Below the pieces are notes generated by a model. The model did not search any database. It saw only the letters and a list, made by a program, of their open reading frames with translations, and had not been told where the DNA came from. DNA of 64,000 bases from a bacterium. Lineage in GTDB: Bacteria; Bacteroidota; Ignavibacteria; Kapaibacteriales; Kapaibacteriaceae. A program made the translations under genes and the position numbers. Of this stretch, positions 1 to 64,000 are shown piece by piece. Every line of letters begins with the position of its first letter. The stretch's first letter is position 1. The stretch covers positions 8,465 to 72,464 of the forward strand of contig DAITZZ010000006.1 in assembly GCA_036840065.1 (NCBI GenBank). The letters run 5' to 3'.

Positions 1-205
1 CAGCGTAAACATCCTCCGGCGTCATCAGCCGCTCCTGCTGGCGATGATCAAGCGCATATGGCGTATCACACCAGACACATCGTAGGCGGCATCCCTGCAG
101 GCGAATGAACAGGCACGGCATGCCGGCTCGGGTGCCCTCGCCCTGCACCGAAGTGAATATCTCGTTAACGTTGAGGTGGTCGCTATTGAGGGGGCTCGAT
201 GACAT
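1..205 (-). CDS. queE: 7-carboxy-7-deazaguanine synthase QueE, N-terminal part (continues beyond the left edge)
   Basis: Not in the ORF track because there is no stop in the window. My translation from the ATG at 205 is MSSSPLNSDHLNVNEIFTSVQGEGTRAGMPCLFIRLQGCRLRCVWCDTPYAL. It shows the QueE signature EIFxSxQGEG and a radical-SAM CxxxCxxC (CRLRCVWC). Confidence 0.75.
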   Translation of the reverse strand, partial: MSSSPLNSDHLNVNEIFTSVQGEGTRAGMPCLFIRLQGCRLRCVWCDTPYALDHRQQERLMTPEDVYA

Positions 206-215
206 AAGCGCAAAA

Positions 216-2486
216 CTACGCCACGGTGATCAAGCCGCCCTCGTCGAACATCTTCAGCACTTCAGTGCGCAGCGCCTGGTGCTGCGCAGAGCGCAGGTGC
301 GGATCGGCTGTGAGAATGGCGTGAGCGTCGGCTCGTGCCTGGGCAATGATCTCTGCATCCCCTACCAGATCGGCAAAGCGAAACTCCGGGATGCCCGACT
401 GGCGCGTACCCATCACGTCGCCCGGACCGCGAAGACGAAGGTCGACCTCGGCCACTTTAAAGCCGTCCGTTGTCTGCTCCATGGTCCGCAGGCGCACCAC
501 GGCTGCCATCATCTCATCCGCAGCCGACGTGCGGGTGACCTGATAGCGGAAGTGATCCTTCGTTGCAAGGAAACAATATGACTGGTCGGCTCCGCGCCCT
601 ACCCGCCCCCTGAGCTGATGCAACTGGGACAGCCCGAACCGCTCGGCGTTCTCAATCAGCATGACGGTGGCGTTGGGAACATCAATGCCGACTTCGATCA
701 CCGTGGTCGACACGAGTACGTCGTATTCTCGACGAAGAAACGCACGCATGATCTCTTCCTTCTCATCCCAGATCATCTGTCCATGCAGCAGCCCAACGCG
801 CAGGTCTGGAAACACCTCGTTATGCAGCCATTCAAAATGCTCTACCGCACTCTTTGCCTGCACTTTTTCGCTCTTCTCAACCAGCGGATACACGATATAG
901 GCCTGACGTCCGCGGCCGACCTCAGCGCGGATGAACCTGAACGTTTCGGCCAGCGATGATTCGAATACCAGTCGCGTAACGATCGGCTTGCGATTGGCCG
1001 GCAGCTGATCGATCACCGAAACATCAAGATCGCCATACAACGTCATGGCCAGCGTGCGCGGGATCGGTGTGGCTGACATGACGAGTATATGCGGGGTACG
1101 GGGCTGACCACCATGGGACATCTGCCCCATGCGCCGGAGCTCCTTGCGCTGGGCAACCCCGAAACGATGCTGCTCGTCGATGACGATCAGACCAAGCTTG
1201 TGGTAGTTCACATCAGCCTCGAACAGGGCATGCGTTCCGACGACGATCTGCGCCTGCCCGCTGCTGATCATCTCGTGGGCATGGCGCCGCGCCACACTGC
1301 GCTGCGCACCGACAAGCTGCGCTACCTTTATGCCGTCGACGTTGCTCAGAAGCTTGGTCAGACTGTGATAGTGCTGCTCAACAAGGATCTCTGTGGGTGC
1401 CAGCAGAACCGTCTGGTAGCCGTTGTCGATAGCGCTGAGCATGCACAGCAGCGCAACAATGGTCTTGCCCGAGCCGACGTCACCCTGAAGCAGCCGATTC
1501 ATCGGCGTTCCCGATGTCATGTCGCCCACGATCTCGCGGATGACCCGCTTTTGGGCAGCCGTGAGCTCATACGGAAGCGCGTCGATGACGGCGCGAGCTC
1601 GTGGACTCTGGGCCTGCATTGGCAGGCCTCTCTCGGGTCGCTTACGTGAGGCGCGCCGCGCTGCTAGATGGGTTTCGAAGACCAGAAGCTCTTCGTACTT
1701 CATGCTGCTCTTTGCCAGCTCGATCTGATCGAGTGAATCCGGCATATGCAGCTGCCGCAATGCATCGTGTTGCGGCATGAGCCGGCGCGCACGGCGCAGA
1801 TCACCCGGAACCGGATCATCGATCAGCCCCAAGCCCCTTTCCAATGCATGCTCGGCAACGGCACGAAGGTGTCGCATGGTCAGTCCGGCGGACTTCAACC
1901 CCTGCGTCATGCGATAGCGTGGAAGGATGCTTCCGGCTCGGTACTGCTCGATCTCTTCCGGATGCACTTCTTCGATCTCGGGATGGTGCATGCTTAGCGT
2001 GCCCCACTTCGGATCGTACTGCGGCACGCCGTGCACCACATATGTTGATCCTGCTTTGAGAACCTTTCCGTAGTAGGTCAGGCCACTCCAGAAGATCAGC
2101 TGCAGCGTGGCCGAGGAATCGTCTCCAAGAACTGCCACGAGCATGTTGCGCCCCTTGCCAACGGTGCGCTGCTCGAGTCGCGTGACCGTGCCGACGAGCG
2201 TGACCTGCGCCGTGACCTTGACGGCGTGTGAAACATCCCCTGACCAGAGGTCAGGCGCGCGGTAGCGCTCGCGAAGCTGCGCGATGTTCTCGGCAGCCGT
2301 GCGGTCGACATAGGCTCTCGGGACGTTGTAAATGGCGTCGGCGTAGCTGACGATCCCTTCCTTGGCAAGCGCCTCGGCACGACGGGGCCCAACGCCTTTG
2401 ACGTACTGCAGTGGAAGGATGAGCGGCGATGTCGACTCAGCGGTCACGAAGAGATACCTGCGCAGTTTACCGGGCGATCCCGTCAA
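216..2486 (-). CDS. recG: ATP-dependent DNA helicase RecG
   Basis: 756 aa with an N-terminal wedge/OB region, Walker A GDVGSGKT, DEQHRFG and helicase C motifs (QLHQLRGRVGRG). Confidence 0.9.
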   Translation of the reverse strand: MTGSPGKLRRYLFVTAESTSPLILPLQYVKGVGPRRAEALAKEGIVSYADAIYNVPRAYVDRTAAENIAQLRERYRAPDLWSGDVSHAVKVTAQVTLVGTVTRLEQRTVGKGRNMLVAVLGDDSSATLQLIFWSGLTYYGKVLKAGSTYVVHGVPQYDPKWGTLSMHHPEIEEVHPEEIEQYRAGSILPRYRMTQGLKSAGLTMRHLRAVAEHALERGLGLIDDPVPGDLRRARRLMPQHDALRQLHMPDSLDQIELAKSSMKYEELLVFETHLAARRASRKRPERGLPMQAQSPRARAVIDALPYELTAAQKRVIREIVGDMTSGTPMNRLLQGDVGSGKTIVALLCMLSAIDNGYQTVLLAPTEILVEQHYHSLTKLLSNVDGIKVAQLVGAQRSVARRHAHEMISSGQAQIVVGTHALFEADVNYHKLGLIVIDEQHRFGVAQRKELRRMGQMSHGGQPRTPHILVMSATPIPRTLAMTLYGDLDVSVIDQLPANRKPIVTRLVFESSLAETFRFIRAEVGRGRQAYIVYPLVEKSEKVQAKSAVEHFEWLHNEVFPDLRVGLLHGQMIWDEKEEIMRAFLRREYDVLVSTTVIEVGIDVPNATVMLIENAERFGLSQLHQLRGRVGRGADQSYCFLATKDHFRYQVTRTSAADEMMAAVVRLRTMEQTTDGFKVAEVDLRLRGPGDVMGTRQSGIPEFRFADLVGDAEIIAQARADAHAILTADPHLRSAQHQALRTEVLKMFDEGGLITVA

Positions 2487-3531
2487 CGATCGTCATCCAC
2501 CCGTGCACATCCTCCACGCGTCCAAAACGAATGTCATTAAGCCTGCTTTTGAGGGCAAACATCCGGCAGTCATCATCAACCCGCAGCTGATAGTCCGTTC
2601 CATCAACAGAGATTGTGGCGATAGGAGCAACAGAAGCTGCCGTGCCCACGCCGAAGGCCTCGGTCACCCGTCCGCTCGGGATCCCCTCGGTGAGTTCTTC
2701 CACGGAGATCGGTCGTTCGATGACGTCGTAGCCGAGATCGCGGGCGATCTGAATCACGCTCTCACGTGTAACACCCTTGAGAATGGTGTCGCCCGTCGGA
2801 GGCGTCACCAGCGCGCCATCAATGAAGAACATCAGATTCATTGTTCCCGACTCTTCTACGTGGTCGTGCTGCTTGGCATCGGTCCAGATCACCTGATCGA
2901 ATCCGGCATCCTGCGCAAGCTTGGTCGGATACATGGCTGCCGCATAGTTACCGGCGCATTTTGCATACCCTGTGCCCCCGGGCGCTGCACGTGTGAACTC
3001 CCGCTCGACCTTGACGCGAAGGGGGCGAGTATAGACAGGCTTGAACGGTCCGCCGACGACCATAAAGGAGAACTCATCGGCCGCTTTCAGACCCATGCGC
3101 TCCTCGGTGGCGATCACAAAAGGTCGGATGTAGTAGGACGCATCAGGTCCCGGCGGCACCCACTGGCGATCGACATCCACCAGCGTGTGGATCGCTTCGG
3201 CGAAGAGCTCGGCCGGCACCGGCGGCATGAGCATCCGCTCCAGAGAGATCGTAAATCTCTCCTGGTGCCGCGGCGTGCGGAACACACCGATGCGACCATC
3301 CTGCATTCGATAGGCCTTCATACCCTCAAAGACGATCTGCGCATAGTGCAGACCCAAGGCAAGAGGTGAAAACGGCACCGGTCGGTAGGCCTGGATGCGG
3401 GCTTTACGCCACTCTCCATGCGAGTACTCGGCGATGAACATGTGATCACTGGGAACATTGATAAGCTTCAGCGATGCAACGGCATCTGCTTCGAGTCGCG
3501 GCATCGCCGCGCGGTCAATTGGTAGTGGCAT
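2467..3531 (-). CDS. ilvE: branched-chain amino acid aminotransferase
   Basis: 354 aa class IV aminotransferase pattern (HYAQIVFEGMKAY, GTGYAKCAGNYAA, ILKGVTR). Its 3' end overlaps the recG start by 20 nt. Confidence 0.85.
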   Translation of the reverse strand: MPLPIDRAAMPRLEADAVASLKLINVPSDHMFIAEYSHGEWRKARIQAYRPVPFSPLALGLHYAQIVFEGMKAYRMQDGRIGVFRTPRHQERFTISLERMLMPPVPAELFAEAIHTLVDVDRQWVPPGPDASYYIRPFVIATEERMGLKAADEFSFMVVGGPFKPVYTRPLRVKVEREFTRAAPGGTGYAKCAGNYAAAMYPTKLAQDAGFDQVIWTDAKQHDHVEESGTMNLMFFIDGALVTPPTGDTILKGVTRESVIQIARDLGYDVIERPISVEELTEGIPSGRVTEAFGVGTAASVAPIATISVDGTDYQLRVDDDCRMFALKSRLNDIRFGRVEDVHGWMTIVDGIAR

Positions 3532-3555
3532 GTGCGAATCTAGGGATTAGGAATC

Positions 3556-4482
3556 GTGAAACTTGATCGGCTGTCGATATCTTCGAGCATCATGACGCGG
3601 AAACGTGACATATCAGTTATCGAAACCGTCGACGAGATGCAGTCGGTAGTTCGGAGTGCACGTGCCGATGGAATCAGTGTTGGATGCGTTCCCACGATGG
3701 GCTATCTGCACGACGGGCATGCATCGCTGATCCGTCACGCGTCCGAACGGCATCCGATCGTGGTTGTCTCGATCTTCGTCAACCCCACGCAGTTCGGGCC
3801 GAATGAGGACTTCGCGCGCTACCCGCGAGACCTTGCCCGCGACCTTGAGATCGTCCGCCAGGCCGGAGGAACGCACGTCTTCACCCCTACGGTCGATCAG
3901 ATCTACCCCGAGGGTCCGCGCTCGAGCATCCACATCTCCGGGGTGACCGAAGTTCTTGAGGGGGCTTGTCGGCCTACGCATTTCGATGGTGTGGCAACGG
4001 TGGTCTCGCGCCTCTTTGAGGCGATGCTACCCGACGTGGCGTACTTCGGTCAGAAGGACCTGCAACAGACGCTGGTGATCCGGGAGCTTGTTCGCACTTC
4101 GCCCCTTGAGAGCGTTCAGCGCGTGCGCGTCGAAGTGCTGCCGACAATGCGGGAATCCGATGGGCTTGCGCGGAGCTCACGCAACGTGTACCTATCGGCA
4201 GAGGACCGCCGTGAGGCGCCCGTGATCTTTGCGGCGCTCACCCGCGGAGCGGAGCTGCTCGAAGGGGGCATGCATGATCTCGACGCGGTGGAGCAGGCCA
4301 TGCGTGAGGTGCTGAACAGCGTGCCGCGACTTGAGATCGATTACGCGGTTGCCGTCGAGGCTTCGACTCTTCGGCGCCCTGCAGCGCAAGGGGTTCTCGA
4401 TGAGGTCGCTTTGCTGATCGCCGCCAGACTCGGCACCACGCGCCTGATCGACAACATACTCGTCAGGACGGGTCGGCCGTAA
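3556..4482 (+). CDS. panC: pantoate--beta-alanine ligase
   Basis: VPTMGYLHDGHASL and FVNPTQFGPNEDF motifs. The start is either GTG 3556 (AGGA 4 nt upstream) or ATG 3592. Confidence 0.9.
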   Translation: MKLDRLSISSSIMTRKRDISVIETVDEMQSVVRSARADGISVGCVPTMGYLHDGHASLIRHASERHPIVVVSIFVNPTQFGPNEDFARYPRDLARDLEIVRQAGGTHVFTPTVDQIYPEGPRSSIHISGVTEVLEGACRPTHFDGVATVVSRLFEAMLPDVAYFGQKDLQQTLVIRELVRTSPLESVQRVRVEVLPTMRESDGLARSSRNVYLSAEDRREAPVIFAALTRGAELLEGGMHDLDAVEQAMREVLNSVPRLEIDYAVAVEASTLRRPAAQGVLDEVALLIAARLGTTRLIDNILVRTGRP

Positions 4483-4927
4483 GGTCGATCCTGTAGAGCA
4501 TCCACTCCTTCATCGGTGCTGCTCCTCGACGCTCATAGAAGTCGCGGGCGAGCCTATTCCAATCCAGAACCTGCCAGTCTACACGGCCACATCCACGACG
4601 GCGCGCTTGCTCGACAACGGCATCGAAGAGCATCGAACCGGCACCAAGACCTCTGGCATCTTCCCTGACGAAGATGTCCTCAAGGTACATCGTCGGCAGA
4701 GCAAGAAACGACGAGTAGGTCTCAAGTGTGATGGCATATCCAAGTGCTTGATCGTTGTCATCAACGGCCAGCATTGCCTGAATGCGCGGCGCGGCGCCGC
4801 AGATGTCCTCAAGAAGCCTCGACTGCGCCTCAGGCGCCGGCGGATCGAGGTGCTCGTACTCGGCCAGCATCATGACGAGCGCAATGAAGTCGTCGAACCG
4901 CTCACGAGTGACGGGAATGATCTTCAT
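4463..4927 (-). CDS. GNAT family N-acetyltransferase
   Basis: 154 aa with an acetyl-CoA binding block (RGLGAGSMLFDAVVEQARRRG). Its 3' end overlaps the panC 3' end by 20 nt (convergent). Confidence 0.8.
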   Translation of the reverse strand: MKIIPVTRERFDDFIALVMMLAEYEHLDPPAPEAQSRLLEDICGAAPRIQAMLAVDDNDQALGYAITLETYSSFLALPTMYLEDIFVREDARGLGAGSMLFDAVVEQARRRGCGRVDWQVLDWNRLARDFYERRGAAPMKEWMLYRIDLTADPS

Positions 4928-4935
4928 CGCCGAGG

Positions 4936-6942
4936 TCAGAGTGCCTGCGAGAGGAAGGCCACAAAGGTGGCCGGATCAGACCGGAACTGCGTCTGGTATC
5001 CGGATTGTGCGATGGGGCTCCCGTCAGGCCGCAGGATCACGTAGAGCGGATTGGCCACGGTGCCGTAGGTCTTGAGAATATTCTGATTGGTGATGTACGG
5101 CTCGGACTTGCGATCCGTGTACAGCTGGACAAGAACAAACTTCTTGAACTGCTCGACCACTTCGGGCTTGGGGAACACTTCCTTTTCCATCAATCGGCAG
5201 TTGACGCAGGCAAACCCCGTGAAGTCGATGAAGATGGGCTTACCCTCCTGACGTGCGATCTTCTTGGCCTTCTCGAGATCATTCAACCATGTCAGCCCGC
5301 CGTGATCAGCTTCCTTGGTGGCAGGGGTGGACGCCGTTGTCCCCGCCACGGAGGCCGACGAGCCGTTCATTTGGTCAAGCAGCTGGTGATAATTCTCCGG
5401 CGGCAGCAGCGCTTCGAGGTCGGCGGCAAGGGGCTTACCCAGCATGCCACCTGTGAACCACAGCGTGAGCGTGGCAAAGATCACGGCGAAAAATGCTCGA
5501 AGCCCACCGACGCGTTCGACCGGAGTGTCAAGGGTCATCCTGAAGGTACCCAGAAGATAGAGCACGATCAGAAGGCAGACGCCTGCCCAGACGGCAAGGA
5601 ACACTTCACGTGGAAGAAGCCCCAGTCCGAAGATGAACTCTGCCGTCGAGAAGAACTTGACGGCGGCGGCGATCTCCAGAAAGCCCATCACCACTTTGAG
5701 GTTGTTCATCCAGCCCCCTGCCCGAGGCAGACGAACCAGAAGCGACGGGAACATCGACAGCAGCACGAAGGGAATCGCAAAGGCTGTGGCAAAGCCAAAC
5801 GTGCCGACAGCGGGATAGAGATAGTCGCCCCCGGAAGCACTCAGCAGAAGCGTACCCACAAACGGCACCGTGCAGGTGAACGACGTCAGCGAAAAGGTCA
5901 GCCCCATCAGAAGGACCGACACGGTGCCGTCTCCCTGCGACTTCTTGTTAAGAGCATTCATGATCGATACCGGCACCTGGATCTCAAAGGATCCGAAGAG
6001 GTTGAAGGCCAGCACCATGAAGAGCAGACCGATGCCGAGATTCATCCAGGGATTGGCCGCAAGGTCCTGTACGGCCGTGCCACCGAAGATGACCGAGGCA
6101 AGAATGCCGACGGCGGTGAACGTCGAAATGATTCCCAGACCGAACAGCGCACTGTCGCGCAGGCCCGAGCCGCGATGTTTCTCATGACGCTTGGTAAAGA
6201 ACGACACCGTGATCGGGATCATCGGGAACACACATGGTGTGAGCAATGCAAGAAACCCGACGCCCATGGCGTAGAGAAAGAAGCTCACCAGACCTTTACG
6301 TTTTTCCTTGGCGATCTCGCTTTGACTGTCTTCAACGATCGGAGCGTTCGCCGCTGGTGTTGCGGGTTTCACAGTGGAGACCTCTGCCAGATCCTCGAAT
6401 GTCGCATCGGCTGATGTCGCAGTCTGCGTGACAACAAGCGTTACCGGCAGCGGCATATCCTCCGAGGGCAGACATGCCGAGGTGTCGCACAACTGCATTG
6501 TCACGATGACCTTTGCCTTGTGCTGCCCCACCGGTAGTGATGCTGAGGCACGCACGGGTACGGCGACTTCAAAAGAACCGGCGACCTCCTCGACGGTGGT
6601 CTCCCATGTCTTGTCGAACGCCGAGTGAGCCCCCTTGACGATGCGTGGCTTGCCTGCCAGTTTGACAACCCCAGCCGGGGCAACGCTGATCACGGTCGCA
6701 TCCGGGCCGAGTCCGTCCGGTCCCACGGCCGGCGTCAGCCCGTAACTGTGCCAGTGCTTGGCAATACGGCCCTTGACGATGATGGTTGCCGTATCACCGG
6801 CTTTGAGCGAGCAGGCCGCTACGGAGGAAAACGTGACCTTGTTGCGTGCCGAAGGCATCTGTGCAATCGCACCTGCGGTCAGGCCGCACAGGTGCAGAAC
6901 AAGGAACAAAAGACCGGACGTCAGAAGGCGGGTAATGTTCAT
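4936..6942 (-). CDS. DsbD-like thiol:disulfide interchange protein (N-terminal domain, CcdA-type membrane core, thioredoxin domain)
   Basis: Signal peptide, N-domain CDTSAC, membrane-core cysteines (TPCVFPMIP, FTCTVPF) and a C-terminal thioredoxin fold with CVNC. Confidence 0.8.
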   Translation of the reverse strand: MNITRLLTSGLLFLVLHLCGLTAGAIAQMPSARNKVTFSSVAACSLKAGDTATIIVKGRIAKHWHSYGLTPAVGPDGLGPDATVISVAPAGVVKLAGKPRIVKGAHSAFDKTWETTVEEVAGSFEVAVPVRASASLPVGQHKAKVIVTMQLCDTSACLPSEDMPLPVTLVVTQTATSADATFEDLAEVSTVKPATPAANAPIVEDSQSEIAKEKRKGLVSFFLYAMGVGFLALLTPCVFPMIPITVSFFTKRHEKHRGSGLRDSALFGLGIISTFTAVGILASVIFGGTAVQDLAANPWMNLGIGLLFMVLAFNLFGSFEIQVPVSIMNALNKKSQGDGTVSVLLMGLTFSLTSFTCTVPFVGTLLLSASGGDYLYPAVGTFGFATAFAIPFVLLSMFPSLLVRLPRAGGWMNNLKVVMGFLEIAAAVKFFSTAEFIFGLGLLPREVFLAVWAGVCLLIVLYLLGTFRMTLDTPVERVGGLRAFFAVIFATLTLWFTGGMLGKPLAADLEALLPPENYHQLLDQMNGSSASVAGTTASTPATKEADHGGLTWLNDLEKAKKIARQEGKPIFIDFTGFACVNCRLMEKEVFPKPEVVEQFKKFVLVQLYTDRKSEPYITNQNILKTYGTVANPLYVILRPDGSPIAQSGYQTQFRSDPATFVAFLSQAL

Positions 6943-7058
6943 TCAAGGGGCGATGAAATGCATGCAGGGGCGCACGTTCGGCGCGTCGACGGCCAAAACT
7001 ACGCAACGGCGTCGACTTCGTATTTTAACGCTCTTTTCACTAAGCGCTCTGCGAGGAT

Positions 7059-8492
7059 ATGGCTTCCACAACATCGATCGATGCGATCCTGTCGCTTTCC
7101 AAGCGGAAGGGGTTTGTTTACCAGTCGTCGGAGATCTACGGCGGTCTGAACGGATGCTGGGACTTCGGTCCGCTGGGCGTGGAACTGCTGCGCAACATCA
7201 AAGACTCGTGGTGGAAGGCCATGACCTTCCGTCCGGATATCGTGGGTATCGACTCGTCGATCCTCATGCACCCGCGCGTGTGGGAGGCCTCGGGACACAT
7301 CCAGCAGTTCTCCGATCCGATGATCGACAACAAGACGTCGAAGTCGCGTCACCGGGCCGACAATCTGATCGAGGAATACATCACCCGTCTTCGGAACAAG
7401 GGAAAGACTGAGCAGGCCGACGCTATTGAGCAGGCGCTGAACTCTGCAAACTCGAATGATGATCTCCATCAGATCATCATCTCCAACGCCATTCCTGATC
7501 CGATCTCCGGAACCACGGACTGGACCGAGGTGCGCAACTTCAATCTGATGTTCGAGACGCACGTCGGCCCGGTTGCCGATGCGGCCAATGTGGTGTACCT
7601 GCGGCCGGAGACCGCGCAGGGGATCTTCGTGAACTTCAAGAACGTGATGGAGTCTGCCCGCATGAAGCCGCCGTTCGGCATCGCGCAGATCGGCAAGAGT
7701 TTCCGCAACGAGATCAACACGAAGAACTTTCTTTTCCGCACGCGTGAGTTCGAGCAGATGGAGATGCAGTTCTTCGTCAAGCCCGGCACAGAGGTTGAAT
7801 GGTTCGAATACTGGCGCAATGCGCGCTGGAACTGGTTTGTGCAAACGCTCGGCATCGACCCGGAGCGCCTGCACCGCAAGCCCCATGAGAAGCTTGCGCA
7901 CTATGCGGCGGCGGCCGAAGACATCGAGTATCTCTTCCCCTTCGGATGGGGCGAGGTTGAAGGCATCCATTCGCGCACGGACTTTGACCTTGGGCGGCAC
8001 CAGGAGTTCTCGGGCAAGAAGCTTGAATACGTCGATGCATCAACCAAGGACCGTTTCGTTCCCTACGTGATCGAGACAGCGGTTGGAGCAACACGAACCT
8101 TTATGGCCGTTCTTTGCGATGCTTACACCGAGGAGGAGATCCCCAATGGTGACGGCGGTTCGGAAACGCGTGTTGTACTGCGTCTGAAGCCCTCGCTGGC
8201 GCCGGTCACGGTGGCCGTGCTGCCACTGGTGAACAAGGACGGTATGCCGGAGGCGGCGGAATCGATCATGGCCGACCTGCAACGCCAGTTTCGGGTTGAC
8301 TACGACACGTCTGGCGCTATCGGCCGACGCTACCGACGTCAGGACGAAGTTGGCACGCCGTTCTGCGTCACCGTCGACGGGCAGACGGTCGCCGATGCGA
8401 CGGTCACTCTTCGCGAGCGCGACTCGATGCAGCAGGTACGCCTGCCGGCCTCGGGTCTGGCTCAGGCCATCGCCGAGCGCCTCGCAAAATGA
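7059..8492 (+). CDS. glyQS: glycine--tRNA ligase (dimeric class II type)
   Basis: 477 aa. The N-terminus KRKGFVYQSSEIYGGLNGCWDFGPLG and FRNEI/FRTREFEQME class II motifs are present. Confidence 0.92.
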   Translation: MASTTSIDAILSLSKRKGFVYQSSEIYGGLNGCWDFGPLGVELLRNIKDSWWKAMTFRPDIVGIDSSILMHPRVWEASGHIQQFSDPMIDNKTSKSRHRADNLIEEYITRLRNKGKTEQADAIEQALNSANSNDDLHQIIISNAIPDPISGTTDWTEVRNFNLMFETHVGPVADAANVVYLRPETAQGIFVNFKNVMESARMKPPFGIAQIGKSFRNEINTKNFLFRTREFEQMEMQFFVKPGTEVEWFEYWRNARWNWFVQTLGIDPERLHRKPHEKLAHYAAAAEDIEYLFPFGWGEVEGIHSRTDFDLGRHQEFSGKKLEYVDASTKDRFVPYVIETAVGATRTFMAVLCDAYTEEEIPNGDGGSETRVVLRLKPSLAPVTVAVLPLVNKDGMPEAAESIMADLQRQFRVDYDTSGAIGRRYRRQDEVGTPFCVTVDGQTVADATVTLRERDSMQQVRLPASGLAQAIAERLAK

Positions 8493-10123
8493 TCCGACCG
8501 CTAACCATCAGCGTTCTGCTCGGCTGCGCAGCGGCGAGTGCCATGGCGCGAGTCGACGATGATTCGACGTATCTACGCCTGGCAAAGGCGATCGAGACCT
8601 TCAACGCGGTCTTTCGTGAGGTCAACACGCGGTATGTCGATAATGTCAATCCAACAGAACTCGTGGACGTTGGCGTCAGCGCCATGCTCGGCTACCTCGA
8701 TCCCTACAGCGAGTATTACATTGATGACGAGACCGACGAGATCGAAACCGTCACTACAGGATCGTACGTCGGGTTCGGTATCACGGTATCAAATCCCGAT
8801 AGCGTTCTCACGATCACTGACCTTCGTGAGTCGGGTCCAGCCCGCAAGGCCGGCATCCGCATCGGCGACCATCTGCTGGCTATCGACAGCGTGCGAACCG
8901 ACACGATGCAGTCGGAGAGTCTTCGTCCGTACACCCGCGGCAGGCCCGGATCGCAGGCGCAGCTGAAGATCCTTCGCGAAGGCCGTCCGGACACCCTGAC
9001 GTTCACGCTGGCACGCCTGGAGCTCGACCTGGAATCGATCGGATACAGCGACGTGCTGACATCGGGCATCGGATACATCAGTTTGGAGAGGTTCACCAGG
9101 AAGACCGGCGCTGAGCTGCGTCAGTGTATCGCATCGCTGCGTTCACGGTCGAGCATGACCGGGCTTGTTCTCGACCTGCGCGGCAATCCCGGCGGACTTC
9201 TCGAGGCGGCCATCGACGTCGTGGAAACGTTCGTGCCGACAGGCAGCCCCATCGTCTCCACCAAGGGCAGATTCGATGAGTCTTCCGTGGAGTATCGATC
9301 GGACGCCGTCCCCATCGAACCAACCATCCCGCTCGTGGTGCTGATCAATGAGTTTTCCGCCAGTGCCAGTGAGATCGTTGCCGGAGCGTTGCAGGATCTC
9401 GACCGAGCGGTGATCGTCGGCATCCGTTCGTTCGGAAAGGGATTGGTTCAGTCGATCGTACCGCTGTCAGATAATGCTATCCTGAAACTCACCACCGCGC
9501 GCTATTACACGCCTTCCGGACGATGCATTCAGCGCAAGAACTATCGAACGTCAACGGACGAGATCGACACGACAACGTATCGCACATTTGCCGGCCGTCG
9601 TGTCTCCGGCACGCATGGCATTGATCCGGACCTTGTGGTCAGCGACTCGATCTTCTCGCCCCTTGTCAACGATCTGATGTCGTCGAATCTCATCCAGAGA
9701 TTTGCCACACGCACCGCTGCCGGCATGAGCGACCTCCCTGCAGGGTTCGTGGCCGATGCGCGCATGTTCGATAGCTTCCTGCGCTTCGTCGATCAACAGC
9801 CGGCGCGCAAGCGCAGCAAGCTCCTCGGCGGACTGGCCGATGCCGAGACACTGGCCCAGAAGTACCGGCTGCCAAAATCGTCCATCGTGGCTCTGGAGGG
9901 GGCTCGCCGTTCGGTCGAGCGCGACCAGATCCAGTCGATCCGACGTCAACAGAACGACATCCTGCGGCTGATCGATATGGAGATCCGCACGCGCTTTGGA
10001 ACGTCCCGAGATCGCGATCGGTTTTTCGTACCGTTGACGCCATCGGTCGGACGCGCCATCGAGATCCTCCGCACCGACACCTATCGTCAATTGCTGTCGT
10101 CGGAATTGCCCGCAGATCACTAA
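8489..10123 (+). CDS. S41 family C-terminal processing peptidase with PDZ domain
   Basis: Signal peptide, PDZ (AGIRIGDHLLAIDS), LDLRGNPGG, catalytic-Ser block SASASEIVAGALQD and Lys block RSFGKG. ATGA overlap with the glyQS stop. Confidence 0.85.
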   Translation: MIRPLTISVLLGCAAASAMARVDDDSTYLRLAKAIETFNAVFREVNTRYVDNVNPTELVDVGVSAMLGYLDPYSEYYIDDETDEIETVTTGSYVGFGITVSNPDSVLTITDLRESGPARKAGIRIGDHLLAIDSVRTDTMQSESLRPYTRGRPGSQAQLKILREGRPDTLTFTLARLELDLESIGYSDVLTSGIGYISLERFTRKTGAELRQCIASLRSRSSMTGLVLDLRGNPGGLLEAAIDVVETFVPTGSPIVSTKGRFDESSVEYRSDAVPIEPTIPLVVLINEFSASASEIVAGALQDLDRAVIVGIRSFGKGLVQSIVPLSDNAILKLTTARYYTPSGRCIQRKNYRTSTDEIDTTTYRTFAGRRVSGTHGIDPDLVVSDSIFSPLVNDLMSSNLIQRFATRTAAGMSDLPAGFVADARMFDSFLRFVDQQPARKRSKLLGGLADAETLAQKYRLPKSSIVALEGARRSVERDQIQSIRRQQNDILRLIDMEIRTRFGTSRDRDRFFVPLTPSVGRAIEILRTDTYRQLLSSELPADH

Positions 10124-10236
10124 ATTTGCAGCCCCTTGCCCGGATGCACGAAGGTCGCAGCTGCTACGTCCTGACTCGCGCCGATGCATACGGCCTGCCA
10201 TTTGTCGTTCAAACCTTCAGCCGCTGAGAGCCCCTC

Positions 10237-11100
10237 ATGAGGATTACCAAACAGTACACCAACCGCGAGAGTCAGTCACTCGACAAATACCTGCAGGAGA
10301 TCGGCCGAGTCGACCTTCTCACGGGTGATGACGAGATCGTGCTGGCGCAGACCATCCGCAAGGGTGGCTTTGAAGGTGCTCAGGCACTTGAGCGGCTGGT
10401 CAAGGCTAACCTTCGCTTCGTCGTGTCCGTCGCCAAGCAGTACCAGAATCAGGGTCTGTCTCTGGGTGACCTGATCAACGAAGGGAACCTGGGTCTGATC
10501 AAAGCTGCCAAGCGTTTCGATGAAACACGGGGCTTCAAGTTTATCTCCTATGCCGTCTGGTGGATTCGCCAGAGCATTCTTCAGGCCTTGGCCGAGCAGT
10601 CACGTATCGTGCGCTTGCCACTGAACCGCGTAGGCGCCCTGAACAAGATCGGCAAGAAGTTCTCCGAACTGGAACAGCAATACGAGCGTGAACCAACCGC
10701 GGCCGAGCTTGCCGAACAGTTGGAGATGTCCATCGCCGAGATCTCGGAAACGATCAAGATCTCGGGCCGTCACCTGTCGGTGGACGCGCCCTTCGTGCAG
10801 GGCGAAGACAATCGCCTTCTGGACATCCTGCCGAATGACCAGCAGCCGCCGCCGGATAGCGAGCTGATGCGCGAGTCGCTTCGTGTGGAAGTTCAGCAGG
10901 TGCTCAACACGCTCAGCGAGCGCGAGGCCGAGGTTATCCGTCTGTATTTCGGACTTGATGACCAGCAGGCTCTGACGCTGGAAGAGATCGGCGAAAAGTT
11001 CAATCTTACGCGCGAACGTGTGCGCCAGATCAAGGAAAAGGCCATCCGTCGCCTGCGTCACGCCTCCCGCAGCAAGGCACTGCGCACATATCTGGGTTGA
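10237..11100 (+). CDS. rpoD: primary RNA polymerase sigma factor (short FCB-group RpoD/SigA type)
   Basis: 287 aa with region 2 ([10 protein letters not shown]) and region 4.2 ([23 protein letters not shown]). The N-terminus [21 protein letters not shown] is typical of FCB primary sigma factors. Confidence 0.9.
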
Positions 11101-11145
11101 TCTGGGCGGCGCTGGATAGAGCAACGACCGACGCCTGAAGTAGAA

Positions 11146-11694
11146 ATGAGCACGTTTGACGAGTATCTGGGCGTGATCACACGTTCGCATGGACTCGATG
11201 GAACGATGGTCCTGACGGACGTTGTGGTCCTGCCGCGCCCCCTTACGCCGGGCTCGGAAGTGGCCATCGGCTACAGTCGCGACTTTGCGCAACCCCATGT
11301 GGTGGCGCACTTTGAATCGACCCCATTTCGCACAACGCTGAGGCTGCTTGGCGTGACCAGCGCCGAAGCCGTGACGCCCCTTGTCGATCAGGCCGTCTAT
11401 GCCCGTTCTTCGGACGTCGGCATCGATGCAACGAGCCGCTTTCGCATCGGCGATGTTGAGGGTTGCACGGTCATCGATGAGTCGGGCGCAATACTCGGGA
11501 CGATCACCGATGTATGGCTGATGCCTGCGAATGATGTCTGGGTTATGACGCTGCCCGACGGCCGCACGATCCCACTACCGGTGATCGATGACGTGATCCT
11601 GACGGTCGATCCACAGGCACGCCTGATCACCGTGCGTCTGCTACCGGGACTGGCCGAATTGGGTACTGCCGCCGAGGAACGTGATGATGAATGA
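11146..11694 (+). CDS. rimM: 16S rRNA processing protein RimM
   Basis: 182 aa. N-terminal GVITRSHGLDGTMV (RimM barrel) plus a PRC-barrel C-terminus, positioned directly upstream of trmD. Confidence 0.85.
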   Translation: MSTFDEYLGVITRSHGLDGTMVLTDVVVLPRPLTPGSEVAIGYSRDFAQPHVVAHFESTPFRTTLRLLGVTSAEAVTPLVDQAVYARSSDVGIDATSRFRIGDVEGCTVIDESGAILGTITDVWLMPANDVWVMTLPDGRTIPLPVIDDVILTVDPQARLITVRLLPGLAELGTAAEERDDE

Positions 11695-12394
11695 GTCACC
11701 GATCCGCATCGACATCGTCTGTGTGGTGCCGCAGATCCTCGAGTCGTTCATCTCTACCTCTATCGTTGGACGTGCCCGTCAGAAGGGGCTCGCAGAGATC
11801 GTGCTGCACAATCTGCATGACTATGCAACCGATACGTTCCGGCACATCGACGACACTCCATACGGAGGAGGCGCCGGCATGGTCATCCAATGCGAGCCGG
11901 TCTTCCGCTGCATCGAATCCCTGCAGAATGAGCGCACCTACCAGGAGGTCATCTACCTCTGCCCGGATGGTGCCGTGCTCGACCAGCGGACGTGCAACGA
12001 GCTGTCGCTGAATGGTTCGATGATCCTGCTATGCGGTCACTACAAAGGCATTGATCAGCGCATCCGCGACGTCCTCGTCACCCGCGAGATCTCGGTCGGC
12101 GACTACGTACTGACCGGTGGAGAGATCGCCGCCGCCGTCTTGACCGATGCCATCGTCCGCCTTGTACCGGGCGTGGTCGGAGACGCCGAGAGTGTGCTCG
12201 AAGACTCGTTCATGCATGGGCTTCTTGATGCGCCGCTCTATACCAAGCCGGCGGACTTTCGTGGACATCAGGTGCCCGATGTTCTCATGAGTGGCAACCA
12301 TGCGCACATCCGTCAGTGGCGCGCCGAGCAGGCGCTCGAGCGTACGCGGCAGAGGCGTCCGGATCTGCTATCAGACCGCGAGGACGCGTCGTGA
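11681..12394 (+). CDS. trmD: tRNA (guanine37-N1)-methyltransferase
   Basis: DDTPYGGGAGMV, LLCGHYKGIDQR and YVLTGGE motifs. Overlaps rimM by 14 nt. Confidence 0.92.
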   Translation: MMMNESPIRIDIVCVVPQILESFISTSIVGRARQKGLAEIVLHNLHDYATDTFRHIDDTPYGGGAGMVIQCEPVFRCIESLQNERTYQEVIYLCPDGAVLDQRTCNELSLNGSMILLCGHYKGIDQRIRDVLVTREISVGDYVLTGGEIAAAVLTDAIVRLVPGVVGDAESVLEDSFMHGLLDAPLYTKPADFRGHQVPDVLMSGNHAHIRQWRAEQALERTRQRRPDLLSDREDAS

Positions 12395-13254
12395 TCGCCG
12401 AATCAAGTATCAGTGTGCAGAACCGTCATGGTGACCTCCTGCACACAACCGTGACGATGCCGGCTTCCGATGCCTCGCAGCATCCGCTGCTGTTGATCCT
12501 GCACGGCCATAAGGGCTTTCGCAACTACGGCTTCCTTCCCTGGATCTCGCAAGGGGCTTCTGCCAGTGGTATGATTGCTCTGCGAATGTGCTTCTCACTT
12601 AACGGCATGGACAACACGGCGTGGCTCGTGCAAAAGCCCGACGACTTCGCGCGCAATACGCTTTCGCGCGAAGTCGACGACGTGCATGACCTTCTGGCGC
12701 AGCTTCGCTCGCACGATGAGTTCGCCGCGCTTCGTCAGCGCTGGAACGGACGTCTGGCCATTGCCGGGCACTCCCGCGGTGGAGGCATTGCCCAGGTAGC
12801 GGCCGGCGAACTGACGTACAATCGCGATGTGGTCGCATCGAACCTGCGCGTGGTTGGACTCAACTCCGTCGGCACGTGGAGGCGCTGGACGGCGCGGCAG
12901 GCCGAGGCATGGCGTCGTGCCGGGTATGTCGACGTGAACAACCAGCGAACCGGGCAGACCGTGCGAATCAATGCGAGCTTTGTTGATGATCTCGAAGCAA
13001 ACGCCAAACGGTTATCGCTCACGCAGGCCGTTGAGCGCCTGGATGGGCGGATGCTGTTTATCCATGCCGCGCAGGACCTCACAGTGCCCCTTGCCGAAAT
13101 CCGCGACCTTGCCGTGCATGCACCGGGCGGACAGAATCTGACCGTGATCGAAAACACAACACATACCTTCGGCATGACGCATCCGGTGGAGCGCATCACG
13201 CCAGGATTCCTTGAGGCCTTTACGCAGATGATGAATTGGGTACAGCCGGAATGA
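12391..13254 (+). CDS. alpha/beta hydrolase fold protein
   Basis: Nucleophile elbow GHSRGG and HGHKGF near the N-terminus. I place the start at GTG 12391 (GTGA overlap with the trmD stop) rather than at the ORF-track start 12316, which lies inside trmD. Confidence 0.65.
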   Translation: MIAESSISVQNRHGDLLHTTVTMPASDASQHPLLLILHGHKGFRNYGFLPWISQGASASGMIALRMCFSLNGMDNTAWLVQKPDDFARNTLSREVDDVHDLLAQLRSHDEFAALRQRWNGRLAIAGHSRGGGIAQVAAGELTYNRDVVASNLRVVGLNSVGTWRRWTARQAEAWRRAGYVDVNNQRTGQTVRINASFVDDLEANAKRLSLTQAVERLDGRMLFIHAAQDLTVPLAEIRDLAVHAPGGQNLTVIENTTHTFGMTHPVERITPGFLEAFTQMMNWVQPE

Positions 13255-13688
13255 GAACACGTCTGCATGGCATGATCATCACTGCCCTTTTCGCCGCTAC
13301 GGTCGCGGGCTGTGAACTGTTTGTTATCGGTTCAACCCAGCGCCGTGCCCCGGTGATCGAGCGCAGTCAGAGATCATCGGCCGGAGTAGTGCATGTGTTC
13401 AAGGCCGAGATCGACAGCGGCAACACCACAGCGGCAACAGAGCTGATGGTCGGCCCTACGGGGCGGCCCCTGCTTGCCGTGGAGAAGTATGAGCTGGCCG
13501 ACGATCTTGTGCGCTGGCGGGCAGTGATGGCTGGTGTGGCGATCTCAGAAACGCGTGTTGACACCGTGTCAGAGTCTGTACACGACGTTACCATCACGCT
13601 CGATTACATCCGGAAGATGCAGTTCGGCACACTGCGTAAAGACGGCCAGTGGTGGATCACCAGGATCACCGATCTGCGTCGCAAATAA
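13251..13688 (+). CDS. hypothetical lipoprotein
   Basis: MRTRLHGMIITALFAATVAGC has a signal peptide with a lipobox-like VAGC. ATGA overlap with the upstream stop. No recognisable family. Confidence 0.55.
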   Translation: MRTRLHGMIITALFAATVAGCELFVIGSTQRRAPVIERSQRSSAGVVHVFKAEIDSGNTTAATELMVGPTGRPLLAVEKYELADDLVRWRAVMAGVAISETRVDTVSESVHDVTITLDYIRKMQFGTLRKDGQWWITRITDLRRK

Positions 13689-13729
13689 CTCCGTCGCACC
13701 GCGATCAGCCAGCAAGGGCAGGGGGCTTA

Positions 13730-15067
13730 TCAGTGCACAACAGCCACAGGCACTGAACGCACGCCACCATCTGAACGGATGACGGCAGAGTACATGCCCG
13801 ACGGGATATGGCTTGTCGACAGCCACACACTTGTGGATGCACCGGCTCCGGCTACCGCTCTGTGTGACGGGATCACCTGACGCCCGGCGGCATCGACCAG
13901 TTCGATCTCATACGTTCCGGCATCCTGCGCACCAAGCTCGATGCGAAGCCGGTCTGTTGCCGGGTTCGGGAAGGCGTCAATACGCAGCTTCGAAAGGTTC
14001 TCGTTGACCGATGCTAGTCCGAGGTGACGCATGACGAAACCCTGAATCGGAGCGACGTACTCAGCACCATCCGGAGAAATGACAATCGCCCTGGCGGCGC
14101 CGTCATCGCCCTCAAAACCCTCCTTGATTGCCGTCCACGATTCGCCGTAATTCGTGCTCAGCATCGGACCTGATGACTTTTCCAGCGTGGCCCAGATGCG
14201 GCCGTTCTTTCCAATAGAGATCGAGCTGATCCGATTGTTGGTGACGTCGCGATTGTCCCAACCATTTGTCAGATAGGACCATGACTCACCGTCATTGGTG
14301 GACTTCATGACCACCGCGTTCGGTGTCTTTGTTGATCCCGGAAGCGCATTACGCCCGACATAGAGATGCCCCTTTTCGTCAGAGGCCATTTGTCGAAACG
14401 TATCATCACTCTCACCGGAGGATGCATCGGTATCGATGCGCGCCCATGACGCACCACCATTGGTCGTGCGGTAAAGCCCCTTGTTGTAGCTGACAAGCAC
14501 AAACAGCTTGTCGGAATTGGGCGAGATGAAGACACCGAAGATCGAGTTCGTCGCCGAAGGGATGTTCGAGCGAGACACCTCGGTGAAGGTCTCTCCACCA
14601 TCATTCGACAGGCGCATCAGAAGCTTGGTAGGACCACCGTCATAACCAACGAAGATCTGCAACGCACCTGTGGTAAGGGGCTTGAGGTGGAAAAACAGCC
14701 GGCTCGATGGCGTCATGCCATCGATTTTGAGATCCAGCTTCCGCCACGTCTCACCGTTGTCATCCGAGCGCAACAGACCCAGACCATAGACCGCCGCGAA
14801 CAGCACATCATTCGGACCAACCTTGATCTGGGCGATCGTCATGAAATCCATTCCGGTGGCGATGCCATTCTCAAACGGCTCCCAGTTGGTGCCTCTGTCG
14901 GTGGTGCGATAGACCTTGCTGAACTGTGTTCCGGCAAAGACATGCCCCTTGGAGTTCGCGGCCAGGCATACGGTAGGTGCTGGTGGACCGCTCGTCTGCT
15001 CCCAGTACTGGGCGCTGGCAACAGCAGTGCAGGCAAAAAGGCAAAGGGCGAATCGCAGCATGTTCAT
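13730..15067 (-). CDS. BNR/Asp-box repeat (sialidase or Ycf48-like beta-propeller) protein with T9SS C-terminal sorting domain
   Basis: Signal peptide MNMLRFALCLFACTAVASAQ with GAGGAAAG ahead of ATG 15067. Repeated Asp-boxes (DRGTNWEP, DNGETWRK, DGGETFTE, NGGASWAR, DGESWSY, YGESWTA). The tail FPNPATDRLRIEL...YSAVIRSDGG fits the Por sorting domain. Confidence 0.75.
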   Translation of the reverse strand: MNMLRFALCLFACTAVASAQYWEQTSGPPAPTVCLAANSKGHVFAGTQFSKVYRTTDRGTNWEPFENGIATGMDFMTIAQIKVGPNDVLFAAVYGLGLLRSDDNGETWRKLDLKIDGMTPSSRLFFHLKPLTTGALQIFVGYDGGPTKLLMRLSNDGGETFTEVSRSNIPSATNSIFGVFISPNSDKLFVLVSYNKGLYRTTNGGASWARIDTDASSGESDDTFRQMASDEKGHLYVGRNALPGSTKTPNAVVMKSTNDGESWSYLTNGWDNRDVTNNRISSISIGKNGRIWATLEKSSGPMLSTNYGESWTAIKEGFEGDDGAARAIVISPDGAEYVAPIQGFVMRHLGLASVNENLSKLRIDAFPNPATDRLRIELGAQDAGTYEIELVDAAGRQVIPSHRAVAGAGASTSVWLSTSHIPSGMYSAVIRSDGGVRSVPVAVVH

Positions 15068-15162
15068 GGTCTTTCCTCGACGGTTGATCGGCACGCCGCG
15101 CAGTGCGGCCGCGTATGTTTGTGACTACGAAAGTTACCACATTTTCAGAGAGCCATCGACAC

Positions 15163-16590
15163 ATGCACATTCACTTCACCGGCATCGGAGGCACCGCAAT
15201 GGGATCGGTTGCCGTGGCCTGCAGAATGCAGGGACACACCGTTACGGGTAGCGATGGCCCGGTCTATGAACCGATGTGCTCGGTTCTCGACGAAGCGGGA
15301 ATTGACCGGCGTGAGTCGTACGATGCACAGGCTCTTTCCGACTCTCGGCCGGATCTCGTCGTGATCGGCAATGCCATCAGCCGGGGTAATCCTGAGCTTG
15401 AGTTTGTTCTCGATCAGCGCTGGGACATGACCTCCATGGCTGACCTCGTTGGCCGACTGTTCATCTCCCGCAACACGTCGATCGTCTGTTGCGGTACTCA
15501 CGGCAAGACCACAACATCAAGCATAACGGCATGGCTTCTGGAGCACGCCGGCCGAAGTCCCGGCTTTCTCATCGGAGGTGTGCCGGGCAACTTCTCCGTC
15601 GGGTGCCGCCCCGTCCCATCGCACCTGCACGACACGTTCGGCGGGGTCTTCGTCAGCGAAGGCGACGAATACGACACGGCCTTCTTCGACAAACGCAGCA
15701 AGTTCGTGCATTATCGGCCAACGATCGCCGTGATCAACAATCTCGAGTTTGACCATGCCGATATCTTCGATGATCTCGAGGCGATCATTCGCAGCTTCCG
15801 CCAGATGGTGCGCATTGTGCCGTCATCGGGCGTCGTACTCGTCAATGCCGACGACCCCAACGCCCTGCGAGCCGCCGAAGGATGCCCTACGAGGCGAGAA
15901 ACGGTAGGCCTGAACGCCGATGCCACATGGCGCATCCATGACCTGCAGGAGCAAGGCGAACAGACATCATGGTGTATAGACTACAATGGCTCGCTCTATG
16001 GTCGTTTCACACTGGCCATGCCGGGCCTGCACAACGTGCGCAATGCGACCATGGCCATTGCTTCAACTTTCCATGCAGGGCTGACACCGCAGGAACAGCA
16101 GCTGGCAATGCCGGCCTACTTGCCACCAAAGCGCCGACTCGAAGTTCTCGGTTCATGGAAGGGGGCTGAGATCATTGATGACTTTGCCCACCATCCAACA
16201 GCGATCGCTGCGACTATCTCGGCGCTGCGCCAGAAGTATCCATCGGCAGGGATCCATGTGGTGTTTGAGCCCCGTTCCAATACCACCACGCGAAACTTTT
16301 TTCAGAAGGAACTCGGCGAGTGTTTCGCGGGCGCTGCATCGGTATGTCTTGGCCCGGTCAACCGGCCAGAGCGGTACTCGGAGAACGAGCGGCTCGACAC
16401 AGCGAAGCTCGTCGAAGAGATCGCCCGCTGCGGCGTCGAAGCGTTCTCGATCGATTCGGCCCGGGCAGCCGACCCTTCATGGGGTAGCGACGCCATGGAG
16501 TTCCTCGGTCGCCGCGTCAAGTCGGGTGACGTCGTGGCTATCCTCAGCAATGGCAATGTTGGCGGTCTGCGGCGGATGCTCACCGCCTGA
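15163..16590 (+). CDS. mpl: UDP-N-acetylmuramate:L-alanyl-gamma-D-glutamyl-meso-diaminopimelate ligase
   Basis: MHIHFTGIGGTAMGSVA...VTGSDGPVYEPM...VIGNAISRGNPE, and GTHGKTTT. Start taken at ATG 15163. Confidence 0.85.
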   Translation: MHIHFTGIGGTAMGSVAVACRMQGHTVTGSDGPVYEPMCSVLDEAGIDRRESYDAQALSDSRPDLVVIGNAISRGNPELEFVLDQRWDMTSMADLVGRLFISRNTSIVCCGTHGKTTTSSITAWLLEHAGRSPGFLIGGVPGNFSVGCRPVPSHLHDTFGGVFVSEGDEYDTAFFDKRSKFVHYRPTIAVINNLEFDHADIFDDLEAIIRSFRQMVRIVPSSGVVLVNADDPNALRAAEGCPTRRETVGLNADATWRIHDLQEQGEQTSWCIDYNGSLYGRFTLAMPGLHNVRNATMAIASTFHAGLTPQEQQLAMPAYLPPKRRLEVLGSWKGAEIIDDFAHHPTAIAATISALRQKYPSAGIHVVFEPRSNTTTRNFFQKELGECFAGAASVCLGPVNRPERYSENERLDTAKLVEEIARCGVEAFSIDSARAADPSWGSDAMEFLGRRVKSGDVVAILSNGNVGGLRRMLTA

Positions 16591-16603
16591 GAACGTCTGC
16601 CGC

Positions 16604-19600
16604 TCAGCGTTCGATCCAAACCTTCCGAAGAACGGGCCCAGCATCGGGATTGGATTCATCTCTGACGCGCACGTAGTAGAGTCCCGGAACCAGACTGCGG
16701 CCGTCGCTTAGCCTCAGATCCCACTCAATGCCCCCTATACCGGAGGTGGTCTCGAGCCGCCTGAGAGGCGCAAACGACGCATCGAGCACCTCTACGGTTG
16801 CCGCCGATGGAAGACCGCCGATGGTCAGTGCAGCATGCTGACCCAGGCGCAGTGGCTGAGGATAGGCGTACACGGACTCAAGATCAGGAGCAACAACGGT
16901 AAAGAGCAGTGTGGACCCCGCGCCCAGCGTCATCTTCGTGCCGCTGGCCGACGTGACCGCTGTGGCAGTGATGGCGTATGGCACACCGCGCGGCTCGAGC
17001 GGCCTCTCTCCATCGAGCAGAAGCTGAAGCGTCGCCTCACCTGTGCGAACAACCGAGATGATGCGGCCAGCCGGTGAAAGACGGTAGGACGTAACCTGCT
17101 CGGCACTCTGATCGACCGGTTCGCTGAACGCAACGCGAATCTGCCGCAGGGATTCCACCGTAACGGATGCGAGGGTGATCTCCCGCAATGGCGGCTCATC
17201 CGAAATCACCTCGACGACGATCACGGTATCGGCAAGCCCCCTGCCCTGCGCATCACGAACACCGCGCAGACCAATGCCGATGCTACTGCCGGGCTCATGA
17301 GCTGGGAACGAAACGATCATGTCTCTGAGCGATCTCGGAACGACCGATGTGGCCCGGCCGACAACCCTGCCGGAATGATCGACGTACTCAATCATCGTCG
17401 TTGTCAATGAACGCACATCAAGGTCGGCCGTCGCGATCATCTGCATGATCAGTCCGGCTTGCACCTCTGAGCGGCGAACCGTGTCACGGGCCGACAAAAC
17501 ACGAGGCGATGATCCTCGACGGACAGCTGTGACGGTGTTCGAAGGCGAGGATAGTGTCCCGGTCGAAGCATCCAGCGCGCGCACGCGGAAGCGCATCACC
17601 GGCGCCGTGAAGGAACTCGCTGCGAGGCTGAAGGTGATGCTGTTGGTGGTGTCTAGCCACGTGAAGGGGGCTGATGACTCTGCCCATTCGATCACCGACA
17701 GCTTATCTGCGCTCGAACGAATCCAGTCCAGTTGCAGGTCATCACCCGACCATTGAGCGCGTAGTGATGAAGGGGCCTCGAGTTCGTATGCGAGTGGTTC
17801 GGTAAACAGGAATGACGTCATCGCACCGATCTCGGCGATGGTCGTTCCATATCCGAGCTCACGTCGACCGTTTCCATCGAAGTCGTGGATGAGAAATCTC
17901 GGCGATGCCACGTCGGCGATGTAGCGTTTACACTCCATGGATGTATCGCGGCGATTGCGACCGAAAACATAGAGCCGAGGGAATGCGCACAGAACGATCT
18001 CGGCGCCTTTGACATCGTCGAGATCACCCACGAGCAGACCATTGCGAAATCCGGCACCGTAGCGAACGCCGGCCACGCGATCCTTCCATAGTTGCTCGAA
18101 CGTATTGTCCGCCGTGGAACCGAGCAGTGTGTAGGTCCACACCGATCGACCATAATCTCCATAGGCATCGGCCTCGATGCTATCAGGTACGGCGTAGACA
18201 ACGTCCGGCCTGCCATCGCCGGTCACATCACCCTGGGCCACGAAGCCTGAGCCCCCTGACCCGGGCTGCGTCAGGGTATAGGTCACATCAAACCGTGTCC
18301 CCTGCCACTCTCCGATCACCAGATCACCATCGGTGTCGCTAAAGGCGATCTCCATGCGTCCGTCGCCGTCAAAGTCGCCACTGGCTACACTGATCTCATC
18401 GACCCTGTTCATGGCGTTTCCCGGAGCAGGCGGAGTTGAATTGGTGATCGAGCCGAGCAGCCGAAACGCCGTGCCTTTGAACGTATAGACCACACATTCA
18501 TCGTCGGCCAGGCCGATCAGCTCCTCGCGCCCATCGCCGTCGATGTCGGCCATTCCGGCTCCGTTGACGCCCGAGGTTGTATCGGCAAAGATCACCGATG
18601 CAAAGGGGCTGCCACCCGGCTCACGCTGCTCGAAAAGGACCATCTTGCCGACGGTGTGCACGAGCAGATCCAGAAGTCCATTGCCATTGGCATCACCAAG
18701 ACCTCGAGGGATGTATACGTCGGGGATCGAATCTCGGGTGATCCAGCGTCCGTCAACATACTGCCGCGTTGCGAGCGCCCCGAACGTGCCGCGCGACATA
18801 TCGTTCATGACAACGGTGGATCGACCATCGCGGTAGATATCCCGCACGTCATTGAGGACGTAGCCGCTCCACGACGCCGCACCGGCCGCACGCCACTGTG
18901 AATCGGCACCTGCCCCCTGCCTCGAACTGCTGATCTCGATAGCGCTGTCACGCCGACTGCCTACCTCGGACCAGCAGCGAACGAGCAGATTCTGCTCGGC
19001 GGCACTGCCGAGCGTATCGGGAACGATCATCGAGTGCACACGGGCACGCCGAAGCGATTGCACCAGGGCGGCCGTATCGGTGCTGCTGGTTAGCTCACAG
19101 GCGCATGGCACAGAGGTTCGAACAGTTACAACGTCTGTGCGGCGATCGGTCTTCCATGCCGGCACGATCTCTATCGATCGTATGCTGAGGTCTGCCGACG
19201 GCGCCACCCGCACACGACGGAACACGTCCAGCGAGCGGCCGTCACTGCTGAGAACGCGAAGCCGCAGCGTGACCACCTGGCTGTCGCTCGCCGGCAGGCG
19301 CACGCTCCCCAGAAGTCCGTCGCGCACTGCCGTGGCTGACGTCGCAACGGTCGACCATGTCCGAGGGGCAAGGCCCTCAGCCCAGGCCAGCTCATAGCCG
19401 GAAAAGCTCGCCAGCATTGAACTGCCGCGCACATCAATCTGCGGAGTCTTGCTCGGGTCGAGCTCAATCTCATTGGACGGCTCGGTGATCTCCACGCGAC
19501 TCGGCGGACCGTCGGCAAGAGCCAGATCGGCCTGCAGCAGGCCGGCACCAAAGAGATCATCCCAGCCCCGTGGTCCCAGGTCGAGCGTCCTCTGCTGCAG

Positions 19601-20845
19601 TGTGGCCCGCACATCGGCTCGATCCATCGTCGGAAACTGCTCGCGCATCATGGCAATAGTGGCGGCAACGTACGGGGCTGAGAATGACGTGCCATTGACG
19701 GTGCGGTAGCGGGAGCCGACGGACGTTGTAACAATGGCTTGGCCGGGCGCGCAGAGCGCGACCAGGGCGCCGGATGATGAGAACGGCGAACGTTGATTTT
19801 CATCATTCGTCGCAGCCACAGCGATCACGTGATCATAGCCGGCCGGGAACTGCCGGGACGTCGTGCCGGTGTTACCGACCGAGGCAACGAGCAGGCAGCC
19901 GCGTTCATGGGCGAAGCGAATCGCATCGCGCATGAGCGGAGAATCAACGCCATCGCCAAAGCTCATGTTGATGACGTCAACACCCTGTAGTGCCAGGTAT
20001 ACGATTCCGGCCGCGATGTCATCCTCCTCGGCATTGCCAGTGGCATCAAACGCCCGAACGATCCGCAGGCGCGCGTCATATGCAAGTCCGGCGATTCCTC
20101 GGCGGTTGTTGGGTGTGGCAGCAATGACGCCCCCTACCAGCGTTCCGTGTCCCTGCTCATCGAACGGGATCGGGTCATACTCCCGGTCATCGCCAAGGTT
20201 GCGTGTTGCCTGATCCACAAGGTCTATACCGATCACGTCATCAACGATGCCATTACCGTCATTGTCAAGTCCGTCAAGGTCTCCCGTCAGACCACCTATC
20301 GTATCGCGATGTGACCATGCATCGAAGCGCTGATTACCATTACGGTCTTCCGCCGGCGTGATGCTGAGCGCCCCCACCAGATCTTCATGCGTCCAGTCAA
20401 TGCCGGTATCGATGATCCCCACCACCGTGCCCTTGCCGGTTGCCCGCTGCCAGGCCCTGGCGGCACCGATGCGATGTAGCGCATACTGCCGATCGGCAAG
20501 CGAGTCATCGCTGAGGGGCTCATCATGAAGTCGAAAGCGCGACAGGGGGCGAACCTCTTCGATGCCTTCAGTGCCGGCAAGTGCGGACCAGTCCATCCCG
20601 GATGGAAGGTCGATCACGACATAGCGTGCCAGCCGATCGATAAGTGCTCGCTGGGAAGACGATTGAAGTGCATCAGCCGCCTTGCCCTGCACGAGCGCAT
20701 CGGCAATGGCCGCATGAGGCATAAACGGCAGAAGCCGCTCCGGCATCGTCCGAGAATTCAGGCGCACCAGGACACGGTTCTGAGCAAGAGCCTGACCCGT
20801 ACTGACAAGTACGGCAACAACGATGATGGTGGTGAGCAGCTTCAC
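16604..20845 (-). CDS. S8 (subtilisin) family serine protease fused to FG-GAP/VCBS-like repeats, with a C-terminal sorting-type domain
   Basis: Signal peptide and catalytic triad blocks DTGIDWTHEDL, HGTLVGGVIA and GTSFSAPYVAA. Several Ca-binding FG-GAP-like motifs (DIDGDGREEL, GDFDGDGRMEI, GDVTGDGRPDVV, HDFDGNGRREL). The tail YAYPQPL...GLYYVRV is sorting-type. Confidence 0.85.
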   Translation of the reverse strand: MKLLTTIIVVAVLVSTGQALAQNRVLVRLNSRTMPERLLPFMPHAAIADALVQGKAADALQSSSQRALIDRLARYVVIDLPSGMDWSALAGTEGIEEVRPLSRFRLHDEPLSDDSLADRQYALHRIGAARAWQRATGKGTVVGIIDTGIDWTHEDLVGALSITPAEDRNGNQRFDAWSHRDTIGGLTGDLDGLDNDGNGIVDDVIGIDLVDQATRNLGDDREYDPIPFDEQGHGTLVGGVIAATPNNRRGIAGLAYDARLRIVRAFDATGNAEEDDIAAGIVYLALQGVDVINMSFGDGVDSPLMRDAIRFAHERGCLLVASVGNTGTTSRQFPAGYDHVIAVAATNDENQRSPFSSSGALVALCAPGQAIVTTSVGSRYRTVNGTSFSAPYVAATIAMMREQFPTMDRADVRATLQQRTLDLGPRGWDDLFGAGLLQADLALADGPPSRVEITEPSNEIELDPSKTPQIDVRGSSMLASFSGYELAWAEGLAPRTWSTVATSATAVRDGLLGSVRLPASDSQVVTLRLRVLSSDGRSLDVFRRVRVAPSADLSIRSIEIVPAWKTDRRTDVVTVRTSVPCACELTSSTDTAALVQSLRRARVHSMIVPDTLGSAAEQNLLVRCWSEVGSRRDSAIEISSSRQGAGADSQWRAAGAASWSGYVLNDVRDIYRDGRSTVVMNDMSRGTFGALATRQYVDGRWITRDSIPDVYIPRGLGDANGNGLLDLLVHTVGKMVLFEQREPGGSPFASVIFADTTSGVNGAGMADIDGDGREELIGLADDECVVYTFKGTAFRLLGSITNSTPPAPGNAMNRVDEISVASGDFDGDGRMEIAFSDTDGDLVIGEWQGTRFDVTYTLTQPGSGGSGFVAQGDVTGDGRPDVVYAVPDSIEADAYGDYGRSVWTYTLLGSTADNTFEQLWKDRVAGVRYGAGFRNGLLVGDLDDVKGAEIVLCAFPRLYVFGRNRRDTSMECKRYIADVASPRFLIHDFDGNGRRELGYGTTIAEIGAMTSFLFTEPLAYELEAPSSLRAQWSGDDLQLDWIRSSADKLSVIEWAESSAPFTWLDTTNSITFSLAASSFTAPVMRFRVRALDASTGTLSSPSNTVTAVRRGSSPRVLSARDTVRRSEVQAGLIMQMIATADLDVRSLTTTMIEYVDHSGRVVGRATSVVPRSLRDMIVSFPAHEPGSSIGIGLRGVRDAQGRGLADTVIVVEVISDEPPLREITLASVTVESLRQIRVAFSEPVDQSAEQVTSYRLSPAGRIISVVRTGEATLQLLLDGERPLEPRGVPYAITATAVTSASGTKMTLGAGSTLLFTVVAPDLESVYAYPQPLRLGQHAALTIGGLPSAATVEVLDASFAPLRRLETTSGIGGIEWDLRLSDGRSLVPGLYYVRVRDESNPDAGPVLRKVWIER

Positions 20846-20854
20846 GGCGATGTT

Positions 20855-23497
20855 CTACAATCCTGTCTGCGCCAGATCACGTCGCGCAAAGGCCAGCGCA
20901 ACCCGCAGCACCGGCAGGTCCACATCACGGCGTAGATGCTCGCGAACATGGCGGATCTTGGCATAACGGTGGTAGCGAACATAGGTCAGAACTTCCTCAT
21001 ACAGGTCGTCGTCGACAAGCCCCGAACGTTCGATCCACGCATATCGTTCGATCGCGCGCTCGAGAGCATGCGAGGCAGCCGGAGGCGTCATGCCGAGCTC
21101 ATGAATGACATCGCTGAAACTGCGGCGATGACGACGCAGAACATTGAGAAGTTCCGTCGGCAATTCTTCCGGCTGTGCCGCGACGCTCGTAGACGCGTCC
21201 ACGGCGCGTATCGTGGTTAAAACCTCTGCGCCAAAGCGAGCAATGAAGTGGCCGCTTCCATGACGTCCCGGCACCAACCGTGCAAGTGACGTGGGCGCAT
21301 CGTCGGCGATACGCTGCAGCTCGTCATCGGTGACGAGCTGCAAGGGCGCAACCTCTGCATGGGTCGCAAGACGTTCACGCATGGCGTGCAAGGCATGCAG
21401 CCGTTCCCGCGAAGCCTCGTCCGTCTGCGACGCATTCGGGGCGGACGGTGGACGTATCCTGAGGTCCAGGGGGCGCTGCGGATCGATTAGCTGTCGCATC
21501 CCGTCATCGCTGGCGCCGATGGTCGGATAGATGTCGGCTGAGCGAACCAGCCATCCGCGGTTGAGCGCTTCGTCGATCGCCTCCAGCACTTCGGCCTTGC
21601 TGCGATCGGCAAAGGTCGACCATGAGGATGCGCGGTCGAGCCGGTACTGGCGTACCTTATCCGAGAGAACACCACGGATGACGTCGGCCACGACATGGCG
21701 TCCGAATCGCCCCCTGAGCTGCCACGAGACGTCGATGGCGGCGATGACAAGGGGCTGCTGACGTGGCGACAGTTCGGCGCTGCTGGGTGCTTGCAGACAC
21801 GAGCTGCATCGTCCGCAGCGAAGCAGGCCGGACGAATCGCCGAAATACGACAGGATGTAGTTCTGCTTGCACTGGCGCGTCTCGGCATACCCGATCATAA
21901 TGTCCAGCTTGCGCACCGCATGGGTACGCCGCTGATGGATCGATGAAAAGTCCACCGGCAGTTCAGACGGCAGCAGTCGCGGACCAACCACCACGACGCC
22001 CCCTCCCGACTGCGGAGGGCGGTAGCGTATCAGCTGAGCCATGTGCATGGCCGTAAGAGCGCCGGCAACTTCTGCCGGAGCAAGGTCTGTACGACGCAGT
22101 AGCTCACTCAGAGGAAGATCGATCTCTCTGCCGATCTCGAGATGACTCAGTAGGCGCACGATGAACTCAGCTGCCATGCGCCGCTCAGCAGGTGCTCGGC
22201 GGGCATACTCGCTCAGCCGGGCAGAAGTCGTGCGCAGCTGCACGCGAGCCTGTCCGTGCGAGGTCGTACGGATCAGCAATCCGGACCGCTCCAGTGCCAG
22301 AAGCGCACCGTTGATCACCGCTACCGAACAGTGTAGTTCTGCCGCGAGGCTATCGGCATCCGCCAGGATCGGATCGGTGCTGATGGCTCCCACCGGAGCA
22401 GACATACGACGCGTGATCGCCTCGTAGGTGGCGCAGATCTCGGCCGGCTCGGGATGCGTGCCGGAGATGAAGAAATCCATCAGACGCCGATCCTCGCGCT
22501 GATACAAGAGAATGCAGTCGGCCGGTTTACCGTCACGACCCGCTCTGCCGGCTTCCTGATAGTAGGCCTCGAGTGTAAGCGTCAGGTCCGTATGGACAAC
22601 ATGACGCACGTCGGACTTATCGATGCCCATACCGAAGGCATTTGTGGCAACCAGGACGCTACTTGCGCCGCTCAGGAATCGATCCTGCACGTCGCTTCGC
22701 TGCGAACCATCAAGGCCTGCATGGTATCCGAGGGCCGCGATGCCACGCTTGCGAAGCTCGTCGGCGATGGTCTCCACTCTTCGCCGTGAGCCCGCGTAGA
22801 TGATCGTGCTACCTTCGGGACGCTGTCGCACGAGCCGCGTGATGAACTCGATCTTTGATCCGGTATGCTCGACACGAAAGGTCAAGTTCGGACGATGAAA
22901 ACCGCGGACGATTTCGATGGGATCACGCAGGGCAAGCGAGGCCGCGATATCACGTCGCACATCCGGTGTAGCCGTTGCCGTCAGGGCAATAATCGGCAGA
23001 CGTGGACGCGTCTCGAAAATGGTCGAGATCTTCCGGTAGCTCGGACGGAAATCATGTCCCCACTCGCTGACGCAATGCGCCTCATCAACCGCGACAAGAC
23101 TCACCGGAACACTATGCAGCTTCATGCGAAACGCCGTCGACTCGAGCCGCTCGGGCGCAATGTAGAGCAGCCGAAGCGCGCCGGACATGGCCTGCCTGAT
23201 GATCGCGTCAATATGATCATCAGGAACCCCCGAGTGAATGCATGCCGCCGCAACTCCACGCTCGGCCAGACGCTGCGTCTGATCCTGCATAAGAGCAATA
23301 AGCGGTGAGATCACCAGTGTCGTGTGCGGAAAGAGCAGCGCCGGAATCTGATAGCACAGCGACTTGCCTCCGCCCGTCGGGAGGACTCCAAGCACATCAC
23401 GTCCCGAAAGAACCGCACGAATGATATCATCCTGTCCGCCCCTGAACTCGGGATGTCCGAACACGTCACGCAATATGGTCCGCGCACGTTCGAACAT
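20855..23497 (-). CDS. recQ: ATP-dependent DNA helicase RecQ (long form, 880 aa)
   Basis: FRGGQDDII, PTGGGKSLCYQ, DEAHCVSEWGHDFRPSY, the zinc-binding CGRCSSC, an HRDC-like block (VTDDELQRIADDAP) and about 150 further C-terminal residues. Confidence 0.9.
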   Translation of the reverse strand: MFERARTILRDVFGHPEFRGGQDDIIRAVLSGRDVLGVLPTGGGKSLCYQIPALLFPHTTLVISPLIALMQDQTQRLAERGVAAACIHSGVPDDHIDAIIRQAMSGALRLLYIAPERLESTAFRMKLHSVPVSLVAVDEAHCVSEWGHDFRPSYRKISTIFETRPRLPIIALTATATPDVRRDIAASLALRDPIEIVRGFHRPNLTFRVEHTGSKIEFITRLVRQRPEGSTIIYAGSRRRVETIADELRKRGIAALGYHAGLDGSQRSDVQDRFLSGASSVLVATNAFGMGIDKSDVRHVVHTDLTLTLEAYYQEAGRAGRDGKPADCILLYQREDRRLMDFFISGTHPEPAEICATYEAITRRMSAPVGAISTDPILADADSLAAELHCSVAVINGALLALERSGLLIRTTSHGQARVQLRTTSARLSEYARRAPAERRMAAEFIVRLLSHLEIGREIDLPLSELLRRTDLAPAEVAGALTAMHMAQLIRYRPPQSGGGVVVVGPRLLPSELPVDFSSIHQRRTHAVRKLDIMIGYAETRQCKQNYILSYFGDSSGLLRCGRCSSCLQAPSSAELSPRQQPLVIAAIDVSWQLRGRFGRHVVADVIRGVLSDKVRQYRLDRASSWSTFADRSKAEVLEAIDEALNRGWLVRSADIYPTIGASDDGMRQLIDPQRPLDLRIRPPSAPNASQTDEASRERLHALHAMRERLATHAEVAPLQLVTDDELQRIADDAPTSLARLVPGRHGSGHFIARFGAEVLTTIRAVDASTSVAAQPEELPTELLNVLRRHRRSFSDVIHELGMTPPAASHALERAIERYAWIERSGLVDDDLYEEVLTYVRYHRYAKIRHVREHLRRDVDLPVLRVALAFARRDLAQTGL

Positions 23498-23525
23498 GCA
23501 TCACACTCCTTCAGCGATGGCCACC

Positions 23526-24515
23526 TCAGGCCGTCGTGACGTGGCCGATGATGAAGGGGGCGGACTGGTGCGCCAGGCGCATGACCTCGTCAACTCGCTC
23601 GGGACTGACGATCATGATCATGCCGACACCGAGATTGAAGACGTGGCGCATTTCCTCGTCGGCAATATCACCGGCATGCTGCACAAGACGGAAGATCTCG
23701 GGGATGTTCCATGAGCCCCATTGCACCTCAAGTGCCTGTCCTTGCTGAAGCACGCGCGAGGTATTGCCGACGATGCCACCGCCGGTGATGTGCGACAGAG
23801 CGGAGATGAGTCCGGCATCGAGAAGGGGCTCAATGACGCGCAGGTACGATGCATGCACGGCCAGAAGAGCCTCACCGACCGTTGTGCCGAGTGCATCGAC
23901 GTATTGATCGGTGCGGTACGATGGGAAGAGGGCGGCCCGAGCCAAAGAAAAGCCATTCGTGTGCAGTCCCGTCGATGGAAGTCCTATAAGGACGTCTCCG
24001 GCTTTGACGTGCGCTCCATTGAGGATGCGCGACTTTTCAACGACGCCGACGATCGTGCCGGCCATGTCATAGTCGCCGTCCTTGTACAATGACGGCATTT
24101 CGGCTGTCTCGCCACCGAGCAACGCCGCACCGTTCTGCTGGCACGCCAAGGCAACGCCCTTGATAACATCACGGGCAACGCCACGCTCGAGTCGACCCGT
24201 TGCGAAGTAGTCCAGAAAGAACAGCGGGCGAGCTCCGCAAGCAAGGATGTCATTGACGCAGTGGTTGACCAGGCACTGTCCTACCGTGTCATGCTTGCCG
24301 GCCATGATGGCAACGTTCAGCTTGGTCCCTACACCGTCGGTGCTTGCCACCAGAACAGGATGCTCCATCCCGGGGAAACGAGCATCGAAAAGACCGCCAA
24401 AGAGGCCGATCTCACTCAATACGCCCGGCGTGCGCGTTGCCTTTACATATGGCTTGATGTCATCAACGAGTGCCTCGCCGGCCTCGATATCAACGCCTGC
24501 TGATTTGTAATCCAT
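23526..24515 (-). CDS. purM: phosphoribosylformylglycinamidine cyclo-ligase (AIR synthetase)
   Basis: MDYKSAGVDIEAGE, STDGVGTK, DYFATG and SHITGGG motifs. Confidence 0.92.
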   Translation of the reverse strand: MDYKSAGVDIEAGEALVDDIKPYVKATRTPGVLSEIGLFGGLFDARFPGMEHPVLVASTDGVGTKLNVAIMAGKHDTVGQCLVNHCVNDILACGARPLFFLDYFATGRLERGVARDVIKGVALACQQNGAALLGGETAEMPSLYKDGDYDMAGTIVGVVEKSRILNGAHVKAGDVLIGLPSTGLHTNGFSLARAALFPSYRTDQYVDALGTTVGEALLAVHASYLRVIEPLLDAGLISALSHITGGGIVGNTSRVLQQGQALEVQWGSWNIPEIFRLVQHAGDIADEEMRHVFNLGVGMIMIVSPERVDEVMRLAHQSAPFIIGHVTTA

Positions 24516-24548
24516 AGGTCAGGAAGTCTGCAAAAGTCCAGTTGCCGG

Positions 24549-25319
24549 CTATCGCACCGGCTCCCACTCATCTGACGACGAGCGTCCTCGGAAGATCACG
24601 CTCAGGCCGTTGCCGATCCATGAACGAATAGTTCGAAGATACCCAAACTTGCGGAACCGTCTGGGAGACTCGAATACGACCAGTTCCGGGGCATACTGCA
24701 CGCGGGCCATCATGCCGATTCGACCGAGAAGCTCGAAATCTTCTCCGGCAACAAGGTGTTTCTTGTAGCCTCCAACGGTGTTGAAGACGTCGCGCCGGAC
24801 AACCTGACACTCGCCCCTTCCAGAGCCTACACGAATAAAGCACAACGCCCGTGCGAGGTAGTTATAGAACCCCAGAAAAAGTACATCTCCGAGCCCCTCT
24901 TCATGTGGTTCAAAGCGCACCGGGCAGGCAAGGGCCGAAGCCCTCCCATACGGACCGCGGCGCATGGCAAGGTCCACGATCACGCGTGTGAACTCCTCCC
25001 GGTTGGCCGGGATGGTATCGCCGTTGATGAAGACAATGACCTTCCCTCGGGCTACGGCCGCGCCGCAGTTGCGTCCTTCGGCGATCGTCTGCCGATGATC
25101 AGCCGAATGGCGCACCACAATGTCGGCATGCCGCTGCGCGATCTCCAGCGTTCCATCAGTGCTCCCACCGTCGCTAACGATAAGCTCGGCCGAATTCGTC
25201 TTTCTCCACTCGTGGTCAAACACCATGAGCGTGCGTTCAAGAAGCTTCTCCTCCTGCAACGTCGGAACTACCACGCTTAGCAGGACCTCGTTCTGTGAGG
25301 CATGGGCGGCAGTTGTCAA
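24549..25319 (-). CDS. family 2 glycosyltransferase
   Basis: LSVVVPTLQEE near the N-terminus, SDGGSTDGT, and DxD-like NGDT. Confidence 0.8.
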   Translation of the reverse strand: MTTAAHASQNEVLLSVVVPTLQEEKLLERTLMVFDHEWRKTNSAELIVSDGGSTDGTLEIAQRHADIVVRHSADHRQTIAEGRNCGAAVARGKVIVFINGDTIPANREEFTRVIVDLAMRRGPYGRASALACPVRFEPHEEGLGDVLFLGFYNYLARALCFIRVGSGRGECQVVRRDVFNTVGGYKKHLVAGEDFELLGRIGMMARVQYAPELVVFESPRRFRKFGYLRTIRSWIGNGLSVIFRGRSSSDEWEPVR

Positions 25320-26296
25320 AACGGCACCACCACGGCAAAGGGGTAGAGAACGGCAAAGCGTACGCCCGAATCGGAGAACTCCAGCGTAGGCCCCGGCAGA
25401 CGGATGTAGTTCAGCGCCTGACGAACATAATTGAGCACACCGAAACTGGATTCAGGAATGATCTTCAGCCAGTCATAGTCGATCCCGATCATGGCCCTCG
25501 ACCGAACCGGCAGCAGGGGGCCGTCGGGAAGGCTACTGCGCACTTCATAGTCACGGCAGCCATAGCCGACGCTCAGGGTCATCCAATCCGGCCAGTATTC
25601 GGCCCACGTGCGCGGAAGCATGTTCTCGACGTTGAAGTTGAGCCAGAAGATGGTGCTGTTGTAGTCATCAAAAATGGTCAGGGGGCGCTCAGTGGTCATG
25701 CGCTCTCCTACCAGCCGACCCGGAACGTAGCTCCAGCGCGGGGTGACGTTTTGCAGGGCGGGGATAAGGTTGCGGGCTGCATAAAAGACGGCACCGGTGG
25801 TATTGGCGATCTGATCCGATGGAGAGAAGCCCCATGATGTGGCATAGCCATCCTGGATTTCCACGGTCGTCATGTAGGCAAGCCCGAGGGTGGCACCAAG
25901 CCACGACGAGGTCTCATAACTGAAGCCGCACTCCATGAGGGCATCGCCCATGATCGTGCTCATAGTGAACCCGGTAAAGAAGTGCCCGGCCTTGTCGACG
26001 TACCTGGCGTAGCCGCCGTCTTCCTGGATCTTAAAACTACCGCTGCGTTGCCACCACGAGTTTGACATTTGCGCCTGCAGCACAACAAACAGACCCGTGT
26101 ATGCTGCTCCGATCACCATTGTCGGCACGGCCTGCACTTGTGTAACCCGGCGCGGGGTGCTTCCGGTAAATGTATATCGAGGACGTCCGGCGTCGGTGAA
26201 CTCATCCCGAAACAGGTACAGCGAATCGGCCGGTAATGCCGAGGCCTTGGCAAGAGAACCCAGCAACAGTACTGCGATGCAGAGCTTACAGCGCAT
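25316..26296 (-). CDS. hypothetical secreted or outer-membrane protein (possibly DUF2279-like)
   Basis: Signal peptide MRCKLCIAVLLLGSLAKASA. The YVDKAGHFFTGF block recalls the DUF2279 lipoprotein family, but that assignment is from memory only. It overlaps its neighbours by 11 nt and 4 nt. Confidence 0.6.
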   Translation of the reverse strand: MRCKLCIAVLLLGSLAKASALPADSLYLFRDEFTDAGRPRYTFTGSTPRRVTQVQAVPTMVIGAAYTGLFVVLQAQMSNSWWQRSGSFKIQEDGGYARYVDKAGHFFTGFTMSTIMGDALMECGFSYETSSWLGATLGLAYMTTVEIQDGYATSWGFSPSDQIANTTGAVFYAARNLIPALQNVTPRWSYVPGRLVGERMTTERPLTIFDDYNSTIFWLNFNVENMLPRTWAEYWPDWMTLSVGYGCRDYEVRSSLPDGPLLPVRSRAMIGIDYDWLKIIPESSFGVLNYVRQALNYIRLPGPTLEFSDSGVRFAVLYPFAVVVPF

Positions 26297-27644
26297 CGAC
26301 CTGAATGCGCATGTTCACTACGCTCTTGTCGAGCAGCGCCGGGAAGTACGCCACGACGTCGCTCGGCTTGGGCCGTCCGCCCGAAAAGCCAGTCACACTC
26401 GGCGGACCGGTCAGGATCAATGGCGCGATCTCCTTGGAGAATGCTTCAACGGCCCGGCGGTCCCGTCCGCGCACACCGATACGCATCATGACCTCATTCG
26501 GCACGATCTGCGGCGCGATCGCACCATGACAGGCGTTCATGCCCACGAACTCAGTGCGCACTTCATCGAATTCAAGACCCAGCATGTCGAGACGCTCACG
26601 TAGAATTCGGTCAGCCACGGTTGCCTTTTCATATGCATCGGGGGCTGAGTATGTCAACGACCCAAATGCAACGTATCCATCAAGGTACGAGGCGCTGACC
26701 TTGTACGTGGGCGTGTAGGGACGGCCCTTGATGCCGAACACGCGGACGCGATCGTTGCCGAGATCTTCCAGCTGGATCGTCGAAAAGTCAGCAATACAGT
26801 CAGGTGTGATATACGCTGTCGGATCGCCGATCTCGTACATCAGCTGTTCGCTGACGGTTTCCCGGCTTACGCGTCCACCAGTGCCATCGTGCTTGGTCAC
26901 GACAAACGAGCCATCCGGATACGCCTCGATGATCGGGAATCCCACATCGGCCATGTTCGGTAGCGAGCGCCAGTCGCCGAGGAAATTGCCTCCTGTTGCC
27001 TGAGCACCGCATTCGTTGATATGTCCGGCCACGGTACCAGCAGCAAGAAGGTCCCAGTCCGACTCGCCCCATCCAAACTCGTGGATCATCGGTGCGAGAG
27101 TAAGTCCCGTGTCCGTCGTGCGACCGGTGATGATGATCTGCGCCCCCTGCCGGAGTGCCTCAACAACGGGCCACGCGCCGGTGTATACGTTAGCGCTCAG
27201 GAGCTTGTCCTTGACCTCCGCGATCGGCTGTCCGGTCTCCATGTGTCGTAGCTCATGTCCGGAATCGACGAGCGATGAAATCTCCGGCAGGATATCGTCA
27301 CCGAGAACCACACCCACCTTGAGTCCGGTGATTCCCAGGCGCCGCGCCACATCAAAGATGCGGTCACGCGCAGCCAGCGGGTTCACGCCGCCGCCGTTGG
27401 TGATCAGCGTGATGCCCTTCTGCATGATCATCGGCAGGATCTGCTCGCAGACATCGATCAGGTCCTTCGCATAACCAAGTTCAGGGTTTCGCATGCGCTG
27501 CTTCTGCAGGATCGACATGGTCACCTCGGCCAGATAGTCCATCACAAGGTAGTCGATCGGACCACGGGTGACTTGTTCGTAGGGGGCTTTCTGGAGGTCA
27601 CCCCAGAAGCCCTGACCGGAGGCGATGCGGATTGAAGGTTTCAT
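26286..27644 (-). CDS. AtuA-like (DUF1446, acyclic terpene utilisation family) protein
   Basis: 452 aa. The N-terminus IRIASGQGFWGDLQKAPYEQVTRGPIDYLVMDYLAEVTMSIL is characteristic of DUF1446. Confidence 0.8.
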   Translation of the reverse strand: MKPSIRIASGQGFWGDLQKAPYEQVTRGPIDYLVMDYLAEVTMSILQKQRMRNPELGYAKDLIDVCEQILPMIMQKGITLITNGGGVNPLAARDRIFDVARRLGITGLKVGVVLGDDILPEISSLVDSGHELRHMETGQPIAEVKDKLLSANVYTGAWPVVEALRQGAQIIITGRTTDTGLTLAPMIHEFGWGESDWDLLAAGTVAGHINECGAQATGGNFLGDWRSLPNMADVGFPIIEAYPDGSFVVTKHDGTGGRVSRETVSEQLMYEIGDPTAYITPDCIADFSTIQLEDLGNDRVRVFGIKGRPYTPTYKVSASYLDGYVAFGSLTYSAPDAYEKATVADRILRERLDMLGLEFDEVRTEFVGMNACHGAIAPQIVPNEVMMRIGVRGRDRRAVEAFSKEIAPLILTGPPSVTGFSGGRPKPSDVVAYFPALLDKSVVNMRIQVDAL

Positions 27645-27659
27645 GAAAGGTAGGCTATG

Positions 27660-28235
27660 TTATCTGATGCTGGCTGAGTGGTTGGATTGGATCGTAGCCG
27701 AGCTGGCAAGCCGAAGCCGTTGCTCGAGTCGAGCCCTCTGGAACGGGAAAATACGAAAGGCTACGGCCTCGCCCTGACCTTGCGTTACCCGCACAGTGGT
27801 CCAGAGCATGTTGCTGATCAGCTCGATACTTGTCATCTCTGCGTAGGGGATCACGATCGGCCCGGGACGCACGATCGGCCGGATGACGAGAGCAAGCGTA
27901 CGCAGACGCGTGCGCTGAAAGTGAAGACGCAGCAAGATCTGCGTCATCTGCACGCCCCCTACCAGCGGCAGCGCGTAGCGGAATACCGTGGGCGGTTCGA
28001 TGTTGTAGCAGATCAGCCCTACGATGACAGTCACCCCGATGCCGGCCAGCGAAAGCAGCACGCCCGGAGCGCTATAGAGCAGCATCAGGTCTTCACCGCT
28101 GAGCCGGCGACGCAGTTCCAGGTTGTCCAGGATCTGCCGAAACGCAAGAGCGCCAAAGAGCAACACACTGAAGGCAAAGGCCACGTAGGCTCCATGCTGC
28201 AGGACGATCCAGGGCTCGGGGTACGACATTGTCAT
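27660..28235 (-). CDS. hypothetical membrane protein (three predicted TM helices plus a soluble C-terminal domain)
   Basis: Hydrophobic segments AYVAFAFSVLLFGALAF, GVLLSLAGIGVTVIVGLICY and ALPLVGGVQMTQILL. No family recognised. Confidence 0.55.
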   Translation of the reverse strand: MTMSYPEPWIVLQHGAYVAFAFSVLLFGALAFRQILDNLELRRRLSGEDLMLLYSAPGVLLSLAGIGVTVIVGLICYNIEPPTVFRYALPLVGGVQMTQILLRLHFQRTRLRTLALVIRPIVRPGPIVIPYAEMTSIELISNMLWTTVRVTQGQGEAVAFRIFPFQRARLEQRLRLASSATIQSNHSASIR

Positions 28236-28323
28236 TTGTCCACAATTTTATGCTATTGGAGTGCGCTCTTTTGCATGATATTTGTGACGCACGAAATCTC
28301 ACACGAAGATCCATTTACGGGCC

Positions 28324-29364
28324 ATGGATCAACTCTCTCAACGGCTTGCCCACGAACGGGTTCGACGAGGACTTTCGACCTTCGATCTTGCAGAAAGAAC
28401 GAAGATACGCGAGCCGTACATCCAGGCCATCGAGAAGGCCTCCTACAACGTTCTGCCTGCCGTATACGTTCGCTCGTTTATCAGAACGATCGCCGCGGAA
28501 CTGGGTATTGCACCTAATGAGATCAACCGTCTCATCAGTCAATGCCTTGATGCAGATTCCGACTCTTCGATGCCGTCGTTCTCACAGCAACGCAGCGCCA
28601 CATCGGCGGCTTCATCAACATCGAAGGATCAACGCACCTCGGATTCGTCAGACCCTTTGACGCCGCTGCTCGAGGCGCTTCGAGCGTTTTGGTCGCGGGT
28701 CAACGTCGGCAGTGGTCGTTTCACACCGAGAACGATCTTGTTTGCTTCTATCGGTCTGATTGTCCTCATCTGCGTGGTCTGGTATCTCACCTCGCGCTCG
28801 GGGAATGGCTCTGCGACCGATGTCCCTGAAGAGATCGTCGACGTCACCGGTGCCGGCGTGGAAGACAGCCTTATCCTTTCGGCCGTATCATCGGACACCG
28901 CAGAGCTGACCATTACCATGGACGGAACACGGTATCAGAAGATCACGATGATGCCGGAGATCGAGCACCGATGGAGTGCGATGAAACGATTCACCGTCAG
29001 CAACATCTTCAACGCCGGTGCGATCCAGTTTTCTCGAGATGGACAGCCCCTTCCCCGCTACGGGAAAAGGGACGAAGTGCTGCGCGAGCTGGTGATCACC
29101 CGCACGGAGGTGATCGCATCGAATACCAGCACCAAGATGATCACCGCACCGGCTGATCCAGAACGTGCCCGTCGGGATTCGATCCGTGAGCAACAGCGTC
29201 GCGACTCTATCCGCATTCTGCGACGCCAGGAAAACCAGCGCCTTGCCCGCGAAAAGCGTGACAAACTCAAGGCGCGGTCTCGTCAGCAGCCCGCGTCGCC
29301 GATACAGCGGCCGCGGCAGCAGGAACAAACGATCACAAAGACGCCGCCACGGTCAATCCGCTAG
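28324..29364 (+). CDS. rodZ: RodZ-like cytoskeleton protein (HTH, TM, RodZ_C/DUF4115, basic tail)
   Basis: N-terminal Xre-type HTH (RRGLSTFDLAERTKIREPYIQAIE), one TM (ILFASIGLIVLICVVWYL), a DUF4115-like beta domain and an Arg-rich C-terminal tail. Confidence 0.7.
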   Translation: MDQLSQRLAHERVRRGLSTFDLAERTKIREPYIQAIEKASYNVLPAVYVRSFIRTIAAELGIAPNEINRLISQCLDADSDSSMPSFSQQRSATSAASSTSKDQRTSDSSDPLTPLLEALRAFWSRVNVGSGRFTPRTILFASIGLIVLICVVWYLTSRSGNGSATDVPEEIVDVTGAGVEDSLILSAVSSDTAELTITMDGTRYQKITMMPEIEHRWSAMKRFTVSNIFNAGAIQFSRDGQPLPRYGKRDEVLRELVITRTEVIASNTSTKMITAPADPERARRDSIREQQRRDSIRILRRQENQRLAREKRDKLKARSRQQPASPIQRPRQQEQTITKTPPRSIR

Positions 29365-29377
29365 TCGGCTCGTTCTG

Positions 29378-29477
29378 CTCCTACCCTGCCATCTGAGCGC
29401 GGACAACATCGTGCAGACGGATGACGCCAACAAGCTCTGAACCATTGATAACCGGGAGCACGCCGATGGCGCGGTGG
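29378..29477. repeat. 100-bp direct repeat, copy A (orphan copy of the kpsF 3' end)
   Basis: Hand-aligned and identical at 100/100 positions to 34182-34281. Confidence 0.95.
29381..29477 (-). pseudogene. orphan fragment equal to the last 31 codons and stop of kpsF (CBS-domain tail), with no start
   Basis: On the minus strand it encodes HRAIGVLPVINGSELVGVIRLHDVVRAQMAG*. It is preceded in frame by TAG TAA, so it cannot be translated as part of a larger ORF. Confidence 0.85.
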
Positions 29478-29506
29478 CCGCAAATGGTGCCATCAACTTC
29501 AGGTTA

Positions 29507-32500
29507 CTATCTGGTGATGGTGATAACCTTCGACACCGTAGTGCCCCCAGCCGTCAGCTTGCAGAAGTATGCTCCGCTTGGCACCTCGGTGCCATTGTTG
29601 GATCTTCCATCCCAGCCCAAAACGTATCGTTGAGACACTCCCTCTACGACATCATCGTAGAGCAGAATCACAGGCCGGCCTAATGCATCGATGATTTCTA
29701 AGCGCACCAGGGACCGATTCGGGCATTTGAATGACAGAACGATGCTTCCTGACGACGGATTGGGGTGAGGCTCGTCCATTGCAACATCACCATCGTTGCC
29801 CCTTGGGACGGAAACAACGCCAGAGTATGCAACTCCCGAACCCGCCTCAATCTGCCGGAGTCGATACTCAAATGCGCTATCGACTGACGCGCTCACATCC
29901 CTAAAGCTGTAGTCCATTTGCTGCGCAGATGTGCCTTTGCCGGAGACAAAACCAATTTCGCTCCATGGACGCGTCTTGCTCTGGTGGTGATCAGCGCAAG
30001 ACAGACCACGTGCACGAACATCCAGAATAGTTGCACTATCCGTTGGGCGACGGTCGATGAGGAATCCGGCATTGTTCAGCTCGGATTCCGTTTGCCAGAA
30101 GAGATCCACGGCTGCGCCTCGGCGGCGAGCGTCGAAGGCTGAGAGGACGACTGGCACGAAACACGACCACGAGTAACGCCGCGGGCGTGGTCCAAAGTAC
30201 GGCCGTATCATGGGAATCCACGACCCCTGAGTAAATGTCTCAAAACCTCTCACTGTTCCCTTGATGTCCAGATGCGGCAACAGTGGTGTGCCGCCGGTTG
30301 GCGCAAACCAATCAACAGTACCACTCGGACTCGACCTCAGATTTGCAAACAGCTGGTCATTAATCATAGTCCCGCTTCGCAGACGTCGACGAAGGTTTCT
30401 GTCTGCATAGAGCGAAAGACAGCTGTCCTTGCCCGAACCCGCTTCGGTTACCATCGTTGTCACCATTCCCATGCGGTCAGCCGATGCTCCGAGCTCAATA
30501 CCCCTTTCCGTTAGCTGACGGACACTGATCCAATACCGACCTCTGTTAAGCTTTAACGGCTTCGGCAGCTTGTAGGTGATGTTTCGTCCGAACTGTGGGC
30601 TACTTCCCGGTACGAGATCATCCATGCCGCGGAGTCTTACGATCGCGGAGCCGGGCACATCAACCAGGATCTGTTCTCCTGTCTCCATCTTGAGGCTGAT
30701 CTCAACCGGGTCGGGATTGCTGTTCAATTCTCCCCATAGCATCTGATAGCCGAGGATCGAATCGCTCGCAACGATGGTAAAGCACGCTGCAATGCGATTG
30801 CCGGGAGCATTGAGCCCCTTGCCAGCGATACCAGAGAACTGAGGCAGCGGAACGTGATTGATCGCGCTGTCGGCATCGTACTCATACGCCAGAACGCTAC
30901 CATGATTAATGACAACTCGCGTGCATGTGGAGTCATTTGCTGAATCAGCATCACTATCGGGAAAGAACAGCTTGGCGGAAATCGTGTACGCTCCTGGTGG
31001 CAAATCATCGAATCTGGCATCGGGAGACGGAAGTAAAACACTTGACATGGCTCGAAGAGTAGGAATTGTTATCGGGCGGAAATAGACGCAATTAATCCGA
31101 TCAAGATCCGAGCCATCGGGGTCACGAGTAATCCGCACGGCTACGGAAAATGACGGAGAGGCAACAGTGCTCAGATTCGAAAGTTGGAATCGAACAGGAA
31201 CGCTTCCTAGTTGAGTAGGGGGGGCCATGGTATAGGGGTGATGCAACCGAATCGAGCTCATCTCTATATCGGGGATCTCCTGCGTATACAGCACCTTAAC
31301 ATTGTCGATGAAGAAGTCGTCATTATCATCTTCGGGACCACCAGCAATCCCATGATTGAGGCAATGTGTCCGAAGACGAAAGCGGAAGTTGCGCGCCCCT
31401 TGCGCCGACCACCTAAACACCGTATCGGGAATTGGAATGAAAAGCTTCCGAAACTCAATGTCTTTACCTTCATCGTACAGATCAGGCATCAATCCCGTTC
31501 GACCCGACACGGGGTCGCTCGAGAGCTGGCGATTGTAGTCCTGGGAGTCAAATCCACGGGCATTCCCGCCCCCTCCCCAGATCTGAAATGGTTGCATGTA
31601 CTCTGCACGTCGGCCTTGGTAGTCAAGAACCCACTGCTGTACGTTGGTGATCCCGGTAACGCTATCGTCTGAAGGCCTAGCAAACTCTACAAGAAGTTTA
31701 TCCGGCTCGCGGTAGGTTTTCATTTCACCGTAAGACGTCAGCATGGCAACGCGATGTTCTGGTCCTATCAGACGCAGGTCACTAAAGCCCCTATCGGTCT
31801 TGGCACCTTTGCCCGTACGATGGTACGAGATCGATAACACAGCGCCTTTCTTCCCAAGAAGGTCTATCGGAAACGACCTCAGCTCGTCACCGCCATACTG
31901 ACCGGGCTTCGGGATTTCAGAGCCGTCATGATGTACGCGGTTCATGCGAATGACTGGTGAGTTCAACACAAATTCTGAACGATTTGCACATCTACTTGTG
32001 CCAATCGGCGGTGGGGCTAGGTAGGTAGTTCGATCACCATCGACTACTTCAGCGCCGATATTCACCCAACGAAGCGGTGATGGAATGGCCACTGAATCGA
32101 GAAGGTGAAAGCCGTCACCGGTCTCTGCTAACGTCGACAGTCGGACGAGAGCATGCAGCTTCGCCGCAATAGTATCGTCAAAAGGCCACCTGTCATCAAT
32201 AGGTGCACTTTCGCTGGTAAGAGCCTCTACAGAAACCTTCGTTAAGAGGGTTCCTACATGCTTTGCGTTTAGGGGATTGGGTTCAAATGCTGGGAACACG
32301 ACCTTGACATACTCATATGGCAGAACGGATCGTCCTGACGGCTCGTATGGTCTATTCGTACCATCAGCGTTAGCGCGAAAAGTCTGGGAAATGTTCGTGT
32401 CGCGAAGTGTCGCGTCGGTAACAACCTTCGAGACATCGTAGACGAGGTCACCGGACGAGGCGTTCAGGATACGGCATCGCACACGCATCTGTATACCCTG

Positions 32501-34090
32501 GCGCTGATAATTGACGCCAGCCGGTCCCTGAATGTCATTTGAAAGGCTCTGTACGAGCGCAACGGGTTGTAACGGACCGAGGCGTTCGTCGCCGGCCAGA
32601 ACCTCATAGCCATCGACGGACCCGGAAGGCACAATTGTAGAGTAGGCAAGGCTCGAGCCTGCCCGTTGGGAGCGGACCCGGTAAGAAACACTGACTGCAC
32701 GAACCATATTACGATGCTGCGCAAATCGCACAGCTAGCCGGTCCGATGGAAAATCACGGCCAAGCGGTGATGCTCCTGAAGGCGTCACGGCAGAGGTTGC
32801 ATCGGTATCGATGTTGTGTAGATACACAGTGCTCTGTACGTACTTCGGAACCGAATAATCAAGCACCGATAAGGCCGGTACTGATGAAGGGAATCCTGCC
32901 CAGTCGAGACGCCGTGCCGCACCGATCACCCCCACGGTTGAGTTGCATCGCATCCAGACATTTGCAGGATATGAGGTGGCTGAGAGTCTCGGGGCTGTTC
33001 CTGCAAAACGATCATACTGGACTGTCACAGAGCTGTCGGCCCCGTTCAGTGTCACCTGGACAGAAAACCGATAATGTTCACCAAACCCCGGCCGATTGTT
33101 AGCAGCAAAGGCGACCTCGGAGATGGGCTGGTTACCGATACGGGCTCGTTTCAAACCGATCGGCGTGAGATTCACAAAGTAAATCACGATTCGGTCACTG
33201 TTCGGAACACGCTTGTAATACACGCGGGAAAAGTCATCAACGCTCAGATCAGCCCCATTCACGACAGAAACCTGCAAGTCATCCCACGCCGGAGCGACTA
33301 CCTGTGGGAGGATTGATCCCCATACGGCACTGAGTCCATTGCTGTCGAGCCTGAGATTCTGCTTTGTTCGAATTCCTGCTTTCGGGCTCGATGGTGAGCC
33401 TGCACATGCTACGGCCGTGTAACCCCACGAGTCGTCCGTGGCATCTGACATTCCGTCCCCACTGCGATGGCGCGGATCATCGGACTGTGAATCGTAGGCA
33501 GAAAGAACACCTGTGCTGGCAAGACGAAGCTCCCGTGAAAGCAGGGCACCATTCACGTCAGTACGGTAGTGATAGCGTCTGTTCGAGAAAGCAATCAGGC
33601 CATTGGTGGAGATATAGAAAGAATCCTGCCGAACGCCGTTGAAACTGAATGGGAACCCAATGGCAATAGGTCCGGCAAAGGCATCATCAGTTGAATCCTT
33701 CAGGTCGCCCGGATTGCGGAAAAATGCCATGCCTCCATATGCATTTCGTCTCTGATCAGACCAAAACGAAGCATCGTATTGATTTGGTCCCGAAACGATT
33801 CGTTTCCAGGAACCTCGGTCGTTAAGCGTATCCTCAAACTCATTTGCCGAGGGCTTCCAAGGGTCTGATATGGCTTCGTCCGAATCGACGAAGTAATACC
33901 CTGATGAAACAGCCACGGCCTCACGATTATTGGCACCTGACCCGACAAAAGGCTGCGGATACGTCGAGGCTGCTGCATGTGTGTGACTTCGTCGCTGGGC
34001 AATGGCTACATCGTTCTGCTTCTCCTGCGCAGTAACGGTGTTGATATAAGAACACAACGCTACGAGATAGACAACGGCGGACTGTTTCAT
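29507..34090 (-). CDS. giant secreted protein of unknown function, T9SS type-A cargo (paralogue 1, about 1527 aa)
   Basis: Start at ATG 34090 (MKQSAVVYLVALCSYINTVTAQ) with GGAGGA 4 nt upstream. The C-terminal tail is HPNPSSGSIVLSF...SGAYFCKLTAGG...ITITR. A NIDO-like block GFPFSFNGVRQDSFYISTNGLIAF and a jelly-roll-like block ARNFRFRLR...DDFFIDNVKV are present. It is colinear with the 35237-39964 protein. Confidence 0.85.
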   Translation of the reverse strand: MKQSAVVYLVALCSYINTVTAQEKQNDVAIAQRRSHTHAAASTYPQPFVGSGANNREAVAVSSGYYFVDSDEAISDPWKPSANEFEDTLNDRGSWKRIVSGPNQYDASFWSDQRRNAYGGMAFFRNPGDLKDSTDDAFAGPIAIGFPFSFNGVRQDSFYISTNGLIAFSNRRYHYRTDVNGALLSRELRLASTGVLSAYDSQSDDPRHRSGDGMSDATDDSWGYTAVACAGSPSSPKAGIRTKQNLRLDSNGLSAVWGSILPQVVAPAWDDLQVSVVNGADLSVDDFSRVYYKRVPNSDRIVIYFVNLTPIGLKRARIGNQPISEVAFAANNRPGFGEHYRFSVQVTLNGADSSVTVQYDRFAGTAPRLSATSYPANVWMRCNSTVGVIGAARRLDWAGFPSSVPALSVLDYSVPKYVQSTVYLHNIDTDATSAVTPSGASPLGRDFPSDRLAVRFAQHRNMVRAVSVSYRVRSQRAGSSLAYSTIVPSGSVDGYEVLAGDERLGPLQPVALVQSLSNDIQGPAGVNYQRQGIQMRVRCRILNASSGDLVYDVSKVVTDATLRDTNISQTFRANADGTNRPYEPSGRSVLPYEYVKVVFPAFEPNPLNAKHVGTLLTKVSVEALTSESAPIDDRWPFDDTIAAKLHALVRLSTLAETGDGFHLLDSVAIPSPLRWVNIGAEVVDGDRTTYLAPPPIGTSRCANRSEFVLNSPVIRMNRVHHDGSEIPKPGQYGGDELRSFPIDLLGKKGAVLSISYHRTGKGAKTDRGFSDLRLIGPEHRVAMLTSYGEMKTYREPDKLLVEFARPSDDSVTGITNVQQWVLDYQGRRAEYMQPFQIWGGGGNARGFDSQDYNRQLSSDPVSGRTGLMPDLYDEGKDIEFRKLFIPIPDTVFRWSAQGARNFRFRLRTHCLNHGIAGGPEDDNDDFFIDNVKVLYTQEIPDIEMSSIRLHHPYTMAPPTQLGSVPVRFQLSNLSTVASPSFSVAVRITRDPDGSDLDRINCVYFRPITIPTLRAMSSVLLPSPDARFDDLPPGAYTISAKLFFPDSDADSANDSTCTRVVINHGSVLAYEYDADSAINHVPLPQFSGIAGKGLNAPGNRIAACFTIVASDSILGYQMLWGELNSNPDPVEISLKMETGEQILVDVPGSAIVRLRGMDDLVPGSSPQFGRNITYKLPKPLKLNRGRYWISVRQLTERGIELGASADRMGMVTTMVTEAGSGKDSCLSLYADRNLRRRLRSGTMINDQLFANLRSSPSGTVDWFAPTGGTPLLPHLDIKGTVRGFETFTQGSWIPMIRPYFGPRPRRYSWSCFVPVVLSAFDARRRGAAVDLFWQTESELNNAGFLIDRRPTDSATILDVRARGLSCADHHQSKTRPWSEIGFVSGKGTSAQQMDYSFRDVSASVDSAFEYRLRQIEAGSGVAYSGVVSVPRGNDGDVAMDEPHPNPSSGSIVLSFKCPNRSLVRLEIIDALGRPVILLYDDVVEGVSQRYVLGWDGRSNNGTEVPSGAYFCKLTAGGTTVSKVITITR

Positions 34091-34181
34091 AGTGTCCTCC
34101 ATAAAACAGCTATTGTACATCGCAGGTTACTATGGCCCTGCTGCTAACAGCTAAACATAGGCAATAATGTTACACTCGCGC

Positions 34182-34281
34182 CTCCTACCCTGCCATCTGA
34201 GCGCGGACAACATCGTGCAGACGGATGACGCCAACAAGCTCTGAACCATTGATAACCGGGAGCACGCCGATGGCGCGGTGG
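34182..34281. repeat. 100-bp direct repeat, copy B (functional 3' end of kpsF)
   Basis: Identical to 29378-29477. It starts 3 nt beyond the kpsF stop codon. Confidence 0.95.
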
Positions 34282-35159
34282 GGTGACTCCATGAGCATGA
34301 GTGCTTCGTGCAACGAGGCAGAAGAGGCAACCGTCGTCGGTGCTGCCGTCATGACGCTATCGACAGTCACGGAAGCGAAATCAACACCTCGCTCGACGAG
34401 ACGTCGAACGTCTCCATCGGTGAGAATGCCACAGATGTGCGTGCCGTCACGAACAACGCAAACGATGCCCAAAGCATGACGATCAAGCTCGTGGATGGCC
34501 GCATCCAATGTCGAGCCTGAAACGATGGAAGGCAACCCTGCTCCACTATGCATATGGTCCTTCACCTGCCGTCCAAGAAGTGAACCGATCGATCCGTGAG
34601 GATGCGTGCGCGCCAGCACATCCATTGATTCCGGCCGACGGTGAGCGATGGACATCACGAGCAGGTCGGCAACGATCAATGACGTAGTCGTGCTTGCCGT
34701 CGGCAGAATATTCATCCGATCATACTCACGGTCGATTGGCGCAACGAGGCGTATGTGCGCCCTATTGGAGAGGGTTGTTTCCCGACGTGAGGTCACCGAA
34801 AGCAATGTCACGCCCTCTTCCTTCAGAGCGTCCAGGAGACTGACGAGTTCGGCCGTCTCACCGCTCTTGGAGAACATCACCACTGCAGTTCCCTTTTGCA
34901 CAACACCAAGGTCGCCATGAAGTGCATCGGCGCTATGCATGAACGAAGCCTGAAGTCCAAGACTGGCAAGCGATGCAGCGAATTTGCGAGCGACGAAGCC
35001 GGACTTCCCTACTCCCGTAGCCACAACAGTACTGGCACTCGTGAGCGCATCGACGGCACGGTCAAACTCTTCGTTGATCTCCTTCTCAAGGAGATCAAGG
35101 GCATTGCGCTGCAGTTGCAACGCATCGACAACATCCTGCGGCAGGGGGCGAGCATTCAT
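34185..35159 (-). CDS. kpsF: KpsF/GutQ family arabinose-5-phosphate isomerase
   Basis: 324 aa with a SIS domain (GVGKSGFVARKFAASL, FSKSGET) followed by two CBS domains. Confidence 0.88.
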   Translation of the reverse strand: MNARPLPQDVVDALQLQRNALDLLEKEINEEFDRAVDALTSASTVVATGVGKSGFVARKFAASLASLGLQASFMHSADALHGDLGVVQKGTAVVMFSKSGETAELVSLLDALKEEGVTLLSVTSRRETTLSNRAHIRLVAPIDREYDRMNILPTASTTTSLIVADLLVMSIAHRRPESMDVLARTHPHGSIGSLLGRQVKDHMHSGAGLPSIVSGSTLDAAIHELDRHALGIVCVVRDGTHICGILTDGDVRRLVERGVDFASVTVDSVMTAAPTTVASSASLHEALMLMESPHRAIGVLPVINGSELVGVIRLHDVVRAQMAG

Positions 35160-35175
35160 ATCTGCGAATATCTGT

Positions 35176-35212
35176 AGAAAAAGAAAAGCCCCCGACGTAG
35201 AACGTCAGGGGC
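35176..35212 (-). terminator. rho-independent terminator after giant paralogue 2
   Basis: Minus-strand stem GCCCCUGACG / CGUCGGGGGC (one G-U pair), a 5-nt loop, then UUUUCUUUUU. It begins 25 nt after the stop at 35237. Confidence 0.75.
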
Positions 35213-35236
35213 TTTGGAATTTCCGGCTGGAAATGC

Positions 35237-38200
35237 TTAGCGCACGATGGTCAGCGTCTTCGACAAGATCGTCTCACCGACGGTGAGCTTGTACATGTAC
35301 GAACCGCTGGCAACGTCGACGCCATCTTCGCCACGACCATCCCACTCAACAGCGTATGCTGTTGATTGACCGGCTACGACATTGTCGTACACATTCTTGA
35401 CAACATTGCCCATGAGGTCAAACACTTGAAGCTTGACGCGTGAGCTTTGAGGAACCGTGAATGTGAACGTTGTCTTGCCATTCGATGGGTTTGGATAGCT
35501 ATTGTCGAGCGCGACACTTGCATTGTTACCGAACTCAACGTCGACAACATTGGAGAAGTTGTTCGCGCCACTTGCGTCGACCTGACGCAGACGGTACTGA
35601 TACGAAACTCCAGTTGTGACATCAGCATCAAAGAACTTGTAATTCAACGTCGTGTTTGAGTTGCCAGATCCAGCAACAAAACCAACGTTCTTCCAAGGAT
35701 TGTTTGCGTCTGTCGTGTTGTCGACGCAGGTAAACGATGCCTTGCCAGTTGTCAGGTTGTGTACTTCCTTGACCGCGCGGCGCTCCACATGGAAACCAAC
35801 GTTGTTCGTTTCCGATGCTGTTTCCCAGAAGAGGTCCACACCGGCAGAACGTCCCTTTGCATCAAAGAATGACAGCTCGACAGGGTTGGACTCACAGTTG
35901 ATAAACAGCGGAGGATTCGAGAACGAACGGTTTCCGAAGAACGGACGGATCAGCGGGATCCATGAACCACGTGTGAACGTAGCATAACCAAGGCTTCCAC
36001 CCATAGCGTCAAGATGCGGATAACCAGGGTTACCGATCGTTGGCGTGAATGGAACCCAGTCACCGCTGAAGCGCGTCATTTCATACGCGAAGCGGTTATC
36101 GTTCAGAAGAGATCCTGCACGATTGCGCACGCGGAAGTTCTTGTCGATAAGAAGTGAGCGGTTACCGATACCGAACACAGGAACGTCTGAGTACAGCGTC
36201 GTCACCATGCCCATACGTGTTTCCGAGGCACCGAGTTCGTAGCCTTCCGTACCCATCTGAGCAACCGATGCCCAATATTCACCCGGTGGGATGACTACTG
36301 GTGTAGCGAGCAGATACGTGACATACTTACCGAACTGAGGCTCGGTGAATGCGCCCGTTTCGTCTTCGCCACGGCGACGCAGAATCGTAGAGTTCGCGAT
36401 ACGTTCGTCACCAGGAACACCGCCCTGATCACGATACAGCGAGAACGAGATGTTCAGAACGTCTTGGTTGAGTTCTGCCCAGAAAGCCTGGTAACCAGCA
36501 AGCGTGTCCTGAGAGTAGAGTGTAAAGCGCATTGCCAGCTGACCCGAGGAGTTACCGGCATCGGCACCATACATCTGCGCACCGGCAAGCGGATTCGGGA
36601 ACGTGCCCCACGTTGAACCTGCCGTGTATTGCTGGTTAGGACCCGTCAGCAACGACTGCCACGACGAGCCGTTAGCACCGGCAGAGAATCCACCGTGATT
36701 CAGACCCTTACCCGTAACACCTGAGAACTGAATCTTCGGCACGTCGTTCGCTGGATTCGCAGGATTCGTTTCATAGGCAAACGCAGGACCAAACGTCATG
36801 CGGAACATCGTGAACGTCGAATCGTTCAGGGTGTCAAGATCGTTACCCGGGAAGAAGATGCGACCCGTGATCTTGTAGTTGCCCGGCGTCGTCGTACGGA
36901 AGTTCGCGTCTGGGAATGGCAGGATCACTTCGCGGTTTCCGGCAAGTGTCGGAACCGTAATGGAACGACAGTAGATCTGCTGCGATTCGTTTCCATCTGG
37001 CTTAATCCAGAGCTTAACCGAGAATGCCGGAGCGGCAATATTCGTGTTGTTCGAAAGCTTAACACGAATCGGAACGCGTGTTGCCTGCGAGGCCGGTGCC
37101 ATGGTGTAAGGCCAGATCAGCTGGATATTGCTGAACTCGATATCGGTGACTTCGTCCGGGAAGAGAAGCTTCACGTTATCGATGTAGAAGTTGTCTTCGT
37201 CGTCAGACGGAGCCGGAGGAATCGAATTCATCACGCAGCTTGCGCGAAGGCGGAAGCGGAAGTTACGAGCACCTTCATTGACCCAGCGAAGCACGGTGTC
37301 AGGAATTGGGATCGTGACCTTGTAGTATTCAGCATCCTTACCATCGTCGAACAGATCCTCACGCAGACCTCCAAGTGGCGGCGTCGTGGTGTTCGTCAGC
37401 TGGAGGTTGTAATCGGCAATGTCAAAACCACGAGCAAAGCCACCACCACCCCAGACCTGGAACGGCTGGAGATACTGCGTTCCGCGACCCATGTAGTCAA
37501 GGGTCCACGTCTGGATGTTTGTGATGTTAGTCAGACCGTCAAACGATGGACGAGCGAACTCGACAAGCAGACGGTCAGGATTGCGGAAGCCAGGGGTGAA
37601 ACCATTGACAGCAAGCATGTTCACGCGGTGCTCTGGTCCAATCAGACGGTTATCCGAGAAACCACGACCAATGTTCGTGAGCCTACCGGAACGCTGATAG
37701 GAGATCGAAAGAACAGCGCGCTTGCGACGGACAAGGTTGATTGGGAACGAACGAAGCTCGTCACCACCGTATTGACCGATGACCGGGATATCAACGTTTG
37801 CCAGATTGAGGCGGTTCATTCGAATGACCGGTGACTTCAGACGGAAGATGTCTGAATTCGCAGCGGCATACTCACCGCGCGGAGGAGGAGGATTATTGGT
37901 GACTTCGTCACCGTCCACAACCTCAGATTCGATGTTCACCCACTTGAGAACAGAAGGCATCGCAGCCCCACCAATGAGGTGGTACTCGTTGACGTCGTCC
38001 GAGAACGACGTCAGACGGCGCATCGAGAAAATGCGGATGCTCGTCGTGTCGTCAAAAGGCCACTGATCACCAATCGGCTGATTGATCGAGTCCTTTGGTT
38101 CGGCAATAACTGTCGTCAGAAGACGACCGATCTGATCGTCGATGAACGGATTCGGCTCGAATGGAGGGAAGATCACCTTGATGAACTCGTAAGGGAGCAC

Positions 38201-39964
38201 GAACGTGCCAGCAGGCTGATACGGCTGGTTGACACCGTTGATGTCACAGCGGAAGACCTGTGAGATGTTCGTGTCACGAAGAGCAGCGTCCGTCACAGCA
38301 CGCGAAGTGTTGTAAACGATCTTGCCTGTTGCCTCATTGACGATACGGAAACGTACGCGGAAGTTTGTGCCTTGCGGTACGTAGTTCACGCCCTGTGGAC
38401 CTTGAATGTCGTTGGTCAGGCTCTGAACAATGGCCACTGGCTGGATGGCGCCGAGGCGATCCTCACCAGCAAGCAGCTCGTAGTTGTTAGCCTGCGCTGG
38501 AGGAACAATCACCGAGAACGCGAGGTTGGCATTGCTGTTCTGCTGACGCACACGATACGACACGTTGATAACGCGAAGAACGTTGCGGAACTGCTTGAAC
38601 TTAATGGCCAGGAAGTCCTTCGGAACCGTGTTGTCGTCGTTACGCGAGCTGATAGCACGCACACCACCTGCAGGATCGACGTCCACGTTGTAGAGATACT
38701 CAGTGCTCTGCGTATACTTTGGAGCGTTGAAGTCAAGCGTCGTGATTGTCGGCATGACCGACGGGAAACCGTTCCAGCTCAGACGGCGAGCCGGACCAGT
38801 AACACCGACCGTTGAATTACAACGCATCCAGACGGTAGCGGCATACGGAGAAATTGCCGTACGTGGAGCAAGACCCGAGAATCGCTCGTACTGGATCGTT
38901 ACCGAACTGTCACTACGATTCAGCGTAACCTGGAGCGACCAGCGAAGGTGCTCTCCAAGACCGGGACGATTGTTGGCTGCGAATGTCACGTTATACTGAG
39001 GACCACCACCGGAGCGGGCTGTCTTGGCACCGATCGGTGTGAGGTTCACGTAGTAAATGACAAGCTTGTCGTTCGATGGCGAGCGCTTGTAATAGACGCG
39101 CGAGAAGTCATCGACAGCGTTGTCGTTCGGGTTGTAGACCGATACCTGAAGGTCGTCCCATGACGGCGCAATAAGTTGCGGAAGCACACCACTCCAGTTA
39201 GCCGCAATGCTATTGGCATCAAGCATGCGGTTCGTCGTCGTGCGAATACCGGCCGTTGGGCTGCCTGGATTGCCACCGCAGGCAACGTTGTTGTATCCCC
39301 AGTTGTCGAGTGTAGCGTCCGTCATCCCGTCGCCCGATCGCGAACGTGTGTCATCGGACATCGGGTCGTACGCCGAAAACACGCCAGGGCGTACTTCAAG
39401 CGACTGACGAGCAATAGGGTATCCGAACTGATCGATCGAATAGAAGTAGCGACGATTCGACAGGGCGATCAGACCGTTCGTCGACACGTAGAACGAGTCC
39501 TGGCGAACACCGTTGAAGAAGAACGGGAAACCAATCGAGATCGGTCCGGCAAAGGCGTTGTCGGTCGAGTCACGTGCGTCCCCAGGATTGCGGAAGAACG
39601 CCCAGCCACCGTAAATGTTCTGGGTCGGATCCGTCCAGTATGCTGTCGGAAGCTGCTTTGCCCCCGACAGGATTCGACGCCACGTACCTGGTTCGGTAAG
39701 GGTGTCGACAAACTGTGAAGGATCTGGGCGCCAGAAATCCGGTGCCTCGTCGTCCGAGTCCACGAAGTAATACCCCGTGGAGATGGCTGGATTCGTGCGC
39801 GCGTTCGGACCATTGGCCGTGAACGGCTGCGGATAGGACGCCACCGGCGTACGCTGTCCGCTCTTGCGCAACACGTCTTCGCCATCCTTTTCGTCGGCAG
39901 CCATAGCGAGCGAAACGCTCACAAGCCCCGTCATGAGAACAAGGAATAGCAGTCTGCGGCTCAT
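35237..39964 (-). CDS. giant secreted protein of unknown function, T9SS type-A cargo (paralogue 2, about 1575 aa)
   Basis: Start placed at ATG 39964 (MSRRLLFLVLMTGLVSVSLAMA, GAGG 7 nt upstream). The ORF-track extension to 40264 has no signal peptide and runs into purN. The tail is YPNPSNGKTTFTF...SGSYMYKLTVGE...LTIVR. It shares the conserved blocks of paralogue 1. Confidence 0.85.
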   Translation of the reverse strand: MSRRLLFLVLMTGLVSVSLAMAADEKDGEDVLRKSGQRTPVASYPQPFTANGPNARTNPAISTGYYFVDSDDEAPDFWRPDPSQFVDTLTEPGTWRRILSGAKQLPTAYWTDPTQNIYGGWAFFRNPGDARDSTDNAFAGPISIGFPFFFNGVRQDSFYVSTNGLIALSNRRYFYSIDQFGYPIARQSLEVRPGVFSAYDPMSDDTRSRSGDGMTDATLDNWGYNNVACGGNPGSPTAGIRTTTNRMLDANSIAANWSGVLPQLIAPSWDDLQVSVYNPNDNAVDDFSRVYYKRSPSNDKLVIYYVNLTPIGAKTARSGGGPQYNVTFAANNRPGLGEHLRWSLQVTLNRSDSSVTIQYERFSGLAPRTAISPYAATVWMRCNSTVGVTGPARRLSWNGFPSVMPTITTLDFNAPKYTQSTEYLYNVDVDPAGGVRAISSRNDDNTVPKDFLAIKFKQFRNVLRVINVSYRVRQQNSNANLAFSVIVPPAQANNYELLAGEDRLGAIQPVAIVQSLTNDIQGPQGVNYVPQGTNFRVRFRIVNEATGKIVYNTSRAVTDAALRDTNISQVFRCDINGVNQPYQPAGTFVLPYEFIKVIFPPFEPNPFIDDQIGRLLTTVIAEPKDSINQPIGDQWPFDDTTSIRIFSMRRLTSFSDDVNEYHLIGGAAMPSVLKWVNIESEVVDGDEVTNNPPPPRGEYAAANSDIFRLKSPVIRMNRLNLANVDIPVIGQYGGDELRSFPINLVRRKRAVLSISYQRSGRLTNIGRGFSDNRLIGPEHRVNMLAVNGFTPGFRNPDRLLVEFARPSFDGLTNITNIQTWTLDYMGRGTQYLQPFQVWGGGGFARGFDIADYNLQLTNTTTPPLGGLREDLFDDGKDAEYYKVTIPIPDTVLRWVNEGARNFRFRLRASCVMNSIPPAPSDDEDNFYIDNVKLLFPDEVTDIEFSNIQLIWPYTMAPASQATRVPIRVKLSNNTNIAAPAFSVKLWIKPDGNESQQIYCRSITVPTLAGNREVILPFPDANFRTTTPGNYKITGRIFFPGNDLDTLNDSTFTMFRMTFGPAFAYETNPANPANDVPKIQFSGVTGKGLNHGGFSAGANGSSWQSLLTGPNQQYTAGSTWGTFPNPLAGAQMYGADAGNSSGQLAMRFTLYSQDTLAGYQAFWAELNQDVLNISFSLYRDQGGVPGDERIANSTILRRRGEDETGAFTEPQFGKYVTYLLATPVVIPPGEYWASVAQMGTEGYELGASETRMGMVTTLYSDVPVFGIGNRSLLIDKNFRVRNRAGSLLNDNRFAYEMTRFSGDWVPFTPTIGNPGYPHLDAMGGSLGYATFTRGSWIPLIRPFFGNRSFSNPPLFINCESNPVELSFFDAKGRSAGVDLFWETASETNNVGFHVERRAVKEVHNLTTGKASFTCVDNTTDANNPWKNVGFVAGSGNSNTTLNYKFFDADVTTGVSYQYRLRQVDASGANNFSNVVDVEFGNNASVALDNSYPNPSNGKTTFTFTVPQSSRVKLQVFDLMGNVVKNVYDNVVAGQSTAYAVEWDGRGEDGVDVASGSYMYKLTVGETILSKTLTIVR

Positions 39965-40109
39965 GCAAACCTCGATGAAACTGTGATGAAGTATGTGTGT
40001 TTGGTTTTCACTTTGAACAGTCTTCTCTGCGATGAAGAGACGTAACAACATTGCAGAACGCACATAGTTACATGTGCAACAATGCGCTCCGCCCCTTTCA
40101 GCGTCCTTC

Positions 40110-40138
40110 AATATTCTGATTTTGGGCGAATTAGTCAA
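40110..40138 (-). promoter_or_regulatory. candidate sigma-70-type promoter for giant paralogue 2
   Basis: Minus strand reads TTGACT-N17-AATATT, about 145 nt upstream of the ATG. This is pattern only. FCB promoters often differ from this consensus. Confidence 0.3.
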
Positions 40139-40181
40139 ACAAATTTTCTGCACACGGCAAAGCAGGGGGACGGAATTAGCA

Positions 40182-40793
40182 TTAGCGATTTTCCGGTCCA
40201 GATTGTTCGATGACAACGCATTTGGCGTAGTGGTCCAACGCCCGAGGAAACAGGACGTGTTCAAGATTCTTCACACGGTCCTGAAGTTGTTCGGGTGTAT
40301 CGTCGGGAAACACCTCCACGGTTGCCTGAGAGATGATCGAGCCTTCGTCGTATTCTTCGGTCACCAGGTGCACCGTGGCACCGCTGACGGCTTCTGCCGC
40401 GGCAATGACGGCCCGATGAACGTGAATCCCGTACATCCCCTTACCACCATGATTAGGTAAAAGTGCGGGGTGTATGTTAATAACTCTGCCGTGAAGGAAA
40501 TCGATGACCTGCGGTGAAATCTTGCGCATGAAGCCAGCCAGGGCCAGAATCCCGATGCCATTGTCGTGAAGAGCCCCGATGAGGGTCCTCTCCCAGTCCG
40601 ATGGTGGCAGAATGCACATGGGAACGCCAAAATGCCGGGCAACATCGGTGATACCGGCATCGGGCCGCGTTGAAACTACTAGCACGACGCGGTACGAAGC
40701 GCCGGGTTTGAGACCGTGTTCTATCAGTGCCCGGGCATTCGTGCCGGTGCCACTGCCCAGTACGGCAACGCGAAGCGGCAAGGCGGATACCAC
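40182..40793 (-). CDS. purN: phosphoribosylglycinamide formyltransferase
   Basis: VAVLGSGTGTNARAL, NIHPALLPNHGGKGMYG and ATVHLVTEEYDEG motifs. Confidence 0.9.
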   Translation of the reverse strand: MVSALPLRVAVLGSGTGTNARALIEHGLKPGASYRVVLVVSTRPDAGITDVARHFGVPMCILPPSDWERTLIGALHDNGIGILALAGFMRKISPQVIDFLHGRVINIHPALLPNHGGKGMYGIHVHRAVIAAAEAVSGATVHLVTEEYDEGSIISQATVEVFPDDTPEQLQDRVKNLEHVLFPRALDHYAKCVVIEQSGPENR

Positions 40794-40796
40794 CGG

Positions 40797-43700
40797 CTAC
40801 CTGCCTTCGACAAGATTCGGAGCAAGCCAGCGCTGCATATCGGCAACGTCCATTGCCTTGCGTGCCGCGTAGTCATGCAGCTGATCGGCAAGAATGCCGT
40901 TGACGGCGAAATAGGTTGCCTGTGGATGGGCAAAATACCAGCCGCTGACGCTTGATGCGGGAACCATGGCCATGCTCTCGGTCAGACTGATACCGATGGA
41001 TGACGGCGCATCCAGAAGGCGAAACAGCGTCGGTTTTTCGGTGTGATCCGGACATGCTGGATAGCCTGGTGCAGGTCGGATGCCCTGATACTGCTCGTCA
41101 AGCAGCATGCTAACGGCGGAAGGGGCTTGCGTTTCATATCCCCAGATGTCCTGCCGCACACGCTCGTGCAGCCACTCGGCGCAGGCCTCGGCAAGACGAT
41201 CGGCAAGCGCCTTGACAAGAATAGCGGAGTAGTCGTCGTTGTCCCGCACGTATCGGGCGGCAAGCTCATCGACGCCGTCGCCTATGCACACGGCAAACGC
41301 CCCGATGTGGTCGCTGGTGCCGTCCGGCAGCCCGCTGGAATCAACGATAAAATCGGCCAGAGAGAGGTTCGGCAGACCCTGGGCTTTCTTTCCCTGCTGA
41401 CGCAGGAAATGCAGCGTTGTCGATCCGTCAACAATGATATCATCTTCTCCATCACGGCGCGCAGGGAACACTCCGCAGACTGCACGCGCGCGAAAAGCGC
41501 CGCTCGAAACGATCTCGTCGAGAAGTCGCGTGGCATCGTCAAACAGCGTTTTCGCCTGCGACCCCATGACTGGATCATCGAAGATCGCCGGATATCGCCC
41601 CTTCAGCTCCCAGGAGAGAAAGAACGGTGTCCAGTCAATGTAGTTCCGCAACATCGCCAGGTCGATGTGGTCAAAAGCATGCACGCCGGGCTTGCGCGGT
41701 GCTGGCGCTATCTGCGCAGGATCTACGCTGAGGGCGTTGTCGCGCGCTTGATCAAGGGATAGGAAGTTGCGTGCATCCGAGCGGCGTGCATACTCAGATC
41801 GTACACGCTCGTATTCCGAACGCACCGCGTCGGCATAGGCCACACGTCCCTCGCTCGAAAGCAGCGAGCCAACAACCGGCACGGCCTTCGAGGCATCAAG
41901 AACGTGAATCACCGGGAACGAGGCAACGGGTGCGATTTTCACCGCCGTATGCGTCCGTGATGTCGTCGCTCCACCGATGAGAAGGGGCTTGCGTACACCG
42001 CGTCGTTCCAATTCGCGAGCAACGTGGACCATTTCATCGAGTGACGGCGTGATCAGTCCCGACAGGCCAATCACATCCGCCCCCTCCTCGATTGCCGTAT
42101 CGATGATTCGCTCGGCAGGCACCATCACGCCCAGGTCAACAACTTTATAATTATTGCATCCGAGAACGACGCCAACAATGTTCTTGCCGATGTCATGCAC
42201 GTCGCCCTTGACCGTGGCCATGAGTACGACGCCGGCGTTCTGGTGCGTGGTTCCCAGCCTGCGCTTTTCCTCCTCCATGAACGGCGTCAGGATCGCAACG
42301 GCCTTCTTCATCACTCGCGCACTCTTTACCACCTGAGGAAGGAACATCTTGCCGGCACCGAACAGGTCGCCCACGTGGTTCATGCCGTCCATGAGCGGAC
42401 CTTCGATGATCGAGAGCGGCGTCGGATACTGGATCATCGCCTCAGCTACATCGACATCAATGAATTCCGTCACGCCGCGCACGAGTGCGTGCTTAAGCCG
42501 CTCAGACAGCGGAGAATCTCGCCATGCTTCTACAGTTTCATCATTCTGACGATGCTCTGCAACCGTTGCTGCAAATGCAAGCATCCGTTCCGTGGCATCC
42601 GAACGCCGGTTGAGGATCACATCCTCGGCATGTTCCAGCAGCTCTTTCGGGATCTCGTCGTACACGTCGATCTGACCGGCGTTGACGATACCCATGTCAA
42701 GTCCGGCGGCAATGGCATGGTACAGGAACACCGTATGCATGGCCCGCCGCACGGGCTCATTGCCGCGGAAGGAAAAGGAGATGTTGCTGACTCCTCCACT
42801 GACCTTTGCAAGCGGAAGGTTGGCCTTGATCCAGGACGTCGCCCTGATGAAGTCAACAGCATAGTTGTTATGCTCGTCAATTCCCGTGGCAACCGTCAGA
42901 ATATTCGGGTCGAAGATGATGTCCTGGGGAGCAATGCCTAATCGCTTGGTCAGAATGTCATATGCTCGTTTGCAAACCTCAATGCGGCGCTCATAGGTGT
43001 CCGCCTGCCCTGCTTCGTCGAACGCCATTACGATGATCGCCGCACCGTAATCGCGGCAGAGGGTGGCCCGCCGTATGAACTCGTCTTCCCCATCTTTAAG
43101 CGAGATGGAGTTAACAATCGCCTTGCCCTGCACGCAGCACAGTCCGGCCTCAAGCACGGTCCACTTCGATGAATCGATCATGATCGGTACCCGCGAGATG
43201 TCGGGCTCGGCAGCAATCAGATTCAGGAACGTGGTCATGGCCTTCTCCGAGTCGAGCAGGCCCTCGTCCATATTCACGTCAATAATCTGTGCACCGTTCT
43301 CAACCTGCTGCCGGGCAACATCAAGCGCCCGCTCATAGTCACCGGCAAGGATCATTTTCGCGAAGGCACGCGATCCGGACACATTCGTGCGCTCTCCGAC
43401 GTTGACGAAGTTGGTCTCGGGACGGATCTCGACCATTTCGAGACCGCTCAGGCGCATGGTTGGCACGGCCGTCATTGGTATGCGCGGACTCCTGCCCGAA
43501 ACCGCCTCGGACATCGCCCGAATGTGATCAGGCGTCGTGCCGCAGCACCCACCGAGAATGTTCAGAAATCCTGCCTCGGCATACTCTCTGGCCTGGGCCG
43601 CCATGTACTCCGGCGACTCGTCGTAACCGCCCATGGCATTGGGCAGGCCGGCATTCGGATAGAGCGAGACGTAGGCCGACGAAACGTTGGAGAGTTCCTC

Positions 43701-44465
43701 GATGAAGGGGCGCATCATGGCCGAACCGAGAGCGCAGTTAAGTCCCACCGATAACAGATTTCGCGCGTGGGCGATCGAGGTCCAGAATGCCGACGGAGTC
43801 TGACCCGAGAGGGTACGACCCGACATGTCGGTGATGGTACCGCTAATCATAACAGGAATCGTCACCTGCCGCTCATCGACCAGTTCGGCCCATGCCTTGA
43901 GCGCTGCCTTGGCGTTGAGCGTATCGGTGATGGTCTCGAGAAGGATCAGATCAATGCCCCCTTCAAGCAGCCCCAGGAGCTGTTCGCGGTACGACCGTCG
44001 CATCTGGTCGAACGTCACCGAGCGCGCTCCGGGATCATTCACATCGGGTGACATCGAGAGCATCTTCGTGGTGGGTCCTATGGATCCTGCGACAAACCGC
44101 GGACGGTCAGGCGTCAGACGCGTGATCTCGTCAGCGGCCTGACGTGCCAGGATCGCCCCCTGACGGTTGATCTCCCGCGCCAGATCCGAAAGGCCATATT
44201 CGGCCTGACCCATAGGCGTGGAGGAGAACGTGTTTGTCTCGATGATGTCGGCACCGGCCCGCAGGTACTCCAGATGAATACTCCGGATCGCCTCGGGCTG
44301 CGTCAGCACGAGCAGGTCGTTGTTTCCCCGAAGAGACGTGGCATGGTCTTTAAACCGCTCTCCGCGGTAGTCTTCCTCCGTCAGTCGGAGGCGCTGGATC
44401 ATGGTGCCCATGGCACCGTCAAGCATGAGAATGCGCTGTTGGAGAAGCCGGCGAACGTCGTTCAT
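40797..44465 (-). CDS. metH: cobalamin-dependent methionine synthase
   Basis: 1222 aa with Hcy-binding, pterin-binding, B12-binding ([11 protein letters not shown]) and AdoMet-activation modules in the canonical order. Confidence 0.95.
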
Positions 44466-45172
44466 TCCGGCAAATCTACGGTGTAATCAAGGATGACGAC
44501 TGAATCACCATCGATGCGGTAACGGAAGCGCGCATGGCGCAGCGACAGCACATAATGGTGCGGCCCGACGCATCGGATGCGGCGATATGGATGGGGCAGC
44601 GGGTCGACCGAGAGCGTGCGCTCCACGTAAAGGCGCTCATCCGGCGGTATGCTCGCATCCACGCAGTCCCAGATGACCCTATGATTCGGCTCTGGGTTAT
44701 CATCGACCCACGCGATCCTGCTCTGCGGGAAAGCATCGGCATAGGCCAGATAGGGCTTTACATCCAGCACCGGCGTACCGTCGAGCAGATCCGTATCCTC
44801 GATATGCAGCATACGTCCGTCAACGCGCAGCAGTCGGACGCAGGTAAGCCCGATCGGATTCGGGCGGTGAGGTGACCTTGTTGCCAGAACTCCCCGCTTG
44901 CGTCGCCCGCGAGGAGGAAGTACAAGGGGCTTCCAGTTCTGTATCCGATCGAAAACGGTCACCAGCCAGATCCGCTCGCACCCGGACAGATCCTGCACGG
45001 CCTGCTCGAAGTTCTCATGCGGCCTGAGTTCCACCACTGCCGACACTCGGTGCTCATCGCGGTTGGGCTGACGCGGTGCGTCGTATCGACGCACATGCGA
45101 CGTCCGAACGTGGCCGATCGGGCGAAACGTCCACGTCTGTGGTTCGCCCCCTTCAGGATGATCATTGTTCAT
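44462..45172 (-). CDS. trmO: tRNA (t6A37-N6)-methyltransferase TrmO/TsaA family
   Basis: [21 protein letters not shown] and [11 protein letters not shown] motifs. Start placed at ATG 45172, which avoids overlap with the upstream gene. ATGA-type overlap with the metH start. Confidence 0.8.
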
Positions 45173-45218
45173 GGGTCTTCCGAGCGGAGCCCCCCGAGGT
45201 GCAACTCCGGTGTCATGA

Positions 45219-45965
45219 TTACCACGCCGCACCGATCGAGAGCGCGATGAAAAGACCGCCAAAGTTGGTGATCGGCTTGCCGCGAATGCTCTCTAGTCCG
45301 TCTCCACCAAATGGAATGGCGTAGTATTTGACGCTGACACCGACCTGGTTGCCCTTGCCGACGGGGCCGAACACCGCACCGCCCCCGAGCATCACGCCCA
45401 TCCGGGGATACAGAGTTGCACTGCCGAAAGATTCGAAAAACTCGAAGTATCGGGGGGGATTGTAGAAGTCGCCCTCGTCGATGTACGGCGTCCTGATGAT
45501 TCCCGCGCCCGTCGCACCAAAGGCAACGTATGGACGAAAGGTCTCCTGCAGCGATTCGCGAAAGAGTCTGTATTGAATCGACACCGTCAGGGGTACCATG
45601 AACAGACGGTTGACCTTTTCAGCAACGATCGGTATCACACCGTTGAGCAGCGCGTTGTCAAACTCGTCCGTATTGCGCCGGCCACTGATGAAGGCATCAA
45701 TGTTGAGCGTTATACCACTGCCGAGCTCAAATCCGTAATACCCACCAAAGGCCCAGCCGCTGGATGACAGGAGAATGTTCGCGCCGGCGCCGTTGTATGC
45801 GACCGCCTGGCTTGTCACATCGTCCATCAGCGGGCGCACGGGGCGGAACATGATGGTGGTGTCGGTCACCGGAAGATCACCGCCGGTAACCTGCGCCCTC
45901 AGACCGGCCCAGGGGGCGATCAGCATTGCGAGCAGTAAAAACACGTGATGAGGGCGTGTGACCAT
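45219..45965 (-). CDS. hypothetical outer-membrane beta-barrel-like protein
   Basis: Signal peptide (LLLAMLIAPWAGLRAQ), alternating Gly/aromatic-rich strands and an aromatic C-terminus (GAAW). No family recognised. Confidence 0.55.
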   Translation of the reverse strand: MVTRPHHVFLLLAMLIAPWAGLRAQVTGGDLPVTDTTIMFRPVRPLMDDVTSQAVAYNGAGANILLSSSGWAFGGYYGFELGSGITLNIDAFISGRRNTDEFDNALLNGVIPIVAEKVNRLFMVPLTVSIQYRLFRESLQETFRPYVAFGATGAGIIRTPYIDEGDFYNPPRYFEFFESFGSATLYPRMGVMLGGGAVFGPVGKGNQVGVSVKYYAIPFGGDGLESIRGKPITNFGGLFIALSIGAAW

Positions 45966-46058
45966 TTGGTAGTAGTGAGGTGGACAGACGAGTACAAATC
46001 TACAACGCAGTCAGTGTGGATAACATTGCTAATCCTTTCAGTTTCCGTAGTTTAGCGG

Positions 46059-46883
46059 TTGATGACCCATACCGAATTCCACAATGTCCTCAAACGCACG
46101 TTTCCGCTCGAAAGTGCAATGTCCGGCGACAATGTCGGCCTCCAGGTCCGGAGCGCCTCGGAAACAGTAGAATCGGTGCTGACCTGTATGGAGATCACCG
46201 ATGCGGTGGTCGACGAGGCCATCCGCCTGGGCATCGGGGCAATCGTGACGTTTCATCCGCTGATCTATTCGCCCCTTCTCAAATTGGACGCAAGCGAGCG
46301 CGTCACGCGGCTGCTTGCCAGGTGCATCCGAGCCGACATGAGCGTGTACTGCGTGCACACCGCCTTCGATGCGCACCCACGGGGCACCAATAAGCTGCTT
46401 GCAGACCGTCTCGGACTGACGCCTGAGTCGACCATCGTGCCCGGTGCGGCCACGCTCGACGGCGCGCATGGTGGTATGGGGCTTTTCACCACGTGCGACC
46501 TCGAATTCGACGATCTGCTTCAGCGTGTGGCCAGCGTCTGTGGCGCTCCAGTGCGCTTCTGTCCACCTGCCCACACACGCGTTCGACGTGTTGCCATCGT
46601 CGCCGGCAGCGGCATGTCGTTCTTCGATCAGGTCGTTGCTCGGGCTGACGTGTTTATTACCGCCGACGTCAAGTATCACGCATTTCATGCTGCGCAGAAC
46701 GTGATCGGGCTTATCGATCCGGGACATTTTGAGATGGAACAGTTCGTCGCCCGCGGCATAGCCGACGAGCTCGAGCGTGTCCTTGATGACTGCACCGTTC
46801 ACTGCAGCACGGTCATGACCAGCCCTGTGGGATACTACACGGCGACCTCCACATTCGACAACAGATTCGTTTCAGTTTTGTAA
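46059..46883 (+). CDS. Nif3-like dinuclear metal centre protein (YbgI/GTP cyclohydrolase 1 type 2 homologue)
   Basis: SGDNVGLQV, AIVTFHPLIY, VHTAFD and IDPGHFEME motifs. Confidence 0.85.
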   Translation: MMTHTEFHNVLKRTFPLESAMSGDNVGLQVRSASETVESVLTCMEITDAVVDEAIRLGIGAIVTFHPLIYSPLLKLDASERVTRLLARCIRADMSVYCVHTAFDAHPRGTNKLLADRLGLTPESTIVPGAATLDGAHGGMGLFTTCDLEFDDLLQRVASVCGAPVRFCPPAHTRVRRVAIVAGSGMSFFDQVVARADVFITADVKYHAFHAAQNVIGLIDPGHFEMEQFVARGIADELERVLDDCTVHCSTVMTSPVGYYTATSTFDNRFVSVL

Positions 46884-46902
46884 CCCTAACTGCGGAGCAT
46901 GC

Positions 46903-47646
46903 ATGGAAGAACAACTCCAACTTCTGGCCCAACTGGCAGCCGTCGATGCGGAACTCGATGAGCTGCACGACGAACTTGGAGACCTCCCGGCCGAGGTCAA
47001 GAAGATCGAGAAGGTTGTGCGTGCCAAGCAGGATGCCGTCGACACTACCAAGGCGGCCATCGACGAACTCAACCAGCTCCGAAGCACGGCCCACGTGACC
47101 ATGCAGGAGAGTCATGACAAGGAGCAGAAGCTGGCCCAGCAGCAGTTCCAGGTCAAGAATAATCGTGAGTTTGACGCGATCACCAAAGAGATCGAGCACC
47201 TCAAGCAGGAACGTGCCGATCTTGACGAGCGGCTTCGCACCGCAGGTGTGACCGAGGAAAACCTCACGACAACACTGCAGCAGCAGCAAGCGGAGCTCGA
47301 TGAGGTCCACTCAAAGCTGGTCGACAAGGAAAAGGCACTCGAAGTACTTTCCGGTGATCAGAATGAGGACCTGAAGAAGTTCATCGCTCTGCGACTGAAG
47401 ATCATCGCCAAGCTTGACGACACTCTGGAAGCGGAATACGAGCGCATTCGTACGTTCCACAGCGAGGCCGCCGTGGCACTTAGGAAGAACTCCTGCAGTG
47501 GCTGTTACTCGGCGATCCCTTCGCAGCGGATCATGGAAATGAAGTACCAGCGCGACAAGCTCTACACCTGCGAGAACTGCGGTCGTATTCTCTTTACGGA
47601 GGACGTTGCCGTGGACATCGAGGAGCTGCTCGAAGCACAGGGCTGA
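46903..47646 (+). CDS. coiled-coil protein with C4 zinc ribbon (COG1579/DUF164 type)
   Basis: Long heptad-rich N-terminus followed by CSGCYSAIP...CENCGRIL. It is the usual partner gene downstream of NIF3. Confidence 0.8.
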   Translation: MEEQLQLLAQLAAVDAELDELHDELGDLPAEVKKIEKVVRAKQDAVDTTKAAIDELNQLRSTAHVTMQESHDKEQKLAQQQFQVKNNREFDAITKEIEHLKQERADLDERLRTAGVTEENLTTTLQQQQAELDEVHSKLVDKEKALEVLSGDQNEDLKKFIALRLKIIAKLDDTLEAEYERIRTFHSEAAVALRKNSCSGCYSAIPSQRIMEMKYQRDKLYTCENCGRILFTEDVAVDIEELLEAQG

Positions 47647-47660
47647 TCTTTTATCGACAA

Positions 47661-48117
47661 CGTAGTCGGGGATCCCGGGCAACTGCCGGCGGCACTCCTT
47701 GCGATTTCCGCCGGAGGAAAGTCCGAACTCCGCAGAACAATGCGCTTCCTAACGGGAAGGTGCCAAGCTCGGCGGCCTCGTGCCGCCGGGCGAGGCAACG
47801 GAAAGTGCAGCAGAAAGACACCGCCGATGGCCCGTGCTTGCATGGGATCAGGTAAGGGTGAAATGGTGGGGTAAGAGCCCACCGGCAGACGGGTGACCGT
47901 CTGGCTCGGTAAACCCCGCATGGAGCAAGACCAAGCAGGGCGTTGGCTACCCTCGGGTGGCGGACGGCTGTTCGTCGTTCCTCGTCCCCATACAGGGGCG
48001 AACAACGTCCGGGTAGGTCGCTTGAGGTCGATGGCAACATCGATCCCAGATAAATGGTTGCCTCCCCCACCCCGGTGGGGAAGACAGAATTCGGCTTACA
48101 GGGGTCTCCGTACTACG
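47661..48117 (+). ncRNA. rnpB: RNase P RNA, bacterial type A
   Basis: Conserved blocks GGAGGAAAGUCCG, GAUCAGGUAAGGGUGAAA, GGUAAGAGCCCACC, GGUAAAC, GCAAGACC and ACAGAAUUCGGCUUAC. P1 pairing of 5' CGUAGUCGGGGA with 3' UCUCCGUACUACG. Confidence 0.9.
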
Positions 48118-48220
48118 ATTGATCGATGATCCATAGTTTTGCCGTCGGTCAACCGGGGTGCCGCAGAGCCCCCTAACCTTCTCGACCGTGGTGAACTCAC
48201 CCTCACATGAGGACCTGCTG

Positions 48221-48712
48221 ATGCGCCTACGTTTAGCCTTGCTCGCCTCCGTGGTACTGATCGGTGCCGACCTCAGTGCACAGACCCGTGTCGTTGTGCT
48301 GCCGTTTCGTAACATGTCGCACGACATCAAATACAACGCCTGGAACTATCAGTTTGCCGATTCACTGCGAGCGGCGCTTCTCGAAACTGATCCCGCGCAG
48401 AAGGAGTTTGCTATCGTCCCGGCCGACAGTGTTGAGCTTGCCCTGGCCGATCTGAACCTTGACCCGAATAATCCGCAGTACGAATCGGATATGTGGAAGG
48501 CCGTACGAAACCTTGGAGCGCAGAAAGCTGTTCAGGGCAACTTCCAGCTTCGCGGCGAGCGCGTGCTGATCAACTGCTACATCTATGACATGGGTTCGAT
48601 GATGGCCGATGGGACCAATCAGGCAAAGGACATCTACAAGTCACCGACCACCTTTCTTGAAGCAATACGCCCGATCGTCAAACGTATCCGTCCCGGCCTT
48701 ACAGCCCCCTGA
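48221..48712 (+). CDS. hypothetical secreted protein (TolB-N/LpoB-like VVLPFxN fold suspected)
   Basis: Start at ATG 48221 with signal peptide MRLRLALLASVVLIGADLSAQ, followed by RVVVLPFRNMS. Confidence 0.55.
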   Translation: MRLRLALLASVVLIGADLSAQTRVVVLPFRNMSHDIKYNAWNYQFADSLRAALLETDPAQKEFAIVPADSVELALADLNLDPNNPQYESDMWKAVRNLGAQKAVQGNFQLRGERVLINCYIYDMGSMMADGTNQAKDIYKSPTTFLEAIRPIVKRIRPGLTAP

Positions 48713-48736
48713 ACGTCACACCAGAGCTCACTTCCA

Positions 48737-49615
48737 ATGAATTTCGAACTGCCCGTTATCACACTTCCCGAGACCACAGCCGGACGGCGTCCCGAATGGC
48801 TGAAGGTTCGCGCACCCGGTGGTGAAGACTACGCCCGCGTCAAGTCCATGATGCGGTCAAAAGCCCTGCATACCGTGTGCGAGGAAGCTCGTTGCCCGAA
48901 CATTACCGAGTGCTGGAACGCCGGCACGGCAACATTCATGATCCATGGTGACACCTGCACACGCTCATGTGGCTTCTGCGCTGTCAAAACCGGACGTCCC
49001 CTGCCGGTGGATCTGGACGAACCACGACGCGTGGCCGAAGCGGTCGCCTCGATGAGCCTTAAGCATGCTGTTATCACCAGCGTCAACCGCGATGAGCTCA
49101 AAGATGGTGGTTCGATCATCTGGGCGGAAACGATTCGTGCCGTGCGCCAGGCCTCTCCTGAAACCACGATCGAAGTGCTGATCCCAGACTTCAAAGGCAA
49201 CCTCGATAATCTCCAGCGGGTGATCGATGCTCGGCCGGACGTGCTGAATCATAACACCGAAACCGTTCCGCGCCTGTACCGACACGTGCGCCCACAGGGA
49301 CGATTTCAGTGGACGCTCGATGTACTTCGCGAGTCCAAAGAACGCGGCATGCGCACCAAAACAGGCATCATGCTGGGTCTGGGCGAGACGCCCACCGAGA
49401 TCCTCGAAACCATGGTCGAGCTCGCTGCCGTTAAGGTGGACGTGCTCACACTTGGACAGTATCTGCAGCCAACAAAGAATCACCTGCCTGTAGACCGGTT
49501 TGTGCATCCGGATGAGTTCAAGCACTATGAAGTCGAGGGACTGAAGATGGGATTCGACATCGTCGAATCCGGCCCACTGGTCCGCAGCTCGTACCACGCC
49601 GAGCGACACGTCTGA
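48737..49615 (+). CDS. lipA: lipoyl synthase
   Basis: CEEARCPNITEC auxiliary cluster motif and radical-SAM CTRSCGFC. Confidence 0.93.
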   Translation: MNFELPVITLPETTAGRRPEWLKVRAPGGEDYARVKSMMRSKALHTVCEEARCPNITECWNAGTATFMIHGDTCTRSCGFCAVKTGRPLPVDLDEPRRVAEAVASMSLKHAVITSVNRDELKDGGSIIWAETIRAVRQASPETTIEVLIPDFKGNLDNLQRVIDARPDVLNHNTETVPRLYRHVRPQGRFQWTLDVLRESKERGMRTKTGIMLGLGETPTEILETMVELAAVKVDVLTLGQYLQPTKNHLPVDRFVHPDEFKHYEVEGLKMGFDIVESGPLVRSSYHAERHV

Positions 49616-50382
49616 TGCGATTCACGGTGCTTGGCAGCGGCACCTCTACGGGGGTGCCTACCGTTGCCTGTGAGTGCCCGACTTGTTGCAGTTCAGACCC
49701 GCGCGACAAGCGCCTGCGAACGTCGCTGCTTGTCGAAAGTTCCACAACACGACTCGTGGTCGACACCTCGTCGGATTTCCGATACCAGATGCTGCGCTGT
49801 GGCATTGTTGAGCTCGATGCGGTGATCTACACCCATCATCACTTCGATCACATCGGCGGGTTTGATGATCTGCGTCCGTACGCATTCCGTCGCGGTAGTG
49901 CGATGCCCGTCTATGCCATGAATGAGACCATGCAGGTATTACGCTCAACCTTTCCCTATGCCTTCGGATTGGTCGAGTCGACCGGTGCGTCGATCCCCAA
50001 CGTTGAGCTGCACGAGATCCACGAAGCCCCCTTTCGCATTGGAGACATCGACATTGTCCCCATCCCAATGCGTCATGGACTGCGCATGCGCGTCAACGGC
50101 TACCGATTCGGTTCTTTGGCCTACTGCACCGACACGAATTTCATCCCGGAAACATCCCTCGATCTTCTAAGGGGGCTTGACACGCTGATCATCGACGGCC
50201 TGCGCTGGGAACAGCATCCAACGCATTTCACCATCGACCAGTCACTGGCGATCATTGCCGACCTCCGACCGAAACGCGCCTTCCTTACGCACATTGCCCA
50301 TCAGGTCCGGCACGCGATCGATTCGGAACGTCTGCCAAACGGCGTAGAGCTTTGCTACGACGGTCTGGTGATCACGACGTAG
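49615..50382 (+). CDS. MBL-fold metallo-hydrolase
   Basis: HHHFDH motif and N-terminal LGSGTSTGVP. The start overlaps the lipA stop by 1 nt (TGATG). Confidence 0.8.
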   Translation: MRFTVLGSGTSTGVPTVACECPTCCSSDPRDKRLRTSLLVESSTTRLVVDTSSDFRYQMLRCGIVELDAVIYTHHHFDHIGGFDDLRPYAFRRGSAMPVYAMNETMQVLRSTFPYAFGLVESTGASIPNVELHEIHEAPFRIGDIDIVPIPMRHGLRMRVNGYRFGSLAYCTDTNFIPETSLDLLRGLDTLIIDGLRWEQHPTHFTIDQSLAIIADLRPKRAFLTHIAHQVRHAIDSERLPNGVELCYDGLVITT

Positions 50383-51301
50383 TGTCTTGCCGAGCCTGGT
50401 CGCCGTCTGACTCTTCCGTGTCGACCTCGAGTTGTTCAGACGTCGATTGCCAGTAGGCCCCGGATGTTGCTTCGGTATTGGCCGGCGGCGGCTGCTGGGA
50501 TTTGTCATCGCCCGACTCCAGAAGAATGGCCAGCTGCTTGCGTAGTGTGCGGTGATCCGTCTGAATGGCCACGCTGTCGTCCATGTCGATCATCGTCGTG
50601 GTCGTCTTGAGAAGGTCATCTATCTCGCGAAGTTTCGGCAGGTCAGCCAGTGAGTTCAGTCCGAAGACGCGAAGGAATTCCTCTGTCGTTCCATACAAAA
50701 GCGGCTTGCCGGGAGATTCCGAACGTCCAACCATTGCCACAAGCTGCTTTTCAACCAGCGAGTTGACAACTTCTCCTGAATTGACGCCGCGGATAGCGTC
50801 GATCTCCCCCTTGGTGATGGGTTGGCGGTAGGCGATGATCGCTACGGTTTCGAGCGCTGCCTGCGTCAAACGCTTGCGATTCTTGGCCTTCAGAAGACGC
50901 TGCACCAGCATGCCATGCTGCGGTGTTGTGGCAAACTGAAAGCCACCGGCGATCTTCACCAGACGGTAGGGTCTGCTCGAGCGCGCAAGCTCATCATTGA
51001 TGTCCTCGACAAGCTCGTCGAAATACCCCTTGGGCACGTCAAACGTCGGCACAGCAACCACCGCAGGTGGCTCGGGCGTGGGCTCGCCCTCGAGCGGCAG
51101 TGACTGCTGACCAGGCGACTGCTGCGATGGATCTTCCTGCACAAGGATGCGATGAAGCGCCCGCGAGGTAAGGGGCTCTTCACTGGCAAAGATCAGCGCT
51201 TCGAGCGCGCGGCACTGCTCGATTCGATCGAGAGTAAAAAAGTACGGAAGCTCGCGCGTTGAGATATCGCGCTCGAAGGTTTCCTGTTCGATGTCGTTCA
51301 T
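50372..51301 (-). CDS. scpB: SMC-Scp complex subunit ScpB (with low-complexity insert and tail)
   Basis: ALEALIFASEEPL, GGFQFATTPQ, LETVAIIAYRQPITKGEIDAIRGV and GKPLLYGTT motifs. 4-nt overlap with scpA. Confidence 0.85.
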   Translation of the reverse strand: MNDIEQETFERDISTRELPYFFTLDRIEQCRALEALIFASEEPLTSRALHRILVQEDPSQQSPGQQSLPLEGEPTPEPPAVVAVPTFDVPKGYFDELVEDINDELARSSRPYRLVKIAGGFQFATTPQHGMLVQRLLKAKNRKRLTQAALETVAIIAYRQPITKGEIDAIRGVNSGEVVNSLVEKQLVAMVGRSESPGKPLLYGTTEEFLRVFGLNSLADLPKLREIDDLLKTTTTMIDMDDSVAIQTDHRTLRKQLAILLESGDDKSQQPPPANTEATSGAYWQSTSEQLEVDTEESDGDQARQDTTS

Positions 51302-52101
51302 GATTCGATTTCCTCCTCAGGGCCGGGAGAATCCGATGCAACAATGTTCGTGCTGGCATCGACTTCGGCCGATTCATCATTCTTACGTTCAACAATTTCA
51401 ATGTCATCGTGCCGGGCATCCTGGCGTACCAGAATGAGCTGGTTCTTGGCCAGCTCCAGAAGCGCCAGAAAGGTCACGACAATGTGCAGACGCGTGAGGC
51501 CCTGGACAAGACGAAACAGCGACGTCGACGTCGATGAACGAAGCACATGCATGATCTCGGTGGCCTTCTCTTCGACCGTGATCGGAAAGCGCGTCACCAC
51601 GTGCGGATCGTCCTGATCGGGCGCTTTATCAATGGCTCGCTTGAGCGCCTTCAGCAAATCGAACAGCGTCGCGTTACGATAGGCACCGGACTCTGTTGCG
51701 TGGATCTCTTCGGCCTCGAAGATCTGCCTGTAGAGAACATAACGCTGATTCTCGGCCGAGATCATCATCGACTCGGAGGCCTCACGGAAGCGCTTATACT
51801 CCAGAAGCCGGCGCACCAGCTCCGCACGTGGATCCTCGTCGTCGATCTCACCGAGCGTATTGCCGGACTTTTCCTGCCGTGGCAAGAGCATCTGTGCTTT
51901 GATCTGCACGAGCATGGAGGCCATCACGACAAACTCACCGGCAAGCTCCAGATCAAGGATCTCGAGCACCTTGACATACTCGAGGAACTCCTGCGTGATC
52001 GATGCGATCGGAATGTCGTAGATATCCAGCTCGTCCCTCTTGATGAAGAACAGCAAGAGATCAAGCGGACCCTCGAAGTTTTCTAGTCGTACGCTGTACA
52101 T
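51298..52101 (-). CDS. scpA: segregation and condensation protein A
   Basis: FEGPLDLLLFFIKRDELDIYDIPIASIT and FLALLEL motifs. Confidence 0.85.
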   Translation of the reverse strand: MYSVRLENFEGPLDLLLFFIKRDELDIYDIPIASITQEFLEYVKVLEILDLELAGEFVVMASMLVQIKAQMLLPRQEKSGNTLGEIDDEDPRAELVRRLLEYKRFREASESMMISAENQRYVLYRQIFEAEEIHATESGAYRNATLFDLLKALKRAIDKAPDQDDPHVVTRFPITVEEKATEIMHVLRSSTSTSLFRLVQGLTRLHIVVTFLALLELAKNQLILVRQDARHDDIEIVERKNDESAEVDASTNIVASDSPGPEEEIES

Positions 52102-52105
52102 GTTG

Positions 52106-53263
52106 TTACCTTAAATCCGTCGGGGCCGACGACGCCTGATGCGCCGAACCACCGATGTACGTTCGCGGGACACGGGCCGATATGGCTGTGGTGATCTCAT
52201 ACGGGATCGTGCCGGCCCACGTGGCAAGCTCGACCGCGTCGATGCTTTCGACGTGACCGTCGGCAGTGGCCTGCATACCAAGCAGCACGACGTCACTGCC
52301 GATCTCAATCGGCGCATCGCCAACATCGACCATCAGCTCATCCATGCAGATGCTGCCAACGATCGGGTAGCGTCGACCGCCGATGATGCATTGCGCATGC
52401 CCCGAAAGCCCCCTGAGATATCCGTCACCATACCCGATGGGCACCGTCACAATGGTTGTTTCGGTGCTCACCATATACCGGCGGCCATAGCTGACTGTAT
52501 CACCCGGCCAGGCACGTCGTTTGGATACGACGCGCGAGCGGATCGACATCACGGGCCGAAGCGTCATTTCATCGCCCAACGCATGGTCATACCCGTAGAT
52601 CGCGATGCCCGGCCGCACAAGCGTGTAATGAGAATCCGACGCCTGCCACAGCGCTCCGGTATTGGCTGCGTGAACCCAGACAAAGGTACAGCCGTCATCG
52701 ACGAGTTGGCGGTGCGTTTGCTCAAAGGTGGATAACTGCTCCCGCAGAAACGTGCTTGCCGGCTCGTCGGCCGTGGCAAAATGCGTGCAGAGTCCGTCGA
52801 GGCACACTCCGGGCATCCGGCGGATCTGCCGTGCGGCTTCGATGGCTTCCTGCGGCCGGAATCCCTCACGCAGCATGCCGGTGTCGACGTACAGATGCAC
52901 CGACACCCGGCGTGCCCTGCGCTGAGCGCAGTCCGAAAGCGCCTGAACACCATCCAGATCGCAGGCGACCGTGATAAGGTCATGCTCGACGACTGCGTCG
53001 ATCTCCTGATGCTCGATGGGCGTCAGCACCAGAATGGGGGCGCTGATGCCGGCCTTGCGAAGAGCCACGGCCTCGTCGACGAACGCCGTGCCCAGTACGT
53101 CCAGCCCCAACTCTTCCAGCACGCGGGCCACTTCGATCATGCCGTGACCGTAGGCATTGGCCTTGACCATGCCGAGAACGGCCTTGCCGGCAGCGCGCAT
53201 GCGCACGCGAGCAACGTTCCATTCCAGGGCATCAAGGTCGATCATCGCGACAGTTGCTCTCAT
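52106..53263 (-). CDS. alr: alanine racemase
   Basis: PLP-lysine block VKANAYGHG and the C-terminal YEITTAISARVPR. Start at ATG 53263 (ATGA overlap with the asparaginase stop). Confidence 0.88.
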   Translation of the reverse strand: MRATVAMIDLDALEWNVARVRMRAAGKAVLGMVKANAYGHGMIEVARVLEELGLDVLGTAFVDEAVALRKAGISAPILVLTPIEHQEIDAVVEHDLITVACDLDGVQALSDCAQRRARRVSVHLYVDTGMLREGFRPQEAIEAARQIRRMPGVCLDGLCTHFATADEPASTFLREQLSTFEQTHRQLVDDGCTFVWVHAANTGALWQASDSHYTLVRPGIAIYGYDHALGDEMTLRPVMSIRSRVVSKRRAWPGDTVSYGRRYMVSTETTIVTVPIGYGDGYLRGLSGHAQCIIGGRRYPIVGSICMDELMVDVGDAPIEIGSDVVLLGMQATADGHVESIDAVELATWAGTIPYEITTAISARVPRTYIGGSAHQASSAPTDLR

Positions 53264-54369
53264 GAGGCCTTCCCCGCTGCTGATGCATCCACCCATTCGA
53301 ATGCCGCACGGATGCGGCCGACGTCGAGTCCGGCTCCAAGCGCGCAGATCAACTTGATACGGGCCTTCTGTCCGTTGAGGTAATCGGCGAAAATGATGCC
53401 AGCGGCATGCAGGTGCTTACCAGCCCCTTCGTAGGCATAGATATGTTCGACGCGGCCCACCGGACAGCGACTGACCAGTACGACCGGTATGCCGTCGTCG
53501 TTGGCTCGTTTGAGGGCCGAATAGACCGGGGGCGTGACATTCCCAACGCCGAAGGCCTCGATCACCAAACCTGAGCATCCGCCCCGTCGACATGCCTCGA
53601 TCAGCGTCTCATCCATTCCTGCATAGGACTTCAGCAAGGGTACGAATGCCGGCAGCGACTCAACAGAGAAGCTCTCCCGGTGAAAGGGGCTTCGATGAAA
53701 GAAGACAACTCCGTTGGAGATCCTGCCCACCGGGCCGAAGTCGAAACTTTCGAATGTGGACAGGTCCTGCGTGTCGGTCTTCGATGTCTCCGAAGCAGCC
53801 GTGATCACGCCGCCCAGGCAGACCAGAACGCCCAGGCCGGCGGCCGAGGGATGCGCCGCTACCGTCACGGCATCGCGAAGATTCCGCGGACCGTCCCAAT
53901 CAGGCTCACTGCTGTTGCGCATCGCGCCAATGACCACAATGGGCTTGATCGTCTGCACGGAGCTGTCGAGGAAGTATGCGGTCTCCTCAAGCGTATCGGT
54001 ACCGTGCGTGACCACGATGCCGTCGATCGACGCGTCAGAGGCGTACGTGCTGACGATACGGGAGACGTCCATCATCCTGTCGAGCGTCATGTGCGGACCG
54101 GGGAATGTACCGTACTCGTGCACCACGATGTCGGCCACGGATCGGATCCCCGGAATGCGGGCCAGAATCTCCCCGCCCGACATACTTGGTACCACACCGC
54201 CCCATTCCGCATCCAGCGTCGAGGCGATGGTACCGCCCGTAAAGACAATAACGATACGTGATTTTTCTGGTGTCGGCACGGCTGTTCCAAGAGGTCGTAA
54301 GGAACCGCGAAGATAGGGGCATGCTTCGTAGTTTTGTAGCCCATGATCACCGTCAACCCGCATCTGCAC
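53260..54369 (-). CDS. L-asparaginase (type I/II family)
   Basis: IVFTGGTIAS and HGTDTLEET catalytic threonine blocks. The true start is uncertain. GTG 54279 would remove the head-to-head overlap with hisC. Confidence 0.8.
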   Translation of the reverse strand: MQMRVDGDHGLQNYEACPYLRGSLRPLGTAVPTPEKSRIVIVFTGGTIASTLDAEWGGVVPSMSGGEILARIPGIRSVADIVVHEYGTFPGPHMTLDRMMDVSRIVSTYASDASIDGIVVTHGTDTLEETAYFLDSSVQTIKPIVVIGAMRNSSEPDWDGPRNLRDAVTVAAHPSAAGLGVLVCLGGVITAASETSKTDTQDLSTFESFDFGPVGRISNGVVFFHRSPFHRESFSVESLPAFVPLLKSYAGMDETLIEACRRGGCSGLVIEAFGVGNVTPPVYSALKRANDDGIPVVLVSRCPVGRVEHIYAYEGAGKHLHAAGIIFADYLNGQKARIKLICALGAGLDVGRIRAAFEWVDASAAGKAS

Positions 54370-55485
54370 TCGACTTCGGCATACGCCCCCGGCGCATCGC
54401 CCGAGCAGATCAAGGCGCAGTACGGCCTGAGCGATGTTGAGAAGCTCGCCTCCAATGAGAATCCCCTCGGCTGTTCTCCTCGTGCCACGCGAGCGGCCAT
54501 CGACGCACTCTCAACGGTCAACCGCTACAATGACGGTGGCGCGGCACTGCGCGCGCGCCTGGCGGAGTTTCACGGGGTAACGTCGGATCATATCGCTGTG
54601 CATAACGGCAGCGATGCCATCATTCACCAGATCATGCGCACCTTCCTGCTCCCCGGTGAAACAGCCCTCAGCAGCGAAGGCACCTTTGTGAGCTTCCGTC
54701 TGGCAGTGGCGGCTGCCGACAGGCAGTGCCGTCTTGTGCCGATGGCCGCCGGATATCGCTACGACCTCGGTGCGATCGCTGATGCGATCGACGAGTCGAC
54801 GAAGGTCATCTACATCGCTAATCCGAACAACCCCACCGGAACGCACGTGACTGCCGATGAACTCATCGGCCTTCTCGACAGGATCCCGATGTCGGTGCTG
54901 GTTGTCCTCGACGAAGCCTACATCGAATATGCGCGCCAGCTTCATCCGCAGACCTGCCCAACGGAAGATGTCGTGAGCCGACCCAACGTGGTGCGCCTAC
55001 GGACGTTCTCCAAGGCATACGGCCTGGCGGCACTGCGCATCGGTTATGCCGTCGGCCACCCGGACGTGATCCAGTGGCTCAATCGCACGAAGCTGCCGTT
55101 CGATCCCAACGGCGTCGGTTGCAGTGCTGCAATTGCGGCGCTGGACGATCAGGAGTTCGTTGCACAGACCGTAGAGCTTAACGCGCAGTGCCTTGCGATC
55201 ATGAAGCAGGCTGCGCATCAAGCAGAACTTGTCACGGCAGAGCCGGCAGCCAACTTCCTGATGATCGACCTCGGCTCGCCTGAGTCGGCATCGCGGTTTC
55301 ATCGGATGCTTCTGCAAGGGGGCTTTATTTCTCGCCCCCTAAGCAACTTCGGTCTTCCAACGTGCGTGCGCGTAAGCACGGGTAGCGTCGAGCAGATCAT
55401 GCGTCTTGCTGACGTTGTTCGATCTGCAGGACGTGAACTGCACATGCCCTTTGAACAATCACCAATACTGGCTCGTGAGGTTTGA
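54343..55485 (+). CDS. hisC: histidinol-phosphate/aromatic aminotransferase (HisC family)
   Basis: LASNENPLG and the PLP-lysine block TFSKAYGLAALRIGY. Confidence 0.82.
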   Translation: MITVNPHLHSTSAYAPGASPEQIKAQYGLSDVEKLASNENPLGCSPRATRAAIDALSTVNRYNDGGAALRARLAEFHGVTSDHIAVHNGSDAIIHQIMRTFLLPGETALSSEGTFVSFRLAVAAADRQCRLVPMAAGYRYDLGAIADAIDESTKVIYIANPNNPTGTHVTADELIGLLDRIPMSVLVVLDEAYIEYARQLHPQTCPTEDVVSRPNVVRLRTFSKAYGLAALRIGYAVGHPDVIQWLNRTKLPFDPNGVGCSAAIAALDDQEFVAQTVELNAQCLAIMKQAAHQAELVTAEPAANFLMIDLGSPESASRFHRMLLQGGFISRPLSNFGLPTCVRVSTGSVEQIMRLADVVRSAGRELHMPFEQSPILAREV

Positions 55486-56589
<1,104 letters not shown>

Positions 56590-56624
56590 ATCACCATCTC
56601 TTGTTTCACCTACAAAGCTGACGT

Positions 56625-58079
56625 ATGGCTGCATCAGCAAAAAAGGGAGGCACTGTGTCCTCCCACTTCCCCGGGCACAACCCGTTCCTGGAATCCGTTA
56701 ACGCCTACTTCGATAAGGCCGCATCGATCATGGACGTCCCGAAGGGGCTCCTCGAGCAGATCCGCGCCTGCAACTCGGTGTACTACATGCAGTTCCCGGT
56801 GCGCATCAAGGGTGGCATCCAGGTCATTCAGGCATGGCGGGCCGAGCACAGTCACCACAAGTTGCCCACCAAGGGAGGCATTCGATATGCCATGACGGTG
56901 GACCAGGAAGAAGTGCAGGCACTGGCTGCCCTGATGACCTACAAGTGTGCCGTCGTTGACGTGCCATTTGGCGGTGGCAAGGGTGGTATCCGCATCGATC
57001 CAAAGCAGTATACCGAGGAAGAGCTTGAGCGTATCACACGTCGCTATACGGTGGAGCTGATCAAGAAGAACTTCATCGGTGCATCGGTCGACGTGCCGGC
57101 TCCTGACTACGGCACCGGGCCGCGTGAAATGGCGTGGATCGCCGACACATATCAGGCCATGGTGCAGGATGACATCAACGCCCTCGGCTGCGTTACCGGC
57201 AAGCCGGTTGGCCAGGGTGGCGTGCGTGGCCGCACTGCTGCAACGGGCCGTGGCCTGTTCTTCGCGGTTCGCGAAGCCGTCAACGATCCAAAGCTCATGA
57301 AGAAGCTCAAGATGACAACGGGGCTTTCCGATAAGCGCGTCATCGTGCAGGGCTTTGGCAACGTAGGATACTATGCCGCGAAATTCCTCCACGAGGCCGG
57401 TGCAACGGTCGTGGGCGTGATCGAGTGGGATGGTGCGATCGTCAATCCCAAGGGCATCGACATCAATGCCCTACAAACGCACCGCATGGCCACAGGAACC
57501 ATCACCGGCTTCGCCGGATGCAAGACGATCAAGGATGGCAACAGTGTCCTCGAACACGAGTGCGATATTCTCGTACCGGCTGCTCTTGAATCGCAGATCC
57601 ACAAGGGCAATGCCGCAAAGATCAAGGCCAAGATCATCGCCGAAGGCGCCAACGGTCCGATCACTTCGGAAGCAGAACCGATCCTTCTCAAGAAGGGTAT
57701 CCTGGTGATGCCGGACATGTTCGTCAATGCCGGTGGCGTCGTGGTCTCGTACTTCGAATGGCTCAAGAACCTCTCACACGTGCGTTTCGGCCGAATGGAC
57801 AAGCGCTTCGAAGAGGGCTCCAACCTTCGAATTGTTGACACGGTAGAACGTCTCACCGGCAAGAGTCTGACGCTGGCAGAGCGTCAGGTGATCGCCCGTG
57901 GTGCGGATGAAGAAGATCTGGTGAACTCAGGTCTTGAAGACACCATGATCGCCTCCTATCACACGATCGGTGAGATCTACTTTGGTAACCCGAAGGTCAA
58001 GGACATGCGTACGGCCGCCTTCGTGAGCTCGATCGACAAGATCGCCACATCGTACATGTCGCTGGGTATCTTCCCGTAA
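56625..58079 (+). CDS. Glu/Leu/Phe/Val dehydrogenase family (glutamate dehydrogenase-like)
   Basis: KGGIRY catalytic-Lys block, PFGGGKGG, and the Rossmann motif QGFGNVG. Confidence 0.88.
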
Positions 58080-58100
58080 CAAGCCCCGCAGTAAAGCAAA

Positions 58101-58140
58101 CGCCGCATCGGATATCGATCCGATGCGGCGTTTTGATTTT
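58101..58140 (+). terminator. rho-independent terminator after the dehydrogenase gene, between convergent genes
   Basis: Perfect 13-bp stem CGCCGCAUCGGAU / AUCCGAUGCGGCG, 4-nt loop, then UUUUGAUUUU. Confidence 0.8.
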
Positions 58141-58163
58141 CTCCCGGTTGGACTCTGCTGTGC

Positions 58164-60626
58164 TTAGTACACGACAAGCTTTTTCAATGTCCGCCCGCTG
58201 GTTGAACCATCGATTGCAAGCATGTAGAGTCCGCCCTGCACCACAGCGCCAGCAATGTCTCGGCGGTCCCAGCGCAGTTCGCCCCTTCCCTCTATCGTCT
58301 GAATGAGCTGACCCGTCAGAGTGTAGATCGAGAGCATCAGGCGCTCGTCCGGTGCACCGGCAACGGTCACGTCACTGGCTGCAGGGTTCGGGTACACGCG
58401 GACGCTTCCTGCGGCCGGGGCCGGATCTCCTTCGTCGACGCTTGTTACCTCGGTACGGTCAACGTAAAAGGTCACAAGTCCAAGGTCCGTGCTCACACTG
58501 ACGAGCGCACCGAGCCCTTCGGCCTGGGTCGATTGCACGCAGAGTGACAGCTTTTCACCGTTGCGCAGATCAATCGGCGTTGTCGGAAATGGCGAGAAGC
58601 CCCACGTCAGAGCACCGTCACCCGAGATACGAACTCCGGTGATCACCGTGCTTCCGCACGGTATCTCAAAGGACTCGTTGCAGATCGTTGTTCCGGCCTG
58701 TCCCTTCGGGAAGAAGAGCGTGTCCTTGGAGAAGCGCAATGACGGTGCGCCATCCCCGCTGACGGTGAAGGTTTCCTGTCCCGAGCTGGCAAAGAATGTC
58801 ACCTTTGCTTCAAATGGTCCGGCCGACCTGGGGCTAACACGGATCTGCAGATTACGACGCTCATTAACGGCCATCGTGAAGGGGGCCTTCAGGCCCACAA
58901 CTTCGATCTTCGTTACCGGGTCGGCCGAGATCGACGTGATCGTAATCGGCGATCCGCCATCGTTGATCAGCAGGCCCGTAAGCGTTGTGTCGACCGTTAG
59001 ACATGTAACGATTCCTCCGAGGGCGATCGATGATGACGCAAGCTTCAGACGTCCCGGACCGGCCACGGGCTGCACGCTCACTACTGCACCTGTTGAGGTA
59101 ACACTGTCACAGCGGTTGAAGACCATGCAGGTGTAGACGCCGCTATCTTGACGGGTGACGCTGACGATGCGCAGAAGTCGGTTCTTACCCGATGGAATCA
59201 CCTTGCCATCGCGGAACCACTGGTAGACGAGTTCTTCGCCCCCTGCCTCGACTGACAGAGTGAGCGTGTCACCCTCACGCAGAGCCCGGTCCACCGGCTG
59301 CGTGCGGATAAGCGGTAGCGCCGTGATGTCGAGCTTGACCTCAGCCGAGGTCACACTCGGAGAGCAGGCACCCTCGACTCGGCAACTATATGTCGCCTCG
59401 TCCAGAAGCGTGGCTCTGTCGAACTTGAGTACGCTCAATGTGTCATCGGGCAACGGCGCTCCGTTCTTTAGCCACTGAAAGCGCAGATCTGCGCCGCTGG
59501 CAGCGATCGAGAACGACGCACTGTCACCTTCACAGATCAGTCTCGGAAGGGGCTGGCGTGTAATGGTCGGTCGGTCGCCGACGCTCACGAGTATCTCATT
59601 TGAGGAAGCACTGGTGTTGCAGGCGAACACCACGCATTGGTAGAGGCCCGCCTCGGCCTGCGTTGCCTGGTTGATGGTCAGAACGGGATTGGTCCCGCCC
59701 GGAATATCTACGCCGTTACGACGCCATCGGTACTGTACGTTGTTGCCGGTGGCCGATACCGTTAGAGTGAGTGTTTTCCCGGCACAGACAAACGTCGGAG
59801 CCGGCTGCAGAGTGATGTTGGGTCCGGCCTGCACATTGATCGCGCCGCTACGTGTGATCTCTTCGCCCGTCGCCGCGTCGACCATGCGAATGATATAGCT
59901 TCCGGCAGCTACCGTCGTCGGAATGGTATACAGCGTCGAAAGGCCACTCGCCGCAAGCGTACTGATCACCTCGGTGGTGGCGAAGTTATCCTTCGACATT
60001 TCGATACGCACCATGCCAAGGCCTGTCTGCGACCATTCAACGGTGATCTGCGAACCGGCGCAAATCGTCGTGCCGGCGGCAGGTTTGGTGAAGTTCGCAC
60101 CCGTGACGGTCATCGTGATATTGCCGGTCAGAGCCCAATCGTCGGCGTCATTATCGTTGCCATCATTGTTGACGGCATTGCCCGCTCCGGCAAAACTGTA
60201 CGTCCCGTGCGCCGCAGGCGCAGTCCACTGAAACGCAAAGCGCGCCGTAGCGCCATTGAACGCCGTAACACCGGTCTGCGTCAGCTCGTTGGCAAAGATC
60301 TGCGTGTTGGGTCCAGGTATGAGCGTGCCGACAGTCCCAACGTTATCTCGAAAGCTCAGATTAAAGCCGGCGTTGCGGTGCAAACCATGACCGACGATGA
60401 ATGTGAAGGTATTTGTCGCCCCGGCTTTGACCGTGCGTGGACCCTCAAGATTGACGTTGGTGTTGGCTGAAGCGCCACCGTGGCAGCCACCACAGCCCAC
60501 GATCGATCGTCCAGAAATGCCTCCGCTGCTGGCAACGCCAATGTTCGATGCGGAAATCAGCATCAGCGACAAGATCGCGAGCCTCAGCGGTAAAAGCAGG
60601 CGGAAAGGGCGCGTGGTAATCGACAT
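58164..60626 (-). CDS. secreted Ig-like repeat protein with an N-terminal CxxCH-containing domain and a T9SS C-terminal sorting domain
   Basis: Start at ATG 60626 (GGAGA upstream) with a signal or anchor helix. CGGCH lies at 60480-60494. Three tandem I-set-like repeats each carry a Y-x-C motif (LYQC, TYSC, VYTC). The tail is VYPNPAASDVTV...GGLYMLAID...KKLVVY. Confidence 0.8.
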   Translation of the reverse strand: MSITTRPFRLLLPLRLAILSLMLISASNIGVASSGGISGRSIVGCGGCHGGASANTNVNLEGPRTVKAGATNTFTFIVGHGLHRNAGFNLSFRDNVGTVGTLIPGPNTQIFANELTQTGVTAFNGATARFAFQWTAPAAHGTYSFAGAGNAVNNDGNDNDADDWALTGNITMTVTGANFTKPAAGTTICAGSQITVEWSQTGLGMVRIEMSKDNFATTEVISTLAASGLSTLYTIPTTVAAGSYIIRMVDAATGEEITRSGAINVQAGPNITLQPAPTFVCAGKTLTLTVSATGNNVQYRWRRNGVDIPGGTNPVLTINQATQAEAGLYQCVVFACNTSASSNEILVSVGDRPTITRQPLPRLICEGDSASFSIAASGADLRFQWLKNGAPLPDDTLSVLKFDRATLLDEATYSCRVEGACSPSVTSAEVKLDITALPLIRTQPVDRALREGDTLTLSVEAGGEELVYQWFRDGKVIPSGKNRLLRIVSVTRQDSGVYTCMVFNRCDSVTSTGAVVSVQPVAGPGRLKLASSSIALGGIVTCLTVDTTLTGLLINDGGSPITITSISADPVTKIEVVGLKAPFTMAVNERRNLQIRVSPRSAGPFEAKVTFFASSGQETFTVSGDGAPSLRFSKDTLFFPKGQAGTTICNESFEIPCGSTVITGVRISGDGALTWGFSPFPTTPIDLRNGEKLSLCVQSTQAEGLGALVSVSTDLGLVTFYVDRTEVTSVDEGDPAPAAGSVRVYPNPAASDVTVAGAPDERLMLSIYTLTGQLIQTIEGRGELRWDRRDIAGAVVQGGLYMLAIDGSTSGRTLKKLVVY

Positions 60627-60663
60627 GGAGTCTCCGTTCACGGAATCTGGAAGCATTCGGTGA

Positions 60664-60696
60664 AAATACGACGGGCCAACGTTTTGCGTTGGCCCG
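60664..60696 (-). terminator. probable terminator after yceI
   Basis: 10-bp stem CGGGCCAACG / CGUUGGCCCG followed on the minus strand by a weak U-tract (GUCGUAUUUUC). Confidence 0.5.
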
Positions 60697-60727
60697 TGGG
60701 TTCCGAGTTGTATGTCGAGGCAAAGAT

Positions 60728-61372
60728 TTAGGAATTCGAGAACAGCTTCGCTGTGACGGCAATCTTCTCACCGACGCTCTTTCCAACAACACCGGCCTTG
60801 CCGGTGATGTTGTGCTCGGCCAATGCCACCGTGAACGACGCCTCGATCATGGCAAGGTTACCGGAAGCACGCTTCTTGGTCTCGGCTGATTCCGGCAGAT
60901 AGGTGATCGTGACATTGGCCGTGCTCGGCTTGGTCACACCATGGCAGGTGAAACTGCCGACCGCCGTGGCCGTCACGACGCTACGTCCGTCCTTGGTTGT
61001 GACCTTGACATCCTTGAGCGACTTGACGTCGAAAACGATCGTTGGATAAGTGCCGGCATCAAGCCACATCGCATCATACATGTGTTCATCACGCTTGCTG
61101 TTGGCCGTCTTCATGGTCATGACCTTGACCGTGATCTTACCGGTCGTTGCCTCGAGGTTGGCCGCATCAAGCATGAATGATCCATCAACACCGTCGGAGG
61201 TGCCGTTGATCTTCTCCATGGGTGCGTCAGAAACGAATTCGATGGCATTCTTGCCGACCGAGTTATTGAGCGTGTACTTCTTTGCTCCAGCGGCTGCACC
61301 GGGAATGGATGTTGCCGAGGAGAATGCCACTGCTGCCACGAAGGCAACGGCCAGAATGAGAGTCTTGCGCAT
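60728..61372 (-). CDS. yceI: YceI family (polyisoprenoid-binding) periplasmic protein
   Basis: Signal peptide MRKTLILAVAFVAAVAFSSA and the YceI blocks FVSDAPMEKINGTS, TANSKRDEHM and GSFTCHGVTKP. Confidence 0.82.
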   Translation of the reverse strand: MRKTLILAVAFVAAVAFSSATSIPGAAAGAKKYTLNNSVGKNAIEFVSDAPMEKINGTSDGVDGSFMLDAANLEATTGKITVKVMTMKTANSKRDEHMYDAMWLDAGTYPTIVFDVKSLKDVKVTTKDGRSVVTATAVGSFTCHGVTKPSTANVTITYLPESAETKKRASGNLAMIEASFTVALAEHNITGKAGVVGKSVGEKIAVTAKLFSNS

Positions 61373-61403
61373 GACGACCTTTCTGATAATGATGGTGATT
61401 CGA

Positions 61404-62546
61404 CTAATTGTGTGTTGCACCACGCAATTTACGGACTATATCCGAAAGTATTGTGCAGGCCTGATAAATCTCTTGCTGCGTGGTGTACTTGCTCACTGAA
61501 AACCGCACGGCGGCGCGCGATTCAGACGCTGTGAGCCCCATGGCAAGCAGAACATGCGACGGCTGCTGGCTACCGGATACGCAGGCACTTCCATTCGAGA
61601 CGGCAATACCGGCAATGTCCATAGACTGAATGATCGCTTCTCCGTCGATCCTGTCGGCATCGACAAATGAGACGTTCAGGATATTCGGCAGAGCCGAATC
61701 AGAAGGTGTATTCAGCCGGACATCTGGGATCTCCTTCTGGATGATCTCGCGCGCCGTCGTGATCAGAGTCCGCATTTGAGCCGCACGCTGATCCATCTGT
61801 TCCATTGCACTCTTAACAGCCTGCGCAAAGCCAACGATCAGCGCTACCGGTTCGGTGCCGGCCCGGCGGTTGCGCTCCTGTCCGCCCCCTTGCTGATGTG
61901 ACTTGAAGTCTATCCCCTTTCGGATGAACATCGCGCCGATACCCTTCGGCCCATGAATCTTATGCGCCGAGACGCTCAGAAAGTCAACGCCCAGCGCCTG
62001 CACATCAATGGGGATCTTTCCGAATGTCTGCACCGCGTCGCTATGCAGGTAGGCATTGGGAACTCCCCGACGGATCTCAGCAAGGGGCTGAATGGTTCCT
62101 GTCTCGTTGTTGGCGTGCATAATGCTGACAAGCGTGCGCGGGACGTTCAGCGGCGTTAACTGCCCCTGGTCTACACGGCCTGAGCGGTCAACCGGAAGGA
62201 TCGTCAGCGGCACCCCCTGCTGCTGCAGGGTCTCGGCCGGATGCAGCACGGCATGGTGCTCAGTAGCGGCCACAGCCAACCGGTCGGCCAGAGCCGATTC
62301 CGAGCAGACGCTTTTGAGAATGGCGTTGTTGGATTCCGTGCCACCGCTGGTGAAAATGATCTCGGCCGGATGGGCATTCATCGCCGTTGCGATGGCCGTT
62401 CTGGCCGACTCGATCGCAACACGAGCCCGCCGGCCGCTGGCATAGATGCTGGAAGCATTGCCGTATTCGTCGCGCAGCCAGGGCATCATCGCCTCAAGAA
62501 CGTCGTCGTCTATACGAGTCGTCGCACTATTGTCGAGGTAGATCAT
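61404..62546 (-). CDS. cysteine desulfurase (NifS/IscS class V aminotransferase)
   Basis: MIYLDNSATT, PLP-lysine block SAHKIHGPKG and active-site loop SNGSACVSG. Confidence 0.9.
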   Translation of the reverse strand: MIYLDNSATTRIDDDVLEAMMPWLRDEYGNASSIYASGRRARVAIESARTAIATAMNAHPAEIIFTSGGTESNNAILKSVCSESALADRLAVAATEHHAVLHPAETLQQQGVPLTILPVDRSGRVDQGQLTPLNVPRTLVSIMHANNETGTIQPLAEIRRGVPNAYLHSDAVQTFGKIPIDVQALGVDFLSVSAHKIHGPKGIGAMFIRKGIDFKSHQQGGGQERNRRAGTEPVALIVGFAQAVKSAMEQMDQRAAQMRTLITTAREIIQKEIPDVRLNTPSDSALPNILNVSFVDADRIDGEAIIQSMDIAGIAVSNGSACVSGSQQPSHVLLAMGLTASESRAAVRFSVSKYTTQQEIYQACTILSDIVRKLRGATHN

Positions 62547-62794
62547 CAGGCCCGACCAAAGCCCTTATACAGATCAAACTTCGCGCTGTAAAGCACGATG
62601 TTCAGGTGCTCGTCCCGCAGAGTGCCGCCCGAAGGGGACAAAAAGAACGTGCCCGTTTGCGGCGTGACCGTTTTGGCAAGGACTCCTGTCTCATCCACGT
62701 AGAACGTGAGGATCTTGTATCCAAGATGCTCCTCAGCGGTGGCCGCCTGGGCAAGGAGATTTTCCGGAGTGTACAGGTGCAGATCAGATTCCAT
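62546..62794 (-). CDS. hypothetical small protein (82 aa)
   Basis: Its stop overlaps the desulfurase ATG (TGATG), which suggests translational coupling. No family recognised. Confidence 0.5.
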   Translation of the reverse strand: MESDLHLYTPENLLAQAATAEEHLGYKILTFYVDETGVLAKTVTPQTGTFFLSPSGGTLRDEHLNIVLYSAKFDLYKGFGRA

Positions 62795-62937
62795 CAGATT
62801 GGCTGGTCGGTGGCAACAACTTCACGGTCCAAGCCGTGAAAATTACGAGTAATTTTGCCGTTCGGGCGCTGGACATCGGCACGATGATCCAGCCTTTAAC
62901 GTCATAGGCGCTTCCGTCCACCAAACACAACCACGTC

Positions 62938-64000
62938 ATGCTAAAGTTTCTGCAGTCACTTTTCGGCGGATCGAAACACGAAAAGGACGTCAAGCAGCTC
63001 CTGCCTATCGTCGAGCAGATCAACCAACAGTTTGCGGCGCTCGAGTCACTATCGAATGACGAACTTCGAGCAAAGACGCAGGAGTTCCGCGAGCGCGTTG
63101 TCGAGGCCGTTGCTGATCTTCGGTCCGAAGCCGATGAGATCCGCGAACGTCTTCGCACAGACCTGGCGATGGATCACAGCGATAGGTCCAACCTCTACGC
63201 GCGTTTGACGGCGAATGAACGTGAGCAGTTTGAAGCAACCCAGGAAGCACTCAACGACATCCTTCCTGAGGCGTTCGCCGTCGTGAAGGAAGCCTGCCGA
63301 CGTCTGGTGGGACATCGCTACATGGTTGTCGGTAACGAGCAGACATGGGACATGGTCCCCTACGATGTGCAACTGATCGGCGGTATGGTTCTGCACCAGG
63401 GCAAGATCGCAGAGATGGGAACCGGCGAAGGTAAGACGCTCGTCTCGACGCTGCCGTTGTATCTCAATTCCCTTGCCGGACGGGGCGTACACCTTGTGAC
63501 GGTGAACGATTACCTGGCTCGACGTGACCGCGAGTGGATGCGTCCGATCTTTGATTTTCTCGGCATCAATACCGGCTGCATTCAGTCCGACATGCGTCCG
63601 GATGACCGCAAGGTTCAATATGCAGCTGATATCACCTGGGGCACCAATAACGAGTTCGGATTCGATTATCTGCGCGACAACATGGTTACCGACCCACAGG
63701 ACATGGTTCAGCGCGGGCACTGGTTTGCGATCGTTGACGAGGTCGACTCGGTTCTGATCGACGAGGCACGGACGCCCCTTATCATCTCCGGACCGGTCAC
63801 GGCCGGCAGCACCGAAACGGCATTCGTCGATATGAGGCCACGCATTCAGCGGCTTGTCGATGCCCAGGCCAAATTCGTCAACAGCATTGTTGCCGAGGCC
63901 GAAAAGCTCCTGGCAACGGGATACAAAGAAGACCGCGTGAACGCAGGCGTTAACCTTCTTCGCGCCAACCGCGGAATGCCGAAGCAGAGCAAGCTGCTGA
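62938..64000 (+). CDS. secA: preprotein translocase ATPase SecA, N-terminal part (continues beyond the right edge)
   Basis: Not in the ORF track because there is no stop in the window. My translation is [21 protein letters not shown]...[19 protein letters not shown]...[23 protein letters not shown]. Confidence 0.92.

Follow-up and report, generated by a model that had tools for sequence, protein, structure and literature searches.

A 100-bp direct repeat of the kpsF 3′ end brackets a giant type IX-secreted protein gene in Kapabacteria-like bacteria and is consistent with a single-crossover insertion

How did a single giant gene come to lie between two copies of the end of a neighbouring housekeeping gene? 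In the window, by which we mean the whole 64-kb stretch of DNA that was analysed, positions 29378–29477 (copy A) and 34182–34281 (copy B), both on the minus strand, form a direct repeat that a repeat finder places at a start-to-start spacing of 4804 with 100/100 positions identical, in agreement with the earlier alignment by hand. Barring a 32-nt match of 81% between the paralogues G1 and G2, this 100-nt repeat is the sole repeat of at least 30 nt in the window, and the identity between its copies breaks off abruptly at either end. Copy B is the functional 3′ end of kpsF and comprises the last 31 codons plus 1 nt, the stop codon and 3 nt past the stop; on its 5′ side it runs on into the remainder of kpsF, which is intact, as had been proposed, and its boundaries are alike in L002, L003, L019 and other records. 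Copy A is an orphan fragment of the same 3′ end. It starts 14 nt past the last base of the stop codon of the rodZ-like gene, is preceded in the kpsF frame by the TAG TAA that ends G1, and on its 3′ side runs on into ancestral kpsF-rodZ intergenic sequence. A role for copy A as a functional RNA or a terminator was rejected, there being no Rfam match, a fold z-score of +0.48 and no terminator-like site.

The segment between the copies (X) is 4704 bp long and consists of a leader, G1 and a 29-nt spacer, giving the architecture K5′-B-X-B-Z with both copies in the same orientation and kpsF undamaged. G1 (29507..34090, or 34120, minus strand; 1527/1537 aa) is the only gene of this cassette and encodes a giant T9SS cargo protein, which is the gene content that the sequence-only reading had assigned to the 4.7 kb between the repeats. 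The protein has a signal-like segment at its N-terminus and, at its C-terminus, a sorting domain of T9SS type A cargo (TIGR04183, 25.9 bits against a cutoff of 23, residues 1443–1523); its score against Pfam PF18962, 20.7 bits, is under the cutoff of 27, and a solved-structure search gave no match. The leader or promoter region of 91 nt (34091..34181, minus strand) travels with G1, and the short motifs GCGAG-TG, ATAG…CGATGTA and GAGGA…ATG within it are common to the upstream regions of distant G1-type genes; no terminator-like site was found between kpsF and G1. The 29-nt spacer (29478..29506, minus strand) lies between the TAG TAA stop of G1 and the orphan. On one side of the cassette is the target gene kpsF (34185..35159, minus strand), assigned to the KpsF/GutQ arabinose-5-phosphate isomerase family by TIGR00393 (210.1 bits, cutoff 203.7) with a SIS domain (PF01380) and two CBS domains (PF00571), and beyond this left flank is G2 (35237..39964, minus strand), a conserved paralogue of G1 and likewise a T9SS cargo, with a strong terminator of its own at 35215–35185. 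The right flank is the gene for a rodZ-like HTH_25 protein (28324..29364, plus strand), convergent with the cassette and separated from the orphan by a 13-nt spacer (29365..29377). Exact-protein look-ups with the KpsF and RodZ-like proteins of the window gave no match.

Both repeat junctions recur to the base in ten other public records, which represent eight distinct occupied-site assemblies (L002, L003, L006, L007, L008, L011, L013 and L019) from different projects and assemblers (NCBI, JGI and ENA). As identical junctions are present in independent assemblies, the repeat structure is not an assembly artefact.

The sequence-only reading also proposed to look for related genomes in which kpsF and the rodZ-like gene are found side by side, and there is such a genome. 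In L001, from a related lineage, kpsF directly abuts the rodZ-like gene and exactly one copy of the repeat is present. The L001 kpsF-rodZ junction, …GGGTAGGAG/CAGAACGAGC… (the stroke marking the junction), is the junction found to the right of the orphan copy in the window, and the 13-nt spacer that today separates the orphan from the rodZ-like stop is the sequence that follows kpsF in L001. When L001 is aligned to the window by BLAST, the alignments of the two flanks have 100 bp in common. The cassette is polymorphic for presence and absence among relatives, and the housekeeping genes that flank it keep their synteny in all of them. Comparison with the empty site shows that what lies between the repeats is a true insertion/deletion unit. 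Three more distant Kapabacteria (L014, L017 and L018) have a G1-type gene at the corresponding place after kpsF and no orphan, the stop codon of the G1-type gene being 14–15 nt from the rodZ stop; the 29-nt spacer has no counterpart in them. The repeat is present in all 17 G1-cluster members whose context is available. The homologues that come next have only about 50% identity, and no G1 homologue of between 50% and 97% identity was found in a collection of 5.8 billion proteins.

The same two junctions are shared by two species-level lineages and four haplotypes. The W lineage comprises the window and its sister strain L019, which is 99.8% identical to it, and the L002/L003 lineage comprises L002, L003, L006–L008, L011 and L013. 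Between the two lineages the flanks are about 90% identical at the nucleotide level (about 80–93%), with 12.7% divergence and a dS of 0.32–0.56 in the adjacent flanks, whereas the cassette differs at 101/4704 positions (2.1%; dS 0.05) and the G1 proteins of the window and L002/L003 are 97.7% identical. Judged by these divergences the cassette is younger than its flanks, and the low dS of the cassette relative to that of the flanks means that it has crossed a species boundary. The limits of the low-divergence block fall between 34299 and 34177 and between 29479 and 29349, that is, at the repeats. The flanks are themselves patchy recombinants, which makes the order of events uncertain, and G2, where there is no repeat, is also a mosaic with tracts exchanged between the lineages.

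The sequence-only reading took the zero divergence of the repeat as the sign of a recent event. This dating is rejected: the junctions are common to two species-level lineages, and the copies are not identical in all strains. Copies A and B match at 97/100 positions in L019 (3 mismatches) and differ at 2–3 of 100 positions in L002/L011, with 3 differences (97/100) in L002. Repeat positions 61 and 73 differ between the lineages and agree between the two copies within each lineage. Both L019 and L002/L011 also have private differences confined to a single copy; at position 29 an A is found in the kpsF copy of both the window and L019, and in the orphan copy of the window only. The lineage-specific bases at 61 and 73 in both copies imply that the perfect identity in the window reflects gene conversion, and the substitution pattern as a whole indicates that the two copies evolve in concert by this route. 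It had also been suggested that relatives carrying the same orphan with accumulated substitutions would speak for an ancient arrangement. This is partly what is seen, in that L019 and L002/L011 do carry the orphan, with 2–3 differences per 100 positions. The perfect identity of a short repeat is unusable as an insertion date, as gene conversion resets such a clock separately in each strain.

The best reading of the locus, which we hold to be probable by a modest measure, is a RecA-type single-crossover insertion, whether of the Campbell type or by homology-facilitated illegitimate recombination (HFIR). X would have entered a chromosome in which kpsF lay directly beside the rodZ-like gene, by recombination anchored in homology. 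On the incoming DNA, G1 would have been accompanied by a duplicate of the final ~100 bp of kpsF, the gene that naturally lay upstream of it in the donor. G1-type genes downstream of kpsF without an orphan in L014, L017 and L018 make plausible a donor with a native kpsF-leader-G1 adjacency; the predicted donor itself, with a W-type G1 beside kpsF and no orphan, was not found in the donor search. The incoming ~100-bp homology would pair with the tail of the resident kpsF, and a single crossover, either of the Campbell type from a circularised fragment or in a topologically equivalent ends-in or homology-facilitated illegitimate event, would set X between two tails. One tail would then complete kpsF; the other, with the former kpsF-rodZ spacer still attached to it, would become the orphan. 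In either the Campbell or the HFIR model only one illegitimate, novel joint is required, at 29477/29478. X would later have moved between the two species-level lineages, the exchanged tract ending at the repeats or no more than about 30 bp from them, and the copies would periodically be homogenised by RecA-type gene conversion, which would account for the 100/100 identity in the window strain. The repeats would also permit precise loop-out, regenerating an empty site like that of L001. At 100 bp, the copies are close to the shortest length at which RecA pairs DNA efficiently.

Single-crossover insertion-duplication is an already known kind of event. In E. coli, a single crossover of a circular molecule with the chromosome gave target duplications of 109–950 bp (PMC3240628), and a model put forward for the T6SS modules of V. 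cholerae invokes HFIR and includes displaced orphan 3′ ends (PMC5361080). For the present locus we infer the circular or ends-in intermediate, the dependence on RecA and the direction and number of the transfers. The sequence-only reading had offered Campbell-type or site-specific integration as alternatives; the first fits the K5′-B-X-B-Z architecture and the empty site of L001, whereas the second finds no support, there being no recombinase, no attP-like copy in viral contigs and no repeat in distant relatives.

The alternative that survives best separates the origin of the repeat from the later movement of the cassette. It supposes a one-off illegitimate origin, either HFIR with duplication or a templated 100-nt patch made during break repair, after which the repeat had no further role and the cassette passed between lineages by double crossover in kpsF and rodZ. 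The exchanged tract would end near the repeats only since the sequence just outside is too diverged (19–24%) for strand exchange, and the nearest usable homology is indeed offered by identical stretches of 45 and 55 bp that span the outer edges of the repeats. Crossovers just outside the repeats may also have occurred, and a double crossover of the ordinary kind in the nearest conserved stretches would yield equal block limits; the inter-lineage tracts of G2 were exchanged without any repeat. The place of the repeats within the low-divergence block is statistically unsettled, with P = 0.001 per copy against the raw flank rate and a Fisher p = 0.17, not significant, once L001 is used as a control for site conservation. 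Against this, the tract ends are no further than 17 and 28 bp from the edges of the repeats, despite blocks of identity of 30–86 bp further out, gene conversion is still required for the concerted substitutions, and the origin of the duplication is left unexplained. We regard this explanation as possible but doubtful.

Returning to the single-crossover insertion, an extension of it would make the cassette a recombinase-free mobile unit, in which RecA-mediated loop-out gives a 4804-bp circle, carrying G1 and one kpsF tail, that re-inserts at the kpsF tail of a related cell. This seems unlikely, and is put forward only tentatively. One Logan contig, L005, is cyclic and 4834 bp long (4804 + 30), and contigs from other samples (L009, L010 and L012) break at the repeat; the cyclic contig was not accepted as evidence of a circle because any repeat of at least k bases cycles in a de Bruijn graph. 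Were the mobile unit real, the portable kpsF homology would serve as an attachment site that renews itself, and with its help the gene for a giant surface protein would shuttle between species.

Integrative elements typically produce direct repeats out of the 3′ end of a gene without damaging it, and this, with the presence/absence polymorphism among relatives, would suit a decayed site-specific element (CIME-like, its integrase lost) that targeted the kpsF 3′ end and left the repeats as attL and attR. When the cassette gene and 47 further ORFs from across the 64-kb window, each at least 150 aa long, were scanned against Pfam, no integrase, recombinase or transposase domain was found, bearing out the earlier statement that the window encodes no integrase or transposase. 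No inverted repeats of at least 20 nt are present in 27000–37000, and there is no arm-like structure. A 51-nt core of the repeat, searched for as an attP-like copy, had 0 matches in 2.9 million viral contigs, and tblastn with G1 on phages and plasmids gave no phage match and no full-length match, the one plasmid match being to the CTD at 9% coverage. The cassette moreover holds a single gene of a type native to the slot in distant relatives that have no repeat, and at 100 bp the fully identical stretch is longer than is usual for an att core. Such an element is thus very improbable. A transposon or insertion sequence with a target-site duplication was rejected for want of terminal inverted repeats and a transposase.

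Still harder to credit is an old tandem duplication of the giant gene together with kpsF, after which the second kpsF was largely deleted and its remaining 100 bp were kept alike by gene conversion. G1 and G2 are tandem paralogues, each followed by kpsF sequence, and gene conversion does act on the repeat. However, G1 is 49% identical at the amino acid level to the G2 of the window and equidistant, at about 50%, from every G2 orthologue and from the G1-type genes of L014, L017 and L018; gaps of 48 aa and 3 aa tie it to the latter, in which there is no kpsF orphan. The right junction of the orphan is the kpsF-rodZ junction of a chromosome that lacks G1, and the terminator region between G2 and kpsF has no homology to the 29-nt spacer. 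On the paralogue tree, the indels and the missing orphans this origin was rejected, and the earlier view that G1 is not a young tandem copy of its neighbour is upheld. Finally, the source is a MAG contig and a repeat length of 100 is suspiciously round, yet a repeat-induced misjoin or strain switching during metagenome assembly can practically be dismissed given eight other assemblies with the same junctions, some with inter-copy mismatches not expected of an artefact, and a cassette type that tracks the flank type (W-type with W flanks in 2 assemblies, L003-type with L003 flanks in 5).

If the single-crossover insertion is correct, the locus would be a natural example of a laboratory mechanism, by which a large gene is gained, lost and passed between species with nothing more than the recombination functions of the host and homology of about 100 bp to an adjacent housekeeping gene. 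No new kind of machinery is required for the kpsF-tail cassette. The exchange of giant type IX-secreted proteins between species of freshwater Kapabacteria-like bacteria appears to have hot spots at the kpsF-rodZ slot and in G2 next to it, and this bears on the diversification of their cell surface.

Several known systems resemble the locus in part. Integrative and conjugative or mobilisable elements, prophages and CIMEs share with it the direct repeats from the 3′ end of an intact gene and the presence/absence polymorphism, but here there is no integrase, attP counterpart, conjugation gene or phage gene, and the cargo is of a type native to the slot in relatives without the repeat. In the HFIR proposed for T6SS effector–immunity modules and Rhs/CDI orphan arrays, as here, a conserved segment anchors one end while the other joint is illegitimate, orphaned 3′ fragments lie downstream, and large secreted or surface proteins are diversified (PMC5361080). 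In this case the orphan is the tail of the housekeeping neighbour kpsF, not of the variable gene, and the duplication is a clean 100 bp with no loss of recipient DNA. The concerted evolution of short dispersed bacterial repeats likewise shows lineage-specific substitutions in both copies, with private differences erased in some strains; here the pair consists of a functional template and, 4.8 kb away, a 100-bp orphan that is non-functional. In Campbell insertion-duplication, as here, direct repeats made from a single uninterrupted stretch of the target flank the insert, the target gene survives, an unoccupied site has one copy and loop-out can reverse the event. No plasmid, vector or replicon is involved here, and the circular intermediate is one that we infer; the event would be a natural one, in uncultured Kapabacteria-like bacteria, with one 4.6-kb chromosomal gene as its cargo.

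The two copies of the kpsF tail in the window (29378-29477 and 34182-34281) form a direct repeat of exactly 100 nt with 100% identity and a start-to-start spacing of 4804, as determined with a repeat finder, and the identity breaks off sharply at both edges. The only other repeat of at least 30 nt in the whole window is a 32-nt, 81% match of giant paralogue to giant paralogue. The gene and domain scan places a RodZ-like HTH_25 protein on the forward strand (28324-29364), followed on the reverse strand by G1, the giant gene (29507-34090), whose product of 1527 aa carries a T9SS C-terminal sorting domain, KpsF with SIS and CBS domains and a TIGR00393 score above the cutoff (34185-35159), and G2, a second giant T9SS gene with 49% identity to G1 (35237-39964). 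Both the identity at all 100 positions and this gene map had been proposed in the sequence-only reading and are borne out. The copy at 34182-34281 is the genuine 3′ end of kpsF plus 3 nt; the other is an orphan, separated by 29 nt from the stop of G1, which it follows, and by 13 nt from the stop of the convergent rodZ-like gene. Nothing points to a function for the orphan itself: it has no Rfam match and no terminator-like site, and its predicted folding energy is unremarkable (z = +0.48). The 11-mer ATAGTAACCTG, in the kpsF orientation, is found at 34122-34132 and 29503-29513, the first 49 nt from the insert's left end, the second 25 nt from its right end. The left copy lies within a motif kept upstream of G1-type genes in the more distant loci L014, L017 and L018, the right copy includes the TAG TAA stops of G1, and their pairing near the insert ends may be due to chance. 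Elsewhere the window encodes a T9SS-CTD protein with BNR/sortilin repeats (13730-15094), an S8 subtilase of 1413 aa with FG-GAP repeats (16604-20845) and an Ig-domain protein of 830 aa with a T9SS CTD (58164-60656).

Scanning with KpsF, two relatives were found among genomes taken one per species, and a third in a metagenome scan. At the related locus L001 (KpsF 86% identical in amino acids) the rodZ-like gene lies directly after kpsF, without G1. The sequence after the L001 kpsF stop, GAG CAGAACGAGCGGA CTA…, is that found past the orphan copy in the window, and when the window flanks are aligned to L001 with BLAST the two flank alignments overlap by 100 bp. L001 is therefore a precise empty site with one repeat copy, the arrangement that the sequence-only reading had proposed to look for. 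The L001 record, CALRYC010000025.1, is titled 'MAG: Chitinophaga pinensis', yet the locus shares synteny and 84-87% identity with MAGs labelled Ignavibacteria or Kapabacteria, and the label looks wrong. The loci L002 and L003 (KpsF 91-92%) run collinear with the window for 21 kb, with no large indels, and carry G1 and the 100-nt repeat with the same boundaries, the copies matching at 97/100 positions in L002 and 100/100 in L003. The gene contexts of other proteins in the G1 cluster add L006, L007, L008 and L013, with the L003 haplotype, and L011, with that of L002. The window's own lineage, W, is represented by one more independent assembly, L019, which is 99.75-100% identical to the window. 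Since all of these independent assemblies contain it, the repeat-bracketed structure is real, and it is common to two lineages whose flanks are merely 80-93% identical.

Between W and L002/L003, MetH, PurN, kpsF, rodZ-like, orf191, AtuA and DUF2279 have 86-93% nucleotide identity and a dS of 0.32-0.56, whereas G1 is 98.0% identical, uniformly along 4.6 kb, with a dS of 0.05 and dN/dS of 0.22. The segment between the repeats, X, which comprises the leader, G1 and a 29-nt spacer, differs at 101 of its 4704 sites (2.1%), against 12.7% in the 400 bp on each side. The mismatch density switches at 34299-34177 on the kpsF side and at 29479-29349 on the rodZ side; the low-divergence block therefore consists of X with both repeats, to within 17 and 28 bp. 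The 3 differences per repeat copy fit the cassette rate (P = 0.36) and lie below what the raw flank rate would give (P = 0.001), but L001 shows this part of kpsF to be conserved anyway, and once this is controlled for, the contrast of repeat and flank is not significant (p = 0.17). By these substitution rates the cassette is younger than the genes around it. It has therefore crossed between the two lineages, or reached both from a common source, at about a tenth of the lineage divergence time and with its end-points at the repeats.

Within G2, W and L003 are 100% identical over ~1.2 kb (38618-37419), where L002 has 86-92%, and dS is 0.13 for W-L003 and 0.49 for W-L002, L002 and L003 being conspecific with flanks 99-100% identical. 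G2 is thus a mosaic between lineages. This indicates a very recent inter-species exchange of alleles in this conserved gene, without a flanking repeat, and the traffic of G2 between lineages is comparable to that of the cassette. At the start of G2 and its 5′ leader (39819-40018), identity is 100% among W, L002 and L003 and 96% for L001, with 73-93% in the adjoining 200-bp windows. No Rfam match was found in this region, and the conserved leader may be regulatory.

The variable sites of the repeat, counted in the kpsF orientation, are 4, 24, 29, 31, 40, 61, 73 and 98. At these, both copies in W and the kpsF copy of L019 read C, C, A, C, A, T, T and G, and the L019 orphan C, C, G, T, A, T, T and A. 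Both copies of the L003 type read C, C, G, C, A, A, C and G, the L002 kpsF copy G, C, G, C, C, A, C and G, the L002 orphan C, G, G, C, A, A, C and G, and the single copy of L001 T, C, C, T, A, T, C and G. Positions 61 and 73 differ between the two lineages and are equal in both copies inside each; polarised by L001, the derived bases are A61 in both copies of L002/L003 and T73 in both copies of the W lineage. W and L019 share A29 in the kpsF copy, in the orphan only W has it, and none of the variable sites in these haplotypes splits kpsF copies from orphans by position. The pattern is the signature of copies repeatedly homogenised by gene conversion, an alternative being that each lineage's own kpsF tail was duplicated anew. 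Under either, the 100/100 identity in the window is strain-specific and no clock for the insertion. The recent event read from zero divergence in the sequence-only reading fails on the concerted substitutions within lineages and on the L019 orphan, which differs from its own kpsF copy. L019 also has an 8-bp deletion just past the orphan (L019 10566-10580, window 29363-29373), and its rodZ-like stop is changed from TAG to TGA. Differences between W and L019 are clustered at window 29303-29449 (9 substitutions and this deletion), with about one per kb or fewer elsewhere, which suggests a small recombination patch; the corner of orphan and rodZ stop is therefore a recombination patchwork.

The neighbourhood of MetH, PurN, G2, kpsF, …, rodZ-like, AtuA, DUF2279, GT2, AIRS and RecQ is kept in more distant Kapabacteria-like genomes. 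Three of these loci (L014, L017 and L018) have a G1-type gene of 1520-1527 aa between kpsF and rodZ-like, its stop 14-15 nt from the rodZ stop and with no kpsF fragment in the slot, and L015 has the empty arrangement. G2 orthologues have 83-99% identity everywhere and the three G1-type genes 77-87% among themselves. The window's G1 has ~50% identity to both groups alike, shares with the G1-type genes gaps of 48 aa and 3 aa relative to G2, and has short motifs in its 91-nt leader in common with theirs. G1 thus did not arise by recent or tandem duplication of G2. It is a member of a fast-evolving class of paralogues with its native place directly downstream of kpsF, and a fragment of kpsF tail, leader and G1 is exactly what a donor chromosome with a native gene of this class would supply. 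No donor came to light in which a W-type G1 lacks the orphan, and the protein search showed no homologue in the range from 50% to 97% identity. When the window's clade is compared with L014, L015, L017 and L018, KpsF and the RodZ-like protein reach only 53-63% identity, against 83-94% for G2 and 89-94% for AtuA; these two small genes flanking the variable slot either evolve much faster than their neighbours or have themselves been exchanged.

A Logan contig, L005 (SRR6483167_451, 1-4834), has 4834 bp and ends that overlap by 30 nt, so that it closes into a cycle of 4804 bp, X plus one repeat. It begins exactly past repeat variant positions 29/31 and is reported in 2 samples; the contigs of other samples stop at the repeat. 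Such a cycle would arise from any repeat longer than k, whether or not a circle exists, and L005 may be a graph artefact. It is an oddity that L005 reads through the rodZ-ward branch, at which a contig from evenly covered chromosomal DNA alone would be expected to break.

The simplest route to the present order (kpsF 5′ part, repeat, X, repeat, rodZ-side flank) would start from an L001-like chromosome with a single repeat. A donor repeat-X molecule, circularised at one illegitimate joint (window 29477/29478) or equivalently serving as an ends-in substrate, would recombine once with the resident repeat, so that kpsF would stay intact and the old tail and downstream spacer would remain as the orphan. 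The repeats would then permit gene conversion, as observed, and loop-out; L001 is compatible with loop-out and equally with a site that was never occupied. We judge this single-crossover insertion-duplication, with later gene conversion and the option of loop-out, to be probable by a little. The structural logic of the sequence-only reading holds: a copy of the 3′ end of the target gene serves for the insertion, the target is spared, and loop-out is possible. The main rival, a possible but distinctly less likely course, has the duplication as a one-off scar and the later transfers as ordinary double crossovers in the nearest conserved stretches. The remaining three are disfavoured by the tests. 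A remnant of a site-specific element is improbable; the Pfam scan across the window found no integrase, recombinase or transposase domain in 48 ORFs, as had been noted from the sequence, and site-specific recombination, also offered there, gains no support. An ancient tandem duplication is more doubtful still. Cassette type tracks flank type consistently across independent assemblies, so chimeric assembly is ruled out, and an assembly artefact is barely credible.

The main value of the locus is the evidence it gives that genes for giant T9SS surface proteins move between species here. Experimental single crossovers between the E. coli chromosome and circular molecules gave target duplications of 109-950 bp (PMC3240628). 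The locus adds a new and well-documented case to a kind of event already known, insertion-duplication by host recombination followed by concerted evolution.

Follow-up and report, generated by a model that had tools for sequence, protein, structure and literature searches.

Type IX secretion system (T9SS) cargo proteins of type A, such as the gingipains and other cargo anchored at the surface of Porphyromonas and Tannerella, carry a Sec signal peptide and an Ig-like C-terminal sorting domain (CTD) of about 80 aa, which follows an Fn3/Ig-like module (PMC10202324, PMC7468200). In Porphyromonas and Tannerella the type-A cargo is anchored via an LPS-type glycolipid (PMC7468200). In Tannerella forsythia, the adjacent S-layer proteins TfsA and TfsB each exceed 1,100 aa; both are surface proteins that depend on the T9SS and are built from beta-rich domains (PMC4175972).

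Two proteins encoded in the window (the whole 64-kb stretch of DNA that was analyzed), here called A and B, share with type-A cargo the signal peptide, the CTD, and the preceding Fn3/Ig-like module; in both cases the organisms belong to the FCB group. The difference is that the approximately 1,400 aa upstream of the CTDs of A and B match no described family. In outline, and likened by description, TfsA/TfsB are the closest analogue of the A/B pair. However, most Kapabacteria genomes have a single copy, B has its own predicted terminator and forms no operon with A, and its evolution is very slow (dN/dS 0.033), which is not the case for typical S-layer proteins.

A second point of comparison is the NIDO domain (PF06119), which is present in animal nidogen, MUC4, SNED1, alpha-tectorin, and many bacterial secreted proteins. 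NIDO domains are not known to have a catalytic role, and in the literature we found nothing on the function of the bacterial ones.

Paralogous Proteins on Either Side of kdsD

The ORFs of B and A span positions 35237-40264 and 29507-34120, respectively, both on the minus strand. B starts with the methionine at 39964 and has 1575 aa; A most likely starts with MKQS at 34090 and has 1527 aa, and a database cluster (P0046) of the same 1527 aa is 99.9% identical to it. In a BLASTP comparison, A and B were colinear over their full length with 49% identity (781/1582, E = 0). A sequence-only reading of this DNA had described two giant colinear paralogues with kpsF as the only gene between them; the ORFs and the BLASTP alignment agree with this description, and the gene in between encodes an isomerase of the KpsF/GutQ family. 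Each of the motif blocks quoted in that reading is found once per protein, at colinear positions in A and B. The block that it had aligned by hand is indeed 73% identical; the exact count, however, is 38/52 and not 40/55. The features of the locus are listed in Table 1.

Table 1. Features of the A-kdsD-B locus, with positions in the window.
Feature	Position	Strand	Description and basis
Weak sigma-70-like promoter match	40110..40138	-	TTGACT and AATATT, 17 nt apart; within the 217-nt gap upstream of B
Protein B, conserved core copy of the family	35237..39964	-	1575 aa with a Sec signal peptide, seven domains that are all beta, and a T9SS type-A CTD
Signal peptide of B, residues 1-22	39899..39964	-	MSRRLLFLVLMTGLVSVSLAMA, AxA cleavage motif; read from translation
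D1 of B, residues ~131-450	38615..39574	-	NIDO-like beta-sandwich core with ~90 aa insertion; hhalign, pLDDT about 90
D2 of B, residues ~451-635	38060..38614	-	Ig-like beta-sandwich; AF2 secondary structure
D3 of B, residues ~636-940	37145..38059	-	Jelly-roll-like, ending FRFRLR...DDEDNFYIDNVK; AF2, Foldseek
D4 of B, residues ~941-1058	36791..37144	-	Ig-like; entirely beta with pLDDT above 90 in AF2 model 2 (residues 13-127)
D5 of B, residues ~1059-1345	35930..36790	-	Second beta-sandwich, low-confidence loop; AF2
D6 of B, residues ~1362-1480	35525..35881	-	Fn3-like module (VDLFWETASETNNVGF...YQYRLRQVD) before the CTD; AF2, motif search
T9SS type-A CTD of B	35240..35497	-	TIGR04183 34.1, PF13860 28.9, PF18962 24.2 bits
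Predicted intrinsic terminator between B and kdsD	35185..35215	-	14-bp stem, 8 GC pairs, then T-run
kdsD/kpsF, arabinose-5-phosphate isomerase, KpsF/GutQ family	34185..35159	-	Between A and B; TIGR00393; SIS + 2 CBS
Direct repeat copy 1	34182..34281	.	Genuine kdsD 3' end: last 94 nt, stop codon, and 3 nt beyond
Protein A, accessory paralogue, probably recently exchanged	29507..34090	-	1527 aa; architecture as in B
Direct repeat copy 2	29378..29477	.	100% identical to copy 1; 29 nt downstream of the A stop

Secretion Signals

Read from the translations, the signal peptide junction is MSRRLLFLVLMTGLVSVSLAMA followed by ADEK in B, and MKQSAVVYLVALCSYINTVTA followed by QEK in A; the N-terminus of B is disordered in the AF2 model. 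With a cut-off of 23 bits, the NCBIfam model for the "T9SS type A sorting domain" (TIGR04183) matched the C-terminal ~80 aa of A with 25.9 bits and of B with 34.1 bits. The Pfam model PF18962 stayed under its gathering score of 27 in both proteins (20.7 and 24.2 bits for A and B, respectively), and PF13860 (FlgD_ig) scored 28.9 bits on B. PF18962 is recorded in most database homologues and matched 23 of the 31 family members that we scanned with E values up to 10. The earlier claim of signal peptides and C-terminal sorting domains in both paralogues thus holds, and the combination supports the assignment of A and B as T9SS type-A cargo. Two further proteins in the window (13730-15094 and 58164-60656) contain a Por_Secre_tail domain; genes for the T9SS machinery were not found within the 64 kb.

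Domain Architecture and Structural Models

AF2 models of B were calculated for residues 23-950 (pLDDT 87.6, pTM 0.80) and residues 930-1575 (model 2; pLDDT 89.4, pTM 0.68). Together they consist of seven domains, all of them beta. A conserved N-terminal extension with the GYYFVDSD motif (residues 23-130) precedes D1. D4 may be CARDB-like, and about 49 aa of D5 are missing from protein A. In the family alignment, Asp, Arg, Asn, Tyr, and Trp are invariant at dozens of positions in D1 and D3, and many of the invariant residues of D3 are acidic.

Searches of A, B, and 31 family members against Pfam and NCBIfam returned nothing outside the CTD. Sequence searches of the PDB, run with the family profile as well as with B by itself, had the same outcome; the matches of the profile (PorU and FlgD Ig-like chains) were confined to the CTD. 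Foldseek searches with both models against the PDB, and with the first model against BFVD, returned generic beta-sandwich, CBM, Eph-LBD, MAM-containing, Ig, and MG-domain proteins at low TM and no enzyme core; because the queries were multi-domain models, a weak match of a single domain to an enzyme could have escaped. D2 matched Ig sandwiches of the PDE6D/RhoGDI type with a target-normalized TM of about 0.45-0.5, and one S-layer chain (7ptp) was among the generic Ig-chain matches. The expectation that no catalytic domain would be recognizable was therefore borne out by Pfam, NCBIfam, PDB, and Foldseek, and a motif search confirmed that HExxH is absent from A and B. The profile searches and structure prediction that had been proposed as a check gave confident all-beta models and family matches to the CTD only.

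The Pfam NIDO model (gathering score 25 bits) did not match A or B with E values up to 10; weak matches were found in a single full-length member out of 31 (E 0.058) and in a single D1 segment out of 20 (E 0.012). Compared by hhalign to NIDO regions, which had been chosen by the same profile, the D1 profile matched over 132 columns with a probability of 99.6% (E 8.8e-25). Among the distant matches of the D1 profile were proteins in which the matched region scores above threshold with Pfam NIDO (P0212, P0217, P0223, and P0249 with 36.7, 41.2, 35.3, and 34.1 bits, respectively). The two domains are in register through FPFxFxG..YDSFYVSTNG, IAPFWDDL, GxVYYK, and FQVxLN..DSSVxxxY, and D1, like NIDO, lies N-terminally in a large extracellular protein. 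D1 differs from NIDO by its insertion of ~90 aa and by the N-terminal extension of ~110 aa, and A and B remain below the Pfam threshold. At the profile level, the core of D1 is homologous to NIDO, as the sequence-only reading had guessed from the motif. Since NIDO has no established molecular function, this match supplies no mechanism.

The second guess, of a MAM/ConA-like jelly roll, fared less well. MAM (PF00629) and LamG had no match in the 31 family members with E values up to 10. In Foldseek, the putative jelly roll D3 matched an Eph-LBD, a CBM (2c26), and the MAM-containing enteropeptidase (8zi4) with E values from 1e-4 to 1e-2, a target-normalized TM of at most 0.5, and a multi-domain query; at this TM the likeness to MAM, Eph-LBD, and CBM is one of fold class only. 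It is to that extent weakly supported, and the Pfam sequence match is lacking. D3 of B ends with an acidic DDxDxF(Y/F)IDNV strand, which is typical of the jelly rolls of these three groups.

Distribution and Selection

About 247 relatives were found among GTDB species genomes, and a search with the D1 profile returned 185 matches in 1.84 billion representative proteins. The labels of the relatives that we inspected were all Kapabacteria, Ignavibacteria-type, or Bacteroidota. B occurs almost throughout the class, usually as one copy; some lineages have two to three tandem copies. In MAGs of Kapabacteria, orthologues that are 40-97% identical share its syntenic position, in a block with the order purN-B-kdsD-rodZ-like...purM-recQ, which comprises about ten unrelated housekeeping genes, atuA and a GT2 gene among them. 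The D1-D5 plus CTD architecture is retained at 29-31% identity. The literature on the T9SS and outer membrane of Kapabacteria and on bacterial NIDO domains yielded nothing on this family. The family is narrow and, as had been supposed, uncharacterized (Pfam, NCBIfam, and PDB). Its distribution and substitution pattern mark B as a core gene throughout the class Kapabacteria (Bacteroidota), under very strong purifying selection.

The dN/dS of B, determined in comparison to the relative L001, is 0.033; that of metH is 0.052. A value at the level of metabolic enzymes favors an alternative in which B is a secreted or surface enzyme (a polysaccharide lyase, glycosidase, or peptidase) with its catalytic center in an unrecognized all-beta D1 or D3, the remaining domains being carbohydrate-binding or spacer modules. 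The invariant acidic, aromatic, and Arg residues do cluster in D1 and D3, and the pTM of the first model suggests a compact multi-domain body. CBM structures and a "putative glycoside hydrolase" of the BT_2081 type are among the best Foldseek matches. The low TM of the Foldseek matches, which are to non-catalytic sandwiches, the lack of sequence matches outside the CTD, the absence of HExxH, and the kinship of D1 to a domain with no known catalytic role all speak against an enzyme. We regard this alternative as rather doubtful.

The strong constraint and the near-universal, usually single-copy occurrence would also fit a lineage-specific core component of the envelope or of the T9SS itself, an analogue of PorU or PorZ instead of an ordinary cargo protein. 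PorU and PorZ retain their CTDs and remain at the surface. The C-terminus of B scored higher with the C-terminal region of the PorU model (41.1 bits, E 4.7e-11) than with the generic CTD model (34.1 bits), and the PorU structure 6za2 was among both the fold matches and the sequence matches. This similarity is confined to the CTD, though, and B has neither peptidase C25 nor beta-propeller domains. In the loci examined the family is not linked to T9SS genes, and cargo fits better with the tandem copies of some lineages and with a horizontally exchanged accessory copy (see below). We consider a PorU or PorZ analogue very unlikely.

The kdsD Neighborhood

The product of kdsD matched TIGR00393 with 210.1 bits (cut-off 203.7) and contains a SIS domain (E 6e-21) and CBS domains in two stretches (E 7e-16). 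The sequence-only reading had proposed, as a speculation, that both paralogues form a module with this gene, in which Kdo/LPS synthesis is coupled to the anchoring of the cargo. The glycolipid anchor of type-A cargo in Porphyromonas and Tannerella (PMC7468200) counts in favor of such a module. So does gene order: in 44 of 56 related loci (27/27 in the close clade and 17/29 in distant lineages), including lineages at ~41% protein identity, the gene that immediately follows a family member is kdsD, so the adjacency that the proposal required is present in relatives.

Other properties of these loci argue against the module. In most of 43 related loci, the gap between B and kdsD contains a strong GC-rich hairpin followed by a T-run, with stem sequences that differ between loci; in distant lineages this spacer measures 440-660 nt. 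The sigma-70-like match upstream of B (Table 1) is weak evidence; promoter-like sites are no more numerous here than in shuffled sequences. Given its own upstream spacer and the conserved predicted terminator, B is predicted to be transcribed independently. The adjacency itself is part of the housekeeping block described above, and it is absent from 12 of the 29 distant loci, from loci with tandem copies, from the sister-family locus L077, and from L049, a locus in a complete genome. In L049 and L077 the neighbors, either other cargo or unrelated housekeeping genes, include no conserved partner in place of kdsD. As a general LPS-core gene, kdsD is needed whatever the cargo. Depending on the start codon, 64-94 nt separate the end of kdsD from A, and no terminator is predicted between them; A is, however, a recent insertion that close relatives lack (see below), so that its position flanking kdsD is a by-product. 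With B a core gene that has its own predicted terminator and A a recent extra copy, the locus does not have the appearance of a functional module with kdsD. We consider the proposed coupling extremely improbable; kdsD is a neighbor of B and no demonstrated functional partner.

Protein A as an Inserted Copy

A is absent from the close relatives L002, L003, L004, and L040; the B of one relative without A is 96% identical to the B analyzed here. The A gene is bracketed by a direct repeat of 100 nt (Table 1), and the ancestral spacer between kdsD and the rodZ-like gene follows the second copy. The possibility that the repeat is an assembly artefact was rejected, because the same pair of repeats is present in the independent MAG L001 (97% identity, 3 mismatches). 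In the comparison to L001, nucleotide identity rises stepwise across the A cassette, between about 34265 and 29466. In this comparison the dS of A is 0.048, about ten times lower than that of the backbone (0.32-0.55), which indicates a recent horizontal exchange. A recent in situ tandem duplication of B was rejected as the origin of A: the two proteins share no more than 49% identity, while A is ~98% identical in nucleotides when genomes with backbones of 82-94% identity are compared. These data indicate that A is an accessory gene that was recently exchanged between related lineages.

Discussion

The explanation that we favor, and to which we give about an even chance as a whole, is that B is a vertically inherited, T9SS-exported, non-enzymatic structural or ligand-binding surface protein, and A an inserted variant of it. 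B would be the founding member of a Kapabacteria-specific all-beta family of ~1,550 aa. Export would take it first through Sec and next through the T9SS; as for other type-A cargo, it would be attached to the surface after removal of the CTD. Its compact body (from the N-terminus: NIDO-like, Ig-like, jelly-roll-like and rich in invariant acidic residues, again Ig-like, another beta-sandwich, Fn3-like) may serve as a coat subunit or as an adhesin that binds glycans or matrix. A would be a fast-diverging accessory paralogue; a recombination that duplicated 100 nt of kdsD would have placed it at the 3' end of this gene. Exchanged recently between related lineages, it probably provides a variant surface specificity.

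The signal peptides, the CTDs, the other CTD-bearing cargo in the window, and the all-beta models without an enzyme core are consistent with surface cargo. The very strong purifying selection and the dozens of invariant residues in D1 and D3 count against a non-enzymatic role. Adhesins and S-layer proteins normally evolve fast; the constraint on B therefore fits an enzyme or a component of a machine equally well. A further reading takes B as an essential, Kapabacteria-defining component of the envelope, either as a new class of all-beta enzyme that targets glycans of the cell's own surface or a polymer from the environment, or as a scaffold linked to the attachment step of the T9SS; this we consider distinctly unlikely.

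The current understanding of T9SS cargo is not overturned by these results. A is a clean natural single-gene cassette, located at a 100-nt duplication of the 3' end of a housekeeping gene and probably excisable through this duplication; its exchange between lineages appears far more recent than the divergence of the backbone. The members of the B family are large putative surface proteins that are specific to their class and highly constrained; about 1,400 of their residues lie outside the curated families and are modeled with confidence. B is a good target for studying the role of what may be the dominant exported protein in an uncultured freshwater lineage of Bacteroidota. The family also connects bacterial proteins with the functionally obscure NIDO domain of animals; should B prove to be an envelope component, its NIDO-like domain would be the first tractable bacterial handle on the function of NIDO.

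Paralogous cargo proteins at the locus

Three co-oriented genes occupy the region, all on the minus strand: those for proteins A and B and, between them, kdsD/kpsF, a KpsF/GutQ-family arabinose-5-phosphate isomerase gene. A and B are paralogues and carry the signals of T9SS cargo. The sequence-only reading had described two colinear giant paralogues flanking kpsF, and the comparison confirmed this: the proteins align colinearly over their whole length, with 49% identity (781/1582). Each motif it listed occurs once in A and once in B, at matching positions; the strong identity of a block it had aligned by hand stood, with the count revised to 38 of 52 residues. The mechanical ORF of B extends to a TTG at 40264, and the signal peptide starts at the methionine at 39964. 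The length of A is counted from MKQS; database cluster P0046, 99.9% identical to A, is exactly 1527 aa long. The product of the middle gene passed the KpsF/GutQ model (210.1 bits versus 203.7) and contains SIS and two CBS domains, in agreement with its earlier naming.

Positions of the three genes in the window and of the domains in protein B
Feature	Window position	Strand	Length or B residues
Protein B	35237-39964	-	1575 aa
kdsD/kpsF	34185-35159	-	324 aa
Protein A	29507-34090	-	1527 aa
Signal peptide			1-22
N-terminal extension			23-130
D1			~131-450
D2, Ig-like			~451-635
D3, jelly roll			~636-940
D4, Ig-like			~941-1058
D5, second sandwich			~1059-1345
D6, Fn3-like			~1362-1480
C-terminal sorting domain (CTD)			~1490-1575

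Both proteins begin with a typical Sec signal peptide, and their ~80-aa C-terminal domains passed NCBIfam TIGR04183 ("T9SS type A sorting domain", cut-off 23 bits) with 25.9 bits for A and 34.1 for B, as expected from the signal peptides and Por-type sorting domains recognized earlier. Pfam Por_Secre_tail was slightly sub-threshold for both, and FlgD_ig matched B with 28.9 bits. A and B are probably exported and then surface-anchored. The same tail is also found on other proteins of the window; no T9SS machinery genes were detected within its 64 kb. The window also encodes three other secreted proteins: a BNR/sortilin-like protein with a Por_Secre_tail (13730-15094(-)), a 1413-aa S8 subtilase with FG-GAP repeats (16604-20845(-)), and an Ig-rich 830-aa protein with a Por_Secre_tail (58164-60656(-)). 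An HTH_25 protein (28324-29364(+)) is convergent on A; its HTH_25 domain is presumably of the type typical of the cytoskeletal protein RodZ.

Domain architecture

The architecture is all-beta and includes a NIDO-like domain. Two AlphaFold2 models of B, calculated from 108-sequence alignments, were confident and essentially all-beta (residues 23-950, pLDDT 87.6, pTM 0.80; residues 930-1575, pLDDT 89.4, pTM 0.68); the domain boundaries in the table are our own reading of these models. In Foldseek searches against the PDB, the N-terminal half matched BT_2081-type "putative glycoside hydrolases", MAM-containing enteropeptidase, Eph ligand-binding domains, a CBM, and PDE6D/RhoGDI; the C-terminal half matched transglutaminase C-terminal barrels, complement/alpha-2-macroglobulin MG domains, PorU, and one S-layer chain. 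All were generic sandwiches with low TM-scores, the queries being multi-domain, and no catalytic fold was recognized with these query models. A BFVD structure search gave no useful match. The HExxH motif is absent from both sequences, as had been stated, and the proposed MAM/ConA-like character of D3 stood as a resemblance of fold class and no further.

Pfam NIDO did not match A or B, and matched weakly in one of 31 full-length family members and one of 20 D1 segments. Positions ~105-145 of the D1 profile matched many large secreted proteins, and in several of these, positions ~277-383 matched colinearly as well; four of the nine profile matches scanned were above the Pfam NIDO threshold. Using hhalign, the D1 profile matched an alignment of NIDO regions with 99.6% probability (E 8.8e-25), with the motifs FPFxFNG..YDSFYVSTNG, IAPFWDDL, G(K/R)VYYK, and QVxLN..DSSVTxxY in register. 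Because of this in-register match we assign D1, from sequence profiles, as a NIDO-like domain with a ~90-aa insertion. Since the hhalign targets were picked with the same D1 profile, the homology is at the superfamily level and not Pfam membership; at that level the earlier NIDO-like guess is borne out.

Family and distribution

With B residues 1-1360 as query, a word-indexed search returned 327 relatives. The best 120 of these are nearly all 1,400-1,620 aa long (three are shorter) and 40-97% identical over their full length; they are unnamed or named "hypothetical", "T9SS type A sorting domain-containing", or "FlgD ig", and their sources are labeled Kapabacteria, Ignavibacteria, or Bacteroidota. 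Scanning GTDB genomes, one per species, gave 247 stretches that encode such proteins, of which 76 loci (L numbers below) were retained, all in MAGs of this Kapabacteria lineage; Kapaibacterium belongs to Bacteroidota in the NCBI taxonomy. Several MAG records with the Kapabacteria-type gene block (L003, L006, L015, L019, L022, and others) are labeled Chitinophaga pinensis, Patescibacteria, Hyphomicrobiales, or Bradyrhizobiaceae, which look like binning or labeling errors.

When 1.84 billion cluster representatives were searched exhaustively with HMMER, the D1 profile matched only 185 proteins at E <= 1e-3 (67 at E <= 1e-30), which makes this a narrow, lineage-specific family. The order D1-D5 plus CTD is kept in remoter relatives at 29-31% identity, so the ~1,300-aa body is a single evolutionary unit and not a shuffled mosaic. 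A sister family (~1,150-1,300 aa, ~29% identity, same domain order) comprises P0173 (L077, 6001-9915) and its relatives P0175, P0185, P0187, P0188, P0195, P0197, P0200, and P0203. P0173, the sole member directly compared, has neither the Fn3-like module nor the insertion in D1, and its gene sits amid those of an S8 peptidase and a BNR protein, which are T9SS cargo as well.

Protein A as a transferred cassette

The gene of protein A is accessory and forms a cassette that was transferred recently. Among the close relatives it is present in L001 alone; in L002, L003, L004, and L040, kdsD is followed directly by the rodZ-like gene. The site is unoccupied in L003 even though its B is 96% identical to that of the window. 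A perfect 100-nt direct repeat, which is the 3' end of kdsD, brackets A (34182-34281 and 29378-29477), and the sequence past the second copy is the kdsD-to-rodZ-like spacer of the L003 empty site. The same repeat pair, at 97% identity, is present in L001 (15684-15783 and 20489-20588); L001 comes from another sample, so the repeat pair cannot be an artefact of assembly.

When the window is compared with L001, dS is 0.32-0.55 for ten backbone genes and 0.048 for A, and nucleotide identity steps up from backbone values of 0.82-0.94 to 0.955-1.00 within the cassette (from about 34265 to 29466). A was therefore exchanged much more recently than the backbones diverged, and the comparison indicates a recent horizontal exchange of this single-gene cassette between the two lineages. 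Recombination through homology to the kdsD 3' end would be the simplest route of entry, and recombination between the repeats would restore the empty site.

Neighbor-joining places the A-type copies, including those of L011 and L029, whose nearest relative is A, in a small clade whose sister group is the B-type clade of their own sub-lineage. Divergence is much faster among the A-type copies: A is ~50% identical to the L011 copy, whereas the corresponding value for B is 84%. Other lineages have two to three tandem paralogues, with kdsD neither between nor after them: three copies in L038, L039, and L043, two full-length copies and a third cut by the contig end in L075, and two copies in L051, L063, L073, L074, and L076. 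The paralogue pairs fall into matching sub-clades (L073/L074/L076 and L051/L063), which points to older duplications.

Gene order and the link to kpsF

We traced the window's neighboring genes by tblastn against the 76 loci. They form a single block, purN - B - kdsD - HTH_25 (rodZ-like) - hyp - atuA - DUF2279 - GT2 - purM - recQ, kept from 97% to ~41% B identity. Where flanking sequence sufficed, kdsD followed a family member in 44/56 loci (27/27 close, 17/29 distant); the adjacency on which the sequence-only reading had based a surface module of A, B, and kpsF is thus real. One sub-clade (L009, L010, L012-L015, L017, L020, L022, L032, L033, L035) has an extra ~2.5-3 kb between metH and purN, absent from the window.

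A 14-bp GC-rich hairpin followed by a T-run, predicted to be a terminator for B alone, separates the stop of B from the start of kdsD. Of 43 loci, most have a similarly strong hairpin before a T-run in this gap, with differing stem sequences, and the spacers are 440-660 nt long in distant lineages. The block around B and kdsD consists of unrelated housekeeping genes. Loci without adjacent kdsD (L049, L077) have no other conserved partner: the family gene neighbors nadA/nadC/purE and ispH/cmk in L049 and other cargo in L077. The gap hairpin, the housekeeping block, and the lack of an alternative partner argue that the adjacency is inherited gene order and not functional. With A a recent insertion as well, a functional module with kpsF is the least likely reading of the locus.

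Selection and possible function

For B, dN/dS is 0.033, 0.030, and 0.037 against L001, L003, and L040, respectively; the flanking genes metH, atuA, kdsD, and purN have 0.052, 0.032, 0.15, and 0.17, and A has 0.23, at very low divergence. B is the core, constrained family member, and by these ratios its constraint is that of a core enzyme. Nucleotide identity between B and its L001 counterpart is a mosaic, with patches of 0.97-0.985 (38465-38664 and 39865-40064, within B and its upstream spacer) amid stretches of 0.82-0.86, which suggests recombination tracts inside this core gene too.

The strong constraint on B keeps two readings alive, an unrecognized enzyme and a lineage-specific envelope or T9SS-associated component. 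We infer that the role of A and B is structural or binding; the two proteins represent a new, uncharacterized family among the large T9SS surface cargo.
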